64,000 nt of DNA from contig OZ245817.1 of NCBI GenBank assembly GCA_965228475.1, forward strand, positions 2,784,001-2,848,000, written 5' to 3'. Source of the DNA: Myxococcota bacterium (lineage in GTDB: Bacteria > Myxococcota_A > UBA9160 > JAFDDA01). Both the position numbers and the translations under genes were made by a program. The notes beneath the pieces were generated by a model that saw only the letters and a list, made by a program, of their open reading frames with translations, did no database searches and was not told the origin of the DNA. This document shows, piece by piece, positions 1 to 64,000 of the stretch (position 1 is its first letter; each line of letters opens with the position of its first letter).

Positions 1-1
1 G

Positions 2-826
2 CTGGTCGAGCTGCGGGCCTTCGAGATGCCGCCCCACCCGCGCATGAGTCTCGTCCAGCAGCTTCTGCTGCGATCCCTCGTGGCCCGCTTCTGGCGCGAG
101 CCGTACCGGGCACCGCTCGCGCGGCACGGCACCGACCTCCACGACCGCTTCCTGCTGCCGCACCACGTCTGGACCGACTTCCGCTCGGTGCTCGCAGAAC
201 TCCGGGAGGCCGGGTTCGCCTTCGAGGACGCCTGGTTCGGCCCGCACTTCGAGTTCCGCTTCCCGCACGTCGGAACCCTCGAGACGGCCGGCTGCGAGAT
301 CGAGATCCGCCAGGCCCTCGAACCCTGGCACGTCCTCGGCGAGGAGGGCGCGGTCGGCGGGACCGCGCGCTTCGTCGATTCCTCCCTCGAACGCGTCCAG
401 GTCAAGGCCCGCGGGCTGACGGGCGGCCGCTATGCGGTCGGCTGCAACGGCGTGCGCCTCCCCCTCCAGCCGACGGGCGTGTCCGGAGAGTTCGTGGCCG
501 GCGTCCGCTATCGCGCATGGCAACCGGCCCGCTGCCTCCACCCGACCATCCCGGTCCACGCGCCGCTCACGTTCGACCTCCTCGATCTCTGGACGGGACG
601 GGCCGTGGCCGGCGGCCGCTACCACGTGGCGCACCCCGGCGGAGTGAACCACGAAACCTTTCCCGTCAATGCCTACGAAGCCGAGGGGCGCCGGCTCGCC
701 CGCTTCGCCGCGTTCGGGCACACCCCCGGCCCGCTCGAGCTCGTGGAACCCCCTGCGGCCACCGAGCATCCCGCTACTCTCGACCTGCGAGCCTGCTCCG
801 GGCCGTGGGGGAACCGATCGGCATGA
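2..826 (+). CDS. DUF2126-type transglutaminase-associated / putative amidoligase protein, C-terminal part (truncated at window start)
   Basis: Frame open from nt 2 ([24 protein letters not shown]); motifs [53 protein letters not shown] overlaps the next ATG. Confidence 0.85.
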
Positions 827-2640
827 GCGAGCTCGTCGCCCTTTGCTTCGACGCCGACGCCTCTCCGCGCGTCGGCTTCTCCAAGACCCGGGACGCCCAT
901 CCGATGGACGGCGAACGCATCCACGGCTGGGGCGTCGGCTGGTATCCGGCGAGCGAGCGCGGCGCGACCGTCCTCAAGGACCCGGGCACCGAGACCCGGG
1001 ACGACGTCGGCACGGCGCTCGGCGGATGGGAACGCTTCCGGTCGACGCTCTTCCTCTGCCACCTGCGCGGGCACGATCGGCGCCAGTCCCAGCAGGACCT
1101 GCAGCCCTTCGTGCGCAGCTACGCGGGCCGTCAATGGATCTTCGCCCACGACGGCGACCTCACCCACGGCTGGCAGGAGCGCCTGCCGCTCCCCGACGAC
1201 CCGTCCTTCGAACCGCTCGGGCGGACGGACAGCGAGCACGCCTTCTGCTGGTTCTTGAGCCGGCTCCACCAGAGCCGCGCCCGTTCCCTGGCGGACGTCG
1301 ACGCGGCGGCGCTCGACGCGTGGCTCGGCGAGCTGAACGCCCAGGGCGAACTCAACCTGATCCTGTCCGACGGGGACATGCTGCTCGTCCACCGCGATCG
1401 GGTCGCCACCGACGCCCTCTACTGGACGCGCCTCATTCCCCCGCACGCCGGCCTCTCGCTGCGCTCCCTGGCCGTGGAGATCGACCTGAACGCCCCGCAG
1501 GATCCCCACCGGACGGCGCTCGTCTTCTCGAGCCGGCCGCTCTCCGAGGGCGCGTGGCGCCCCCTGGCCCCGGGACAGTGGATGTTGGCGCGGCGGGGCT
1601 CCGTCACCCACGACAGCGACCCGAGTGCCTCCGTCGAAGTCCTGACCGATCCCGCGACGCGGATGTCGGGCTCGCCTCCGGCCCAGGCGGAGGCCGGACA
1701 CCAGCAGGCCGGCGCCGAAGCCGCTCCGGCGATCGCGGCGCCCGCCTCGGCGCCGCCCTTCCTTCCCCAGCGCGACGAGCGGACGCTCGAAGTGGTCCAG
1801 GAGACCGTCTACCACTACCAGGAGCCGGTCGAACGCAGCTCCCACCGCATCCTCCTGAAGCCGGCGCAGGACGGCCTGCAAACTCTCGAAGCGTTCGAGT
1901 TCGACGTCTCCCCGGCGGGCACCACGGTCGAGTACGAAGACGTCTTCGGAAACTCCGCCTACGACGTCCAGATCAACTCACCCTACACCGAGCTGCGCAT
2001 CGCGAGCCGGGCGCGCGTTCGCGTGCAGTCCCCCGGCATCCTCGAAGCGCGTGCGCGCCGCGACACCATCCCGCTGGTCTGGATGCCCTCGCATCGCCAG
2101 ATGCTCCAGGCGTATCTGCTGCCGATGGAGCTCCCGGAAACCCAGCTCGAGGAGCTCTCCCGCTTCGCGATGAGCTTCGTCGAGCGAAACGACTTCGACC
2201 TCGTGAGCGTCCTGCTCGACATGAACGAGACGATCTACCGGGATTTCTCCTACGTCTCCGGCTCCACCTCGATCCACAGCACGCCCTTCGACGTCTACCA
2301 ATCCCGCGAAGGCGTCTGCCAGGACTTCGCGAACCTGATGATCTGCCTTGCTCGGCTCCTGAACGTCCCCGCGCGGTACCGGATGGGATACCTCTTCACG
2401 GGTGCCGACTACGAGAACAAGATCCAGTCCGAAGCGTCCCACGCGTGGCTCGAGCTCTACCTTCCGCGGCACGGGTGGCACGGCTTCGACCCCACCAACG
2501 CCCGTCAGATCGGGAGCGACCACGTGCGGGTCGCCGTCGGGCGCAACTACCGCGACGCCACCCCGACCACGGGGACCATCTACCGCGGTGGCGGCACGGA
2601 GACCCTGACGGTGAACGTGCAGGTCTCGGAGGTCGGCTAG
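823..2640 (+). CDS. Fusion of class II glutamine amidotransferase-like (YafJ/EgtC-like Ntn) domain and bacterial transglutaminase-like domain
   Basis: Likely start ATG 823 (ATGA overlap). N-half has [40 protein letters not shown]-half has the Cys-His-Asp triad GVCQDFA / SHAW / FDPT and VAVGRNYRD. Confidence 0.85.
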
Positions 2641-2671
2641 CCGCCCCTCCCCCGAGCGCGCCCGCCGGCGC

Positions 2672-3685
2672 CTAGCCCTGCTTCTGGGTCTGCGTCTGCA
2701 CCTGGTCGTGCGTCCAGCTGGCCGTCAAGAGCACGGGGTCGAAGAACTCGACGCGCACCGTCTCGCAGATCTCCGCCGTCGCGTTCACCAGGTGGGTCAC
2801 GACCTCGTGGAGCCCGCGCTCGAGCACGGAGTCGACGTCGTGCGCCTGGAGCTCGTCGAGCGTCTTGGCCACGATCGCCTCGCTCGCGGAACCGCGCGTA
2901 TCCCCGCGCCCCGGGCGGACGAGGCCCAGGAAGTTCCGGGCCCGCAGCAGGTTGTGGATCACCGAGCGCGGGAAGGTCGGATCGAACAGGAGGAAGTCCG
3001 CGACGGCGCGGCCTCCGAGAATGCGATCCTCCCGCTTGACGAAGGTCTCGGCGCCCGAGCAGAAGCGCAGGGTCGCGATCCAGTGCGCGGCCTCGAGCGG
3101 CGACTCCTCGCCCGGGCGCGTCGGCCCGATGCTGTGATGCTTGATGTCGAGCAGACGCGCCGTCTGCCCCGCCCGCTCGAGCGAGGTTCCGAGCCGCATG
3201 AACTCGAACGGGTCTTCGTGGAGCATCGTGGCATGGGCGATGCCGTGGAACAGCCAGCACTGGTTGCGCAGCCGCAGATAGAAGGCCTGCCGGTCCGACC
3301 GGTAGAGCTTGCGCGCAGCCGGCTCGGCGAGCCAGACCCAGAGATCGTTCAGCGCCTCCCACATCTCGAGCGTGATGGTCTCGCGGATCGTGCGGGCGTT
3401 CTCCCGGGCGAAGCGGAGCGAGGAAGCGAGCGAGGCCGGGTTCTCCTCGTCCCAGGTCAGGTACTCCTGGACCGCTTCCGCATCGTCGAGCTTGCCCGCG
3501 TCGATCCGGCGGACGAAGTCCTCCTCCTGACCGGTCACGATCACGAGGGGCCGCCACCGTTCGGCATCGGCCATCGCGACGTCGAGCTGGAAGGAGAGGT
3601 TCACGCTGAGCATCCGTGCGAGCACTTCGACGCGCTCGACGTAGCGGTTCAGCCAGAAGCAGCTCTCGGCCACGCGCGAAATCAC
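2672..3685 (-). CDS. Alpha-E domain protein
   Basis: GTG at 3685 overlaps the upstream [46 protein letters not shown] motifs. Confidence 0.9.
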
Positions 3686-5142
3686 GGCCCGCCCTCCAGC
3701 ACCCACGTGTCCTTGGAGCCCCCACCCTGGCTCGAGTTCACGACGTAGGAACCCTCCACCAGCGCCACGCGCGTCAGGCCACCCGGCAGGACCCAGCTCT
3801 CCTTCCCCGTCACGATGTAGGGCCGGAGATCCACGCGGCGCGGCCCGACGCTCGAGCCCGCCCAGGTCGGGCACGTCGAAAGCTCGATCCGCGGCTGCGC
3901 GATGTACTTCCTCGGGTTGGCCTTCACCTTCTCGCGGAACTCCGCGCACTCGGCCTTGGAGGCCTGGGGGCCGATCAGCATCCCGTACCCCCCGGCGCCA
4001 TCGACCGCCTTCACGACCAGCTCTTCGATGTGCTCGAGGACGTAGTCGCGGTCCGAGTCCCGGTCGCAGACGTAGGTCTCGACCTGTCCGAGCTTCGGCT
4101 CCTCCGACAGATAGAACCGGACCATGTCCGGCACGTAGGGGTAGATGCCCTTGTCGTCCGCGACGCCGTTGCCGATCGCGTTCGCGATCGCGACGTTGCC
4201 CTTCGCGTAGGCGCCAAACAGCCCGCGCACTCCGAGCAGGCTCGTCTTGTCGAACACGAGCGGGTCGAGGAAGGGGTCGTCGATGCGCCGGTAGATCACG
4301 TCGACCGGCCGCGGGCCGAGGGTGGTCTTCGCGAAGACGCGGTCGTCGTCGACGAACAGGTCGCTGCCCTGGACGAGGGCCAGCCCCATCCGGCGCGCGA
4401 GGAAGCTGTGCTCGAAGTACGCGGAGTTGAACGGGCCCGGTGTGAGCACGACGGCCGCATCGGCGTCGCCGCCCGGCCCGACCGAAGCGAGCGCATCGCG
4501 CAGGCGGATCGGGTACTCCTCGACGCTCGCCACATGGGACTCGGCGAAGACGTACGGGAAGACCTTCTTCATCACGGTGCGATTCTCGAGGGCGTAGGAC
4601 ACCCCCGAGGGCGTCCGCGCGTTGTCCTCGAGGACGAGGAAGCCGCCCTGTTCGTCGCGAATGAGGTCGATGCCCGCGATGTGGACGTAGACGCCGCCGG
4701 GCGGGACGATGCCCGCCACTTCGGGCGTGTAGCCCTCCGCGCCGAGCACCAGCTCCCTCGGGATGATCTTTTCCTTCAGGATCCGCTGTTCGCCGTAGAC
4801 GTCCGCCAGGAAGGCATTGAGCGCCTGCACCCGCTGCTCGAGGCCTTCGCGCAGGTCGGACCACTCCTTCGCAGGGATGATCCGCGGGATCAGATCGAAG
4901 GGGAAGATCCGCTCCGAGCCGCGCTGATCCGAGTAGACCGAGAAGGTGATCCCGCTCTTCAGGAAGGTCGAGTCCGCGAGCTTGCGGCGCGCTTTGAACT
5001 CGCGCGCGCCGAGCGCATCGAGGCGCTCGAGGATCCGCCGGGCCTCGGGCCGGACCTCTCCGGCCGCGTCGAAGCACTCGTCGAAGGCCCCCTCGAGCGG
5101 CGCGTAACCCTGGAACAGCGAAGCGGGAACGGGAGCGGACAT
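3682..5142 (-). CDS. Circularly permuted type 2 ATP-grasp protein
   Basis: [70 protein letters not shown]. Confidence 0.93.
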
Positions 5143-5258
5143 TCGGGTCGAGGGGTCCTCCGGAGGAAGCCGGAGTCTAGAACGGGTTCGGACCGTTTGC
5201 AGACCCCCGGCCGCTCGCGAGGTGGACGCTGCAGCGTCTCGGGATAGCCTGCAACCCG

Positions 5259-6149
5259 ATGAAGATCGCCATGACCGTGCTGCTTTCCGCCCTGTCCCTC
5301 CCCTCCGTCGCCGAGGCCCAGGGCCCTCCCTCCTCTTCCGACGGCCTGCGCGGACGGATCGAGACCTCGGGAAGTCACACCTTCGAGCAGGGGCTCGACG
5401 GCCCGGGCCGCGTCGCGCTCTCGCGTGCGGGGGTCACCGGCTCCTTCGACGCGCCGGTGGCGCCGGGCCTGCGCGCCGGCCTGTTCGGGGGCTACGAGCT
5501 CGCGCACTACGCCTTCGACGGAGCAACGGGCCTGATCCCCGGCCGGAGCGACCCCTTCGACGATTTCCATCGGGTGACGGCCGGCTTCCAGCTCGACTGG
5601 CGCCGCGACCGCTTCAGCCTGTTCGCGCGGCTCGGGGCCACCTGGGCCGGCGAGAGCGACGCATCGCTCGGCGGCGGCGTGACCTGGCAGGGCTTCGGAG
5701 GAGTCCGCTGGCAGTACCGGGACGACCTGGCCTTCACGTTCGGGTTGCTCGGCTTCACCCGGCTCGAAGACGATGCCTTGATCGTCCCGATCGTGGGCGT
5801 CGACTGGCGCATCAACGACCGCCTGCGCCTGTTCACGCCGGGCCCGGGCCTCGCTCTCGTCGCGAAGCTCGACCACGGGCTGAGCCTCACCCTGCGGGGC
5901 GGCTGGGAAGGCCGGGATTATCGCCTCGACGGCGGCCGACGCGGCCTGCGCTCGGGCGTGGTCCGCGACGACCGGGTGCCGATCTCCCTAGAACTCAGCA
6001 CCTCCCGCGGACCGCTGCGCCTCGGCGTGCAACTCGGCGCCACCGTGTACCAGCAGTTCGAGATCGACGACCGCACCGGCGATCGCATCTCCCGGGTGGA
6101 GACCGATCCGGCCCCGTTCCTGGGCCTGCGCGGCGCGTTCCGCTTCTAG
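5259..6149 (+). CDS. Outer-membrane beta-barrel protein (DUF6268-like)
   Basis: Signal peptide (AEA), alternating amphipathic strands, C-terminal Phe (GAFRF). Confidence 0.65.
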
Positions 6150-6177
6150 CGGCCAGCAGCAGGCCGGATGGCCGCGT

Positions 6178-7041
6178 TCAACGGGACGCGAAGGCCGCGA
6201 TCAGCTCGGCCAGCCGCTCGGGTTGGTCCCAGCAGACGAGCGTCTTGCAGTCCTCGATCATCACGAGCTCCGCGGTGGGAACCTCCGCGCAGAAGCGTTC
6301 GGCCAGGGACGGCTTGAAGGCCCGGTCGTCGGCGCCCCAGGCGACGAGGAACGGGAGCTTCGTCGAGCGCAGCGCGGCGGCCGCGCGGTTCGTGACGTCC
6401 GGGCCGAACCCCTTCAGCACCTCGAGCGCATCGCGGCGGACCTTCTCGTTCGCGAGCAGGGCGTCGGCCCAGCGGTCGATCTTCTCGCCGTCGATCTCGT
6501 TCGCGAGCAGCCCGAAGACGAAGGGCAAGCCCCAGAGTGCACGGATCTTCAACACGCGCCCGAGGATCGACATGCTTCCGGGGAGGTAGGGCAACAGGTT
6601 GAAGTAGCCGAAGATCTTCGGCGGGAAGTCGTCGTACATGTCGCAGTTGGTCAGGACGACGCGCCCGAGGCGCTCGGGGTGGTTCGTGGCGACCACCTGG
6701 GAGATCGCCCCGCCGCTGTCGTTTCCGACGAGCGTCACGTCCTTCACGTCGAGCTGTTCGAGCAGCTCGGCCACGGCGCGGGCCAGACCGTCCGGTGAGA
6801 GGTCGGCACCGTCATCGGCGGGCAGGCGATGGGCCCCCATCGGCAGGGTCGGCAGGATGCAGCGGAACCGGTCCGAGAGGAGCGGCGGCATCCGGTCCCA
6901 GTGGGACGCCTCCGCGAGCACGAGGTGAAGGAAGACCACGACCGGGCCCTCGCCGATGTCGCGGTATTCGATCGTTCCGAGATGGGTCCGCGCGAGCTTC
7001 GGCTCCGGCCACGGGTGGCTGCGGCGGGCAGTTTCGTCCAT
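6178..7041 (-). CDS. Alpha/beta fold hydrolase
   Basis: GEGPVVVFLH, nucleophile elbow GNDSGG, AWGADD. Confidence 0.85.
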   Translation of the reverse strand: MDETARRSHPWPEPKLARTHLGTIEYRDIGEGPVVVFLHLVLAEASHWDRMPPLLSDRFRCILPTLPMGAHRLPADDGADLSPDGLARAVAELLEQLDVKDVTLVGNDSGGAISQVVATNHPERLGRVVLTNCDMYDDFPPKIFGYFNLLPYLPGSMSILGRVLKIRALWGLPFVFGLLANEIDGEKIDRWADALLANEKVRRDALEVLKGFGPDVTNRAAAALRSTKLPFLVAWGADDRAFKPSLAERFCAEVPTAELVMIEDCKTLVCWDQPERLAELIAAFASR

Positions 7042-7057
7042 GGAGGATCCTCCGGCT

Positions 7058-7102
7058 GAGTTGTAGTAATCACTACAACTCTAGTTGTAGTCACTGCTAC
7101 AA
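7058..7102. promoter_or_regulatory. Tandem palindromic operators, probably for the adjacent TetR
   Basis: GAGTTGTAGT-aatc-ACTACAACTC (7058-7081, perfect 10-bp arms) and TTGTAG-tcactg-CTACAA (7085-7102) between divergent hydrolase and tetR genes. Confidence 0.8.
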
Positions 7103-7114
7103 TCAAGGCCGTTC

Positions 7115-7651
7115 ATGGGACCCAAGCACGACAAAGCCGCCATCCTCGAAGCGGCCCTCGCCGCCGCCCTCGAGGACGGCCTGAGCCGCCTGAGCTTCGG
7201 CCGCCTGGCGAAGCGCCTCGGCATCCGAGACCGGACGGTCGTCTACTACTTCCCGACGAAGGACGACCTCGTCCGCGAGGTGCTCACCGCCCTCGGGCTG
7301 GAGTTCCAGGAGACCCTCGCCGCCGCCTTCAAGACCCGGGCCGCCGACCACCTCGAACTGCTGCGCGCAGCCTGGAGCGTCCTCGCCCACCCGAAGGTCG
7401 ACCCCCTGTTCGCCCTCTTCTTCGAAGCCAATGGGCTCGCCGCCTCGGGCCAGGAGCCGTACCGCTCGGTCGTCCCGGCGCTGGTGGAGGCCTGGATCCT
7501 CTGGGCCGCGGAGTTCGTCGAGGGCCCGGCGAAGAAGCGCCGGACCGAGGCCGAGACGGCCGTCGCCGTGCTCGACGGCCTGCTGCTCCTGCGCCAGCTC
7601 GCCGGGCCGGCCGCGGCCAATCGGGCCGCGCGCCGGCTCGGGGTCCGCTAG
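7115..7651 (+). CDS. TetR/AcrR family transcriptional regulator
   Basis: N-terminal HTH: ILEAAL...LSFGRLAKRLGI...VVYYFPTKDDL. Confidence 0.9.
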   Translation: MGPKHDKAAILEAALAAALEDGLSRLSFGRLAKRLGIRDRTVVYYFPTKDDLVREVLTALGLEFQETLAAAFKTRAADHLELLRAAWSVLAHPKVDPLFALFFEANGLAASGQEPYRSVVPALVEAWILWAAEFVEGPAKKRRTEAETAVAVLDGLLLLRQLAGPAAANRAARRLGVR

Positions 7652-7777
7652 CCCGAGGCGAGGGGCCGCTCCAAAACCTTCGATATTCTCGATGGTTGGA
7701 GCCGGGACGTCCCGCGGCCCCATCCCTTCGGGAAACGGAGGATTCCAAGGCTACAATCGCGCCTTTGGGGGTTCACG

Positions 7778-8359
7778 ATGGAATCGAAAGCGCCGGAAGG
7801 CCGCGGGGGCACCGGCCCCGCGCGAGTCGGCATCGTGATGGGCTCACGCTCGGACTGGGACACCCTACGGGCGGCTTCGGAGACGCTCGAGCGCCTCGGC
7901 GTCCCCCACGAGACCCGCGTCGTCTCGGCCCACCGAACGCCCGACCTGCTCATGGAGTACGCCGCGACGGCAGCGGACCGCGGGCTCGAGGTCCTGATCG
8001 CCGGGGCCGGCGGCGCCGCGCACCTGCCGGGAATGCTGGCGGCCAAGACGTGGCTCCCGGTCTTCGGCGTTCCGGTGCAGAGCCGCGCGCTCCGGGGCAT
8101 CGACTCGCTGCTCTCGATCGCCCAGATGCCGCGCGGCATCCCGGTCGGGACGCTGGCCATCGGCGAGGCCGGAGCCGCCAATGCCGCCCTGCTCGCGGCC
8201 TCCGTGCTCGCGGTCACCACGCCCGAGGTTCGTGACGCCCTGGTCGCCTTCCGGGAGCGACAGACCGCGGCAGTGCTCGCCGACCCCGATCCTTCCCGAG
8301 AGCCCTCGATCGGCCCGGCCACGCCCCCCGCCGGAAAGGCGCGGAAAGGCTCGCGATGA
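7778..8359 (+). CDS. purE: N5-CAIR mutase
   Basis: [43 protein letters not shown]. Confidence 0.97.
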
Positions 8360-9429
8360 AGGTCGCCATCCTCGGCGGCGGCCAGCTCGCGCGCATGATG
8401 GCCGTGGCCGGCCACCGGCTCGGGATCGAAACCTTCGTTCTCGACCCGAAGCCCGACGCCCCGGCCGCCGCCGTCGCCCACCACCTGCTCGGCGCCCTCG
8501 ACGACGCCGCGGGCCTCGAGGCCCTGGCCCACTGCGACGTCGCGACCGCGGAGTTCGATCACGCTCCGCCGCATGCGCTGGCCTGGCTTCAGGAGCGCAT
8601 GCCCGTCCGCCCCGGGCCCGAGGCCTTCGCCATCGCCGGCGATCGGGTACGCGAGAAAGAGCTCCTCCGCTCGCTCGACATCGAGACTACGCGCTTCGCC
8701 GCAGTGGCGAGCGAAGCGGATCTCGACGCGGCGGTGGCGTCCGTCGGGCTCCCGGCGATCCTGAAGACCCGCTTCGAAGGCTACGACGGCAAGGGACAGC
8801 GAACGGTCCGCACCGCCACCGAGGCCACCGAGGCCTGGCGCGTCCTCGGCGCCGGTCCCATGATCCTCGAGGCGCGGGTCCCCTTCTCGCGGGAGGTTTC
8901 CATCCTCGCGGTTCGCGGCCACGACGGCGAGGTCCGCTTCTGGAACCCGGTCGAGAACGTCCACGAAGGAGGCATCCTGCGCACGTCGCGTCCGCTGCCC
9001 TCGGAAGCGTGCACGCCGCTGCACCGGGAGGGGGAGAAGGCCGTCGCCCGGCTCCTCTCCGCCCTCGACTACGTCGGCGTCCTGTGCGTGGAGTTCTTCG
9101 AGTGCGAGGGCCGGCTCCTCGCGAACGAAATGGCGTGCCGCGTCCACAACTCCGGCCACTGGACGGAGGAAGGCGCGGAGACGGGACAGTTCGAGAACCA
9201 CCTGCGCGCCGTGGCCGGCTGGCCTCTCGGCGGTACCGACCTGCTCGGGCCGACGGCGATGGTGAACCTGATCGGGGAAGTCCCGCCGCGGGAACGGCTG
9301 CTCTCCATCCCGGGCGCCCGGGTCCACCTCTACGGGAAGACGCCGGCCCCCGGCCGCAAGCTCGGCCACGTGACGCTCCGCGCCCGCGACGAAGCGAGCC
9401 TCGACCGCGCACTCGCCCGCGCCGTCTGA
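8356..9429 (+). CDS. purK: N5-CAIR synthase
   Basis: [56 protein letters not shown]-coupled to purE. Confidence 0.96.
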
Positions 9430-9442
9430 AACCGCTCCGGCC

Positions 9443-10003
9443 TCAGCGCCCCATCTCATCGAGCGCCGCCAGGACGTCCGCGTTGGGCGGGAGGTCCGAC
9501 GGCTCCTTCGACTTGTACTCGAAGCGCGCGGTCCCGCCTGCGTCGACCACGACGACGCCCGGAAGTCGCAGGACGTCCGCCGCGGGCAGCGCCGCCCCCC
9601 GCATGTCGGCCTGGAGGACGAGGCGCATCGTCTCGAGCGGGTCGGTCACGAGGGAGCGGCCGAGCACCGTCCACCAGTTGCCCCGCAGCATGCCGAAGGC
9701 CTGGTACGCCGCGGCCTTGGGATCCCCGAGGATCGGGAAGCCGACGCCCCACTGGTCGGCGTAGTCCGCCGCCTGGTCCCCCGTCCCCTGGCCGACGGCG
9801 AAGACGCCCGCGCCGCGGGAGTCGAACGCGTCGATCTCTTCTTGCACCTGGACCAGGTGCCGGCGGCAGAAGGGTCAGCCGAAGTGGCGCAGGAAGATCA
9901 GTACGGCCGCGCGGTCACGCCAGCAGTCGGCGAGTGCGACCGCGCCGTCTTCGTCCTCGACCCGGACGTGCGGCGCCGGGCGGTCGATGGCTTCGAGCGA
10001 CAT
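9443..10003 (-). CDS. AhpC/TSA-type (peroxiredoxin-like 2 / SelL-related) redoxin, predicted selenoprotein with U43 in a UxxC motif
   Basis: ATG 10003 with GGAGG RBS; one frame reads LIFLRHFG*PFCRRHL with in-frame TGA at 9875-9877, joining the listed 134-aa ORF; hairpin follows the TGA. Confidence 0.88.
9838..9874 (-). promoter_or_regulatory. Putative bacterial SECIS element
   Basis: UGA-CC-CUUCU-gccgccg-GCACCUG-guc-CAGGUGC-a-AGAAG: perfect 7-bp upper stem plus 5-bp lower stem, apical GGUC about 20 nt after UGA. Confidence 0.75.
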
Positions 10004-10033
10004 GGAGTCCTCCGCGCGCTAGGTAGTCTCAGG

Positions 10034-10924
10034 CTAGGGCGCCAGGCCGACTTCTTCGGCGACGCCGCGCACGAACAGCGGCGTGATCTCGTGGGCCTCG
10101 GTATCGGCCCGCATCGCCTCGTCCGTGGGCGCCGTGATCGTCTCGCTCGCTACCTCGAGCGTTGTGCGCAGGAGCCTCGCGTCGCTCGAGGTATTCAGGA
10201 AGTGGCCGGGCCGCGCCAACACGAAGTGGACGGCGCGGCGGATCGCTTCCGGATCCATGAGCGGCTCGTACCAGCTGAAGGCGCGTTCGGGCGCGCCGTC
10301 CCAGCGGCGCCGGGCGAGCGATTTGATGGTCTGCAGGGCGACGCCCCGCTCGCGGCACACCTCAGCCAGCGCCTCGAAGCTCTCGGCGTATTCCGGGTCC
10401 TGGAGCATCGTCCAGTTGCACGGAGCCAGCACCGAGGCGAACTCGAACCGCTCGAGGCTGCGGCGGTGCATGCCCGGCGCCCAGGTCCCGTGCCCCGTGA
10501 CGCCGATGTGGCGGACGAGGCCCTCCTCGCGGGCCCGCGCGAGCGCCTCGACGGCGCCGCCCGGCGCGAAGGCGGCCTGCCACTGTTCCTCGTGGACGAG
10601 GTTGTGGAGCTGGATCAGGTCGAGCCGATCGGTGCGGAGCCGCTCGAGGGAGCGTTCGAGGTTCGCGCGCGCGCCCTCGCCGCCCCGTTCGCGGGTCTTC
10701 GTCGCCAGGAAGAAGCGGTCCCGGTGCCGCTCCATCCACGGCCCGATGCGGAGCTCCGAGTCGCCGTAGCCCTCGGCCGTGTCGATGTGGTTGATCCCGA
10801 ACTCGAGGAGCGTGGCGAGCACTTCGTCGGCCCGTTCCTGGGTCATCCCGCCGAGGGCCGCGGCACCGAACAGGACCCGGGTGCTCTCGTGACCGGTTCG
10901 GCCGAAGGGAAGGATCTCGATCAA
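10034..10924 (-). CDS. Aldo/keto reductase
   Basis: FGRTG, INHIDTAEGYGDSE, LATKT, SLERLRTDRLDLIQLH, IGVTGH; TTG start. Confidence 0.9.
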   Translation of the reverse strand: MIEILPFGRTGHESTRVLFGAAALGGMTQERADEVLATLLEFGINHIDTAEGYGDSELRIGPWMERHRDRFFLATKTRERGGEGARANLERSLERLRTDRLDLIQLHNLVHEEQWQAAFAPGGAVEALARAREEGLVRHIGVTGHGTWAPGMHRRSLERFEFASVLAPCNWTMLQDPEYAESFEALAEVCRERGVALQTIKSLARRRWDGAPERAFSWYEPLMDPEAIRRAVHFVLARPGHFLNTSSDARLLRTTLEVASETITAPTDEAMRADTEAHEITPLFVRGVAEEVGLAP

Positions 10925-10969
10925 GGGGGAACCTCCGAGCGATGGACTGCGTCGAAGCAGGGTACCACC

Positions 10970-12190
10970 CTAGCCGGTCTCGGGGCCCAGCCCCTCGGCC
11001 TCCACGATGCGGACCAGCTGACCCATCACGCGCAGGCCCGCCTCGAGACACTCGGGGCGCAGGAGATCCGGCGTGTCGAGGCGCGTGTGATACCAGCGCG
11101 GCGGGGCCGGATCCATGGCCACCAGCGCGATCGCGCGGAGACCCGCCTGGGTGAAGGCGGCGGCGTCGGTCGCGCCGACGGGGATCGTATGGAACGGCAG
11201 CGAGAGCCCGGCTTCCCGGGCCGCGCGCGCCAGCAGCTCGGCGGCGCCGCGGTCGTGCTGCACCGTACCGTTGCGGTCTCGGTCGTAGACGGCCATGTGC
11301 TCGAGGTCGCGGAAGGTGTCGAGGGCCACGTAGAGGCTCGGCGTCCCCTCGAGTTCGCGGCGGTGGCGCTCGGCGTAGGCCCGCGCCCCGCGCAGGCCGG
11401 CCTCCTCGGCTCCCGTGTTCAGGATCCGGATCTCCGTGTGTTCGAGGTCCGCGCCGGACTCCCGGAGCTGCTTCGCGAGAGCGATGCTCAGGAGGACGCC
11501 CGTCAGGTTGTCGTTCGCCCCGGGAGAGCAGCGCCGGAAGTTCGTGAAGCCCATCACGAGGACGAAGAACGGCGCGAAGAGCCACAGCGCGCTCCCGAGC
11601 CAGGCGGCAAGCTTCGAACCCGGTGCGGCCAGCGCGGCGACGCTCGCCGCCAGCGCGACGACGGCACCGACCAGGGCCCCGCCGACGATCGAGAGGAACG
11701 CCGCCCGGCCGAGGTAGTGCCAACGCCACTCCCAGGCGCTGTCGCAGTGCCCGCCGAACAGCAGGATCTGCTTCGTCGGGCCGCGCGGGCGGAGGCGAGC
11801 GATCAGGTTGTGGGAGGTGGCCCGGGGAAAGAACGCATCCACGACCGGCCGGTAGAGGACCAGCTCACCGACCAGGAGCCCGACCGCGCCGGCCACGGCC
11901 AGCAGCGCGGCGCCGGGTGCCCAGGACAGCAGAACGGCTGCCGCCACGAGCAGACCCCCGCTGATCGGGACGAAGCCCATGAACGCCTTCGGCGAGAGCG
12001 TGAAGGGCTCGAGGTCGACCTCGTCCGCCACGGGCTCGAGCAGGCCCGCCAGGTATCGCTGGGCCCGCAGCTCCTCCTCGCTCCCCGGCGGCCGCGGGCC
12101 GACCTCCCGGACGAGGGTCTCGATGTGCTGCCGGCAGAAGTCGACGTAGGTGCCGAGCCCGGCGCGGGGATTGGCTTCGGGGTGGCTCAT
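10970..12190 (-). CDS. M28 family metallopeptidase with internal transmembrane segments
   Basis: GPRPPGSEEE, GGHCDS, GANDNLTG, GAEEAGLRG, TDA, YHTRLD; start chosen at ATG 12190. Confidence 0.85.
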   Translation of the reverse strand: MSHPEANPRAGLGTYVDFCRQHIETLVREVGPRPPGSEEELRAQRYLAGLLEPVADEVDLEPFTLSPKAFMGFVPISGGLLVAAAVLLSWAPGAALLAVAGAVGLLVGELVLYRPVVDAFFPRATSHNLIARLRPRGPTKQILLFGGHCDSAWEWRWHYLGRAAFLSIVGGALVGAVVALAASVAALAAPGSKLAAWLGSALWLFAPFFVLVMGFTNFRRCSPGANDNLTGVLLSIALAKQLRESGADLEHTEIRILNTGAEEAGLRGARAYAERHRRELEGTPSLYVALDTFRDLEHMAVYDRDRNGTVQHDRGAAELLARAAREAGLSLPFHTIPVGATDAAAFTQAGLRAIALVAMDPAPPRWYHTRLDTPDLLRPECLEAGLRVMGQLVRIVEAEGLGPETG

Positions 12191-12282
12191 CGCCGCGCAT
12201 TGTGCGCCGCTTCTCGGAAACGCCCAAGGGCGATGTCGAGTTTTCGGAGCCACGCCCGGCCCGGTCGCGCCCACTCCCCTCC

Positions 12283-12849
12283 ATGCGGATCCTGCGCCCG
12301 CCCGCCTTCTCCCCCGCCCTCGCCGCGCTGGCCGCGCTCCTCTTCCTTCCCGCGCCGGCCTCCGCCGCGCGCTTCGAGGTGGACCTCGTCGTGACGTTCT
12401 CGGACCTCCTCCCGGCAGGCTCCGGACTCACCCTGACGTTCGACGTCGACCCGGACACCCCGGACAGCTCGACCGATCCGGCTTCCTCCCGGTTCTTCTC
12501 CCCGGGGACGGTCTCGGCGATCGGCACCGTCTTCCCGCTTCAGCAGATCCTCGTCCGCCAACGCCTCTGGCGGGCGCGCGTCGACGTGACGCCGGGAGGT
12601 TTCGACGAGATCGGGCTGAACCTCTCCCTCGACCTCGGCCCCGTCCTGACCGACATCGAGCAGCCCCTGCCGTTCGTGACCTCCCCGGTCCGCGGCCAGG
12701 CGGTCGCGAACGTCCAGTTCGGCGTGGACCTGTTCTTCGTGAACGCGGACGTGACGGCCCTGCGCTTCGTCCCGGAGCCGGGCCGTGCGGCCCTGCTGGC
12801 GGCAGCCCTCGGCCTCGTGCGGCGGGTCAGCCGCTCGCGGACTCGCTGA
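12283..12849 (+). CDS. Secreted protein with PEP-CTERM-like sorting tail
   Basis: Signal peptide ending ASA; C-terminus VPEPGRAALLAAALGLVRRVSRSRTR. Confidence 0.7.
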   Translation: MRILRPPAFSPALAALAALLFLPAPASAARFEVDLVVTFSDLLPAGSGLTLTFDVDPDTPDSSTDPASSRFFSPGTVSAIGTVFPLQQILVRQRLWRARVDVTPGGFDEIGLNLSLDLGPVLTDIEQPLPFVTSPVRGQAVANVQFGVDLFFVNADVTALRFVPEPGRAALLAAALGLVRRVSRSRTR

Positions 12850-13453
12850 CGGACGGGCGCCCGGCAACCCGCTCGAACCAGCCGTGCAGGTGCTCGAGCT
12901 CTCCGCCGGGCTCGAGGCCGACCATGGTGCCCGCGAAATCGATCCAGCAGAACGCGCTGATGTCCGCGACGGTGAAACGGTCTCCCGCGACGAACGCCCG
13001 CTCGCCGAGTTCCGCATCGAGCGTGCGATAGCACTCCCGTGCCCAGGCATCGCTTCGGGCCTTGGCCGCTTCGATCGGCTCGACGATCCCCATGCGCGCC
13101 ACGATCGGGCCGTTCACCCAGGACGTGCCGATCGCGATCGCCAGTTCGAGTTCGATCCGGCGATGGTGCATCTCGATCACCGCGGTCTCGTACGGGTCCT
13201 GCCCGAAAAGATTCGGCTCCGGTTCGTGGGCCTCGAGCAGGCGGCAGATCGCCACCGTCTCGGCGATGCAGCGGCCGTCTTCGAGCTCGAGCACCGGGAT
13301 CTTGCCGCTCGGGCTCTTGCTCAGGAACTCCGGCTTCTTGTGCTCGCGCCGGGCGAGATCCACCTTCACGAGCTCGAGGGCGATCCCCTTCTCGGCCGCG
13401 AAGATCTTCACCCGGCGCGGGTTCGGGGCGCCGGGGAAATCGTAGAGTTTCAT
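12827..13453 (-). CDS. Glutathione S-transferase family protein
   Basis: MKLYDFPGAPNPRRV, PSGKIPVLE, ETVAICRLLE, FVAGDRFTVADI; ATGA overlap with the upstream gene. Confidence 0.92.
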   Translation of the reverse strand: MKLYDFPGAPNPRRVKIFAAEKGIALELVKVDLARREHKKPEFLSKSPSGKIPVLELEDGRCIAETVAICRLLEAHEPEPNLFGQDPYETAVIEMHHRRIELELAIAIGTSWVNGPIVARMGIVEPIEAAKARSDAWARECYRTLDAELGERAFVAGDRFTVADISAFCWIDFAGTMVGLEPGGELEHLHGWFERVAGRPSVSESASG

Positions 13454-15009
13454 CGCGCCCGCTCCAGCCCGAAGCGCTTCATCACGTTGCGCGTGATCGC
13501 CTCCACGAAGGGGTCGCCGGCCGCGAGGCCGTGGGCCCACTCGGTCGTCCCGGCGTTGAAGACCTCGCCCTTCCCGCGCGCGAAGCTCGCCATCACCGCG
13601 TGGCCCCGCATGAGCCGCGCGAGCGACTCCGCGTCGTCCCGCCCGAACGCGCAGCGGGCGAGCACCTCGGGCTCCTCCGGCGGGATCAGCGGCGGGTGCG
13701 GGCTGCGCGCGTCCTCCGCCAGGGTCGCGGGCGTCAGGGCGATGATCTTCAGATTCTCGGGTACGCCGACACCGCCGTCGGGTGCCGGAAGGCCGTCCGG
13801 ACCGAAGCGGATCGGGCAGCCATCGTTCTCGTACCCGACGAGCGGAACGTCGCTCCCGACGACGTCGCCGTAGTAGAGATCCGTCCCCTCGAGCGCCCAG
13901 TGCCGGTCGTCGTAGATGGTGAACCCGGCGCTTCCGCGCGCGACGCACATCCCCAGCCGGTGGTAGCCGCCGTACAGGAAGGAAAGGCCCGTCATCTCGG
14001 CCTCCGGGCGCTCGAACGCCGGGTGGCTCCAGAGGTGGGTCGCGTCCTTGCGGGTGGCCGGGTCCGCGAAGAGCGGATCGTTCGTTTCGCCCCGCCACTT
14101 GTGGGCGACGAGCTTCGTCCCCTGCTCTTCCCAGCGAACCTTCCAGTAGCAGGTGTTCCCGGAGAAGATCGCGAGGTTCCCGCCGTCCGCGACGAAGCGC
14201 TCGACGCGATCCCGCCCCCGGGCCGACCAGTACTCGCTGTGGCCGACGAGGAAGACCGTCTCGTAGCCCGCGAGGACGTCGTCCTCGCTCTCGAGATCGT
14301 GATCGGTGAGAACGTCGAGCGCATGGCCTTCGGCCTCGCACCAGGCCAGGAAGGCGTGCTCCCACTTCCCGATGAAGCCGGCCGAGCCGTCGTAGGGCGA
14401 CGGCTGGTGCTCGGCCAGCCACGCGAGTTCCCCCGGATGGCCCATCGCGCCGACGGCTCGCCGCGCCAGGTTGATCAGCCGCGGCGCTCCCTCCGGCGGG
14501 AAGAGCAGGTTCTGCGTGTAGGGACGCAGGAGCGCGAGCTCGCCGATGGCCTGGGCCCGGGCCTCCTCGGGCGCCAGTTCGCCGGCCATGAGCCTCGTCA
14601 CGTCGGCGTAGGAGTTGGCGCCGCCCCAATAGTTGTAGGCCTGGTACGTGTTCGTGTTCAGGACGACGACGCCCTTGCCGCGAGACGCTTCCGCCGCCCG
14701 GACGCACACGAAGTGGTGGCTCGCCGCGCCGTCGGGTCCCGTCAGGACGAGGTCGTAGTAGCCGGTCTGCCAGTCCGCGCCGACCTCGAAGCGGAAGGCC
14801 TCGGGCCAGTCGCAGCCGTGGCGATCCGCGTCTGGCGGGGTCGGATGCGAGCCGACCGCCAGGTCCTCGAAGACCGCGACGACCTCGCGCTCGCGGCCGA
14901 CGCGCGCCACCTCGAGCCGACACGGCGAGGCCGGCGCGCTCGCGTGGAGACGCACCGTGTCGCCGGGCGCGGCACTCACTCGATCGGCGTAGAACCAGGG
15001 GGTCGTCAT
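13450..15009 (-). CDS. N,N-dimethylformamidase beta-subunit family protein
   Basis: NTYQAYNYWGG, VGHSEYWS, FSGNTCYWKVR, VGYENDG, VFNAGTTEW. Confidence 0.85.
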   Translation of the reverse strand: MTTPWFYADRVSAAPGDTVRLHASAPASPCRLEVARVGREREVVAVFEDLAVGSHPTPPDADRHGCDWPEAFRFEVGADWQTGYYDLVLTGPDGAASHHFVCVRAAEASRGKGVVVLNTNTYQAYNYWGGANSYADVTRLMAGELAPEEARAQAIGELALLRPYTQNLLFPPEGAPRLINLARRAVGAMGHPGELAWLAEHQPSPYDGSAGFIGKWEHAFLAWCEAEGHALDVLTDHDLESEDDVLAGYETVFLVGHSEYWSARGRDRVERFVADGGNLAIFSGNTCYWKVRWEEQGTKLVAHKWRGETNDPLFADPATRKDATHLWSHPAFERPEAEMTGLSFLYGGYHRLGMCVARGSAGFTIYDDRHWALEGTDLYYGDVVGSDVPLVGYENDGCPIRFGPDGLPAPDGGVGVPENLKIIALTPATLAEDARSPHPPLIPPEEPEVLARCAFGRDDAESLARLMRGHAVMASFARGKGEVFNAGTTEWAHGLAAGDPFVEAITRNVMKRFGLERAR

Positions 15010-15018
15010 GTTCGGAGA

Positions 15019-15426
15019 TCAGCGCTGGGGCCGGTTGCCTCGCACCTTCGGGGGCGCCGGGGTCACGTCGGGCGCCTCCTTCAGGGCATCCTGCCAGAGG
15101 CCGTGAGCCTGCCGACAGAGATCCACGGGCCCGCCGAAGTCGCCCTTGCCCCGCGTCTCCATCTTGTGGACGACGCTCAGCGCGTTGCCGCACCCGCGGC
15201 TGCACTTCATGGCCGAGGCGCGGACCGGCGTCGACCCCACCGTACGCTGCGCGAAGTCGGAGCACTCCTTCTGGAGTGCGACGATGGTTGCCCTGGCGGC
15301 AGCTCCCGCAGACAGTGACTGCCGGGTGTCTTCGGCCCACGACGGCACCGCGAAGACACCCAGGAACAGCCATGCCCCGAGAGCGCTCCAACGCCTCCGC
15401 GCTCCAGCCGCCGCATCGATTCTCAT
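15019..15426 (-). CDS. Hypothetical small secreted Cys-containing protein
   Basis: Signal-peptide-like N-terminus (WLFLGVFAVPSWA), 4 Cys, fills the gap between genes on the same strand. Confidence 0.45.
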   Translation of the reverse strand: MRIDAAAGARRRWSALGAWLFLGVFAVPSWAEDTRQSLSAGAAARATIVALQKECSDFAQRTVGSTPVRASAMKCSRGCGNALSVVHKMETRGKGDFGGPVDLCRQAHGLWQDALKEAPDVTPAPPKVRGNRPQR

Positions 15427-15487
15427 GAGCCGCCCCCTTCGCGCACGCCCGGGGGCGCGTTTCGACACGCCCGAGTTTCGAACATTT

Positions 15488-16684
15488 TCACTCTCCTGTC
15501 GGCCCTCGGCCCGCGGCGCTGGCCTGCACCGGCTCGGGCCACCACGGGCAGGCGTCACCTCGCCCGTCGCCGTCGCCGTCCTCCTGGCCCGGATCGTAGA
15601 GGAGCGGGCAGACGTCCTCCGCATCCGTGGCTCCGTCGCAGTCGAGATCCGGGGCGTGACAGCGCGGCACCTCGACCGTTGCCCAGACCGGGACGTGGTC
15701 CGAAAGGCCGCCGCAGACGTCGAAGCTGCAAACGCCCGGATCCCGCACGATCGCGCCCCGCGTGAAGACCAGATCGATGATCTGGTTGCCCGGGTCGCGG
15801 GTCGTCGTGCGTTCGGCGATGGGGAGCGCGAGGTGCGCATCCCGGAACCCCTCGGCTTCGTACGGAACGAAGGTCGCCGTCGGGAAGCCGGCCAGCAGGT
15901 TGAACAGGTACTCGAAAGTGTTGAAGTCGCCCCCGATGACGACGGGGTGTGCGACGTTGCGCGCGTCTTCGACGAGTTCCAGAGCCTGATCGACGCGTTT
16001 CTCGACGGAGCTGACGGTGGACTCGAGGTGCACCGAGTAGACGCGCAGCACGCCGCCCTCGATGCGCACGTCCGCCGCCACCGCGATGCGCCCGCCGAGG
16101 CGCGGTTCGTCGGGGTTCGGGAAGCCGGGGGGCGTGTACCAGACGTGCTGGCTGCGGTGCCGGATCCCGCGGACGTTCCCGACGGGCCAGCGGGAGAGGA
16201 TCGCGTTGCCGTGCTCGCAGAGCGGCGGGTCGTAGGGGCCCGCGAGACCGCGGTCGCCCGGCAACTCGACGAACTCCGTCGCGAAGACCGCGTTCATGCC
16301 GAGCGCTTCGGCGAAGTCCCGCGCGACGTTGCGGAAGTCCGTCCGCTCGCAGCCCCGGTCCACCTCCGAAAGGAGCAGGATGTCGGGCACGGGCACCGCC
16401 GGATCGTCGAGGATCCGTTCGAGCTGCTCCTCGATCCGGAAGCCGCGCTCGATGTTCCAGGCCATCACGACGGCTTCGTTCGCGAGAGGTGCCTCAGGGT
16501 CAGCGAAGTCCGCCCCTTCGACGCGGCAGTCGACGAAGACCGGGTCCTCGGCAGCGTCCGGCGCCGCCGCTTCGGCACAGAGCCGCTCGGCCCGGGGATC
16601 GGGCGTTCGCGCCTCAAAGGAGAACGGCTCGAAGCATCCCGAGAGAAACACTGCGAGGAGCGGCAGCCAGAACCGTAGCGACAT
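15488..16684 (-). CDS. Endonuclease/exonuclease/phosphatase family lipoprotein with C-terminal thrombospondin type-3-like repeat
   Basis: Lipobox LSGC; AWNI, LSEVD, HGNAILSRWP, SVHL, GGDFN, IDLVF, LSDHVPV; tail DCDGATDAEDVCP...DGDGDGRGDAC. Confidence 0.88.
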   Translation of the reverse strand: MSLRFWLPLLAVFLSGCFEPFSFEARTPDPRAERLCAEAAAPDAAEDPVFVDCRVEGADFADPEAPLANEAVVMAWNIERGFRIEEQLERILDDPAVPVPDILLLSEVDRGCERTDFRNVARDFAEALGMNAVFATEFVELPGDRGLAGPYDPPLCEHGNAILSRWPVGNVRGIRHRSQHVWYTPPGFPNPDEPRLGGRIAVAADVRIEGGVLRVYSVHLESTVSSVEKRVDQALELVEDARNVAHPVVIGGDFNTFEYLFNLLAGFPTATFVPYEAEGFRDAHLALPIAERTTTRDPGNQIIDLVFTRGAIVRDPGVCSFDVCGGLSDHVPVWATVEVPRCHAPDLDCDGATDAEDVCPLLYDPGQEDGDGDGRGDACPWWPEPVQASAAGRGPTGE

Positions 16685-16750
16685 GGCCCCAGTCTACTCA
16701 CAAACGGACCGAGGCCCCAGCGCGCCGCATCTTCTCGTCGTCGACGGCGG

Positions 16751-16780
16751 TTGACACCTTCGAACACGCAACGTTAGAAC
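16751..16780 (+). promoter_or_regulatory. Putative sigma-70 promoter
   Basis: TTGACA (16751-16756), 18-nt spacer, TAGAAC (16775-16780), about 40 nt upstream of the porin gene. Confidence 0.5.
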
Positions 16781-16818
16781 CACTCCTACGTCCGTCGGAT
16801 TCCCGACGGCAGGGGGTC

Positions 16819-18045
16819 ATGATGATTCGCAACACGATGGTGGCTCTCTTGCTGTGCGCGGTCGCGGGCCCGGCCCTCGCCGAGGACGCGGCGGAAGCAC
16901 CCGCGACGGTCTCGATGGAGTCCTACCTGGAACTCCTCGAGCGCCTCGATCGCCTCGAGTCCGAGCTGAAGGAGATCCGCGGGGAGCAGGAGAAGGCTGC
17001 GGCTGCACCCGCGCCGACCCCGCACGTCTCGGCTCCGGCTGACGTTGCCTCACGGCCCAAGGAACCTGGCCGCTTCTACTTCGAGGGCGGGCCGGTCATC
17101 CTCCAGAGCTTCGGCGACCAGGACACCGCCTTCGTGGCCGAGGACGTCGAGCTCTTTGGGATCGGCGGAGGGCTGCCCAACGCGGGCTTCGGGTTCGAGA
17201 CCTCGGACTCGCGCGACTTCAACGAAGACACCGAGGTCGCCGGGCGCTACGAGCTCGGATTCGTCCCCGACGAAGGCCTCGGTTGGGCCGCGCGGTACTT
17301 CCACTTCGACTCGTCGGACCGGGTGCGTCGCACGCACGACCCGGCGTGGACAGTCGGGCAGTTCGAAACGAACTTCTTCGACGACCCGGACATCGGGATC
17401 GACACGAACGTCGGTGACACCCTCGTCGCCCGCCGAGAACTCGACCTCGACCTGGTCGACGTCGAGGCCATGCTCGTGAATCGGACTTCCGGCGGAACGA
17501 ACTTCACCGTGACGGGCGGCGTCCGCTACCTCCGCGCCAACCAGAGCGGCCAGTGGCGCCTCATTCGGGGTGGCACCTTCTCCGAGATCGTCAACGTGCG
17601 GAACGACTACGAGGGCGCCGGCCCGCTGCTCGGCGCCTCGGTCCGGCACGCGCTGTTCGAGCGGGACCGCTTCTCACTCGACGTCTTCGGCCTGACCCGG
17701 GCCGGCTTCATCTTCGGCGACGGCGAACTCGAACTCGAGGACGACAACAGCCTCGGAGTACCGGGCTTCAACGACGTCCTCCGGAACGAGCGCAACAACG
17801 TCGTCTACACCGCCGAGGCCCAGCTCGGCTTCGAGGCCCGCTTCAGACCGCTCGAGCGCTCGAAGATCGAAGCCTACGCTCGCTTCCTCGCGGAGGGCCA
17901 GTTCTACGCCAACATCGGGTCCATCGGTTCGAGCGCCGGCGCGAGCGGTGACTCCGACGATGCGGACGTACTGAGAGACGCCGACCTCGGTTTCGTCGGC
18001 GGCACCATCATGTTCGGGATCCGAGCGCCCTTCGGCGGCGACTGA
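16819..18045 (+). CDS. Outer-membrane beta-barrel/porin-like protein (Lpg1974-like) with N-terminal coiled coil
   Basis: Signal peptide ALA, coiled coil LLERLDRLESELKEI, beta-strand pattern (GWAARYFHFD, GGVRYL, YEGAGPLLG). Confidence 0.7.
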   Translation: MMIRNTMVALLLCAVAGPALAEDAAEAPATVSMESYLELLERLDRLESELKEIRGEQEKAAAAPAPTPHVSAPADVASRPKEPGRFYFEGGPVILQSFGDQDTAFVAEDVELFGIGGGLPNAGFGFETSDSRDFNEDTEVAGRYELGFVPDEGLGWAARYFHFDSSDRVRRTHDPAWTVGQFETNFFDDPDIGIDTNVGDTLVARRELDLDLVDVEAMLVNRTSGGTNFTVTGGVRYLRANQSGQWRLIRGGTFSEIVNVRNDYEGAGPLLGASVRHALFERDRFSLDVFGLTRAGFIFGDGELELEDDNSLGVPGFNDVLRNERNNVVYTAEAQLGFEARFRPLERSKIEAYARFLAEGQFYANIGSIGSSAGASGDSDDADVLRDADLGFVGGTIMFGIRAPFGGD

Positions 18046-18097
18046 GCCCTTCCAGGCCGAGACAGCCCCGAGAGGAGAGAACGCCGTGCTGGCCCCG

Positions 18098-20182
18098 ATG
18101 GCAGAACGCGCGCGGCGCGGCCTCGCCCAGCCCGTCGACGGCGCTTCCCTCGCCGCGCTCCGGATCGGCTTCGGCCTGATCCTGACCTACCACATGGCCA
18201 GGCACTTCCAGGAGCGAGGCGGCCGGACCCTCATCGACTTCCTCTACGTCGAGCCGGCCTTCCACTTCCCCTACCCCGGCCTGGAATGGCTCACGGTCCT
18301 GCCGGAGCCCTGGATGACCGGGACGTTCGTGGTCGCCGGGCTCGGCGCAATCGGGATCGCGCTCGGACTCTTCTACCGCGCCGCGGCCGTCGCCTTCTTC
18401 CTCGCCTACACCTACATCTTCCTGGCCGACCAGGCCGAGTACAACAATCACTACTATCTGATCAGCCTCGTAGGTCTGCTCCTCAGCGTCGCGCCCGCGC
18501 ACCGCGTGTGCTCGATCGATGCGTGGCGGAGACCCGCGACGCCCGAGGTGCCCTTCTGGGCCGTCTTCCTGTTCCGCTACCAGCTCTTCTGCATGTACTT
18601 CTTCGCGGGCATCGCGAAGATCAACGCGGACTGGCTGACCGCCGTTCCCATGCACTCGCCGGCCGAAGCCCTCCGCGGGCACGTCGCCGCCTGGCTGCCC
18701 CTGCCCGATGCGGTCACGATCGAGCACTTCGCGCGGCTCCTCGCCTGGGGCGGGCTCGTCTTCGACCTCTCGATCGGCTTCCTGCTGCTCTTCCGGAGGA
18801 CTCGCTGGCTCGCCCTCCTCCTGCTGGCGGGCTTCCACGGTACGAACCACGTGCTCTTCCCGATCGGGATCTTCCCGGCCATGGCGTTCTGGATGACGTT
18901 GATCTTCCTCTCCCCGGACTGGCCCCGGCGATTCGCCCGCTGGATTCGGCGCCGGCCTCCGGAGTCGGCGGCCCCTCCCCGCGCCCCGGAGCGCGCAGCC
19001 GCCGCGCCGCTGGCGGGCGCGATGCTGACGTTCGTCGTCGGCTGGGTCGTCCTCCAGGCGACCGTTCCGCTCCGGCACTTCTTCATTCCCGGCGATGCGA
19101 ACTGGACGGAAGAGGGACAGGACTTCAGCTGGCGCATGATGCTCCGCATGAAGACGGCCGGGCACGTCCTCTTCTACGTCCGCGACCCCGGCCTCTTCCT
19201 CGACGAGAAGCCGACCCGAGCCGACTGGGAGCAGTGGCCTGCCGATGCGGCTCGGATGGTCCACGTCCCGACGGACGCGAGGCGCTTCGACTGGAGCACC
19301 CGCACCGGCCTGATGGTCCTCTACGAACCCCTCCACGGCTACCGGGTCGTGTGGAACCCGGGGCCCTCCGACGCCCCCGAGGCCAGCGTGCTCGCGACGT
19401 GGGAAGCGCGTTTCGGACGCCTGCCCGCGCTGCGCGAGACGACCCCGGTGCCCGATGCCTTGGAGCAGATCGCCGCAGCGATCCGCTCGGCACGCGAGAG
19501 CGATCCCGTGCTCGCGAAGGCCGACGCCCTGGCCGACCTCGGGCAACTCCACGCGCGCTGGCTCGCGCGCGGCGCGGCGCTGCCTGCGGAGCTCGCCGAA
19601 CTCTCCCGGGCGACCATCGACCTCCTCGAGCGGCTCCAGGTATCCCGGTACGGCGTCCAGGCGGAACCGTTCCTCGTTCGGCTCGCACCCTTCGCCCTGC
19701 AGTACGGAAGGCCGGCCCCTGCCGCGTTGCGCATCGTGGACGACCCGCAGCTCGACTTCGCGCAGCGCTCCCCCGGCCTCGAGGCCCTCTCGGGAGGCAA
19801 CCCGGCACTCGTCTGGATCGATTGGGACCAGCTCCCCAGCGCCGACTGGCGCGCCCTCCCCCAGATCCTGCTCGCCTTCGAAGAGGGCCGGCTGCGCGCC
19901 GTCTGGAATCACTTCCGCGAGCTCAACCACTTCCAGACGCGGCGCATGTCCGTGCGCCCGCACCTCATGAACACCTACGCGCGCCTGCACATCGCCGAGG
20001 AGTGGAAGCAGCGCTTCGGCCGCCGCCCCGAGGTCTATGCCTCGAGCCTGGTCATGCTGAACTACAAGCGGCCGCAGCGTCTCGTCGACCCGAGCGTGGA
20101 CCTCGCCAGCGCGGGCTACTCTACGCTCCGGCGCAACCCGTGGATCCTCCCCAAGAACCCGGGTGCCAACGCCGGGGACTAG
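18098..20182 (+). CDS. HTTM domain / vitamin K-dependent gamma-glutamyl carboxylase-like membrane protein
   Basis: VDGASLAALRIGFG, YNNHYYL, YFFAGIAKINADWL, IGIFP, WTEEGQDFSWRMMLR, LVDPSVDLA; alternative GTG start at 18086. Confidence 0.9.
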   Translation: MAERARRGLAQPVDGASLAALRIGFGLILTYHMARHFQERGGRTLIDFLYVEPAFHFPYPGLEWLTVLPEPWMTGTFVVAGLGAIGIALGLFYRAAAVAFFLAYTYIFLADQAEYNNHYYLISLVGLLLSVAPAHRVCSIDAWRRPATPEVPFWAVFLFRYQLFCMYFFAGIAKINADWLTAVPMHSPAEALRGHVAAWLPLPDAVTIEHFARLLAWGGLVFDLSIGFLLLFRRTRWLALLLLAGFHGTNHVLFPIGIFPAMAFWMTLIFLSPDWPRRFARWIRRRPPESAAPPRAPERAAAAPLAGAMLTFVVGWVVLQATVPLRHFFIPGDANWTEEGQDFSWRMMLRMKTAGHVLFYVRDPGLFLDEKPTRADWEQWPADAARMVHVPTDARRFDWSTRTGLMVLYEPLHGYRVVWNPGPSDAPEASVLATWEARFGRLPALRETTPVPDALEQIAAAIRSARESDPVLAKADALADLGQLHARWLARGAALPAELAELSRATIDLLERLQVSRYGVQAEPFLVRLAPFALQYGRPAPAALRIVDDPQLDFAQRSPGLEALSGGNPALVWIDWDQLPSADWRALPQILLAFEEGRLRAVWNHFRELNHFQTRRMSVRPHLMNTYARLHIAEEWKQRFGRRPEVYASSLVMLNYKRPQRLVDPSVDLASAGYSTLRRNPWILPKNPGANAGD

Positions 20183-20183
20183 C

Positions 20184-20963
20184 ATGCCGTCGCTCCAGCC
20201 GAATCCGTTCCGCGCCACCCGCTACGTCGCGCTCGGCGACAGCCAGACCGAAGGTCTGTGGGACTACCACGCCGACGGCCGGCTCCGCGGCTGGGCCGAC
20301 CGCTTCGCCGAGCGGCTCGCGGAGGCGAACCCGGGCCTGCGCTACGCGAACCTCGCCGTGCGCGGTCGCCGCACCCGGGAGATCCGCGACGAGCAGCTCG
20401 AGGCCGCCCTCGCCCTCGCCCCCGACCTCGCGACCGTCGTCTCCGGGGTGAACGACGTCCTCCGCCCGGGCGCCGACGTCGAAGAGGTCGCCGCCGACCT
20501 CGAAGGCATGTGGGCGGCGCTCACGAGCGCCGGTTGTCGGGTGATGGGCTGCACGTTCCCCCTGCCGACCACGGGACTGACCCGGCGGCTGGCGCCGCGC
20601 CTCGAGGCCCTGAACGTCGCCCTGCGCAAGGCCGCCGAGCGCCAGCGCGTGCTGCTCGTCGAGGTGGAGGACATTCCCTCGGCCGCGGACCTCCGTCTGT
20701 GGAGCGCCGACCGCATCCACCTGAACCCCGACGGTCACCGACTGCTCGCCGCCGCCTTCGAGGGGACGCTGCGAGGGGCGGAGGAAGGCAGCTGGCGGGA
20801 GCCCCTCCCGCCGGCACCCCCTGCTTCCCGGGCGCGGGCCGCGGCGTCCGAAGCGCTCTGGCTCGCCCGCTTCGTGGTCCCGAAGGTGGCCCGCATGGTC
20901 CGGGGGCGATCCTCCGGGGATGGCCGCACCGCGAAGCGGCCCGCGCTCGAACCGATCGCCTGA
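20184..20963 (+). CDS. SGNH/GDSL hydrolase
   Basis: ALGDSQTEG, NLAVRG, GVND, DRIHLNPDGH. Confidence 0.92.
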   Translation: MPSLQPNPFRATRYVALGDSQTEGLWDYHADGRLRGWADRFAERLAEANPGLRYANLAVRGRRTREIRDEQLEAALALAPDLATVVSGVNDVLRPGADVEEVAADLEGMWAALTSAGCRVMGCTFPLPTTGLTRRLAPRLEALNVALRKAAERQRVLLVEVEDIPSAADLRLWSADRIHLNPDGHRLLAAAFEGTLRGAEEGSWREPLPPAPPASRARAAASEALWLARFVVPKVARMVRGRSSGDGRTAKRPALEPIA

Positions 20964-21007
20964 ACGGTCGAACTTGCCGCGCCTCCATCGCCGGCCACAC
21001 TGCCAGG

Positions 21008-21568
21008 ATGGAACGCCTCGCGACCCTCTTGGCGGCGCTGCTCGCCGCAGGCACCCTCGGCGCCTGCGCGACCGGCGGCGGCCCCGCCCCGCTCGAACCC
21101 CTCAACCGCCGGATCGATCTCGAGCGGTTCATGGGAGACTGGTACGTGATCGGGTTCATCCCGATCGAGCTCCCGTTCTTCAGCGAGGCCGGCGCCCACA
21201 ACGGCGTCGAGTCCTACCGCCTCACCGAAGAGGGCGTCATCGAGACGACCTACACCTTCCGGGACGGGGCCTTCGACGGGCCGGAGAAGCGCTTCACGCC
21301 CAGGGGCTGGGTCTACGACGAGGCCACCAACACCGAGTGGCGCATGCAGTTCGTCTGGCCGCTCAAGGCCGCCTACCTCATCGCCTGGGTCGACGAGGAT
21401 TACGAGGAAACCCTCGTCGGCGTCCCGGACCGCGGAAACCTCTGGATCATGACCCGGCGCTGGGACGTGAGCGACGCATCCTACGAGCGGCTCCTCGGCC
21501 GTGCGGCCCGGCTCGGCTACGACGTCGAGACGGTCCGACGCGTGCCGCAGCGCTGGCCCGCGCCCTAG
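21008..21568 (+). CDS. Bacterial lipocalin-family lipoprotein (Blc-like)
   Basis: Lipobox LGAC; DLERFMGDWYVI, QFVWP, LWIMTR. Confidence 0.88.
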   Translation: MERLATLLAALLAAGTLGACATGGGPAPLEPLNRRIDLERFMGDWYVIGFIPIELPFFSEAGAHNGVESYRLTEEGVIETTYTFRDGAFDGPEKRFTPRGWVYDEATNTEWRMQFVWPLKAAYLIAWVDEDYEETLVGVPDRGNLWIMTRRWDVSDASYERLLGRAARLGYDVETVRRVPQRWPAP

Positions 21569-21581
21569 GGGGCGCCGTGGG

Positions 21582-22658
21582 TCAGCGTGAAGAGACGACG
21601 ATCTCGTCCGAGTTCGCGGGCAGCGAGATCATCGTGCCGTCGACGCCGAGCGTGACGCCTCCCGAGTAGGCCTCGGAGACGCCCTCCAGGAAGATCACGT
21701 CGAGCCCGGGCGCGGGCAGCGGCGGGACGACGTGGGTGTAGAGCAGGTGCCGGGCACCGGCCTCGCGAGCGGTCTCGGCCGCCTCGACGGGCGTCGCGTG
21801 ATAGTCCGGAATGTCCGAGAGGATCTTGCGGATGTTCTCGACCTGCTTGCGCTCGGCAACCTTCTCGAAGAGACCGACCAGCCGCGCCGAGAGCGCCTCG
21901 TGTACGAGCAGGTCCGCCCCCCTCGCGTTGATCACCACCGCCTCGGACTTCTTCGTATCCCCGGAGAACACGGCGCTGCGGCCGCCGTACTCGAACCGAT
22001 ACCCGACGGCCGGCGCCACGGGCTCATGCTCGACGCTGAAGGCCGTCACGCGCAGACCCCCCTCTTCGAACACGACCACGGCTCCGCCGCCGGGCGCCAC
22101 ATCGAAGCGCCGCGCCGCCAACCCGGCGCCGCTCGGCGGCACCGTCTCCTCTCCGTGGTGCGCGATCCGATACCGGACGTCGAGCGCGTAGGCCGCATTG
22201 AACCCGTCGACGACCCGCTCGACACCGGCCGGCCCGTGGACCGGAAGCGGCGCTTCATGGGCGTTCCCCGCCCAGCGGAGCGTCGCGAGCTCTCCGAGGC
22301 CGTCGATGTGGTCCGAGTGGAAGTGGGTCAGGAAGATCGCCGAGAGAAACCCCGGCGGGAGCTGCATCTCCCCGATGTGGCGCGCCGAGTCGCCCCCGGC
22401 GTCGACGAGGAAGAGCGATTCCCCCGCGACGACCGCCGCGCACGGTGCCGAGCGGGTGCCGCTCGGGTCCGGCAGCGGCCCGCCGGCCCCGCAGAGAATC
22501 ACGTGCAGGCCATCCTCGAAGTCGAGCAGCGGGTTCTCGCCGAGGTTCTGCTCCATGGCAGTCTCCGCGACCCGGAGCGCGATCGGGCCGCGGAACGTGT
22601 ACGCGAAGGCCATGACGGCCAGTCCGCCGGCCGCGAGGATCATGAAGAATCGCCGCAT
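21582..22658 (-). CDS. MBL-fold metallo-hydrolase (RNase Z / arylsulfatase-like) with N-terminal membrane anchor
   Basis: LVDAG, THFHSDHIDG, VEHEP, FSGDT, LLVHEA, YHATP, YTH. Confidence 0.9.
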   Translation of the reverse strand: MRRFFMILAAGGLAVMAFAYTFRGPIALRVAETAMEQNLGENPLLDFEDGLHVILCGAGGPLPDPSGTRSAPCAAVVAGESLFLVDAGGDSARHIGEMQLPPGFLSAIFLTHFHSDHIDGLGELATLRWAGNAHEAPLPVHGPAGVERVVDGFNAAYALDVRYRIAHHGEETVPPSGAGLAARRFDVAPGGGAVVVFEEGGLRVTAFSVEHEPVAPAVGYRFEYGGRSAVFSGDTKKSEAVVINARGADLLVHEALSARLVGLFEKVAERKQVENIRKILSDIPDYHATPVEAAETAREAGARHLLYTHVVPPLPAPGLDVIFLEGVSEAYSGGVTLGVDGTMISLPANSDEIVVSSR

Positions 22659-22665
22659 TCGCCCG

Positions 22666-23283
22666 CTAGGTCGGGTTGCCGTCGTTGCCGAGGGCCTCGT
22701 GCACCTTGCCGACCATCTTGGCCGAAGGCTTGAGCGTGAGGTCGCCTTCTTCGTTCCAACCCGGCGGGATGCCCTCGTCCTTCTTGGCCACGTAGAGAGC
22801 GGCCTTGAACTTCCGCATGAGTTCGTCGACGTTGCGGCCGACGTTCAGGAAGTTCACCTCGGAGAAGAGCAGCGTGCCGTCCGGGCTGATGACGTAGGTG
22901 CCGCGCAGCGCGAGGCCCGCGTCTTCCAGATAGATGCCGAACTGCCGGGCGAGATCACCCGTCTTGTCGGACGCCATCGTGAAGCGAACGTTCTGGAGCT
23001 CCTTCTCGACGGTATGCCAGGCCAGGTGGGTGAAGTGCGTGTCGCAGCTGACCGAGACCAGCCGCGCGCCCATCTTCTCGAACCGATCTTGCAGCCCTGC
23101 CAGGGCCGCGAACTCGGTCGCTCAGACGAAGGTGAAGTCGGCGGGATAGAAGAACAGGATCGTCCACTTCCCGCTCGACTTCAGGTCCGCCAGGCTGAGT
23201 TCGCCGAAGTCGCCGGACTTCGGTTCGTACGTCGTGAGTGTGAAGTCGGGAACCTTGGACCCGACCTGGATCGTCTCGGTCAA
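22666..23283 (-). CDS. prxU: Selenocysteine-containing peroxiredoxin (AhpC/PrxU type), U54 at the peroxidatic position
   Basis: TTG start with GGAG RBS; KWTILFFYPADFTFV*ATEFAAL with in-frame TGA at 23122-23124 where AhpC has FTFVCPTE; continues into the listed 135-aa ORF (ALRGTYVISPDG, VGRNVDEL). Confidence 0.92.
23082..23121 (-). promoter_or_regulatory. Putative bacterial SECIS element
   Basis: UGA-GCG-ACCGA-guuc-GCGGCCCU-ggc-AGGGCUGC-aaga-UCGGU: 8-bp upper stem (one G-U), 5-bp lower stem, loop starts with G 20 nt after UGA. Confidence 0.78.
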
Positions 23284-23388
23284 AGCGGATCTCCCCGGGT
23301 GGATGGTGTGACGAGAAGTGTGCCGGATGGCCGCCGCGCCGCCAACCCGGCGGACGGGGCTATCCTTCGGCCCTCGGAAGGAGGACGC

Positions 23389-24015
23389 ATGACAAACTCG
23401 AAACGCCCGGGCCGGTGGTTGCGGCGGCTCGCGGTGGGCCTCGCCCTGCTCACGCTCGGCGCCGTCGGCGGTTCGCTCCTCCTCTCCCGCGCAGACGGCC
23501 CGCTCTGGGTCTTCGCGGGCGGCCCGCTGCGCTCGGGCGAACTCGTCGAGCTCTCGGAGCTCGACTGGGAACGCCTCGACGCGGCCAGCGAGTTCGAGCT
23601 CGAGATCGTCGGGCTCGAGAGCTCGCGAACGCTCTGGTTCAGCGTCCACGAGGGCGCCGTCTACGTCGCCTGCGACCTCGACTGCATCGACGGGCGTCTC
23701 ACGCGCTGGCCCCAGGCCATCGAACGCGACGGCCGGGTCGTCGTCCGGATCGCCGGGAAGCGGGCCGCGGGGCGCCTCGTCCACGTGCCCCACGGAACCC
23801 CCGAGTACGCTGCCGCGCGCGCGGTGCGCGAGCGAAAGTATGCCGGGGACGACGGAGCGCGAGCCGCTGCGGAGTCCGCGGCCCATGGCGCCGTGGTGGG
23901 CGTGGGCGAGAGCCTCACCGGACGAGACCAACGCGAGGAGCCGGGCGACCGGCTCTACCGCCTCGCTCCGCGCCCCGCCGAGGCTTCGGCCCGGTCGGCG
24001 ACTTCCTCCGGCTGA
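23389..24015 (+). CDS. Membrane-anchored hypothetical protein, possible split-barrel (DUF2255-like) domain
   Basis: ATG with GGAGG RBS, N-terminal TM helix, DGP..FAGGPL, SRTLWF, VVVRIAGK. Confidence 0.6.
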   Translation: MTNSKRPGRWLRRLAVGLALLTLGAVGGSLLLSRADGPLWVFAGGPLRSGELVELSELDWERLDAASEFELEIVGLESSRTLWFSVHEGAVYVACDLDCIDGRLTRWPQAIERDGRVVVRIAGKRAAGRLVHVPHGTPEYAAARAVRERKYAGDDGARAAAESAAHGAVVGVGESLTGRDQREEPGDRLYRLAPRPAEASARSATSSG

Positions 24016-24824
24016 CACCCCGGGCAGAAGAAGAGCTTCCGCTGACCGAGGTTCTCGCGGCGGATGGCACCGCCACAGGTCCAGCAGGCCTGGTTGCCTC
24101 GCGTGAAGACGTGGTGGCGGTACTGGCTGCGCCGGAGACCCTGCTCCTTCAGGCGTCGCGCCCGCCGCTCGTCGTTGGTGATGCCACCGGTCCGGTAGGC
24201 GCGCTCGCCGAGAGTGAGGACCGCCTTCGTGAGCCGCCGCCACTCCGTCGCCGTGAGGGAGCCCGCCCGCCGCAGCGGATGCAGCTTCGCTTCGAACAGG
24301 ATCTCCGACCGCAGGTAGTTGCCGACCCCCGCCACGAAGGCCTGATCGAGCAGCAACGCGTGAAGCGGCCGGCCGGCGAACTTCGCGGATTTCATGTGGG
24401 CGCGCAGGCGCGGCTCGTCGAGGTCCCGGGCGAGCAGATCGGGGCCCAGCTTCGAGAGGAAGGGATGCGCCGCGAGCGACGCCGCCGGGAGGACCTCGAT
24501 CTGCGAAGCGCTGTAGAGGAGCGCCGAGTAGGCGTCGTTGTGGACGGCAAAGCGCAACACGCGCCCCGTCCTCGGGAAGGTCCCGGCGCGCTGGACGTAC
24601 CAGCGGCCGTAGAGCTGGTTGTGCGAGAAGACCGTGAGCCCGCCCTCGAAATGCGTGAGCATGGCCTTGCCGCGGGTCTCGACCTCGGTGACCCGGCGCC
24701 CGCTGAGCCGCGGGCCGTAGCCCGCGATCTCGGGCAGGCGAAGCTCGACCTTCGTCGCGGTGCGACCCGCGATGGCGCGCTCCACCTGGTCGGCCGCGCG
24801 GCGGATTTCCGGCCCCTCGGGCAT
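23955..24824 (-). CDS. nei: Endonuclease VIII (Fpg/Nei family DNA glycosylase)
   Basis: MPEGPE N-terminus, RGKAML, HNQLYGRW, LLDQAFVAGVGNYLRSEILF, zinc finger CWTC...CPGCQ. Confidence 0.93.
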   Translation of the reverse strand: MPEGPEIRRAADQVERAIAGRTATKVELRLPEIAGYGPRLSGRRVTEVETRGKAMLTHFEGGLTVFSHNQLYGRWYVQRAGTFPRTGRVLRFAVHNDAYSALLYSASQIEVLPAASLAAHPFLSKLGPDLLARDLDEPRLRAHMKSAKFAGRPLHALLLDQAFVAGVGNYLRSEILFEAKLHPLRRAGSLTATEWRRLTKAVLTLGERAYRTGGITNDERRARRLKEQGLRRSQYRHHVFTRGNQACWTCGGAIRRENLGQRKLFFCPGCQPEEVADRAEASAGRGARR

Positions 24825-24934
24825 CCCTCTCGACGTCCTCCCTGCTCGGAGTGAAGCTCGTCCGGGGCCGCTGTCCAGCCGCCGCACCGCGCGGTGGGGT
24901 ACGTTGTGGCGTCCGCCCGAGGAGGTGTCCGCCC

Positions 24935-25336
24935 GTGAGAGCCCTGAAGATCGCCGTCGGCGTCGCACTCGCGTACGTCGGAATCGTCGTCGCCTTCGAA
25001 TCGTTGCTCGGGGTGATCCAGCCGGCCAACGAGTCGACCCTCGTCATCACCACCTTCGACGCGGCCGGGACCGCACACGACCGCGTCGTCTCCCGGCTCG
25101 AGAGCAACGGTAATCTGTATGTGGCCGCGAACCACTGGCCCCGCGCCTGGTTCGAGCGGGCGCTCGAGTACCCCGAGGTGCGTGCGACGATCGACGGTGA
25201 ACCGGCCGACTACCGCGCCGTGCCGCCCGGCGCCGCCGAAGCCGAGCGCGTCGACCGCGAGCACGCCCTCCCGCTGCCGTTCCGCATCCTCACGGGCTTC
25301 CCGCCGCGGCTCTTCCTGCGCCTCGACCCGCGCTAG
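24935..25336 (+). CDS. Membrane-anchored split-barrel protein (nitroreductase/deazaflavin-dependent-like)
   Basis: GTG with GAGGAGG RBS, TM helix, LVITT, WPRAWF...PEV, LRLDPR. Confidence 0.55.
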   Translation: MRALKIAVGVALAYVGIVVAFESLLGVIQPANESTLVITTFDAAGTAHDRVVSRLESNGNLYVAANHWPRAWFERALEYPEVRATIDGEPADYRAVPPGAAEAERVDREHALPLPFRILTGFPPRLFLRLDPR

Positions 25337-25480
25337 CCCTCCGATCTCGATCGGGTCGGCAACGCACTCGAACGATGAGGGCCAAGCCGCTGCCCTGAAA
25401 GGCTTTTCCCGCGAGGCACGAGGCTCGGCGCTCCTGCGCTACGCCTCAAGCCGCCCCCGCCGCAGGGCGATCCATCCCGG

Positions 25481-26764
25481 ATGAGCTTCCTCCTGCTGGA
25501 GCTGCGAAGCGCCGCCGATCCGGGCGATGTGCTCGGCGACCTCGCCTGGGTGGCCGCGCTCGTCCTCGTCTCGGGGCTCGTCGCGACCGCCGCATCCTGG
25601 GCCTTCTTCGCCGGATTCGCGCCGCGCTGCGCGCGCCGCGCGATCGCGGCCGGGACGCCCGGCCACGCGCTGCACGCCTATTCCATGGCAGGCGGTGTCG
25701 TCTTCGGCGTGGCGGGCATGCTGATCTTCGGCCTCGCCTTCCAAGCGACGGACCCTTCCGAACCGTCTCTTCGCACGCTCGCGTTCCTCGGAGGCTGGCT
25801 CACGGTCTGGTCCGTCTACCGGGGCTACTCCGCCGGCCTGCGGCGCATCCTCCGAACGACCCACGGCCCGGACTGGGACCACCCGGGCCAGTTCCAACTT
25901 GCCGCGCTGATGATGGGGCCACTGCTCGGCGGGCCGATCGGCGCCGCGCTGCTGGCCCTCCCCTTCCACGCCTGGGCCGACGCCTCCGGAACGCCCTTCC
26001 CGGGATGGATCGCCGCCGGTTTCATCTACCCCGGACTCGTGCTCTCGGGCTTCTACTTCCGCACCGTGGCGGGCCGCATGCTCTCCGAACCGAAACCCCT
26101 GCCGGACGAGATCGCGGAGCGGCTCGAGGCGGCGATCGGCTGCGCGCCCACCCAGCAAACGGCGGTCTTCGGAACGGGCGGCGGCGCCTTCTACAACGCC
26201 CTGGCCCTCCAGGGCATTCCCGGTGCGCAGATGTGGATCAGCGAACCGCTGGTCGATCTCCTCACCCCCGAGGAGGCGGCCGCCGTTCTCGTGCACGAAT
26301 GGGATCACGTCGAGCAGCGCGACGATCGCCGCCGCATCTGGACCACGATGGCGCTCCACGGGGTCTTCCTTGCGGCCGTTTCCGTCCCGTGGACGGTGGA
26401 CCTCTACACCTCCTCGGCGGCCTTCGTTCTCGCGTTCCTGCTCGCATCGACGTTCTTCGGCCAGCGCATCGAGCTGCGCGCCGACGCGCGTGCGAAGGCG
26501 GCGGGCCTCGGGGAGGCCATGGGCAGCGCACTGGTCAAGCTGTATCGCGTGAACCAGATCCCGCGGAGCACGAGCGCCGACTCCCTCGCGACCCACCCCA
26601 TGCTCGCGGCGCGCCTCGAAGCCCTGGGGCTCGAGGTTCCCGAGGCGGCCCCGGAGGAAGCCCCCGTCCCGGCCGGGCCCTCGATGAAGAAGGTCTTCCT
26701 GTGGACGTTCGCGCTGGCCTTCGTCCTGGCGCTCTCGAACGTCGTCCTCAGCCGCCTCGTCTAG
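25481..26764 (+). CDS. M48 family membrane zinc metalloprotease
   Basis: Multiple TM helices, YNA, VLVHEWDH (HExxH), ELRAD, SALVKL, THP..RL. Confidence 0.85.
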   Translation: MSFLLLELRSAADPGDVLGDLAWVAALVLVSGLVATAASWAFFAGFAPRCARRAIAAGTPGHALHAYSMAGGVVFGVAGMLIFGLAFQATDPSEPSLRTLAFLGGWLTVWSVYRGYSAGLRRILRTTHGPDWDHPGQFQLAALMMGPLLGGPIGAALLALPFHAWADASGTPFPGWIAAGFIYPGLVLSGFYFRTVAGRMLSEPKPLPDEIAERLEAAIGCAPTQQTAVFGTGGGAFYNALALQGIPGAQMWISEPLVDLLTPEEAAAVLVHEWDHVEQRDDRRRIWTTMALHGVFLAAVSVPWTVDLYTSSAAFVLAFLLASTFFGQRIELRADARAKAAGLGEAMGSALVKLYRVNQIPRSTSADSLATHPMLAARLEALGLEVPEAAPEEAPVPAGPSMKKVFLWTFALAFVLALSNVVLSRLV

Positions 26765-26790
26765 CGCCCTCAGCCGCGCGGAGAGCGCGG

Positions 26791-27240
26791 CTACGGCGTG
26801 GGGACGACCCGCTCGAAACGCCGCGTCCAGCCCGGGCGGTCCGGGCCGCGCGGGCTCTTCGCCCAGAGCGTCCCGCGGTTGCCGGACTCGAACCAGAGCA
26901 TCGCTTCGTGGTGGTGGCCCGTACGCGGGTCGTAGACCGTGCCGCCGACCCAGCGCCGTCGGCTGTACTGGAAGCCCGAGAGGACCTCGAGGCCGACCAC
27001 CGGCCGGTCCCGCAGCGCCGGGTCCGGGTGGATCGCGTCGCGCCGCTCGGGCTCGACGGCCGAGACCACCCGGCCGTAGAAGAGGCCCTCCCGTTCGACG
27101 ATCTCCATCTGGCCCACCCGCCCCGGGAGCCAGTACGTCCCGAGCAGGTCCGAGGCCTGGGGGCGGGCATCCACTGGAGCCGCCACCGCCACCGCCAGCG
27201 CGAGGAGGAGAGCCGCGCCCGCGCGGCCCAGAGCGTTCAA
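26791..27240 (-). CDS. DUF2147 domain secreted protein
   Basis: TTG overlapping the upstream TGA; LLGTYW, D..HPDPALRDRPVVGL, GGTVYDPRTG. Confidence 0.8.
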   Translation of the reverse strand: MNALGRAGAALLLALAVAVAAPVDARPQASDLLGTYWLPGRVGQMEIVEREGLFYGRVVSAVEPERRDAIHPDPALRDRPVVGLEVLSGFQYSRRRWVGGTVYDPRTGHHHEAMLWFESGNRGTLWAKSPRGPDRPGWTRRFERVVPTP

Positions 27241-28292
27241 CCGCGTTCCTTCCGCGCGCGGCGCAGCGCCGCGATCGCCCCCAGGGCCACGATCACCTCC
27301 GGCCCGCCGAGCCCGCACGCCTCGGTGTCGTCGAACACGCCCGAGCACTCGGGGTCCGCCAGGTCGACGGCGCCGTCGCCATCGTTGTCGAGGCCATCGC
27401 TGCAGCGCGGGTTCTCCGTCGCCGCCGCGGCGCTCGCGCAACCGTCGTCGGCGGGGAAGTCGACGAGGCCGTCCCCGTCGTTGTCGAGCGCGTCATCGCA
27501 CACGGGGTCCTCGATGCCGTTGGTGGTGGCACAGCCGGGGTCGCCGCCGAAGTCGACCCCGCCGTCGCCATCGTTGTCCAGTCCGTCGCTGCAGGCCGGC
27601 GGCGCCTGGAGCTTCGCCGCCAGGGCGAGGCCGAGCTTCGCGTGCCCCCCGGCGTTCGGGTGGACGTCGCACCCCTCCGCATCGGCGACCGGATCGAGCA
27701 GGTCGTAGACGTCGGGGCCGCAGATCAGCCCCGGCGTGGTGAGGCACGCCGTGAGCACCTCGGCGCGGTAGCCGGCCAGACGATCCCGGACCGCCTGGGG
27801 AGCCGACTCGCAACGAGCGGGTGGGGTCATCAGGACGACCTTCCCCGCGCCCGCCGCCTGCAGGGCGGTCACGATCGCCTGGAGGTGCGCCGCGTAGGTC
27901 GGCACGGGAATGGGCGTGCCCACCGGAGTCGGCTCGTAGAAGCCGGTGGCATCGTTGGTTCCCAGCATGATCGTCACGTAGTCCGCCGGCAGATGCGGGA
28001 GGACCTCGGCGCCGAGCGCTGCGCAGAACGGAAAGGCAGGGGTTCCCGGATCCCAGTCGTTGCTGGTCGAGCCGCCGCAACCCTCGTTGATCACCTGCCA
28101 ACCCGCGCCCAGCGCCGTGGCGAGAACGTCCGCGTAGGGCGTCCCTCCCCCGCTGACCGCGCCCGCGGTGATCGAGTCCCCGACCAGCACGACCCGCGTC
28201 TGGGCGGCGGCGGGTTCGGAACCGCCGAACACGAGTGCGGGGGCGAGTGCGAGTACGAGGGCCAGCGGAAAGGTCGGCGGACGGTGTGCCAT
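27237..28292 (-). CDS. Secreted SGNH/GDSL hydrolase with three Cys/Asp-rich repeats and a C-terminal CGLGG sorting-like tail
   Basis: Signal peptide; LVGDSITAG, NEGCGG, MLGTND, DVHPNAGGH; tail ACGLGGPEVIVALGAIAALRRARKERG. Confidence 0.88.
   Translation of the reverse strand: MAHRPPTFPLALVLALAPALVFGGSEPAAAQTRVVLVGDSITAGAVSGGGTPYADVLATALGAGWQVINEGCGGSTSNDWDPGTPAFPFCAALGAEVLPHLPADYVTIMLGTNDATGFYEPTPVGTPIPVPTYAAHLQAIVTALQAAGAGKVVLMTPPARCESAPQAVRDRLAGYRAEVLTACLTTPGLICGPDVYDLLDPVADAEGCDVHPNAGGHAKLGLALAAKLQAPPACSDGLDNDGDGGVDFGGDPGCATTNGIEDPVCDDALDNDGDGLVDFPADDGCASAAAATENPRCSDGLDNDGDGAVDLADPECSGVFDDTEACGLGGPEVIVALGAIAALRRARKERG
27345..27593 (-). repeat. Three tandem C-x-D-[GA]-L-DND-G-DG-x-VD...C repeats (putative Ca/metal-binding)
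   Basis: CSDGLDNDGDGGVDFGGDPGC, CDDALDNDGDGLVDFPADDGC, CSDGLDNDGDGAVDLADPEC. Confidence 0.85.
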
Positions 28293-28428
28293 GGCTTCCT
28301 CCTGAGGGGCTCATCATCGACTGCCGCGGCCCAGCTGACAAGCGGCATCCCCTGCCCCCGCCGCGACGTGGCACCCGCGGAGCCCAGCCCCTAGCCTCGG
28401 CGGTCGACCGAAGACCCGGAGAACGGCC

Positions 28429-29637
28429 ATGACGAACATCCTCGGCGGCTACCAGTCGGACTTCGCCGTGAGCCTGGCCCGCGAGGGCCGCGACCTCTCG
28501 GACCTCGTGCGCGAGGTCGTCACGGAGACGCTGGCCTCCGCGCGGATCGATCCGGAGCAGGTAGAGAGCGTCCACGTTGGGAACGCGTTCGGACAGCTCT
28601 ACACCGGCCAGGGACATCTCGGGGCCATGCCGGCGACGGTCGTCCCGGAGCTCTGGGGCACGCCCGCCATGCGCCACGAAGCGGCCTGCGCCTCGGGCTC
28701 GATCGCGACGCTCGCGGCGATGGCCGAGATCGAGGCCGGCCGCTACGACGTCGTGCTCGTCCTCGGTGCCGAGCAGGAGAAGACGATGCCAGGGCTCGAG
28801 GCCGCGCAGGTCCAGGCGGCGGCGGCCTGGGTCGGCCACGAGACCGACGGGCCCGACGCGATCTGGCCCGCCATGTTCGACCGGGTCGCCGAGGAGTACG
28901 ACCGCCGCTACGGCCTCGACGAGAAGCACCTGCGCGCGATCGGCGAACTGAACCTCTCGAACGCGCGCGCCAACCCGAAGGCCCAAACCCGCGCGTGGAA
29001 GCTCTCGGCCGAGAGCTTCGCCGCGGACAACGCGGCGAACCCGGTCGTCGCCGGGCGGCTCCGCCGCAACGACTGTTGCCAGATCACCGACGGCGGCGCG
29101 GGGGTCGTGCTCGTCTCGGACCGCTGGCTCGCGGAGCACGGCCGCGAGGCGGAGGGCGCGCGCATCGCCGGCTGGGGCCATCAGACGGTCGGTCTGCCCC
29201 TCGCGCCGAAGCTCGCGCGCAGCCGCGCGGAGGAGTTCGTGATGCCCCACGTCCGGCGCACGATCACCGATGCCTGGCAGCGCGCGGGCGTCGAAGGCGC
29301 GGGGGCCATCGACGCCATCGAGACGCACGATTGCATGACGCCCTCGGAGTACATGGCGATCGACCACTTCGGCCTGACGCCGCCCGGCGAGAGCTGGCGC
29401 GCCATCGAGAGCGGAGACCTCGCCCGCGAAGGGCGGAGCCCCGTGAACGCGAGCGGCGGGCTCATGGGCGGCGGCCACCCGGTGGGGGCGACGGGCGTCC
29501 GCATGCTCGTCGACGCGGCGAACCAGGTGCGCGGAGCCGCCGGGGAGACCCAGGTGGAGGGGGCCCGGCGGGCCCAGACCCTGAACATCGGCGGGAGCAC
29601 GGCGACGACCGTGAGCTTCGTCGTCGAGGGGCGATAG
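28429..29637 (+). CDS. Acetyl-CoA acetyltransferase (non-canonical / SCP2-like thiolase)
   Basis: EAACASG, ITDGGA, ETHDC, NASGGL.GGGHPVGATG, LNIGGS. Confidence 0.9.
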   Translation: MTNILGGYQSDFAVSLAREGRDLSDLVREVVTETLASARIDPEQVESVHVGNAFGQLYTGQGHLGAMPATVVPELWGTPAMRHEAACASGSIATLAAMAEIEAGRYDVVLVLGAEQEKTMPGLEAAQVQAAAAWVGHETDGPDAIWPAMFDRVAEEYDRRYGLDEKHLRAIGELNLSNARANPKAQTRAWKLSAESFAADNAANPVVAGRLRRNDCCQITDGGAGVVLVSDRWLAEHGREAEGARIAGWGHQTVGLPLAPKLARSRAEEFVMPHVRRTITDAWQRAGVEGAGAIDAIETHDCMTPSEYMAIDHFGLTPPGESWRAIESGDLAREGRSPVNASGGLMGGGHPVGATGVRMLVDAANQVRGAAGETQVEGARRAQTLNIGGSTATTVSFVVEGR

Positions 29638-29753
29638 CCGCAGGGCGCACCCGGAATTCCCGCCCGCCGCGGCCGGGACTCCTTGTCACAGCGCGAATTC
29701 CATAGGTACATCGCGCCTCAGCGAGCGGCGCCGGTCCGGGCTCGGGCGGGCGC

Positions 29754-30140
29754 TCAGTTCTCGCGATCGGCGAGCACCGCGAGAATGGCGGGCATGAGAT
29801 CGGCGCGGCTGATCACCCCCACCAGCTTCCCGCGCTCCGAGATCAGGATCCGCCGGAAGTCGTGGGACATGAGGCAATCGAAGACCTCCACCAGCTCCGC
29901 CCCGACGTCGATCGTGATCGGATCCCGCGTCATGATCGAAGCGACGCTCGGCGCCTCGGGCTCGGAGAACAGCTTCAGGACGTCCTTTTCACTCAAGACA
30001 CCGAGTATGGTGGCTTTCTCGTCCGTCACGGGCAGCCCACTGAGCTCGTGCTCGATCAGCAGCTGCAGCGCGTGCTTGACCGGTTGATCCGGGCGGACCG
30101 TGATGGGATCGGGCGTCATCAGTTCGCGGATCGTTGCCAT
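29754..30140 (-). CDS. CBS domain pair protein
   Basis: ATG 30140 with GGAGG RBS; MTPDPITV...SGLPV...GVLSEKD and MTRDPITI...GVISRAD. Confidence 0.9.
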   Translation of the reverse strand: MATIRELMTPDPITVRPDQPVKHALQLLIEHELSGLPVTDEKATILGVLSEKDVLKLFSEPEAPSVASIMTRDPITIDVGAELVEVFDCLMSHDFRRILISERGKLVGVISRADLMPAILAVLADREN

Positions 30141-30243
30141 GCGACCCTCCCGCGGAGACCTCCGCTCGGAGATCACGTTCGCACCACGGCCCCTCGCGCG
30201 CCAGTTCGTGCGCGCGAAGCCTCCGCCGTGATTGTGCAAAGCC

Positions 30244-30259
30244 CGGCACAGAAAATGCA
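30244..30259 (+). promoter_or_regulatory. Putative sigma-54 (-24/-12) promoter for the nos operon
   Basis: CGGCAC-agaaa-ATGCA, exact GG-N10-GC spacing, about 50 nt upstream of the nosZ ATG. Confidence 0.65.
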
Positions 30260-30308
30260 CACCGAAGAGTGTGGGTGGGCCATGCTGGCCCACGACGGGG
30301 AGGCGATC

Positions 30309-32213
30309 ATGGCCAAGAAGGACGAGCGACCGACGATCGAACGACAGGATCAGTCCGGGACCAACCGACGCGACTTCATGAAGGGCGGGCTGGTGGTCGG
30401 CGGGAGCCTGGTCGGCGGCAGCGTGCTCGGCTGCTTCTCCCAGGACGACGCCAACCCGAGCCCCGAGCGGGCCAAGGTCCTCGAGCACGTGGAGGCCAAC
30501 AAGGCCCACGTGGCGCCCGGCAAGCTCGACGACTACTACGGCTTCTGGAGCGGCGGGCAGTCTGGCGAGGTGCGCATCCTCGGCGTGCCCTCCATGCGCG
30601 AGCTGAAGCGCATCCCGGTCTTCAACCGAGATTCGGGCACCGGCTGGGGCGGAGACGACTTCTCGAAGCAGCTCCTGGGCAACCGGATGTCCGGGGACAC
30701 CCACCACGTCCACCTCTCGTACACGGACGGCACCTACGACGGGCGCTACGTCTACGTCAACGACAAGGCGAGCGCGCGGCTGGCCCGCATCCGCTGCGAC
30801 ACGATGGAGGTCGACAAGATCACCGACATCCCGAACTCCCAGGGCACGCACGGGATCTTCCCGCAGCGGCACAAGACCGGGCTCGTCCTGTGCAACGCCG
30901 AGTTCCGGACGCCCCAGGTGAACGACGGCCGCGACATGGACGACCCGTCGAAGTACGGCGCCATGCACACGGCCATCGATGGGGAGACGATGGAGGTGAA
31001 GTGGCAGGTCCTCGTCGAGGGCAACATGGACCTCTGCGCCACGGACTACCAGGGCAACTACTCCTTCGCGACCTGTTACAACTCGGAAGGAGGCGTCGAC
31101 ATCGAAGGCATGATGGCCGCCGAGCGCGACCACCTCTACGTCTTCAACATCCCGGCGATCGAAGAAGCGGTCGCCCAGGGCAAGACGATGACGGTGGGCG
31201 ACAGCCCGGTCCCGGTGGTCGACGCGCGCGGCGAGAACGGGCCCTACGTCCTGCGCGTGCCGATCCCGAAGAGCCCCCACGGCGTGAACATCGACCCGAC
31301 GGGGAAGTACGCCGTCTGCTGCGGGAAGCTCTCGCCGACGGTGTCGGTCGTCCAGATCGACAAGCTCGCGGCGGCCTTCGCGGGTGAGATCACGCCGCGG
31401 GACACCGTCGTGGCGGAGCCCGAAGTGGGCCTCGGGCCGCTGCACACCTGCTTCGACAACCGCGGCAACGCCTACACTTCGATCTTCATCGACTCGGTGG
31501 TCACGAAGTGGGACATCGCCAAGGCCATCGAGGCCTACAACGACGAGTCGGTGAACCCGATCCTCCAGAAGCTCGACGTCCACTACCAGATCGGCCACAC
31601 CAACGCCTCCATGAGCGAGACGAAGGACGCCGACGGGAACTGGCTCGTCGCCCTGTGCAAGTTCTCGAAGGACCGGTTCCTGAACGTCGGGCCGCTGCAC
31701 GCCGAGAACGATCAGCTCGTCGACATTTCGGGCCCCGAAATGAAGCTCGTCCACGACGGGCCGACCTTCCCGGAGCCCCACGACTGCGTGCTGGTAGCGC
31801 GAGACCTGATCCATCCCTCGAAGATCATGATCCGGGACGGCGACCGCTTCGACTACTACGAGAAGCTCGCGGCAGAGGACGGCGTCAACCTGCTCGAGGC
31901 GAGCCAGGTCATCCGGAAGGGGAACCAGGTTCGCGTGTACATGGTGAGCGTGGCGCCCGCCTTCTCCCTGACCGAGTTCCGCGTGAAGAGCGGCGACGAA
32001 GTCCAGATCATCGTGACCAACCTGGACGCCGTGGAGGACCTCTCCCACGGCATGTGCGTCTCGAAGCACGACGTGAACTTCCTGATCAACCCTCGGGACA
32101 CGAGGAGCATGACCTTCACCGCAGGGGCGCCCGGCGTCTACTGGTACTACTGCCCCTGGTTCTGCCACGCGCTGCATCTCGAGATGCGGGGGCGGATGAT
32201 CGTCGAGGCGTAG
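30309..32213 (+). CDS. nosZ: Nitrous oxide reductase, Tat-exported, clade I-type
   Basis: GGAGG RBS; Tat motif NRRDFMK; FWSGGQSG; CuZ His motifs DTHHVH, GTHG, SPHG, GPLH, IGH, EPHD; CuA motif WYYCPWFCHALHLEM. Confidence 0.97.
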   Translation: MAKKDERPTIERQDQSGTNRRDFMKGGLVVGGSLVGGSVLGCFSQDDANPSPERAKVLEHVEANKAHVAPGKLDDYYGFWSGGQSGEVRILGVPSMRELKRIPVFNRDSGTGWGGDDFSKQLLGNRMSGDTHHVHLSYTDGTYDGRYVYVNDKASARLARIRCDTMEVDKITDIPNSQGTHGIFPQRHKTGLVLCNAEFRTPQVNDGRDMDDPSKYGAMHTAIDGETMEVKWQVLVEGNMDLCATDYQGNYSFATCYNSEGGVDIEGMMAAERDHLYVFNIPAIEEAVAQGKTMTVGDSPVPVVDARGENGPYVLRVPIPKSPHGVNIDPTGKYAVCCGKLSPTVSVVQIDKLAAAFAGEITPRDTVVAEPEVGLGPLHTCFDNRGNAYTSIFIDSVVTKWDIAKAIEAYNDESVNPILQKLDVHYQIGHTNASMSETKDADGNWLVALCKFSKDRFLNVGPLHAENDQLVDISGPEMKLVHDGPTFPEPHDCVLVARDLIHPSKIMIRDGDRFDYYEKLAAEDGVNLLEASQVIRKGNQVRVYMVSVAPAFSLTEFRVKSGDEVQIIVTNLDAVEDLSHGMCVSKHDVNFLINPRDTRSMTFTAGAPGVYWYYCPWFCHALHLEMRGRMIVEA

Positions 32214-32215
32214 CC

Positions 32216-34309
32216 CTGCGGAACCGCCCCTTCTGGCGCGCATGCTTGCTGTGGGTCGGGGCGGCCTGGGTCGTCGCCTCCGGGAGCCCGGCGCGGGCGA
32301 GCGGCGAAGCCCCGAGCGAGCTCGACTGCGCGGCCCTGCCCTGCGCCGAGGTCCTGTCCGGCGCGGTCTCCTTCGAGCCCGCGGAGGGTGCGAAGCACTG
32401 GGTCGGGCATGACGCCGCCGGAGAACTCTCCGGCTGGGTCGCGCTCTCGACGGACTTCGTCGACATCAAGGCGTACTCGGGGAAGCCGCTCGTCACGCTG
32501 GTGGGCCTCGACCCGGGCGGCGTCATCACCGGGGCGCGGGTGGTCCATCACAGCGAGCCGATCCTACTGATCGGCATCCCGGAGTCCGCACTCACGGACT
32601 TCGTCGGACACTACGCCGGCAAGCGCGCGACCCAGCGGATCGTCGTCGGGCGCTCGGACGACCCCGATACGATCGCGGTCGACGCCATCTCCGGCGCGAC
32701 CGTCACCGTCCTCGCCCAGAACCACACGATCCTCGAGGTCGCGCGCAAGCTCGCGGTGAACCTCGGCGTGATCGACGCCGCCTCGATCCGGCCGGGCCGC
32801 TTCCTCGCGGAAGAGGAGCCCTGGACCTTCGAGCAGATGATCGACGAGGGCGCCTTCGGCCGCCTGACCGTGACCGAAGCCGAGATGGGCGTCTCCGATT
32901 CGAAGGCCCCCTTCATCGACCTCTACTTCGCGATCGCCGACGCACCCCACATCGGCCGCGCGCTCATCCGCGAAGGCGACTACCGCCACTACATGAGCCG
33001 GCTCGAACCCGGCGAACACCTCGTCGTGGTCCTCGGCCGGGGCAGTGGCTCCTTCAAGGGTTCGGGCTTCGTGCGCGGCGGCGTCTTCGACCGCGTCCGC
33101 CTCGAGCAGGGCCTGCGCGAGATCTCCTTCCGCGACACCGACTACTACAACCTCTCGGGCACGCCCCTCGAAGGCGCTCCCGCCTTCGACGAGGGCGCGG
33201 TCTTCATCGCCCGCCGGGGCCTGCTCGACCCCGGAGACCGCTACGACCTCGTCTTCCTCGGCAGCCGCTACGACCGTAAGAGCGCCTTCAGCCGCGACTT
33301 CCGCGAGTTCCGCGCCTCGCACCGCCTGCCCCGCAGCGTCTACCAACTCGAGGGCGCCGCGGACCTCGCGCCCTGGCAGCAGGCCTGGGTGAACCGGCGC
33401 GCGGACGCCGTCGTCCTCACGATCTTCCTGCTTGGCGTGATCGGCGTCTTCGTCGCCCGCCGCACCACGACGGGAGCGCCCGGACGCATCGAACGCATCC
33501 ACGTCGCGGCCCTCGTGGTGAGCTTCTTGCTCGTCGGCGTGTACATGGGCGCGCAGCCCTCGGTGACCCAGATCCTGACGCTGCTCGGCTCGGCCGCCGG
33601 CGAGTGGCGGTGGGAACTCTTCCTGAGCGAGCCCCTCATCTTCATCTCCTGGATCTTCATCGCCGTCGTGTCCGTCATCTGGGGACGCGGCGTGTTCTGC
33701 GGCTGGGTCTGTCCCTACGGCGCGATGACCGAGCTGCTCTTCAAGGCGTCCCAGAAGCTCGGACTGCGGAGCTACGAACTCCCCGACCGCATCCACCTGA
33801 AGCTCCGCCACCTCCGCTACGCCGTCCTGCTGATCCTCGTCGTGGCCTTCTTCGTCGACAGCGTGCTCGGGGAACGGATGGCCGAGGTCGAGCCGTTCAA
33901 GTCGACCTTCCTCGTGCCCGCGTGGGAGCGAAGCTGGCCCTTCCTCGCCTGGTGGCTGGCCCTGCTCGCGCTCTCGACCTTCATGTACAGGCCCTTCTGC
34001 CGCTACGTCTGCCCGCTGGGCGGGGGTCTCGCCCTGTTCGGGAGCTTCCGCTTCTCGGGCCCGCGGCGGCGGCGCTTCTGCACGAGCTGCAAGATCTGCA
34101 CGCGTGGATGCGAGCCGCGGGCCATCCGGCCCGATGGCACCATCGACTCTCGCGAGTGTCTCTCCTGCATGGAGTGCGAAGCCAACTACCGCGACGCCGC
34201 GGTCTGCCCTCCGCTCGTCGGCGTGAAGCGCCTCGAGGTCGGGGACTTCATCGCCGAGGCGAAGCGCGAGAAGCTGGCGAAGCTCAAGCGCGATCTGGAG
34301 CGAGTTTGA
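32216..34309 (+). CDS. nosR: NosR/NirI-family flavinylated membrane Fe-S protein (start uncertain: CTG 32216 or TTG 32246)
   Basis: AYSGKP, HSEPI, FMN-attachment motif DAISGATVT, GRGVFCGWVCPYG, EVEPFK, CRYVCPLG, CTSCKICTRGC, CLSCMEC. Confidence 0.92.
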   Translation: MRNRPFWRACLLWVGAAWVVASGSPARASGEAPSELDCAALPCAEVLSGAVSFEPAEGAKHWVGHDAAGELSGWVALSTDFVDIKAYSGKPLVTLVGLDPGGVITGARVVHHSEPILLIGIPESALTDFVGHYAGKRATQRIVVGRSDDPDTIAVDAISGATVTVLAQNHTILEVARKLAVNLGVIDAASIRPGRFLAEEEPWTFEQMIDEGAFGRLTVTEAEMGVSDSKAPFIDLYFAIADAPHIGRALIREGDYRHYMSRLEPGEHLVVVLGRGSGSFKGSGFVRGGVFDRVRLEQGLREISFRDTDYYNLSGTPLEGAPAFDEGAVFIARRGLLDPGDRYDLVFLGSRYDRKSAFSRDFREFRASHRLPRSVYQLEGAADLAPWQQAWVNRRADAVVLTIFLLGVIGVFVARRTTTGAPGRIERIHVAALVVSFLLVGVYMGAQPSVTQILTLLGSAAGEWRWELFLSEPLIFISWIFIAVVSVIWGRGVFCGWVCPYGAMTELLFKASQKLGLRSYELPDRIHLKLRHLRYAVLLILVVAFFVDSVLGERMAEVEPFKSTFLVPAWERSWPFLAWWLALLALSTFMYRPFCRYVCPLGGGLALFGSFRFSGPRRRRFCTSCKICTRGCEPRAIRPDGTIDSRECLSCMECEANYRDAAVCPPLVGVKRLEVGDFIAEAKREKLAKLKRDLERV

Positions 34310-35580
34310 GCCGGGCGAACGCGAGCCGCGCGGTCGCGGCCGCATTGGCCTTCCTGGCCGCCGCGGTCCATCCCGCAGCCTCCGCGGAGGTGATCCGCGT
34401 CGGGGAACACGCCCCGACGCCCCAGGCCGCCCTGGCCGCGGCCCGGGAGGGCGACGTGGTCGAGCTGCCCTCGGGCCGATGGCCCGGACCTCTCCGGCTC
34501 GACCGACCCGTCACGCTCCGCGGAGCCGGTGGGATCCTCGACGGCGGCGGGGTCGGAACGGTGCTCACGATCGACGCCCCCGGAGCCGTGGTCGAGAACC
34601 TGGCGCTCGCGAACGGCGGGGCCGACGTCGGCGCCCCGGACGCCTGCATCTTCATCACGCCGCGCGCGCAGGGCGCGGTGGTGCGCGGCAACACGATGCG
34701 GGGCTGCGCGTTCGGTGTCTGGGTCCATGAGACCCACGGCGTCGAGATCCTCGACAACCGCATCGACGGCCGAACCGACCTGCGCGTCGCGGACCGCGGA
34801 AACGGGATTCACCTCTTCGATGCGAGCGAGCTGGTCGTGCGCGGAAACGTCGTGCGCCAGGCACGGGATGGAATCTACGTCTCCGCCACCGAAGACAGCC
34901 TGATCGAGGGCAACCGGACCGAGAACCAGCGCTTCGGCATTCACTACATGTACTCGTACCGCAACACCCTGCGCGGGAACGCCAGCCACGACAACGTCGT
35001 GGGCATGGCCCTCATGGAGAGCCTCCACCTCGTGGTCGAGGACAACGAGGCCTTCCGCAACGAGCGCAACGGCATCCTCTTCCGCGACGTCCAGTTCTCG
35101 ACGATCCACCGCAATCGGCTCGAAGGAAACGGCTACGGCATGTTCTTCTTCTCGAGCACGGAGAACTCGATCGTCGGCAACCGCATCGCGGGCAACGACG
35201 TCGGGCTGAAGATCTGGGCGGGCACCCGGCGCAACGTCATGGAGGAAAACCAGATCGTCGGCAACCGCCAGCAGATCTTCTACGTGGGCGCGGAGGATCA
35301 GATCTGGGGTACCGAGGGCCGCGGCAACCATTGGGGCGACTACATCGGCTGGGATCAGGACGGGGACGGCATCGGCGACCGTCCGCACCGCGTCGACAGC
35401 TTCAAGGCACGGCTCACGTATCAGTATCCCGCCGCGATCCTGCTCCTGCACAGCCCCGCGCTCGAGATGCTCTCGCACCTTTCCGACTCGCTCCCGCTCC
35501 TGCAGACTCCGACCGTGGTCGATCGCTCTCCGCTGCTCGACGAGGCGGCCTCGCCGGCGCTCGATGAGGCCTCGCCATAG
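34306..35580 (+). CDS. nosD: Nitrous oxide reductase maturation protein NosD
   Basis: TTG overlapping the nosR TGA; beta-helix repeats, RGNGIHLF, RDGIY, RFGIHYMYS, GNHWGDY.GWD..GDGIGD. Confidence 0.95.
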   Translation: MSRANASRAVAAALAFLAAAVHPAASAEVIRVGEHAPTPQAALAAAREGDVVELPSGRWPGPLRLDRPVTLRGAGGILDGGGVGTVLTIDAPGAVVENLALANGGADVGAPDACIFITPRAQGAVVRGNTMRGCAFGVWVHETHGVEILDNRIDGRTDLRVADRGNGIHLFDASELVVRGNVVRQARDGIYVSATEDSLIEGNRTENQRFGIHYMYSYRNTLRGNASHDNVVGMALMESLHLVVEDNEAFRNERNGILFRDVQFSTIHRNRLEGNGYGMFFFSSTENSIVGNRIAGNDVGLKIWAGTRRNVMEENQIVGNRQQIFYVGAEDQIWGTEGRGNHWGDYIGWDQDGDGIGDRPHRVDSFKARLTYQYPAAILLLHSPALEMLSHLSDSLPLLQTPTVVDRSPLLDEAASPALDEASP

Positions 35581-36485
35581 ACGCCTTCACCGCATCCGGG
35601 GTCCGGGTGCGCCTGGGCCGCGTCCAGGCGCTCGACGGCGTCGACGTCACCCTCGCCGGCGGGCGGGTGACCATGCTCGCGGGCCCGAACGGCGCCGGGA
35701 AGACGACGCTCATGAAGGTCGTCCTCGGGCTCGTGCGAGCCGACGCGGCGTCCTTCGCCGTGGACGGCGCGCCGATCGCCATCGACAGGGCCTGGAAACG
35801 GCGGGTCGGCTACCTGCCCGAGGCCGTCGCCTTCTCGGACAACCTGAGCGGCCAGCAGGTGCTCGGCTTCTTCGCTCGCGCGCGCGGCGTCGCGGGCCAA
35901 CGCGTCGACGCGGTCCTCGAGCAGGTCGGGCTCGCCCACGCGCGCCGGCGTGCCGTGCGCGGCTACTCACGCGGCATGCGCCAGCGGCTCGGCCTCGGCG
36001 TCGCGATCCTCGCGAGCCCCGAGTTCCTGATCCTCGACGAACCGACCGCGGGCCTCGATCAGGAAGGCCTCTCGGTGCTCTGGGCCGTTCTCGACGAGTG
36101 GCGGGCCGCGGGGAGGCTGGTCTTCGTCTCGACCCACGACCTCGCACTCACCGAAGGCCGCGTCGACGAGATCTGCCTGCTGCGCGCGGGACGCGTCCTC
36201 CTCCAGGGGAGCGCGGAGCGTCTGCGCCGCGAAGCCGACCTGCCCCACCGCGTCTGGTTCGAACTCGACGCGGCCGAGGGGCGGCGCTTCGAGGAAGCCG
36301 TCGCGAGCTGGGGCCGGGGTGGCGTCGAGCGCGACGGGCATCAGCTACGCGTCGACGTCGCACCCGGCCACCTGCTCGAGCTGATGCGGATCCAGGGAGA
36401 GTTCCCGGAGGCGATCCGCAGCCTGCGGGTCGAGGAAGCCGCCTTCGACCGCGTCTACGAGACGCTCCTGGCGGCCGGATCGTGA
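35577..36485 (+). CDS. nosF: ABC transporter ATP-binding protein NosF (start uncertain: ATA 35577 or GTG 35607)
   Basis: Walker A GPNGAGKTT, GYLPE, YSRGMRQR, LILDEPT, STH; position in the nos operon. Confidence 0.92.
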   Translation: MDAFTASGVRVRLGRVQALDGVDVTLAGGRVTMLAGPNGAGKTTLMKVVLGLVRADAASFAVDGAPIAIDRAWKRRVGYLPEAVAFSDNLSGQQVLGFFARARGVAGQRVDAVLEQVGLAHARRRAVRGYSRGMRQRLGLGVAILASPEFLILDEPTAGLDQEGLSVLWAVLDEWRAAGRLVFVSTHDLALTEGRVDEICLLRAGRVLLQGSAERLRREADLPHRVWFELDAAEGRRFEEAVASWGRGGVERDGHQLRVDVAPGHLLELMRIQGEFPEAIRSLRVEEAAFDRVYETLLAAGS

Positions 36486-37276
36486 GCCGCGTCGGCTACG
36501 CCCTCGCCCGCCACGAACTCTCGGAGCGCATTCGGGACCGCTGGGTGCTCGTCGTGAGCGTGCTCTTCGCCCTGCTCGCCTCGGGCGTGAGCCTCTACGG
36601 CCGCGTCGCCGAGGCCGACCTCGACGCCATGACCGGCCCGAGCCTGGTCACGCTCTCGGCACTCCTGGTCCCGCTCGTCGCCATGGTGCTCAGCCACGAC
36701 GCGATCGTGGGAGAGCGGGACCGCAACACGCTCGGTCTCCTGCTCTCGCTCCCGGTGAGCCCGCTCGAAGTGGTCGCCGCCAAGTACGTCGGCCGAGCGC
36801 TCGCCCTCACCCTGGCCGTCGTCTTCGGCCTCGGGGCGGCCATGCTCGCCAGCGGTCCGGCGGGCGCGCGCACCCTCCTCGCCCTGGCGGGGCCGACCCT
36901 CCTGCTCGGCCTGGCCTTCCTCTCGCTCGGCCTGCTCATCTCGGCGTGCACGCGCCGCCAGGTCGCCGCCGCGAGCGCCGTGGTGGTGGTCTGGTTCCTC
37001 CTCGTCTTCTTCTACGACCTCGCCCTGCTCGGCGTGCTCGTCGTCTCCGACGGCGCCGTCTCCCAGCAGGCGGTTTCGTCGCTCGTCCTCGCCAACCCGG
37101 CCGGGCTCTTCCGGCTGCAGATGATGCACGCCTTCGCGGGGCCCGAGATGCTCCGCACCCTCGGCATGAGCGTCGCGATGCCGGAACCCGGAACCCTCTG
37201 GCTACTCTGGGCGGCATGGCTCGTGCTGCCCGTCGCGGTCAGCGGAATCCTCCTCACTCGAGCGAAGGTGACCTGA
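36482..37276 (+). CDS. nosY: ABC transporter permease NosY
   Basis: GTG overlapping the nosF TGA; LVPLVAM..SHDAIVGE...TL.LLLSLPVS, FFYDLALLG, NPAGLFR. Confidence 0.93.
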   Translation: MSRVGYALARHELSERIRDRWVLVVSVLFALLASGVSLYGRVAEADLDAMTGPSLVTLSALLVPLVAMVLSHDAIVGERDRNTLGLLLSLPVSPLEVVAAKYVGRALALTLAVVFGLGAAMLASGPAGARTLLALAGPTLLLGLAFLSLGLLISACTRRQVAAASAVVVVWFLLVFFYDLALLGVLVVSDGAVSQQAVSSLVLANPAGLFRLQMMHAFAGPEMLRTLGMSVAMPEPGTLWLLWAAWLVLPVAVSGILLTRAKVT

Positions 37277-37818
37277 TGCCCCGAACTCCGACTCGCCTGA
37301 CCCTTGCCATGACCGCGGCCGTCGCCGCGGCGCTGGCCGTCGCCTGCACCGCCGAGGACGCCTCGGAGCCCGCCGCGCCGCTCACGACCGTCGCCATCGA
37401 CGACCAGGCGGGCGCCGTCTGCGGCATGATCGTCCGGGATCAATCGGCCCCCCGGGCCCAGGTCGTGCACCGGGACGGCGAGCGCGCCTTCCTCTGCTCG
37501 ATCGGCGACCTGCTCGTCCACGTCCTGGCACCTTCCCCCCACGGCAAGGCGGAAGCGATCTGGGTCGAGGTGCTGACGCCCGAGCAGGATCCGGCCGAGA
37601 GCCACACGGGCCCCCACGAGTGGGTGCGGGCCGAGGACGCCGTCTACGTCGTCGGGATCGAGCGGCGCGGCATCATGGGCCCGCCGGTCCTGGTCTACCG
37701 GACGCGAGAAGACGCGGAGCGGGTCACCGCCGGGACGGCGGGCCGGGTTCTCGACTTCGAGGGCCTGAAAGGTTGGTGGCAGGAACGCGGGAGCGAAACG
37801 CCGGGCCACCAGCACTAG
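37276..37818 (+). CDS. nosL: Copper chaperone lipoprotein NosL
   Basis: Lipobox AVAC; VCGM, PRAQ, CSIGDL, AVYVVG....IMG. Confidence 0.9.
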   Translation: MPRTPTRLTLAMTAAVAAALAVACTAEDASEPAAPLTTVAIDDQAGAVCGMIVRDQSAPRAQVVHRDGERAFLCSIGDLLVHVLAPSPHGKAEAIWVEVLTPEQDPAESHTGPHEWVRAEDAVYVVGIERRGIMGPPVLVYRTREDAERVTAGTAGRVLDFEGLKGWWQERGSETPGHQH

Positions 37819-37844
37819 CCAAGAAGGACTGTACAGTCCCGCCC

Positions 37845-39065
37845 ATGTCGAAGACGGTCGTGGTGGGGGGCGGTGCGGCCGGGCTGATGGCGGCGATCTT
37901 CGCCGGGCGCGGCGGTGCATCGGTGACCGTGCTCGAGGGCGCACGCGCCTGCGGCCTCAAGATCCTCGTGAGCGGCGGCGGACGCTGCAACGTCCTCCCC
38001 ATCGAGTCCGATCTCGGCGACTTCTACACCTCGGGCTCGCGCAACGTGCTCGCCCGGCTCTTCCGCACCTGGGGCCTCGCGGAGGTGACCGCTTTCTTCG
38101 AGCGCGAGCTCGGCATCCCGCTCCTCCGTGAAGAGGCGACGGGCAAGCTCTTTCCCGAGAGCGGCTCGGCGCGCACCGTTCGCGACCGCCTCGTGGAAGA
38201 GGCGCGCGCGGCCGGCGCCACGATCCACGTCGGCCACCGCGTCACGGGGATCGAGCCCGTCGACGACGGCTTCGTGGTGCACGGGATGCGGGAAGGCCGC
38301 AGCGTCGACGTCGCGGCCGAGCGCATCATCCTCGCCTCGGGCGGCCAGTCGCTCCCCAAGAGCGGCTCGGACGGCGCGGGCTACGGGTTCGCTCGGCGGC
38401 TCGGCCACGAGCTCGTCGAGCGCTATCCGGCGCTCGTCCCCCTCCACTCCCCCGACCCGGAGCTGCGCGAACTCTCCGGGCTCTCCGTGCCCGTCCGCTG
38501 GACGGCGCTCCGGGGCCAGAAGGCGATCGAGACCCGCACGCGTGAGTTCCTGTTCACCCACCGCGGCTACTCGGGCCCGGCCATCCTGGACGCCAGCCAC
38601 TGGGTGACGCGCGAGGGCGCGGGCCTGCGCGTCGCCTGGGACGGCCTCGACGAAGAGGCCTGGCGCCGGCACTTCGAGGCCGAATCCCGCAAGCGGATCG
38701 ACGTGCTGACGAGCGAGCGCCTCCCCCGTCGGCTCGCCGAACTCCTGCTCGCGCGCGCCGACGTTCTCGGCAAGACCCGGGCCCGCAGCCTGAACCCGAA
38801 GCAGCTGCGCCGCCTGCTGCGACTGCTCTCCGCCTTCGAGCTCCCCGTCGAGGGAGACGGCGGCTACGCCAAGGCCGAGGTCACCGGCGGTGGCGTCGCG
38901 CTTGGCGAGGTGAACCCCTCCACGCTCGAAAGCCGCCGAACCCCGGGCCTCTACCTCTGCGGCGAGATCTTCGACACGATCGGCCGCATGGGCGGGTTCA
39001 ACTTCCTCTGGGCCTGGATCACCGGGCGGCTGGCCGGGGAGAGCGCGGCCCGCCGCGGCCCCTGA
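37845..39065 (+). CDS. HI0933/YhiN/BaiN-like flavoprotein
   Basis: VGGGAAGL, KILVSGGGRCN, GKLFP, LFTHRGYSGP, VTGGGV, GLYLCGE, GGFNF. Confidence 0.92.
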   Translation: MSKTVVVGGGAAGLMAAIFAGRGGASVTVLEGARACGLKILVSGGGRCNVLPIESDLGDFYTSGSRNVLARLFRTWGLAEVTAFFERELGIPLLREEATGKLFPESGSARTVRDRLVEEARAAGATIHVGHRVTGIEPVDDGFVVHGMREGRSVDVAAERIILASGGQSLPKSGSDGAGYGFARRLGHELVERYPALVPLHSPDPELRELSGLSVPVRWTALRGQKAIETRTREFLFTHRGYSGPAILDASHWVTREGAGLRVAWDGLDEEAWRRHFEAESRKRIDVLTSERLPRRLAELLLARADVLGKTRARSLNPKQLRRLLRLLSAFELPVEGDGGYAKAEVTGGGVALGEVNPSTLESRRTPGLYLCGEIFDTIGRMGGFNFLWAWITGRLAGESAARRGP

Positions 39066-39098
39066 AAAAGGAAGAGGCCCGCCGGAGCGGGCCTCTTC
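39064..39098 (-). terminator. Rho-independent terminator between convergent genes
   Basis: GAAGAGGCCCGC-cgga-GCGGGCCTCTTC (12-bp stem, 39071-39098); T-run follows on the minus strand. Confidence 0.85.
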
Positions 39099-39122
39099 GG
39101 AGTCGAACTCGATGCGTCGGCG

Positions 39123-40037
39123 TCAGCCTTCGCGCCGGTTTCCCGCGATGCCGAGGCCGAGCAGGCTCAGGGCCAGCAGGACCGCCGTGCCGGGCTCCGG
39201 AACGGTGATGCTGAGGCTGAAGAGGCCGTTGTAGCCCTCGCTACCCGTCGCGGTCTCGTCGGCCGTGAAGCCGCCGCCCGCCACGTTGTTGAAGCCGAAC
39301 ACGGCCGCGGCCTCGTCGCCGCCGTTGGCCGAGCTGCAGATGAAGCCCGAGCAGTCGGCGTTCGAGAACGCGTCCAGCGTGAAGCTGATGACCATGTTGA
39401 TCGTGTCGTCACCGACGCCCGCGATCTGGTTCAGGTTCGAGTCGCTGAACACGGAGCTGCACCCGCCCTGGCCGCACGAGGTGCTGGCCGCGGTCGAGAG
39501 TGAGTAGTCGTTCCCGTCGAAGATCACGTTGACGTCGGTCATGCCGGCGTTCGACGCGTTCTGGGTGCCGACCTCGACCGAGGTGTCGTCCACGATCTTG
39601 ACGAAGCCCGAGGCGTTCTGGTCGATGTCGAGCGTCCAGCTGTCCAGCGGGTTGTCCACGTCCACCGTGAAGGTGAGCGAGTAGTTCACGTGGAGAGCCT
39701 GGTACTCGTTCGTGAAGTCCGTCAGCGCATCCGAGGCCGCCGCCGCATCGAGCGTGAAGCTCGTGTTCAGCGTACCGGCGCCGGTGTCCGACACGGTGCC
39801 ACCGGTGGTGATCCCGGTGACGTTCAAGTCGTTGACCAGCGCGTTGTCGAAGCAGGCGCTGTTGCCGGGGTTGTACGCGACGAGCCCGCCGCTGTTGTCG
39901 CCGTTCGAATTCTGGCATTGACTGTTGTTGGTTGCGACGTAAGAGAACGTCGCGGCACTCGCCTGTCCGGCGAAGAGCCCGAAGGCCGCCAGCACCGCCA
40001 GGTGCCGCGCGCCCATCCCGTAGCTGCAGTTGCGCAT
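39123..40037 (-). CDS. PEP-CTERM sorting-domain surface protein
   Basis: Signal peptide ending ASA; Asn/Ser/Thr/Gly-rich body; C-terminus TVPEPGTAVLLALSLLGLGIAGNRREG; alternative ATG at 40016. Confidence 0.88.
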   Translation of the reverse strand: MRNCSYGMGARHLAVLAAFGLFAGQASAATFSYVATNNSQCQNSNGDNSGGLVAYNPGNSACFDNALVNDLNVTGITTGGTVSDTGAGTLNTSFTLDAAAASDALTDFTNEYQALHVNYSLTFTVDVDNPLDSWTLDIDQNASGFVKIVDDTSVEVGTQNASNAGMTDVNVIFDGNDYSLSTAASTSCGQGGCSSVFSDSNLNQIAGVGDDTINMVISFTLDAFSNADCSGFICSSANGGDEAAAVFGFNNVAGGGFTADETATGSEGYNGLFSLSITVPEPGTAVLLALSLLGLGIAGNRREG

Positions 40038-40155
40038 CTTCCGATGATCCCTTCCCGGCCCGGGGCGGCGGTGAAGCCGAAGCCCGGGCACGTGTCTCGT
40101 TGACATGGGAACGCCTGCAACCCGCAACAGGAGCCCCTTCCCGACCGCGGGCTAG

Positions 40156-40171
40156 TGCACGGTCCGTGCCA
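40156..40171 (-). promoter_or_regulatory. Sigma-54 (-24/-12) promoter of the PEP-CTERM gene
   Basis: Minus strand reads TGGCAC-ggacc-GTGCA; AT-rich tract immediately upstream (about 40180-40270). Confidence 0.75.
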
Positions 40172-40441
40172 GGGCCTGAGATCTGAAATTCTGAATGAAT
40201 TCAGGCCATTGAGACCGGGTATCGGATTTTCGGAGGAAGAGGTTTTCTGAAATGGGAAAAAGAATTCCCACCTCTGGAACCACTCGTCCAACTCCTGGAC
40301 GTGTAGGCCATTCGACGCGCCGTCCTTCCGTGGCGGCACCGCTCACACCACCCGCGAACCTCGTTCCGGGACTCCGCATCCTTCGCGTGGGCGCCGTGGA
40401 CTCGGCACGGTCGGACTCCGATCCGCCGCTATGGTTGCCGC

Positions 40442-43438
40442 ATGTCGCGCTCGCTACGCACCGGGCTCTCCCTTCTGCTCGTCGTTTCGGCCTTGCCGGG
40501 TGCGGGCTGCCAGCAGGAACCCGTCGACCCGGCCGCCGAACGAGCGGCGCTCGCATGGGAGCAGATGGTGGCGCGCGAGGAAGCCTTGCGCGCACTCGGC
40601 CCGGCGCTCCGCGACCTCGGCCGCTCCGTGATGAACCTTCGCCTCCCCGACCCGAGCGCACGAGCGCGCTTCGGCGTGGTAGCGGTGACGGACGATCTCG
40701 CCGTGCCCACCGCCGCGGGCGCGCCTTCGGGCGTCGCCCGGACGCGAGCCCTCACGGTCCAGCCGATGGGGGAGCCCGCCGCCCCCTCTGGCATCTCGCT
40801 CTGGGACGATCTCTTCGCACGATTCGCCTTCTTCGAACACGCGTCCTTCCAGGCCGAGGCGGGTGATTTCGAAGATGCGGAGCGAACGCGGCTCACCGCG
40901 GCGGTCCGCTTCCGCGCAGCGGGCCGACTCGAAGGAGGATCGCGCGCCGCCCTGCGCGGCCAACTCGAACTCGGCTTCGAGCGAGTCGGCGACCACCCGC
41001 CGGACGACCCGGAGGCTTGGCGCATCGCGTCCTGGCGCACCCTCGGCTTCGAGTTCCAGGAGAGCGCCGGCGCGATGTTCCGAGAGGTCCTCGACGCCGC
41101 CCTGCCCGACCCCGAGGCGCTCCGACGGGCGCGCGAATCCAAGCACGCGCGGCTGGCCGCTGCCCGCCTGGCCGATCCGGACGGCTTCGAGCCGCCGCAC
41201 GCCCATTTCTTCGTGGGCTCCCAGGACCGTCACCCCGGCGTCTCGGTCGTGGACGTGAACGCCGACGGGCTCGACGACGTCTACGTGATGGCCCGCTTCG
41301 GACCGAACCAGCTCTTCGTGAATCGCGGCGACGGCACCTTCACCGAGCAGGCCGCGGCCTACGGCCTCGACGTGGAGGACCACACCGCCGCGGCGCTCTT
41401 CGCCGACTTCGACAACGACGGCGATCCGGACGTCTTCCTCGGCCGGACGCTGGCGCCGAGCCTGTATCTCGAGAACCGGGAAGGTCGCTTCGTCGACACG
41501 TCGAGCGCAGTCCTCGGGGGAGCCGCGCTCCCGGCCCTCGTGAGCTCCCTCGCCGCCGCCGACGTGGACGGCGATGGCCTGCTCGACCTCTACGTCTCGA
41601 CCTACGCGGCGCAGATGCTCGTGGCCGAGGCCGTCGCCAAGGATCGTTCGCGCCGCGAGCTCGGGACGGCACCCGCCACGAGCCTCCTCGAGGCCTTCCT
41701 TCCGCGCCCCGACGCGGAGCGCCTCATGGCGGCCACCCGCGAGGCAGGAGCTCACGAGTACATGTCGCTTCCCGGACCCCCGAACCTGCTCCTCCGCAAC
41801 GCCGGAGGCGGACGCTTCGAAACGAGTCCGGCGGGCGTCGAGCGCGCCTTCCGCAACACCTTCCAGGCCACCTTCGCCGACGTCGACGCCGACGGCGACC
41901 CGGACCTCTACCTCGCCCACGACTTCTCCCCGAACCAGATGCTGCGCAACGAGGGCGCGGGCCGTTTCGCCGACGTGACGGAGCCCACGGGCACCGCCGA
42001 CGTCGGCTTCGGCATGGGCGCCGCCTTCGGCGACTACGACCGTGACGGGCGCGAGGACCTCTACGTCTCGAACATGTTCAGCAAGGCCGGAAAGCGGATC
42101 ACGACGAGCTTCGACGGGGCCGACCCCCGGCTCGCGAAGATGGCCCGCGGCAACACCCTCTTCCGCAACGCCGGTGAGCTTGCCGGCGAGCGCTTCGAAG
42201 TCGTGTCGGGCACCGAGCCGCCGGCCCTCGCCGTCGAGGAGGCCGCCTGGGCCTGGGGCGGGCAGTTCCTCGACGCCGACAACGACGGCTTCCTCGACGT
42301 CTTCGCGCTCTCGGGCTACTACACCGCGCCCACCGACGTCGAATCCTTCGTGGACATCTGAAGCGACTGGTGGCGCGCGGTCGTGCGCACGGATCCGGCG
42401 CTGGAGTTTCCCGACGCCTTCGCCTTCGAGGGCGTGAATCTTCCCGGCCGCCACTTCACGGACGGCGTCTCCCAGAGCGGCCGGGAGCGGAACCACTTCT
42501 TCCTGAGCCGCGAAGCGGCGCGCTTCGACGACGTCTCCGGACTTTCCGGACTCGACCACCCCGCCGACGGCCGCGCCTTCGCCGTACTCGACTTCGACCG
42601 CGACGGCTTCCCGGACCTCGCCGTGGTGAACGCCAACGAGCCGTTCTTCCAGCTCTTCCGCAACGAGCTCGGCGATGCCGGCGGACGCTTCCTGGTCGTC
42701 ACCCTCGAGGGCGCCAACCGCACCGCCGCAGCGCGCCCCGGGTCGAGCCCGCGTGACGGCGCCGGGGCCCGCGTCGAAGTCCGCGTCGGTGAGACGCGGC
42801 TCCTTCGCGAGTTCCGGCTCGGCGAAGGCTTCGCCGCCCAGAACCATGGACGCCTGCTCTTCGGCCTCGGCGAAGCGGACCGCGCCGAGGCGGTCGAAGT
42901 GGTCTGGCCGTCCGGGGAGCGCCAGCAGCTCACCGCGGTCGAAGCCGGCACCCGTGTGCATTTCCGCCAGGACGCCGACCCCGAACGGCTCGCGTGGACG
43001 CCGACCCCGCCGCCGGCCGCAGCGCCCCGCGACGGCGGCGCCCGGCTCCTCGCGAACCTCCCGGACCCGAGCGGCCGCCCGCTCCGGGTCCTCACCACCC
43101 AGGCCAACTGGTGCGAAGCCTGCGTCGCCGAGCTGCCGCACGTCGCCCTCCTCCGGGACGCCTTCCAGGACGCGAGCTGGTGGGGCATCCCCGTGGAACC
43201 CGCGGACGACCGGGCCGCGCTCGAACGCTGGCGTGCCGAGCACCGCCCGGCCTACGAACTCCTCGTCGACCTTCCGCTCGCTGCACGCGCGGCCGCCTCG
43301 GCGCACGTGAAGCGCGCCCTCGGCCGGGAGGCCCTGCCCGCCACGATCGTGACGGATGCGGAGGGCCGGGTGCTCCGGACCCGCTTCGGGCCGCCGACGA
43401 TCTCCGAGCTTCGCGCCCTGCACGCGAGCCTCCCCTAG
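40442..43438 (+). CDS. Secreted FG-GAP/CRTAC1-like + ASPIC/UnbV + thioredoxin-like (CxxC) lipoprotein with in-frame TGA at codon 640 (candidate selenocysteine)
   Basis: ORFs 40442-42361 and 42383-43438 are in one frame separated only by TGA 42359-42361 (FVDI*SDWWRAVV); DxDxDG repeats on both sides; UnbV-like DGAGARVEV..GEGFAAQN..LLFGLG..VVWPSG; C-terminal WCEAC...LPATIV; N-terminal GAGC lipobox-like site. Confidence 0.75.
42362..42402 (+). promoter_or_regulatory. Putative bacterial SECIS element
   Basis: UGA-AGCG-a-CUGG-ug-GCGCGC-GGUC-GUGCGC-acggau-CCGG-CGCU; GGUC loop 17 nt after UGA. Confidence 0.65.
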
Positions 43439-43448
43439 GATCCCCCAC

Positions 43449-44249
43449 GTGAGACGAAGACTCGCGAGCCCGGCCCTGCTCTGCGCACTCCTCTTGGCCG
43501 TGAGCGGCTGTGGGCCCGAGCGCCGCTTCGAGGCCGCGCGGCGCGGAGCCGTCGAGTACTTCGCGCGAGAGGTCCGGACGGTCGACCCGGGCTGGGCCAA
43601 CCTGTTCGGCTACCTCCATCGGCGCTTCGGCCTCGAGCTCGTGAACGCGGCCGGCGCCGCGCTCCACGAAGTCCCGATGGAGCAGGAGCGCCCGGAGCTC
43701 GCGGCCATCTTCCGGCGCCTCGTCGATCCGGGCGCCCGCGTCCCGAAACGGACGATCGCCGAGCTCTCGACGCCGATCGACCGGATGACGGCGAGCGCCT
43801 TGCATTGCGATCGCATCCGCCTGCCCGAGAACTGGAACGACGTGCTCCGCGAGGCGACGCGCATCGGCGGGTACGCCCTCACCCACGCCGCGCTCGCGAG
43901 CCAATGGACCCTCGAGCAGGGCTGCCGGCCGGAGATCGAGGTCGCCGTCCTGCAGGAGCGTCAGATCGAGGCGCTCGGCGCGCTCGTGGACGGACGCGAC
44001 ACCCTCACCGTCGGGAACGCGACCGACCTGTGGATCGAGGCGCTCGTGATGCTCTACTACCTGGGCGCGGCGGACCGCATCGACCCCGCGTGGCTCGAGG
44101 CGCTGCTCGATGCCCAGCGCCCCGACGGCGGCTGGCCGCTCGGGCCCGGCGCGAAGCGCTCGGACCCGCATCCGACGGCCCTCGCCCTCTGGGTCCTGCT
44201 CGAGAACCTCGAGCCCGACGCGGCCCCCATCCGCTGGATCGCGCGCTAG
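43449..44249 (+). CDS. Lipoprotein of unknown function, alpha-helical with a prenyltransferase/squalene-cyclase-like repeat
   Basis: GTG 43449; lipobox VSGC; YALTH, LLDAQRPDGGW, HPTALA. Confidence 0.65.
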   Translation: MRRRLASPALLCALLLAVSGCGPERRFEAARRGAVEYFAREVRTVDPGWANLFGYLHRRFGLELVNAAGAALHEVPMEQERPELAAIFRRLVDPGARVPKRTIAELSTPIDRMTASALHCDRIRLPENWNDVLREATRIGGYALTHAALASQWTLEQGCRPEIEVAVLQERQIEALGALVDGRDTLTVGNATDLWIEALVMLYYLGAADRIDPAWLEALLDAQRPDGGWPLGPGAKRSDPHPTALALWVLLENLEPDAAPIRWIAR

Positions 44250-44263
44250 GGCTGGATCCCGCG

Positions 44264-45406
44264 CTAGGGCCGGGCGTCGATCAGGGCGCGGAGCTCCGCA
44301 AGCTCCTCGGCATCCCCGGGCGGAAGCGACTCCTCCGCACTCTCGAAGCTCGCCAGCAGCTCGCGCTCGAGCAGGGCGAAGGCATCGCGCGCCAGGGGTT
44401 CGCCCGGCGCCATGCGGATGGAGGTCTCGAGCAGGAACGGAGCGGAGGTGACCCAGTAGTTGCGTCCGATCCACGCCTCGGTGAGTCCGAGCAGGTAGTA
44501 GGCCTCCGCCGTCTCCGCGGAGGGGCCGGGGTCCGCCTCGACGAAGCGCTCCAGCACACTCGAAGCGGCCACGTAGTGAGCGACGGATCGATGGCTGTCC
44601 GGGACCGTGGCGAGGCCGCGCGCCTCTTCGACGAGGGCCCGGGCCACGGCGAGCCGCGGCGGCCCCGCCGTACGCGCGCGCAGCTCCGGAAGCGCCGCGA
44701 TCCACGCTTCGACGTCGCGGCGAAGGGCCGACCAGAGATCGGGCCGGCGGGCGAATCGTTCGAGCACGGGAACCGGGCGATCGAAGTCCTGCTGGATCCG
44801 GACCGAAACCACGAGCAGATCGGTCAGGGCCCCGAGCAGCATCGCCGGATGATCGGGCGAAGCCAGCTGGGCCTCGATCGTGGCCAGCGCGTCGTCGAAA
44901 CGCCGCGTCGCCAGCTGAAGGGCCGCACGCTGGTCGGGAGGCAAGGCGGCCAGCCCTTCGACGTCGAGGAAGCCCTTCGCGAGCGGCCGATCGGCCGTAT
45001 CGGGGAGCCGCGAATGGCACACGATGCAGCTCTCCGTGATGCGACGGACGAGGAACGCAGCCCGATCGCGGCGGCCCGCTTCGTAGGCCTGGGCGACCCG
45101 TGCGGTGTCGTAGGCGATCGACCGCGCGAGGAAGCCGCCCTGGGCATCCCCCTCGACGTGATCCACGAGCCGGTCGGTGCTGGTCGACAGCCGAGCCAGC
45201 GCCGCCTCGAACTCGGCGGCCTTCGCGGGGTCCTCGAAGGGCTCCGGTTCGGCACTCGCCGGCAACAAGACCTGGATCGCCCGGTAGATCTCCCCCATCA
45301 GCGCCCGCGTCTCGGTATCGCCGCCGGGCGTGGTCTCGTCACTGCCGCACGCGACCACGCACAGCGCCGCCAACACCGCCGCCGCCCGGAACCCCCTTCG
45401 CACCAT
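44264..45406 (-). CDS. Monoheme c-type cytochrome lipoprotein with TPR-like helices
   Basis: Lipobox VVAC; single CIVCH; AEAYYLLG TPR-like segment. Confidence 0.75.
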   Translation of the reverse strand: MVRRGFRAAAVLAALCVVACGSDETTPGGDTETRALMGEIYRAIQVLLPASAEPEPFEDPAKAAEFEAALARLSTSTDRLVDHVEGDAQGGFLARSIAYDTARVAQAYEAGRRDRAAFLVRRITESCIVCHSRLPDTADRPLAKGFLDVEGLAALPPDQRAALQLATRRFDDALATIEAQLASPDHPAMLLGALTDLLVVSVRIQQDFDRPVPVLERFARRPDLWSALRRDVEAWIAALPELRARTAGPPRLAVARALVEEARGLATVPDSHRSVAHYVAASSVLERFVEADPGPSAETAEAYYLLGLTEAWIGRNYWVTSAPFLLETSIRMAPGEPLARDAFALLERELLASFESAEESLPPGDAEELAELRALIDARP

Positions 45407-45539
45407 GGAACACCCCCTGTTCGCTCGAGCCTTTCAGTGAAACCTCCGACACCCAACGCCGATTGCAACCCTTCGGGCCGCATCGACCCCGGGAAACCGC
45501 CGGCTAGGCTGAGGGGACGCCCGGCCCGGAGAGGAGACG

Positions 45540-47093
45540 ATGCAGCTCGACCCCGCCCGCGAAGTTCGCCTCGTCCTCGGGGATCAGCTCGATGCCCGGC
45601 ACGAGTGGTTCGCCGAGGCCGACCCGGGCGTCCTCTACCTGATCATGGAAATGCGCCAGGAGACGGACTACGCGCGGCACCACGTGCAGAAGGTCCTCGC
45701 ATTCTTCCTCGCCATGCGGGCGTTCGCGGACGAGCGCCGCGCCGACGGGCACCGGGTGCACTACCTCGCGCTCGACGACCCGGCCAACACGCACTCGCTC
45801 GCGGAGAACCTCGAAGCCGTCCTCGAGGCCTGCGGAGCCCGCCACTTCGCCTACCAGGAACCGGACTCCTGGCGCGTCGACCGGCAGCTCGCCGCCTTCA
45901 CCGAGACACTCGAAGGCGTCGAGTCCCGCAGGGTCGAGGACGCCCACTTCCTGACTCGCCGCCACGAAGCCGCCGAACACTTCCGCGGCAAGAAGACGTG
46001 GGTGATGGAGAGCTTCTACCGCGCGATGCGGAAGAAGCACGCCATCCTGATCGAGTCCGACGATGCGCCGGCCGGGGGCAAGTGGAACTTCGACGCCTCG
46101 AACCGCAAGCGGCTTCCGAAGGGCCTGGCACCCCCTCCGCCCCGGGTCTTCGACCGGGACGTCGGCGACCTGCTCTCGATGCTCGACCGCTGCGGCGTCG
46201 AGACCCTCGGCCGGGTCGAGCCGGATCGTTTCGGATGGCCCGTCACCCGCGAGGAAGGCCTCGAGACCCTGCGCTACTTCGTCGACACGCTGCTGCCCCA
46301 CTTCGGCGACTACCAGGACGCGATGACCCCCGAGAGCTGGAGCCTCTTCCACTCCCGCCTCTCCTTCGTCCTGAACGCGAAGCTCATCTCGCCGCGGGAG
46401 GTCGTCGCGGCGGTCGAGGCGCGCTGGCGGTCCGACCCGGAGCACGCCGACATCGCCCAGGTCGAGGGTTTCGTGCGCCAGGTCCTCGGCTGGCGCGAGT
46501 ACATGCGGGGCCTCTACTGGGAGCACATGCCGGAGTTCGCCGAACGGAACTTCTTCGCTCACGACCGCCCCCTGCCGGGCTGGTACTGGACCGGCGAAAC
46601 CCGCATGGCCTGCCTGCGCCACGCCATCGGCCAGACCCTCGACCACGCCTACGCCCACCACATCCAGCGGCTCATGGTGACCGGGAACTTCGCGCTGCTC
46701 GTCGGCGTGGACCCGGACGCCGTCGACGCCTGGTACCTCGGCGTCTACGTCGACGCGCTCCACTGGGTCGAGGTCACCAACACCCGGGGCATGAGCCAGT
46801 TCGCCGACGGCGGCCTGGTCGGGACCAAGCCCTACGTGAGCAGCGCCAACTACCTGAAGAAGATGGGGCCCTATTGCACCGGCTGCGCCTACTCCGCCAG
46901 CGAGCGCGTGGGAGAAGGCGCCTGCCCGTTCAACAGCCTCTACTGGCACTTCCACCATCGCCACCGGGAGAAGCTCGAGGGCAACCCGCGGATCGGCATG
47001 GTCTACCGGACGTGGGACAAGATGTCGCGCGAACGGCGCGAGGCCCTGCTCTCGACGGCCGAGGCCCACCTCGAGAACCTCGAGCAGCTCTAG
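45540..47093 (+). CDS. FeS-type cryptochrome/(6-4) photolyase family protein (PhrB/CryB-like)
   Basis: LVLGDQL, HHVQK, MESFYR, GGKWNFD..NR, FGDYQDAM, QVLGWREY, HHIQRLM; four FeS Cys in MACL, YCTGC, ACPFN. Confidence 0.93.
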   Translation: MQLDPAREVRLVLGDQLDARHEWFAEADPGVLYLIMEMRQETDYARHHVQKVLAFFLAMRAFADERRADGHRVHYLALDDPANTHSLAENLEAVLEACGARHFAYQEPDSWRVDRQLAAFTETLEGVESRRVEDAHFLTRRHEAAEHFRGKKTWVMESFYRAMRKKHAILIESDDAPAGGKWNFDASNRKRLPKGLAPPPPRVFDRDVGDLLSMLDRCGVETLGRVEPDRFGWPVTREEGLETLRYFVDTLLPHFGDYQDAMTPESWSLFHSRLSFVLNAKLISPREVVAAVEARWRSDPEHADIAQVEGFVRQVLGWREYMRGLYWEHMPEFAERNFFAHDRPLPGWYWTGETRMACLRHAIGQTLDHAYAHHIQRLMVTGNFALLVGVDPDAVDAWYLGVYVDALHWVEVTNTRGMSQFADGGLVGTKPYVSSANYLKKMGPYCTGCAYSASERVGEGACPFNSLYWHFHHRHREKLEGNPRIGMVYRTWDKMSRERREALLSTAEAHLENLEQL

Positions 47094-47155
47094 GAAGGCG
47101 CGATCGAGGCGCTCGCGAGCCCGGGGACGGAGTAGAATCGGCCGACGGAGGGACC

Positions 47156-48550
47156 ATGGCCTTCTCCGAACGCCTCACCGCTCTCGACGCATCGTTCCTG
47201 GACATCGAGGACCCGGGCACCCACATGCACGTGGGCGCCGTGCTGCTGCTCGACGCCGCGCCGGTGCGCGACGCCGACGGGCACCTCGATGCCGGCCGCA
47301 TCACCCAGATGGTCGGCGCCCGCATCCACGACTTCCCGCGCTATCGCCAGCGGCTGGAGACCATCCCCGTCGAGGGCCACCCGGCCTGGGTGGACGATGC
47401 GGACTTCAACCTCGACTACCACGTCCGGCACACGGCCCTGCCCGCGCCCGGGGACATCCGCCAGCTCAAGCGCCTGGCCGGCCGCATCATGTCCCAGAAG
47501 CTCGACCGCGGAAAACCGCTGTGGGAGATGTGGCTCGTCGAGGGGCTCGAGGGCGACCGCTTCGCAGTGATCGCGAAGGTGCATCACTGCATGATCGACG
47601 GGGTTTCGGGCGTCGACCTGATCGCGGCCCTGCTGCGTCCGACGCCGGACGCGGAGGTCGAAACCGCTCCGCCCTGGGAGCCGCGGCCCGCGCCCTCGGG
47701 CGGCGCCCTGCTCTCCTACAGCGTCGCGCGGCGTGCGCTGGCCCCGCTGACCCTCGCCCGCAAGGCCGGAGACGCCGTCCGCTCCCCCCGCAGGACGATC
47801 GGCTCCCTGCGCGACGGCCTGGATGCGGTGACCGAGGTGATCGGCGCGGGCCTCACCGGGGCCTCGCCCACGTCACTCAATCCGGAGGCCATCGGGCCGC
47901 ACCGCCGCTTCGATTGGATCCGCTTCGAACTCGAAGCCATGCGCAAGCTCGCCCACTCGCGCGGAGGGACCCTGAACGATGCGGTCCTCGCCACCGTCGC
48001 CGGAGCCCTCCGCTCCTTCCTGCGCAATCGCGGCGACGACGTCGACGAGCTCGACTTCCGCGTGATGGTCCCGGTCAGCACCCGCGAGAAGGACGAGCGC
48101 GGAAAGCTCGGCAACCGCGTCTCGCAGATGATGGTGCCCCTGCCGGTGAACGCCTCGATGCCCCAGGACCGCCTCATGCGCATCCTCGAGGCCACGAGCG
48201 AGGCGAAGCGTTCGGGCCAGGCCTACGGCGCCGAGCTGATCGAGAACTTCAGCGATTGGATCATGCCGGGGCTCGTCACCCAGACCGTGCGGCTCCAGGC
48301 ACGCTCCCTGCCCTTCAACCTGGTGGTGACCAACGTGCCGGGGCCGCCGGTGCCGCTCTACCTGCTCGAAGCCCCGCTGCTCGAGATCTATCCCGTCGTG
48401 CCGCTCTTCAGCAACCAGGCGCTCGGGCTGGCGCTCTTCAGCTACAACGACGCCCTCTACTGGGGTCTCAACTCCGATTGGGACCGCGTGCCGGATCTCC
48501 ACGACTTCGTGGAGGCGCTGATCAGCTCCTGGCAGGAGCTCGAGAAGTAG
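47156..48550 (+). CDS. Wax ester synthase / diacylglycerol acyltransferase
   Basis: RLTALDASFL, MHVG, LDRGKPLWE, catalytic HHCMIDG, TLNDAVL, VTNVPGP. Confidence 0.95.
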   Translation: MAFSERLTALDASFLDIEDPGTHMHVGAVLLLDAAPVRDADGHLDAGRITQMVGARIHDFPRYRQRLETIPVEGHPAWVDDADFNLDYHVRHTALPAPGDIRQLKRLAGRIMSQKLDRGKPLWEMWLVEGLEGDRFAVIAKVHHCMIDGVSGVDLIAALLRPTPDAEVETAPPWEPRPAPSGGALLSYSVARRALAPLTLARKAGDAVRSPRRTIGSLRDGLDAVTEVIGAGLTGASPTSLNPEAIGPHRRFDWIRFELEAMRKLAHSRGGTLNDAVLATVAGALRSFLRNRGDDVDELDFRVMVPVSTREKDERGKLGNRVSQMMVPLPVNASMPQDRLMRILEATSEAKRSGQAYGAELIENFSDWIMPGLVTQTVRLQARSLPFNLVVTNVPGPPVPLYLLEAPLLEIYPVVPLFSNQALGLALFSYNDALYWGLNSDWDRVPDLHDFVEALISSWQELEK

Positions 48551-51500
48551 CTCCCGGGACGCCGCCCCGTCTCCGGCGGTTGCGCATCACCAGGATCAGA
48601 CTCAAGAGCGGCGCGACCTCTCCGCCGAGGCCGCAGTTCATCGGCCACTCGTTGTCGTCTTCGGGGCTCGCGCAGTCGGGGTCCTGGCCGAAGTCCACGA
48701 GACCGTCGAGGTCGTTGTCGACGCCGTCGGCGCACTGGGGCGGCGGGGGCGGTGTGAAGATCTCGGTGACGTGCAGGAGCGCGTCGAAGGCGATCCGCGC
48801 GCCGATGTGGCGCGAGACGATGTCGTCCTGGGGCGGATGGATGCCGCCCCAGATCCGCGAGAGGCTGGTCTGGTCGGAGGCGTCGTAGTACGTCGCATAC
48901 TGCAGCTTCAGCGGGACGCTCGGGCCGTCTTCGAAGACCAGGAAGGCATCCTTCGGCGCCTCGAACTCGCCGTAGCCACCGGGGAAGTACGGCGAGCCCG
49001 TGAGCGAGTCGAGCACCATGGCGGCGGCCCGGCTGTACGCGCTGTGGCCGGACGGGAACCCGGCGAAGGGCGGCGAGACGAAGCTCGGCCGCTGGTAGGG
49101 CCACCAGTCCTTCGCGAGGATCCAATCGACGCCGGCCACGTCCAACTCGGGGTCGACGATGAAGCCCGGGCCCCGCCAGGCGAGGATCGCGATCTCGTTC
49201 ACGTGCTCCGCGAGGTGCTCGTGCCGCTCGCCCGGAGCGCTGCTCGCCACCGTCACCAGCTCGATGAACCCCGGTCGGAGCTCGAAGCCTTCGGCGTCGT
49301 AGCGCGGGAGGCCGGGGTCGGAGCGCTGCCCGCGCTCGGCCATGGCGCGCAGAGCCGACACCGGCCGGACGTAGTCGTACCAGCCCTTCATGCCCCAGAC
49401 GGCCACGGCCACGTCGTGCATCGTGCCGCCGAGGGCGAGGTAGAGCTTCACGTCCCACTCGAGGTCGTCGAGCAGCGGGCCCCGGCCGCCGATCCGCTTC
49501 TCGGCCAGGTTGTCGCTCACGTAGTTCGCGATCGCGAACCAGTGGCCCGGCGGCGTCTCCGAATCCGGTCCGTCCGCCCAGAACTCCGCGAGGACCCGCG
49601 CGTAGTCGGCACGCGGAACCACCTGGGGCTCGTAGGGCAGCCCGGTCGCGGGGTTCATCGCGTGGCCGGTTCCCCAGTCCCACCCCTGCTCGAAGTCGTA
49701 GTACGTCCGCCACTCGTCCGGCTCCGGCAGCGGCGCGTTGCCGTTCGATGCCGGCGAGATGTCCCACATCACACCGTCGGCGGGGTCGAGGTGGCTGCTC
49801 CAGAGCGCGACCATCTCGAAACCGTCGAGGTAGTCCTCCGCGGTCGGGGTGCCGAGCAGCGGGGGCGGGCCCGGGTCGTGGTAGACCCAATAGTCGAACC
49901 CTCCGCGCGAGAAGACCGTCGCGTCCTCGGCGGCCAACGAGAACGGCACGACCTGACCCCACTCGGGGCTCAGGAAAGGCGGCGTACCGCCGGGGATCGG
50001 GTTCCCGCTCTGGTCGATGAAGAAGTCGAGCGCGAGAGGCTGCCAGAGGTTCGGGAACAGGATGCCCGGGTTGCCCGGAAGCGTCACGATGAGCGGCGGA
50101 TTCGACGGTTCGTAGTACTGGTTCGCGTAGCCGCCCTGCTCGTTCGATCCGTCCGCCAGGCCGAAGGCCAGCACGGCTTCGGCGATGCGGTTGCCGAGCT
50201 CCGCTGCGGGGTCGGCGCCGCCCGAGGTGGCGGTGTAGCTCGGGTCGTAGCCGAGCTGCGTCATGCGGGCGTCGAAGGAGATCTGGGAAAAGGATGCGCC
50301 CGGCGACGCGGCGAAACGTGCGGAGAGGATCCGGTAGGCCGCGTAGCTGATCGTGCGGGCGCGCGCGGCCGGGACGTCGGCGGCGACGGAGCGCTCTTCG
50401 TGAAGCACCTGGGCCGGGGTCGTTGCGTAGGCGGCCCAGGCGTCCCACATAGCGGCGGAGACGTGGAACAGGTTTCGCGCATGGACGGTCGGGCGCGCGA
50501 AGTCGCGGCGGATCGCGTTCAGGAGTTCCTCGTTCCACTGCCGGGCGACCGAGCGGTCGTCCTCGCAGGCATCGCCGATGCCGTCGAGATCCGCGTCCTC
50601 CTGGAGCGGGTTCGCCACCACGGGGCAGTTGTCCTCGGTGTTCGGCCAGCCGTCCCCGTCGGCGTCGTCCGGCTGGCAGACGTCCCCGATCCCGTCGACG
50701 TTCGCGTCCTCCTGGCCCGGGTTCCCGTGGCCTGGGCAGTTGTCGTCGGCGTCGTCGATGCCGTCGGCGTCGGCGTCGACTTCGAGGTAATCGGGCGTCC
50801 CGTCCCCGTCCGCGTCGTCGTCGGCCGGGTTGCCGTTGCCGTTCGCGTCTTCGTCGCGGGTCGGCACGCCGTCGCCATCGTCGTCGGCGTCGAGCGCGTC
50901 GATGGTTCCGTCGCCGTCGGAGTCCCGGGGCGAGGCGACGGAGCCGATCTCCTGTCCGTCCGACAGGCCGTCGCCATCGCTGTCGGCGGCCGCCGGATTC
51001 GTGCCGAGGACCGCTTCGTCGGCATCGCTCAGGCCATCCCCGTCGCCATCGGGCTGGCCCACGGGCGGCACGAGCACGATCTCCTGATTGACCGCGACCG
51101 TGCCGAAGATCGCGGTCCCGAGCCCGGGCCAGGTGGCGGTCAGCTGGTGGATCGGCCCGGGGTGGTCGCCGAGGCCGAAGTGGAGCGTCCGCTCGCTCTC
51201 GCCGAGGAAATGGCTCGAGGCGCCGACGTGCCGGACCTGGACCGGCCCGCCGGGGTCGGCCTGGAGCGTCACGACCGCGCCGATGCCGTCGGCGTTGAAG
51301 CCCGGGCCGCCCGCGATGCGCACGCGCAACCATTCGTTCCCGCCGTCTTCGTCGTTGCGATAGAGCACGCCCGTGGCCGCGTTGTTCGCCACGAACAGGT
51401 CGAGATCTCCGTCCCGGTCGTAGTCGAAGGTCAAGAGGCCCTTGCCCGAGCCGAGATCCGTGAGCCCCAGGCCGGCCGAGACCTCCGGCATCGCCCCGGG

Positions 51501-52808
51501 GCCGTCGTTGCGCCACATCCGCATCGGGTCGGGATCGAAACGGGCGTAGACGCTCCGTTGCGGCTCGGGGAGGATCGGGAACTCGACGCCGTTGGTCATC
51601 GCGAGGTCGAGGTCCGCGTCGTTGTCGAAGTCGAAGAACGCGGCGCCCCAACCCCAGTAGCCGTCGCGTACGCCCGCTTCGTCGGTGGCGTCCTCGAACA
51701 GCCGGCCCCCGAGGTTCCGGTAGAGCCGGTTCCCGGTGTAGCCCCAGTTGCACTGCTGACCGGGCTGATCGCAGGTCTCGTCCGGGTCGAAGATCGACGT
51801 CACGAACCAGTCGAGGTCGCCGTCCCCGTCGTAGTCCCCGAAGGTCGAGCCCATCCCGTTCTCGTCGGTGCCGACGCCGGCCGCCACGGTCCCGTCGCTG
51901 AAGGTTCCATCGCCGTCGTTCCAGAACAGGCGGCTCGTCCCGAAGTCCGCGGCGACGGCCAGGTCGAGCCAGCCGTCGCCATCGAGATCGACGAAGGCCG
52001 GGGCGAAGCCGAAGGTCTCGCAGGTCGACGCGGCCGCGCAGGCCGGGTCCGGGTCGATCCGCACGCCGGCGGCGTCCGTCACGTCCTCGAAGTGGCCGGG
52101 AGCCAGGACGCCCCGGTTGCGCAGCAGCCGGCCGTGGGGCTCCTCGAGCTCGTCGGTGGCCCAGTCCGTCGTGTAGAGGTCGACGAAGCCGTCGCGGTCG
52201 TAGTCTCCGACGGCGACGCTGAACCCGCCCCGGTTCTCGTCGGAGGCGACCGCCGCCCCGCGCACGACGGCCTCCTCGGTGAAGTGTCCGCTGCCGTCGT
52301 TGATGAACAGGTAGAAGCAGCTGTTGACCGGATCCGTGGCCAGTCCGACCACGAGCACGTACAGATCCGGGTCGCCGTCGTTGTCGACGTCGGCGAAGTT
52401 CGCGCCGTTCGATTGCAGGTCGAACCCCGAGAGCCCCGCCGTCGTGGTGAAGTCCTCGAAGGTCCCGTCGCCACGGTTGCGGAAGAGCAGGTCCGGAGCG
52501 TCGAGGCGGGTCACGTAGAGGTCCGGCCAGCCGTCGCCATCGACGTCGGCCGTGGCGGCGCCCCCGCTCAGGCGCTCGGTCTCGCAGCTGAAGGGGCTCG
52601 GAAAGGTCAGGCACTCCGATTCCGGGTTCGCCGGGTCGAACTGGACGTAGCCCCCGAGGCCGGCCGCGTCCGTGACGTCCGTGAACCCGGCCTGGGCGCT
52701 CGATGCCAGGAAGACGACGAGGGTCGCCGCAGCCCATGCGCGGACGAGTCGGCCCCCGGCCGAGCGGCACGGTCGGAGAGTCCCGGATCCAGCTACATCG
52801 CGTCCCAT
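48522..52808 (-). CDS. Large surface protein: FG-GAP/CRTAC1-like + ASPIC/UnbV + TSP3-like repeats + vanadium haloperoxidase/PAP2 domain + CGLGG tail (start uncertain, 52808-52883)
   Basis: Signal ending AQA; many DxDxDG repeats; LHFGLG; DNCP repeats; FWADGP..ETPPGHW, KGWYDYVRP, PPFAGFPSGHS, SRIWGGIH; tail NCGLGGEVAPLLSLILVMRNRRRR. Confidence 0.88.
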   Translation of the reverse strand: MGRDVAGSGTLRPCRSAGGRLVRAWAAATLVVFLASSAQAGFTDVTDAAGLGGYVQFDPANPESECLTFPSPFSCETERLSGGAATADVDGDGWPDLYVTRLDAPDLLFRNRGDGTFEDFTTTAGLSGFDLQSNGANFADVDNDGDPDLYVLVVGLATDPVNSCFYLFINDGSGHFTEEAVVRGAAVASDENRGGFSVAVGDYDRDGFVDLYTTDWATDELEEPHGRLLRNRGVLAPGHFEDVTDAAGVRIDPDPACAAASTCETFGFAPAFVDLDGDGWLDLAVAADFGTSRLFWNDGDGTFSDGTVAAGVGTDENGMGSTFGDYDGDGDLDWFVTSIFDPDETCDQPGQQCNWGYTGNRLYRNLGGRLFEDATDEAGVRDGYWGWGAAFFDFDNDADLDLAMTNGVEFPILPEPQRSVYARFDPDPMRMWRNDGPGAMPEVSAGLGLTDLGSGKGLLTFDYDRDGDLDLFVANNAATGVLYRNDEDGGNEWLRVRIAGGPGFNADGIGAVVTLQADPGGPVQVRHVGASSHFLGESERTLHFGLGDHPGPIHQLTATWPGLGTAIFGTVAVNQEIVLVPPVGQPDGDGDGLSDADEAVLGTNPAAADSDGDGLSDGQEIGSVASPRDSDGDGTIDALDADDDGDGVPTRDEDANGNGNPADDDADGDGTPDYLEVDADADGIDDADDNCPGHGNPGQEDANVDGIGDVCQPDDADGDGWPNTEDNCPVVANPLQEDADLDGIGDACEDDRSVARQWNEELLNAIRRDFARPTVHARNLFHVSAAMWDAWAAYATTPAQVLHEERSVAADVPAARARTISYAAYRILSARFAASPGASFSQISFDARMTQLGYDPSYTATSGGADPAAELGNRIAEAVLAFGLADGSNEQGGYANQYYEPSNPPLIVTLPGNPGILFPNLWQPLALDFFIDQSGNPIPGGTPPFLSPEWGQVVPFSLAAEDATVFSRGGFDYWVYHDPGPPPLLGTPTAEDYLDGFEMVALWSSHLDPADGVMWDISPASNGNAPLPEPDEWRTYYDFEQGWDWGTGHAMNPATGLPYEPQVVPRADYARVLAEFWADGPDSETPPGHWFAIANYVSDNLAEKRIGGRGPLLDDLEWDVKLYLALGGTMHDVAVAVWGMKGWYDYVRPVSALRAMAERGQRSDPGLPRYDAEGFELRPGFIELVTVASSAPGERHEHLAEHVNEIAILAWRGPGFIVDPELDVAGVDWILAKDWWPYQRPSFVSPPFAGFPSGHSAYSRAAAMVLDSLTGSPYFPGGYGEFEAPKDAFLVFEDGPSVPLKLQYATYYDASDQTSLSRIWGGIHPPQDDIVSRHIGARIAFDALLHVTEIFTPPPPPQCADGVDNDLDGLVDFGQDPDCASPEDDNEWPMNCGLGGEVAPLLSLILVMRNRRRRGGVPGATSRAPARS

Positions 52809-52948
52809 GCTCAGCCCCAGCGCTCCAGCTCCCATGCTACTCCAGCCTCGGACGCAACCGATGCGCAGAAGGATCGTCGGCAACCCGGGCCTACGGCTGC
52901 GGCGCGGAGAGCCTGCACGCGGCTCGATCCATCCGGTAGGATCCGCCC

Positions 52949-53998
52949 GTGCGAACCCTCTGGATCCTCCTCGCCCTCGCCGGAGTCCTCTTCGGCCTGT
53001 GGCTCGCGCCGGTCGCCCACGACGCCTGGCACGTGTTCAGGGATCCGGGCGTCGCTGCCTGGGACCCCTACGGCGCGCCCAACCCGATCCATCGTGCCGA
53101 GTACCCGGGCGCCGTGGTCGGCGACCGATTCTTCGTGTTCGGCGGATTCACCGGAACGGAGCTCGCGGCGAGCTACCGGGTGGACGTCTACGACCCGGCG
53201 GCCGACCGCTGGGACTCCGCGGCGGACCTTCCGACCAACGTCACCCACAACATGACGGCCGTCGTCGGGGACGACGTGTGGCTCGTCGGGGGCTACGTCG
53301 GCGACAACCCCGGCGTGGTGACGGCGGAAACCTGGATCCTCGACACGCGCGCCGAGACCTGGCGCACGGGGCCTCCCCTGCCCTCGGCCCGCGCTGGGGG
53401 TGCGCTCGTGAAGCACGGCGACCGGCTCCACTACTTCGGCGGGTTCGTCGACCGGCAGAACGTGAGTGGCGACCACTGGGCGCTGGATCTCTCGGACGGG
53501 GACGCCCGCTGGGAGCCTCGGGCCGCCCTGCCCGAGCCACGGGGCCACCTCTCCGGCGCTTCCCTCGGCGGGCTCGTCTACGGGATCGGCGGTCAGTTCG
53601 GCCACGACGATTGGCTTCGCGACGTGCCCTACGTGCACGTCTACGACCCGGCGAACGATACCTGGCGGGAGGTCGCGAGCCTGCCGCGCGGCCGCTCCCA
53701 CTTCGAGTGGGCCACGGTGGTGGTCGACGGCCGGATCGTGATCCTCGGCGGGCGGAGCGTCTGGCAGCGAAGCCTCTTCCCTCCCGACGTCGGCGGGCGC
53801 GAGACCGCCGTGCCCGACGTCAGCGCCTACGACCCCGAGCGCGACGAATGGTTCGAGCTGCCCGGGCTCCGCTTCGGCATCCAGGGCGCAGCCGCGGGCA
53901 TCGTCGGCGACACGCTCGTTCTGACGGGCGGGAGCGCCAGCCTCGCGGCCCACCTCCTCGACGACACCTACCGGCTCACGCTCCCGCTCTGGGAGTGA
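52949..53998 (+). CDS. Kelch-repeat beta-propeller protein, membrane-anchored or secreted
   Basis: Six GG-...Y-DP...W repeats (FVFGG, WLVGG, YFGG, GIGG, ILGG, LTGG). Confidence 0.88.
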   Translation: MRTLWILLALAGVLFGLWLAPVAHDAWHVFRDPGVAAWDPYGAPNPIHRAEYPGAVVGDRFFVFGGFTGTELAASYRVDVYDPAADRWDSAADLPTNVTHNMTAVVGDDVWLVGGYVGDNPGVVTAETWILDTRAETWRTGPPLPSARAGGALVKHGDRLHYFGGFVDRQNVSGDHWALDLSDGDARWEPRAALPEPRGHLSGASLGGLVYGIGGQFGHDDWLRDVPYVHVYDPANDTWREVASLPRGRSHFEWATVVVDGRIVILGGRSVWQRSLFPPDVGGRETAVPDVSAYDPERDEWFELPGLRFGIQGAAAGIVGDTLVLTGGSASLAAHLLDDTYRLTLPLWE

Positions 53999-54016
53999 GC
54001 GCCCGCGCAGGGCCCG

Positions 54017-55042
54017 CTACCGCTTGAAGAACTTCTCCTTGGCCATGCCCGCAGCCACGGTCGCCAGATTCGCAAGGGTCGTGAAGTTCCAACTCTGGAT
54101 GAGGTAGCTGATCGTCGGCTCCGGGTTCTTTCCCCAGTAGTCGCGCCCGCCGTCGGTGCCCTGGACGGTCGACTCGTACTCGACGTTCAGCAGATCGGTG
54201 TCGGCCCAGTGCTCGTGGATGCGGCCCCACGGATCCTTCCAATAGTCGTAGATCTGCCCGCCGAGCCGGTGACGGCCGATGCCCCAGACGTGCTTGTAGG
54301 CGCCGTCGGCCGCCAGGTGCTCGTGGCCGACCATCACGTCGTCGAAGTTCTGGACCTCGAAGGAGACGTGCTGGAGGCGCTCGATGCCGTCCATGCAGAA
54401 CTGGAAGCCGACCGTGTGGTGGTCCGTGTACTCGAGCCCCTTGTCGAGGCGGGTGAACAGCATGCCGTCGGCGCCCGAGGGCTGGACGACCTTGTCCGTG
54501 CGCAGCAGGCCGAAGTGCTTCCAGTACCAGAGGTAGGCCTCCTCGATCCGCTCGGTCTCGATCACGAGGTGCCCGATCCGCTTCACCGTCGCGGCGCCGC
54601 GCTTCACGTCCGCGAACCGGCCGACCCGGTTCTGCTGACCGTCGACGTTCAGGGGAAGCGACTTCCCGGCATCGATGGGCTCGAGCGCCTCCATCCCGAA
54701 GACCGCCTCGACGGTCATGCCGTGGGGGTCGGTGAGGCGCACGGCGTGGCCCCCGCCCGGCTCGTCGAGCTTCTCGACGGGCGTGGCTCCGGCCTCGCGA
54801 TGCAGCCGCTCGAGATCGTCGAGGCTGTTCATGTGGAAGGCGATGCTGCGGCAGTCGGGTTCGCCTTCGTGGAGGATGTAGACGTGGTGGGGGGAGTCCG
54901 TGCCCCGCGCGTAGAGCGTGTCCGGCGTGCGGGCGCTCACGATCAGGCCGAAGTCCTCGAGGAACTTCTCGCCCTTCGCGAGGTCCGGGGCTTGCATCCG
55001 TACGTAGGCGAGATCCTTGGCGCGGGTGATCGGTTCGTCCAT
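54017..55042 (-). CDS. Two-domain VOC family protein (extradiol ring-cleavage dioxygenase-like)
   Basis: FLEDFGL, LTDPHG, RIGHLV, DHHTV, QHVSFE, WGIGRH..GGQIYDYWKDPWG..HEH. Confidence 0.85.
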   Translation of the reverse strand: MDEPITRAKDLAYVRMQAPDLAKGEKFLEDFGLIVSARTPDTLYARGTDSPHHVYILHEGEPDCRSIAFHMNSLDDLERLHREAGATPVEKLDEPGGGHAVRLTDPHGMTVEAVFGMEALEPIDAGKSLPLNVDGQQNRVGRFADVKRGAATVKRIGHLVIETERIEEAYLWYWKHFGLLRTDKVVQPSGADGMLFTRLDKGLEYTDHHTVGFQFCMDGIERLQHVSFEVQNFDDVMVGHEHLAADGAYKHVWGIGRHRLGGQIYDYWKDPWGRIHEHWADTDLLNVEYESTVQGTDGGRDYWGKNPEPTISYLIQSWNFTTLANLATVAAGMAKEKFFKR

Positions 55043-55059
55043 GGGGTTCTCCTGTCCGT

Positions 55060-56034
55060 TCACGAGAGGGGGTTGGCGGGTGCGGCGACGACGCGGTTGC
55101 GCAGGACGCCGAGGTCGATCGCGCCGTCGTCGGTCCGCACCGAAGCTTCGATTTCGTCCCCGGCCCGCAGGCAGCGGGGGTTCCGCGCGGCGACGCGCCG
55201 CACGAGCTGCTGTCGGCGCAGCGGGGAGACGGCCCGCGCGAGGAGGGCCAACGGCTTCGCGGGCGCCTGCAGGGCGCAGCCGCCGGGCGTTCCCGTGGCC
55301 AGCAGATCCCCGGCCTGCCAGTCCTGCAACGCCGAGAACTCCGTCAGCGTGGCCGGTGGGCGATGCACCATGTCGCTGGCGAGCGAGTTCTGGCGGACCT
55401 CGCCGTTGACGGAGAGCTCGAGCCGGAGCTCGGCGAAACGGCGAAGCTCCGCGGCGTCGACGAGCACGAGGTAGGGCCCGACCGGGCCGAAGGTCCGATA
55501 GCTCTTGCCCTTGTAGAACTGCCCCTCGGGAAGCTGCACGTCGCGGGCGCTGACGTCGTTCAACACGACCAGACCGCCGACGTAGTCCGCGAGGTTCGCC
55601 TCCGTGACCTCCTCGGGCCCGTCGACGTCGCGCGAGAAGACCAGACCGATCTCGACCTCGTAGTCGAGGAACTCGACGTGGCTCGGGACCACGACGTCCG
55701 CGGTCGCCGAGGCCAGGCACGAGGACGCCTTGCGGAAGAAGATGTTGAAGGGGTTCGTCGCCGGGTCGAAGCCCGACTCCCGGAGGTGGGAGTGGTAGTT
55801 GATCGCCTGGCACAGGAACTGACGGTCGGTCGTGATCGGGCACAGGGCCTCGACCTCGGAGAGCGCCACTTCGGGCCCGAGCGCTGCACTTCCGCTGCGG
55901 ACGCGCGGCGCGGCCTCGAGCATGAACTCCCGGGTCGTCGCATAGTCGCCCTCGATCGGGGCGACGCGCTCGCCCCGGACGACGCCCCAAACGGACCGGC
56001 CGTCGGCTTCGTATCGAATCACCTGGATGGCCAT
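55060..56034 (-). CDS. Fumarylacetoacetate hydrolase family protein
   Basis: INYHSH, LDYEVEIG, NDVSARDVQ, GKSYRTFGPVGP, ATGTPGG. Confidence 0.92.
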   Translation of the reverse strand: MAIQVIRYEADGRSVWGVVRGERVAPIEGDYATTREFMLEAAPRVRSGSAALGPEVALSEVEALCPITTDRQFLCQAINYHSHLRESGFDPATNPFNIFFRKASSCLASATADVVVPSHVEFLDYEVEIGLVFSRDVDGPEEVTEANLADYVGGLVVLNDVSARDVQLPEGQFYKGKSYRTFGPVGPYLVLVDAAELRRFAELRLELSVNGEVRQNSLASDMVHRPPATLTEFSALQDWQAGDLLATGTPGGCALQAPAKPLALLARAVSPLRRQQLVRRVAARNPRCLRAGDEIEASVRTDDGAIDLGVLRNRVVAAPANPLS

Positions 56035-56035
56035 C

Positions 56036-57700
56036 TCAACCCTCCAGAATGGTGGCGACGGCGCGGGAGAGCGCCGGGCCCGGGTCGTTCGGGATCTCGG
56101 TGGCCCGCCAGGCGACGTGCTGATCGGGCCGGACGAGCAAGGCGCCCCCCGGCTCGACGCCACAGGTGCGCGCCCAGGCCACCCGCTCGTCGCCCACACG
56201 AACCTGTGAACAGGGCACCGCGCCGAGCCCCCCGACCGCTTCGGCCCAGCGCTCGTGGTCGCCGAAGCTGAAGAGCGTGAAGCCCTTCGCCGTGACCTCG
56301 TCGAGCGTCGAACGTCCGTCGCCGCCCTCGCCGACCCACGCGTGGGGCAGCCGGGCGCCGGGGTGCCCCGAAGGCTCGTACTCGCGCGGGGAATCGAGCG
56401 CCGGCGGCGTGCTGCCCTCGAGGGCCAGGGCGCCGCGGTCGTAGACGTACCCGAGCTGGAGCCCGAGCATGTCGAAGTGCTCGGCCTGCTCCTCGACGGC
56501 CGCCTCGACGGCCTTTCGGCCCTCGGGGTCAGCGAGCGTCGCGGCCATGCGCTGCGTCGTCGGCTCCGCATCGATGCCGAGCGCCTGGGCCAGGAGCACC
56601 ATCTTCAAGGCGTTGCGCAGGCTCTGGTTGGCGTTGTTCTGGGCGACGGGGATCCGCTCCTCGGCGTAGGTCTCGAGCAGCCGCGCCGGCGCCCAGCCAT
56701 CCTCGACCGCCCCGATCTTCCAGGCGAGGTTGTGGGCGTCCTGGAAGCCCGAGTTGAGGCCGAGACCGCCCGTCGGCGGGAAGCGATGGGCGGCATCGCC
56801 CGCGAGGAAGATGCGGCCCTCCCCCATGCCGTCGGCGACCTGGGCGCTCATGTGCCACGTCCCCGAGTGGAGGATCTCGATCGGCACCTCCTCGCCGAGG
56901 GCGCGGTGGACGAGGGAGCGGCAGCGCGCCTCGTCGTAGTCGGCCTCGGACTCCTGCTCGGGGTCGTAGTCGTGCATGTAGACCCACTCGCGGTCGATGT
57001 CGTGCGCGATGAAGGCGCCGCCCGCCTCCGGATCCACGATGAAGTGCAAGACCCCGAGCCGGTCCCTCACGAGCTCGCGCAGGTTCGCGCCGAAGTGGAT
57101 CATCAGGAAGCTCTGGATGCGCGGGGGGCCCTGCATCTCGATGCCGAGCGACCTGCGCACGCGGCTCCCCGCACCGTCGGCGGCGATCACGTAGCGGCTG
57201 CGGACCTCGTGGACCTCGCCGCTCGCGAGATCGCGCACCTTCGAGGTCACGCCCTCGGCGTCCTGCTCGCTCTCCTCCCACTGCCAGCCGTAGCGGAGCT
57301 CCACGTTCGGAAGCTTGCGCACGGCGTCGGCGAGGATCGGCTCGAAGCGATGCTGCGAAAGGTTGCGCAGCGGGGTCGGCGTGTAGCGGAGGCACTCCTC
57401 CCCCTGCCGCTCGAAGGGCAGATGGCCGATCTCCTCGCCCGCGAGCCGCGTGACGAAGCGGACGTGGCCCGCGTCCTCCGGGTTCTTGCAGGCGGCGTCG
57501 ATGGCCTCCATGTCGAGCCCCGCCTGGCGGCAGATCTCGAAGGAGCGCGCATTGACCACGTGGGCCGCCGGCGCGGTCTGGGGCCCGTCCCTGCGCTCGA
57601 CGACGAGGCAGCGGCGCCCCTGCTTCGCGAGCAGGATCGCCTGGATCATCCCGACCGGGCCGGCGCCGACGATGAGAAACGGTGAGTCGTGATTCGACAT
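56036..57700 (-). CDS. FAD-dependent aromatic monooxygenase (PheA/TfdB-like)
   Basis: IVGAGPVG, AADGAGSRVR, FLAGDAAHRFPPTGGLGLNSG..DAHNLAWK, PGARLPHAW, LVRPDQHVAWR. Confidence 0.92.
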   Translation of the reverse strand: MSNHDSPFLIVGAGPVGMIQAILLAKQGRRCLVVERRDGPQTAPAAHVVNARSFEICRQAGLDMEAIDAACKNPEDAGHVRFVTRLAGEEIGHLPFERQGEECLRYTPTPLRNLSQHRFEPILADAVRKLPNVELRYGWQWEESEQDAEGVTSKVRDLASGEVHEVRSRYVIAADGAGSRVRRSLGIEMQGPPRIQSFLMIHFGANLRELVRDRLGVLHFIVDPEAGGAFIAHDIDREWVYMHDYDPEQESEADYDEARCRSLVHRALGEEVPIEILHSGTWHMSAQVADGMGEGRIFLAGDAAHRFPPTGGLGLNSGFQDAHNLAWKIGAVEDGWAPARLLETYAEERIPVAQNNANQSLRNALKMVLLAQALGIDAEPTTQRMAATLADPEGRKAVEAAVEEQAEHFDMLGLQLGYVYDRGALALEGSTPPALDSPREYEPSGHPGARLPHAWVGEGGDGRSTLDEVTAKGFTLFSFGDHERWAEAVGGLGAVPCSQVRVGDERVAWARTCGVEPGGALLVRPDQHVAWRATEIPNDPGPALSRAVATILEG

Positions 57701-57709
57701 GGGGTCTCC

Positions 57710-58489
57710 CTAGATCAGGCCGGCGTAACTGCCGCCGTCGAGCTGGAGGTTCTGTCCGGAGATGAAGCCGGCCTGGGCGCTCGCGAGGAACGCGCACGCA
57801 TCGCCGAACTCTTCCGGGCGGCCGAGCCGGCCCGCGGCGATCGACTTCTTCATTTCGTCGTAGGCCTGCTCGATCGAGACGCCGCCGAGCTTCGCCCGCA
57901 GCTCGGCCATCCCGCGCTGGCGCGCCGTATCGATGCGCTCCGGGAGCAGGTTGTTGATCGTGACGTTCGCGTGGGCCACGTCTCGCGAGAGCGCCTTGCT
58001 GACCGAAGTCAGACCCGTCCGCGCGCCGGTCGAGAGGCCCATGGGCGAGATCGGCGTCTTCACCATGGCCGAGGTGATGTTCACGATGCGGCCGAAGCGG
58101 CGCTCGACCATGCCCTCGAGGACCGCGCGGATCATCGCCAGGGGGGCGAGCATGTTGGCGTCGAGGGCGTCGATCCAGGCGTCGCGGTCCCAATCGGCGA
58201 AGCGGCCCGGGGACGGGCCGCCGTTGTTGTTCACGAGGATGTCCGGAGCGGGGCACGCCTCGAGCAATGCCGCCCGCGTCTCCTCCTGCGCGATGTCCCC
58301 GGCCACGAAGCCGACCTCGACGCCGTGCTCCTTGACGATCGCGCCCGCCGTCTCTTCCAGCGTGGCGGCGTCGCGGCCGTTCAGGGTCGGGTGGACGCCC
58401 TCGCGAGCGAGCGCCTCGGCGCAGGCGCGCCCGAGGCCCCGGCTCGAGGCGCAGACGATGGCCTTGCGGCCGCGAATTCCGAGTTCCAT
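57710..58489 (-). CDS. SDR family oxidoreductase
   Basis: CASSRGLG, DILVNNNGGP, GRIVNITS, DGG; catalytic YxxxK replaced by SxxxR (LSTGAR). Confidence 0.9.
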   Translation of the reverse strand: MELGIRGRKAIVCASSRGLGRACAEALAREGVHPTLNGRDAATLEETAGAIVKEHGVEVGFVAGDIAQEETRAALLEACPAPDILVNNNGGPSPGRFADWDRDAWIDALDANMLAPLAMIRAVLEGMVERRFGRIVNITSAMVKTPISPMGLSTGARTGLTSVSKALSRDVAHANVTINNLLPERIDTARQRGMAELRAKLGGVSIEQAYDEMKKSIAAGRLGRPEEFGDACAFLASAQAGFISGQNLQLDGGSYAGLI

Positions 58490-58517
58490 GGGGATGCTCT
58501 CCTGGAAAGAGTCGGGT

Positions 58518-59363
58518 TCAGCCCAGCCGCGCGGCGGCGGCGCGCAGCAGGCGCTGCACCGGGTAGCGTTCGGGATCCTGGTCGCGCCGTTCCGCCAGCA
58601 CGCCGACGCCCATCTCGATCTCGCGCCCGACCTCCTTGCGCAGCTCGAAGCACGCGTCGCGGTCCTCGTGCCGGCCAGCCCAGGCCGTCGTGTCGATGGG
58701 CTCCGCGAAACGGAAGTACTGGCGCTCGAGGCGGGGCAGCCCGAAGGGGCCCTTCCCGAGCGAGAGAGACGGGATCGCTTCCCCGCCCCGGAACCAGGCC
58801 TGTTCGGTGATGCCGAGCCGCCGGAGCAGCGAGCCGACGGGGGAATCGAGCACGTGGTCGACGTCGAGGAACACCTCGAACATGTCGTCGACGCCGAGCG
58901 AAGTGAACGGCACGATCGGCACGCCGTACTCGATCGCCATGCGCGCGAAGCCGATGCGCTCCTTCCAGATCAGCTTGTACTCCTCGCCCCGCCGCCGGTT
59001 CACTTCGCGCCCGCCGCCGGGGAAGACCATCACGGCGTGCCCTTCGCGGAAGAGCTGCGCGCAGTTCTCGCGGGAGCCCACGACCGCGCCCATGCGCGAG
59101 AGGAGCCCCCGCCAGCCGGGGATCTGGTAGTGCAGCGTGTCAGCCAGGCCGCGGATGTGGCGACCCGTGCCCTCGTAGATCGAGAGGCCGAGCATGGCCG
59201 CGTCGAGCCCGCCGTAGATGGTGTGGTTGCCGACGAAGAGGACCGGGCCCGCCTTCGGGACGTTCTCGAGGCCGAGCGCCACGGGGCTCAGGAGTTGGCG
59301 CAGGGGTGCGAGCGCCCGCTGGTACGCCTCGAGGGAGATCGGTTCGAACGGGGGGACGGCCAT
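58518..59363 (-). CDS. Lysophospholipid/diacylglycerol acyltransferase family protein
   Basis: GLENVP, FVGNH....D, VFPGGGRE, GFARMA...VPIVP. Confidence 0.9.
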   Translation of the reverse strand: MAVPPFEPISLEAYQRALAPLRQLLSPVALGLENVPKAGPVLFVGNHTIYGGLDAAMLGLSIYEGTGRHIRGLADTLHYQIPGWRGLLSRMGAVVGSRENCAQLFREGHAVMVFPGGGREVNRRRGEEYKLIWKERIGFARMAIEYGVPIVPFTSLGVDDMFEVFLDVDHVLDSPVGSLLRRLGITEQAWFRGGEAIPSLSLGKGPFGLPRLERQYFRFAEPIDTTAWAGRHEDRDACFELRKEVGREIEMGVGVLAERRDQDPERYPVQRLLRAAAARLG

Positions 59364-59414
59364 CGGTCTCTCCTTCCCAGCATCCGCGCTGGTGATGGGC
59401 AGGAAACCCCAAAA

Positions 59415-59446
59415 TGAGGATATTGTCAATATTGAAATTACCCTCA
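59415..59446. promoter_or_regulatory. AT-rich inverted repeat, probable TetR operator
   Basis: TGAGGATATTGTCA-atat-TGAAATTACCCTCA (11/14 arm match) with central perfect palindrome TCAATATTGA. Confidence 0.7.
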
Positions 59447-59467
59447 AATCTGGGCTAGAGTCACCCC

Positions 59468-60106
59468 ATGGCATCAGGAACCGAAGAACCCCGGACCCGG
59501 GGGCATCGAAAACGGGAGAAGACCCGGCGCCAGCTCATGGCCGCCGGCCTGCGGGCCCTGGCCGAGAAGGGCGAGGGGTTCACCGTGAGCGACGTCGTGG
59601 CCGAGGCCGACGTCTCGAACGGCACCTTCTACAACTACTTCGTCGACCGCGACGAGCTGCTCGATGCCCTGACCGAGCAGCTGGCGCTCTCGCTCGCCAC
59701 GGCCACGGCCGGCGAGGCGATCGCGGACCCGGCCCGCCGGTTCGCCCGCGGCTCGGCGCGCATGATCCAGGCCGCCGTCGCCGACGACGTTTTCGCGCGC
59801 GTCCTCCTGCGGCTGGTCGGGCGCCCGGGCGCATCGGTCTCCATCGACCGCTACCTGCGCGAAGACCTCGCCGAGGGCCTCGCCAAGGGCCGCTTCGACG
59901 TCGGGCCGGAGGATGCGGCGCTCGACCAGGTCGCCGGCCTGATCGTGCTCACCATCCGCCGCATCGTCGAAGGCCGCGCGCAGTCGGACGCCCCGGCCCG
60001 CGCCGTCGAGCGCGCGCTCCGCGCCGTGGGCGTGGCACCGGGCGAAGCCACGGAACTCGCGGAAGAGGCCGTCGCCGCCGCCGGGAAGGAAACCCTGCGC
60101 GGCTAG
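59468..60106 (+). CDS. TetR/AcrR family transcriptional regulator
   Basis: TRRQLMAAG...TVSDVVAEADVSNGTFYNYF. Confidence 0.92.
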   Translation: MASGTEEPRTRGHRKREKTRRQLMAAGLRALAEKGEGFTVSDVVAEADVSNGTFYNYFVDRDELLDALTEQLALSLATATAGEAIADPARRFARGSARMIQAAVADDVFARVLLRLVGRPGASVSIDRYLREDLAEGLAKGRFDVGPEDAALDQVAGLIVLTIRRIVEGRAQSDAPARAVERALRAVGVAPGEATELAEEAVAAAGKETLRG

Positions 60107-60121
60107 GTGCCGCGGCCGGCC

Positions 60122-61909
60122 TCAGCGTTTCGGGAAGTAGAGGTCGGTGATCGTGCCCTCGGCGATCTCGGCAGCCATGGCCGACGTCTCCGAGAGCGTC
60201 GGGTGCGCGTGGACGGTGAGCGCGAGGTCCTCGGCGTCCGCGCCGAGCTCGAGAGCGAGCACCAGTTCGGCGATGAGCTCGCCCGCGTGGGGGCCGACGA
60301 CGCCGGCCCCGAGCAGGCGCCCGGACGCCGGATCGAAGAGCAGTTTCGTCAGGCCCTCGCTTCGGTCGATGCCGAGGGCGCGTCCGCTCGCGGCCCACGG
60401 GAAGCTCGCCTTGCGCACCTCGACGCCCTGCTCCTTCGCCTGGAGCTCGGTCAGTCCCATCCACGCGACCTCCGGGTCCGTATAGGCCACCGACGGGATC
60501 GTGAGCGGCTCGAAGGCGACGTTCTTCCCGGCGATCACCTCGGCGGCGGTCTTGCCCTCGTGGGTCGCTTTGTGCGCCAGCATGGGCTGCCCGACGATGT
60601 CGCCGATCGCGAAGATGTGCGGAACGTTCGTGCGCTGCTGCTCGTCGACGGGGATGAAGCCCCGCTCGTCGACGTGGACGCCGGCCCGATCGGCCGCGAT
60701 CAGCGCGCCGTTCGGCTTCCGGCCGACCGCCACGAGCACGCGGTCGAAGACTCCCTCTGCGGGGGCGCCCTCCCCTTCGAGGCTCGCGTGGAGGCCGTCT
60801 TCCTTCGCCTCGATGCCCGTGACCTTCGTGCCCGTGTAGATCGCCTCGTAGCGCGCGTCGATGATCTTCCGCAGGGGCTTCACGAGATCCGGATCCGCGC
60901 CGGTCATCAGCTGGTCGAGCAGCTCGACCACCGTCACCTTGCTTCCGAGCGCCGAGAACACCGAGGCCAGCTCGAGACCAATGATCCCGCCCCCGATCAC
61001 GAGCAGACGTTCGGGGATGTCCTCGAGTTCGAGGGCGTCTCCTGAATCCATCACCCGCGGATCGTCGTTCGGGAAGCTCGGGATGACCACGGAGCTCGAT
61101 CCCGCCGCGATGATCGCGTTCGCGAAGGCGACGGTCTGGCGGCCCTCGCTCCCCTCGACCACCAGCAGATTCGGCCCCTCGAAGCGGCCGTTGCCCTCGA
61201 TCACCGTGACCTTGCGCCGCTTCGCGAGCCCGGAGAGTCCGCCCGTGAGCTTCTTCACCACGGAGTTCTTGAAGCCGCGGACCTTCTCGAGGTCGATCTT
61301 CGGCTCGCCGAACTCGACGCCGTGGTCCCCGAGCCGTTTCACCTCCACGAGCACCTCGGCCAGGTGGAGCAGGGTCTTCGAAGGAATGCAGCCGACGTTC
61401 AGGCAGACGCCCCCGAGCGCCGCGTGACGCTCGACGAGCACGACCTTCTTGCCGAGATCCGCCGCGCGGAAGGCCGCCGTATAGCCGCCGGGGCCGGCAC
61501 CGAGAACGAGCACGTCGGCCGTGACGTCCGCGTCCGGCAGCGTTGCCGCGGGCGCGGGAGCCGCCTCCGCCGGAGCGCTCGGAGGGCTTTGCGACTCCGG
61601 CTTCTCGGCGGGCGGCGGCGGTGGGCTCTCGCTCGGAGACGGCGCCGGCTCCGCGTCGGAGGCCGAATCCCCCGCCACCTCGAGGCGCAGGATCAACCCG
61701 CCCTCGGAGATCACGCTCCCGAGCTCGACGCAAAGCTCGGTCACCGTCCCCGCATGGGTCGACGGGATCTCCATCGTCGCCTTGTCGCTCTCGAGCGTGA
61801 TGAGCGATTGCTCGACCTCGACGGTGTCTCCCGGCGCGACCAGGATCTCGATCACCTCGACGTCTTCGAACTCGCCGATGTCCGGGATGCGGATCTCGAC
61901 CGTGCTCAC
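60122..61909 (-). CDS. lpdA: Dihydrolipoyl dehydrogenase with N-terminal lipoyl domain
   Basis: LESDKATME, Pro/Ala linker, GAGPGGY, GGVCLNVGCIPSK, GGGIIGLE, HAHPTLSE. Confidence 0.96.
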   Translation of the reverse strand: MSTVEIRIPDIGEFEDVEVIEILVAPGDTVEVEQSLITLESDKATMEIPSTHAGTVTELCVELGSVISEGGLILRLEVAGDSASDAEPAPSPSESPPPPPAEKPESQSPPSAPAEAAPAPAATLPDADVTADVLVLGAGPGGYTAAFRAADLGKKVVLVERHAALGGVCLNVGCIPSKTLLHLAEVLVEVKRLGDHGVEFGEPKIDLEKVRGFKNSVVKKLTGGLSGLAKRRKVTVIEGNGRFEGPNLLVVEGSEGRQTVAFANAIIAAGSSSVVIPSFPNDDPRVMDSGDALELEDIPERLLVIGGGIIGLELASVFSALGSKVTVVELLDQLMTGADPDLVKPLRKIIDARYEAIYTGTKVTGIEAKEDGLHASLEGEGAPAEGVFDRVLVAVGRKPNGALIAADRAGVHVDERGFIPVDEQQRTNVPHIFAIGDIVGQPMLAHKATHEGKTAAEVIAGKNVAFEPLTIPSVAYTDPEVAWMGLTELQAKEQGVEVRKASFPWAASGRALGIDRSEGLTKLLFDPASGRLLGAGVVGPHAGELIAELVLALELGADAEDLALTVHAHPTLSETSAMAAEIAEGTITDLYFPKR

Positions 61910-63180
61910 GGGAGGCGTCCCCCACTCACAGGATGAGGTTCCGGATGTCGCTCAGGACGGCCTTCAACCGGGTCGTGAAGCGCACGGCGTCGGCGCCGTC
62001 GATCACGCGGTGGTCGTAGGAGAAGGAGAGCGGGACGATGAGACGCGGTTGGAAGTTCTCGGTCTCCTCGCTCCAGACCGGCTGCAGGCTGGCGCGCGAC
62101 ACGCCGAGGATCGCCACCTCCGGCGCGTTCACGATCGGCGTGAAGGCCGTGCCGCCGATTCCGCCGAGGCTCGAAATCGAGAACGTCCCGCCCTGGAGGT
62201 CCTCGGGCCGGAGCTTCCGGTCCCGGGCCTTCTGGCTCACCGTCGCCAGCTCCTCGGCGAGATCGAACAGGCCCTTCTTGTCGACGTCGCGGATGACGGG
62301 GACGACGAGGCCGCGGTCCGTGTCGACCGCGATGCCGATGTGGAAGTAATCCTTCACGATCAGGGACTCGCCGTCGGGCGCGAGCGACGAGTTCACCTGC
62401 GGGAAGTCCTGGAGCGTCACCGCGCACGCCTTCAGGAAGAAGCCGAGCGGCGTGAGGGAGAGCCCCCGTTCCTTCGCCTCCCCTTTCTTCGCCTGCCGGA
62501 ACTCCTCGAGCTCGGTGATGTCCGCCTCGTCGAACTGCGTGACGTGGGGAACGGTCAGCCACGCGCGGTGGAGATTGCGCGCGGACACCCGGCGGAGCTT
62601 GTTCAGGGGCTGGTGCTCGACGGGCCCCCACTTCGAGAAGTCGATCGTGGGCATCTCGGGCACGGCGAACCCGCTCGGGCTCGGCGCAGCCCCCGCGCCC
62701 CCGGCGAGCGCCTTCTTCACGAAGGCCTCGACGTCCTCCTTCTTGATGCGCCCCTTGGCCCCGGTGCCGACGACCTTGGAGAGATCGACGCCGAGGTCCC
62801 GGGCGAGCCGCCGCACGCTCGGCGTCGCGTGGGCCCGCGACGCACGGGGCGCAGGCCGGCTCTCGAGCGGCGGAGCCTTCGTGAGCATCTGCGCCGGCCC
62901 GGCTTCCGCGACACCCGAAGCCGGCGCGGCGGCCTGGGGCGCGGACGGCTCGGCTGGCCTGGCCGACTCCGAGGACTCGGCCTTCGGAGCCGCGCTGGAA
63001 GCCTCGCCGGCCTTCGCGGGCTCGGCCGACGCTTCCCCCGAGGGTTCGAGCACCGCAATCGGCGACCCCTCGGAGACGAGGTCACCCACCGCGACGGAGA
63101 GCTCCTTCACGACGCCGGCGAAGGGCGACGGGATCTCCATCGTGGCCTTGTCGCTCTCGAGCGTGATGAGCGATTGCTCG
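61761..63180. repeat. Near-identical 54-nt segment shared by the lipoyl-domain coding regions of lpdA (61761-61814) and aceF (63127-63180)
   Basis: GACGGGATCTCCATCGT[C/G]GCCTTGTCGCTCTCGAGCGTGATGAGCGATTGCTCG, 53/54 identical. Confidence 0.85.
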
Positions 63181-63278
63181 GCCGCGACGGTGTCCCCCGC
63201 GGCGACGAGGATCTCGATCACCTCGACCTGATCGAAGTCCCCGATGTCCGGGACCTTGACGGCGCGCCCTTCCGCCAC
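61926..63278 (-). CDS. aceF: Pyruvate dehydrogenase E2, single lipoyl domain
   Basis: LESDKATME, HATPSVRRLAR, PHVTQFD, SYDHRVIDGA. Confidence 0.96.
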   Translation of the reverse strand: MAEGRAVKVPDIGDFDQVEVIEILVAAGDTVAAEQSLITLESDKATMEIPSPFAGVVKELSVAVGDLVSEGSPIAVLEPSGEASAEPAKAGEASSAAPKAESSESARPAEPSAPQAAAPASGVAEAGPAQMLTKAPPLESRPAPRASRAHATPSVRRLARDLGVDLSKVVGTGAKGRIKKEDVEAFVKKALAGGAGAAPSPSGFAVPEMPTIDFSKWGPVEHQPLNKLRRVSARNLHRAWLTVPHVTQFDEADITELEEFRQAKKGEAKERGLSLTPLGFFLKACAVTLQDFPQVNSSLAPDGESLIVKDYFHIGIAVDTDRGLVVPVIRDVDKKGLFDLAEELATVSQKARDRKLRPEDLQGGTFSISSLGGIGGTAFTPIVNAPEVAILGVSRASLQPVWSEETENFQPRLIVPLSFSYDHRVIDGADAVRFTTRLKAVLSDIRNLIL

Positions 63279-63279
63279 C

Positions 63280-64000
63280 CTAGACTCCCACCGGGTTCGG
63301 CTTCTCGGGGTCGACGCCGTACTTCGCGATCGCCTCGCCCACCTTCCCGGCCGGAATCTTGCCTTCGTCGGCCAGGGACTTCAGCGCGGCGATGGCAACG
63401 TAGTGGCGGTTCACCTCGAAGAACTCGCGGAGCTTCACGCGCGTGTCGCTGCGCCCGAAACCGTCCGTGCCGAGCACGCGGTAGGACCGCGGCACGAAGC
63501 CGCGCACCTGGTCCGCGTAGGCGCGGATGTAGTCCGTGGCGGCCACGACCGGGCCCGCCCGCTCCCGGAGGCGTTCGGTCACGACCGGAACCCGCGGCGT
63601 CTCGCCGGGGTGGAGCAGGTTCCAGCGCTCGACGTCGGCGCCGTTGCGGCCGAGCTCGTTGAAGCTCGTCACGCTCCAGACGTCGGACTCGACACCCCAG
63701 TCCTCGCGCAGCAGCGCCGCCGCCGCGATCACCTCGCGCAGGATCGTTCCGCCCCCGAGCAGCTGCACGCGCAGGTCCGAGGCTTCCCCTTCCTGGAAGA
63801 GATACATGCCCTCGATGATCCCCTCGCGCACGCCTTCGGGCATCGCCGGGTGGGCGTAGTTCTCGTTCATGACGGTGACGTAGTAGAAGACGTTCTCGCG
63901 ATCGCGGTACATGCGCTCGAGGCCGTCGTGAAGGACGGTCGCGAGCTCGTAGTTGAAGCACGGGTCGTAGGCCCGGCAGTTCGGGATGGTCGACGCGAGG
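63280..64000 (-). CDS. aceE: Pyruvate dehydrogenase E1, homodimeric type (C-terminal part, truncated at window end)
   Basis: IPNCRAYDP...YEL, YYVTVMNENY, WSVTSFNEL, LGTDGFGRSD. Confidence 0.95.
   Translation of the reverse strand, partial: LASTIPNCRAYDPCFNYELATVLHDGLERMYRDRENVFYYVTVMNENYAHPAMPEGVREGIIEGMYLFQEGEASDLRVQLLGGGTILREVIAAAALLREDWGVESDVWSVTSFNELGRNGADVERWNLLHPGETPRVPVVTERLRERAGPVVAATDYIRAYADQVRGFVPRSYRVLGTDGFGRSDTRVKLREFFEVNRHYVAIAALKSLADEGKIPAGKVGEAIAKYGVDPEKPNPVGV

Follow-up and report, generated by a model that had tools for sequence, protein, structure and literature searches.

Does the TGA codon at positions 42359-42361 of this stretch of DNA end a gene, or is it read through as selenocysteine (Sec)? 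The window (the whole stretch analysed, 64,000 nucleotides) contains two open reading frames, 40442-42361 (639 amino acids) and 42383-43438, that share one frame and are parted by this TGA alone; a check of frame and codons bore out the earlier note on this point. Codon 640 is the sole internal stop of 40442-43438, the true stop being a TAG at codon 999. Translation through the UGA, whose local context is SGYYTAPTDVESFVDI-U-SDWWRAVV, gives a 998-amino-acid product with WCEAC in its C-terminal domain, in agreement with the length and ending previously estimated. On comparative sequence evidence, the stop codon is almost certainly read as Sec. The best overall explanation, which we consider very likely, is a single gene occupying 40442-43438, with UGA 640 specifying Sec in an exported protein that combines a propeller with a CxxC motif. 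Its features are as follows.

40442..43438, plus strand: whole candidate selenoprotein gene, 998 codons and TAG with one internal UGA (Pfam domains)
40442..40510, plus strand: predicted signal peptide with a lipobox-like end, MSRSLRTGLSLLLVVSALPGAG-C23 (read by eye)
40511..41203, plus strand: N-terminal domain, residues 24-254, fold without assignment (family conservation; Pfam and NCBIfam searches of these residues gave no match)
41204..42358, plus strand: FG-GAP beta-propeller repeats upstream of Sec, residues 255-639 (Pfam and profile match)
42359..42361, plus strand: UGA codon 640, almost certainly read as Sec (TGA conserved in Sec-form loci)
42362..42402, plus strand: SECIS-like hairpin within the coding sequence (fold, conserved stem, covariation)
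42362..43060, plus strand: S-x-x-W-R Sec-loop motif, remaining FG-GAP repeat and UnbV_ASPIC (Pfam)
42758-42958, plus strand: UnbV_ASPIC, Pfam residues 773-839 (Pfam)
43061..43372, plus strand: TlpA/ResA-like thioredoxin-fold domain (Pfam below cut-off; family profile)
43112-43123, plus strand: CxxC, C891-E-A-C894 (translation; WCEAC at residues 890-894)

Pfam matches in the product comprise FG-GAP_3 (five stretches, 145 bits), FG-GAP (78 bits), UnbV_ASPIC (62 bits) and AhpC-TSA, the last with a single-sequence score of 24.7 bits, under the 26-bit cut-off. A family profile matched ResA/TlpA chains through the C-terminal domain (E 9e-18 to 4e-17) and the CRTAC1 chain 9etn_A (E 3.2e-35); an NCBIfam scan of the product returned a 15.9-bit ResA match and nothing else. 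Conserved columns in the N-terminal domain include E46, W193, F213 and S233. The product is probably exported and lipid-anchored. In a crude regular-expression scan of 47 homologs, 11 had a lipobox-like N-terminus and 20 some other hydrophobic stretch there, counts that are only rough since the scan missed the window's own N-terminus. The Sec residue is placed between two FG-GAP repeats, in a family-specific segment, D-x-U-S-x-x-W-R. The related, uninterrupted protein of the window to which attention had been drawn, with its repeats WGAAFFDFDNDADLD and KGLLTFDYDRDGDLD, was found, but it lies on the minus strand and its reading frame is 48522-52883, which corrects the previous description. Its two repeats are joined by a shorter linker, from which the Sec motif is missing.

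Conservation of the UGA codon

The homologous codon is TGA in all 47 Sec-form loci, that is, in 46 beyond the present one, and never TAA or TAG. These loci belong to Gemmatimonadota-like, Planctomycetota, Verrucomicrobiota and Acidobacteriota genomes and share the motif D-x-U-[S/T]-x-x-W-R. Coding is conserved on both sides of the TGA, with S-x-x-W-R, the FG-GAP repeat, UnbV_ASPIC and the thioredoxin domain kept downstream. Each gene has exactly one in-frame TGA, always at the same codon, and many of these genes also have a TGA as their real stop; a single verrucomicrobial genome has 12 such places, each with one TGA. In a sample of 301 genomes from the window's phylum, an in-frame TGA was present at 20 of 21 matched places, the sole exception being a match that spans only query residues 30-485. 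TGA at the same codon was found at 20 of 20 loci from this phylum sample, at 13 of 79 loci of named metagenome-assembled genomes (MAGs) from four phyla, and at 14 of 20 places from one verrucomicrobial order. The order-level search was used in place of a search of 251 genomes of the phylum to which genome G301 belongs, where, at E 1e-100, only G301 itself matched.

That the TGA might be a recent nonsense mutation, the mark of a pseudogene or a sequencing error is contradicted by its retention in homologs with as little as about 27% identity in four phyla, and by the intact downstream frame with its conserved domains. The codon is also unchanged in contigs of three runs (X1-X3) from three studies, including a contig from an independent metagenome. 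The probability of such an origin verges on nil.

Annotation halves these genes: 61 of the best 120 database proteins are fragments that stop exactly at the Sec residue, the window's own truncated product (P0002) among them. The truncated proteins, the split made here by gene callers and the presence of a GTG eight codons past the TGA might be taken to mean that there are indeed two genes, one ending as a 639-amino-acid fragment and the other starting at GTG 42383. However, the stop is TGA at every one of the 47 loci, and the S-x-x-W-R between TGA and GTG is conserved, the sequence running on continuously in relatives with Glu, Cys or Ser at the site. A split would moreover fall between two FG-GAP repeats of the array. 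Judged by eye, the downstream piece is devoid of a signal peptide, and GTG 42383 has no ribosome-binding site and lies inside the stem of a hairpin (see below), the same grounds on which the earlier note had judged it a poor start. Two separate genes are thus exceedingly improbable.

Probable recoding signal and Sec machinery

The hairpin downstream of the UGA has the coordinates previously given to it. Its stem pairs 42373-42378 with 42383-42388 around an apical GGUC loop (42379-42382), for a sequence GCGCGC-GGUC-GUGCGC; the loop lies 17 nt past the UGA, and the stem's 3' arm opens with GTG 42383. Taken alone, this hairpin is no more stable than shuffled sequences (-21.1 kcal/mol; z -1.06; 30 of 200 shuffles fold equally well), and what goes beyond chance comes from the comparison across the 47 loci. 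A perfect 6-9 bp stem begins at +10 to +14 after the UGA in 42 of the 47, the commonest apical loops being GGUC, GGUCG, AGUUG and CGUGUC. In sub-alignments A2 and A3, respectively, 93.3% and 91.3% of cells are paired, and covariation reaches 0.269 and 0.371, versus 0.166 and 0.152 in shuffles. None of 500 shuffles matched the observed covariation in either sub-alignment, and one pair is represented by five pair types. The hairpin thus proved conserved with compensatory changes, as the earlier note's proposal of a SECIS-like element would have it. Resampling of synonymous codons revealed no more than a moderate excess of stability, with a mean z of -1.21 for Sec forms and of -0.25 for non-Sec forms, and with 12 of 47 loci at or under the 5% level. 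An E-value scan of 42200-42600 against Rfam gave chance-level matches only.

A point on the other side is that the residues W-R-x-V-V-R, conserved in the protein, are of themselves encoded by a self-complementary stretch. A 6-bp hairpin is retained in 3 of 6 verrucomicrobial Glu forms.

The machinery for Sec insertion is present in the window's genome, where selA, selB, selD and tRNA-Sec were all found (SelA 460 bits, SelB 311 bits, SelD 257 bits; tRNA-Sec anticodon tca). SelA occurs in 29 of 31 TGA-form genomes, against a background of 191 of 301 in the phylum sample. Its co-occurrence fails to part Sec from Glu forms, SelA being found in 5 of 6 Glu-only genomes. The two TGA-form genomes in which SelA falls below the cut-off, G640 and G554, are both MAGs. 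They are a point in favor of a recoding of the UGA to something other than Sec, through read-through by a near-cognate tRNA or through codon reassignment. Such recoding is hard to reconcile with a single TGA per gene at a fixed codon in genes that TGA still terminates in many cases, with a conserved SECIS-type hairpin at the right spacing, or with a full set of Sec genes in the genome; we judge it very improbable. UGA 640 would instead be decoded as Sec by SelB and tRNA-Sec, with the in-frame stem-loop downstream directing insertion. A search of the window's genome for FdhA of the TIGR01553 type gave no match above the cut-off. On a reading of the present family as a new class of selenoenzyme, towards which we lean slightly to doubt (see below), it may be a main reason why Sec machinery is kept in genomes without the usual selenoprotein-type formate dehydrogenase, such as this one.

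The residue at the Sec site and its possible redox partner

Among the best 120 database proteins, 59 span the Sec site, and these have Glu (54), Ser (2), Asp (1), Ala (1) or Cys (1) at this position. The pairing of Cys with TGA that was anticipated from the window does exist, in P0003 (IDL-C-SDFWR) and in the distant locus L109, but it is rare, the usual replacement being Glu. A thiol-type redox selenoprotein would not typically have Glu as its commonest non-Sec replacement. On the tree, Glu appeared in at least three places. Its codons in these forms are GAA and GAG, so that TGA must change at two bases to become either. Sec is found in all deep branches of the rooted tree, and thus looks to be the ancestral state of the family, with several losses.

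The distribution of thiols among the Sec forms follows a different pattern. Long-tail Sec forms have a CxxC 245-281 residues past U in 29 of 30 cases, and in none does a Cys adjoin U; the remaining long form (L025) has CxxxC. Complete short Sec forms have CU or UxC in 13 of 15 cases, the other two (L026 and L030) having neither the CxxC domain nor a vicinal Cys. A fused CxxC and a Cys beside Sec occur together in none of the Sec forms. Glu forms are mostly devoid of CxxC, which is kept in 3 of 33 with the motif aligned. Next to the short forms, a search for thioredoxin encoded by a gene of its own yielded off-frame noise only. That Sec forms have CxxC or a vicinal Cys and never both suggests that Sec is redox-active and has a resolving thiol, on a basis of only 2-4 independent events. 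The pattern involves about four changes of each trait, and two independent pairs on well-supported branches (four on all branches) are too few for a test of the link between them. The earlier suggestion that U640 may be recycled by the fused CxxC has indirect, comparative support from a small number of independent events.

The predominance of Glu can also be viewed differently. Sec could be inserted and yet serve as an anionic ligand, an acid/base group or a nucleophile, acting for example on a metal or a substrate, the thioredoxin-like domain having another job. Selenolate and carboxylate are both charged at neutral pH, and the figures cited above (Glu in 54 of the 59 top matches spanning the site, a single Cys, at least three origins of Glu despite the two base changes required) fit such a role. 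Two Met residues, M525 and M545, are invariant among Sec forms, where W644, R645, S677, S679, E682 and R711 are conserved as well. On the other hand, no conserved His or Cys accompanies U640 in Sec forms, save the distant CxxC. A metal-ligand role does not predict that Cys should sit beside Sec mostly in forms without the thioredoxin domain and never in forms with it, nor does it sit well with the loss of CxxC in Glu forms. We consider a ligand-type role rather unlikely.

Our judgement is evenly balanced as to whether Sec acts as an extracytoplasmic redox centre, forming a selenenylsulfide with a resolving thiol. In the proposed scheme, the product would consist of the N-terminal domain, an FG-GAP propeller of the CRTAC1/ASPIC-UnbV kind bearing Sec, UnbV_ASPIC and a TlpA/ResA-like CxxC domain, in this order. 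Oxidised Sec would pair with the resolving thiol as a selenenylsulfide. The thiol would be supplied by the fused CxxC domain in long forms and, in short forms without this domain, by the Cys beside Sec (CU or UxC). The CxxC domain may be re-reduced by a membrane reductase of the DsbD/CcdA type; the window's genome contains two DsbD_TM genes. It seems conceivable, although we lean slightly towards doubt, that the family is an extracytoplasmic selenoenzyme of a new class. The catalytic Sec would be carried on a beta-propeller, instead of in a thioredoxin fold or at a metal cofactor, and kept reduced by a built-in relay, either the fused TlpA-like CxxC or the Cys beside Sec; Sec would be ancestral and lost mostly to Glu, the relay being lost too. 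If this is true, Sec operates in an extracytoplasmic repeat-propeller protein equipped with a reductase domain of its own. The naturally occurring forms with Sec, Glu, Cys or Ser offer a ready set for probing the benefit of selenium to an enzyme.

Relation to known systems

This widespread selenoprotein family appears to be already in print, in a supplementary table of 2016, and is missing from current catalogues. The possibility of a prior listing, raised in the earlier note, materialized in the form of four ASPIC/UnbV/FG-GAP selenoprotein candidates in S9 Table of Kim et al. (2016, PLoS One 11:e0151883). Each is annotated as a pair of neighbouring genes with the in-frame UGA between them; bSECISearch detected a SECIS in three of the four, and Gly is given as the homologous residue in the closest match (Kim et al. 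2016, PLoS One 11:e0151883). The terms ASPIC, UnbV and FG-GAP have no occurrence in the available portion of the main text (Kim et al. 2016, PLoS One 11:e0151883); within that portion, the candidates are listed only, with no family analysis, covariation, thioredoxin-domain or vicinal-Cys pattern. The candidates have the same domain description as the present gene, which comes from another phylum. From this description and from the planctomycete members among our loci (L042, L046, L049 and L059), we infer that the two sets are one family, S9 Table carrying IMG identifiers only.

The family is absent from a 2026 catalogue of 119 prokaryotic selenoprotein families, from NCBIfam and from one BSepDB supplementary file, suggesting an under-count, as far as these sources go, of the selenoproteomes of Gemmatimonadota, Planctomycetota, Verrucomicrobiota and Acidobacteriota from soils and the sea. 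A literature search joining selenoprotein or selenocysteine with FG-GAP, ASPIC, VCBS or bacterial CRTAC1 found nothing relevant.

The arrangement of the present gene resembles that of the E. coli fdhF type, in which a stem-loop within the coding sequence comes directly after an in-frame UGA that is served by SelA, SelB, SelD and tRNA-Sec. The E. coli fdhF SECIS has a GGUC apical loop, with G and U at a spacing similar to that of the present hairpin. The likeness does not extend to the protein, which is no molybdopterin enzyme and has its Sec in a propeller-type repeat protein rather than at a metal cofactor. With human cartilage acidic protein 1 (CRTAC1; PDB 9etn), to our knowledge not a selenoprotein, the product shares, at the sequence level, the FG-GAP propeller and UnbV_ASPIC. 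The alignment skips the Sec segment, however, the aligned blocks ending at profile position 392 and resuming at 673, and CRTAC1 lacks both the N-terminal and the TlpA-like domain. The C-terminal domain, with its WCxxC, matches ResA/TlpA and so resembles the TlpA/ResA/CcmG oxidoreductases. In catalogued selenoprotein classes of the thioredoxin fold, Sec lies inside the redox motif (UxxC, UGC), whereas the thioredoxin-like domain of the present protein has two ordinary Cys residues and the presumptive Sec belongs to another domain, some 250 residues upstream.

The reading frame and conservation of its UGA codon

The ORFs at 40442-42361 and 42383-43438 lie in one frame and, as an earlier note had pointed out, the TGA at 42359-42361 is all that separates them. 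When this TGA is read as selenocysteine (Sec; U640), the product has 998 residues, with no further internal stop, and ends at a TAG. Pfam recognises five stretches of FG-GAP_3, plus FG-GAP, in the read-through protein.

Features of the gene and its neighbourhood
33604-40127, upstream: NosD-like periplasmic copper-binding beta-helix protein, ABC-2 permease, HI0933-like flavoprotein, PEP-CTERM protein
40442-43438 (+): gene under study
Its residues 773-839: UnbV_ASPIC (Pfam)
Its residues 874-977: sub-threshold AhpC-TSA match (Pfam, 24.7 bits, cut-off 26)
43805-48550 (+): ORF of 1581 aa, WS/DGAT catalytic and C-terminal domains confined to residues 1124-1579
48522-52883 (-): paralogous ORF of 1453 aa with FG-GAP_3 (6 stretches), UnbV_ASPIC, TSP3 repeats, DUF6851 and a weak match to the second helical bundle of vanadium chloroperoxidase

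An antisense ORF of 1048 aa covers the same stretch as the gene; long spurious ORFs are common in the window because its G+C content is 70.5%. The 43805-48550 ORF, without a Pfam match over its first 1065 residues, has probably been drawn too long in DNA of 70% G+C, or merges two genes.

Contigs from three public sequencing runs cover 42100-42620 with the TGA unchanged, which speaks against a sequencing error. Two of these contigs hardly differ from the window, which may derive from them; the third, from a marine metagenome, differs in four other letters. Homologs keep the codon as well: all 47 Sec-form loci analysed use TGA. When 301 genomes of the phylum were searched with stops read through, 20, including the window's own, matched at E 1e-50 or better, with an in-frame TGA in 20 of the 21 matched places; the exception lies at the end of a contig and covers no more than query residues 30-485. 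The TGA falls at the homologous codon in 20/20 loci, within the motif D-x-U-[S/T]-x-x-W-R. Species-representative genomes yielded 79 loci, 13 of them with TGA at the site, in named MAGs of Gemmatimonadetes, Planctomycetota (Pirellulaceae, Mariniblastus and others), Verrucomicrobiota (Akkermansiaceae, Roseibacillus and others) and Acidobacteriota (Pyrinomonadaceae, Vicinamibacteria and others); the rest comprised two Glu forms, one distant Cys form and remoter FG-GAP/ASPIC proteins lacking the motif. Among 121 genomes sampled from a verrucomicrobial order there were 14 single-TGA and 6 Glu-form places. Some genomes carry many copies of the family: one Akkermansiaceae MAG (G302, the genome of locus L045) has 12 separate matches with exactly one in-frame TGA each, and two additional ones without. 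Many of the same 47 genes also use TGA as their ordinary terminal stop, which argues against its reassignment as a sense codon in these genomes. The repeats that the earlier note quoted from a related protein are present; that protein, however, is the minus-strand ORF at 48522-52883, whose linker lacks the Sec motif and whose whole frame contains neither an in-frame stop nor the motif.

Selenocysteine machinery and the hairpin downstream of the UGA

The Sec machinery is encoded in the window's genome, with SelA at 460 bits, SelB at 311 bits (cut-off 242), SelD at 257 bits and a tRNA-Sec with anticodon tca. SelA exceeds the cut-off in 29 of 31 TGA-form genomes (both misses are MAGs), in 5 of 6 genomes with the Glu form only, and in 191 of the 301 genomes of the phylum sample, among them 19/19 TGA-form carriers. 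No TIGR01553-type formate dehydrogenase scores over cut-off in the window's genome, so the machinery serves other clients, including this gene. The SelD match (G000:C1:3888689-3889582, outside the window) is part of a 746-aa open frame; a frame that far exceeds the 311-position model points to a fusion protein.

The hairpin proposed to follow the UGA is real, pairing 42373-42378 with 42383-42388 around a GGUC loop (42379-42382); with its lower stem included, it spans 42362-42402. Perfect stems of 6-9 bp starting 10-14 nt past the UGA occur in 42 of the 47 Sec-form loci, the commonest loops being GGUC (10), GGUCG (8), AGUUG (7) and CGUGUC (6). Among the remaining five, the window and L022 also carry the +12 stem (sub-alignment A2), in L026 it is interrupted by a U-U mismatch, and the best stems of L046 and L132 are at +16 and +23. 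Compensatory changes were found in both register groups, A2 and A3, with scores reached by 0 of 500 shuffles; the structure pairs 93.3% (A2) and 91.3% (A3) of cells, one stem pair appears as GU, AU, CG, UA and GC, and the covariation is lost in slid controls. Loci with a UxC motif form a separate stem at a shifted position, in which G-C is exchanged for A-U.

The encoded motif W-R-x-V-V-R is self-complementary in itself. A 6-bp hairpin is kept in 3 of 6 verrucomicrobial Glu forms: L121, L122 and L123 have GCGCAC-CAUG-GUGCGC at the SECIS position (GCGUAC in L123), and L124, also a Glu form, has lost it. The Glu-form hairpin may be left over from an ancestor with Sec, or may simply follow from encoding W-R-T-M-V-R. 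Synonymous-codon resampling gave a moderate excess of stability in Sec forms (mean z -1.21 versus -0.25 in non-Sec forms; mean MFE -11.46, n=47, versus -8.16, n=8), the window's own hairpin by itself reaching z -1.06. No Rfam family matches the hairpin region. We consider it highly probable that UGA 640 is decoded as Sec and that this is a genuine selenoprotein gene.

Evolution and chemistry of the Sec site

The best 120 matches of a protein database search with residues 480-800 were examined. Exactly one residue before U640, 61 stop, with C-termini of type ...D-x. The Cys counterpart anticipated for a Sec site does exist, but in only one of the 59 that span it; Glu occupies the site in 54, Ser in 2, Asp in 1 and Ala in 1. 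A FastTree phylogeny (74 rows, Sec site masked, rooted on four distant ASPIC proteins) united all the proteins that bear the motif in a single clade (support 96). Every deep branch of this clade contains Sec, and the non-Sec forms arise within it at several points: Glu on three or four occasions (L047 with L052; P0061 by L046; a large verrucomicrobial clade with P0063 by L045), Cys with Ala (P0003 and P0023), Ser twice (P0004 and P0059), and L109 (Cys) on a long branch. The tree needs seven changes of the Sec label, five forced by well-supported branches. From this branching pattern Sec looks like the original state, given up several times and in most cases for Glu. Replacement by Glu is unusual, and it keeps a ligand or acid-base role for residue 640 in contention with a redox one.

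The distribution of thiols is one that a redox role would predict. In the 30 of 47 Sec forms with a long tail (at least 300 residues after U), a CxxC (C891-E-A-C894 here) lies 245-281 residues past U in 29, L025 having CxxxC instead, and Cys stands beside U in 0/30. Fifteen complete Sec forms terminate after UnbV_ASPIC (two more, ended by contig ends, were left out), and 13 have a Cys beside Sec: CU in L027-L029, UxC in L042, L049 and eight verrucomicrobial loci. L026 and L030 have neither CxxC domain nor vicinal Cys, and no separate thioredoxin gene was found beside short forms. A Trx-like tail occurs in 41 Glu forms; the motif could be aligned in 33, of which 3 keep CxxC. The pattern is the one to be expected if Sec were to cycle through a selenenylsulfide with a resolving thiol; it rests on about four changes of each trait, with two independent pairs on supported branches and four on all, too few for a test, and at no point did vicinal Cys change in the same direction. 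The window's genome has two DsbD_TM genes, whose products could pass electrons to the TlpA-like domain. We regard such a redox relay, reasoned from this pattern, as evenly poised between right and wrong.

In the 27 long-tail Sec-form rows of protein alignment A4, the positions with at least 85% conservation include M525, M545, S547, R552, W603, W605, U640, S641, W644, R645, S677, S679, E682, R711 and W-C891-x-x-C894; these rows contain no conserved His and no conserved Cys beyond CxxC. Residue 679 (42476-42478) is Ser in 27/27, N, Q or H in Glu forms and G in Cys form P0003; as judged from the alignment, it co-varies with Sec.

Relation to known proteins

NCBIfam has no model for the family. 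FG-GAP, ASPIC, UnbV, CRTAC1 and propeller are absent from Table 1 (119 families) of a 2026 review of prokaryotic selenoproteomes and from one BSepDB supplementary file. None of the nine new deep-Sep families examined resembles this one, and 'propeller', 'repeat' and 'CRTAC' each occur 0 times in the deep-Sep main text. Judged by domain description, the family is nevertheless already in print, as a bare list of four candidates in S9 Table of Kim et al. 2016 (PLoS One 11:e0151883), the main text of which never mentions them. The selenoprotein gene at 40442-43438 belongs to a widespread, barely documented family. Its N-terminus, MSRSLRTGLSLLLVVSALPGAG-C, looks by eye like a putative signal peptide ending in a lipobox-like Cys; lipoboxes are clearer in many homologs (e.g., LIAGC, LLAGC). 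The family profile aligns with human CRTAC1 (9etn_A; E 3.2e-35) over the propeller blades and the UnbV_ASPIC domain, the Sec segment falling outside the alignment. For the C-terminal domain, the matches are to ResA, TlpA and StoA chains (E 9e-18 to 5e-16).
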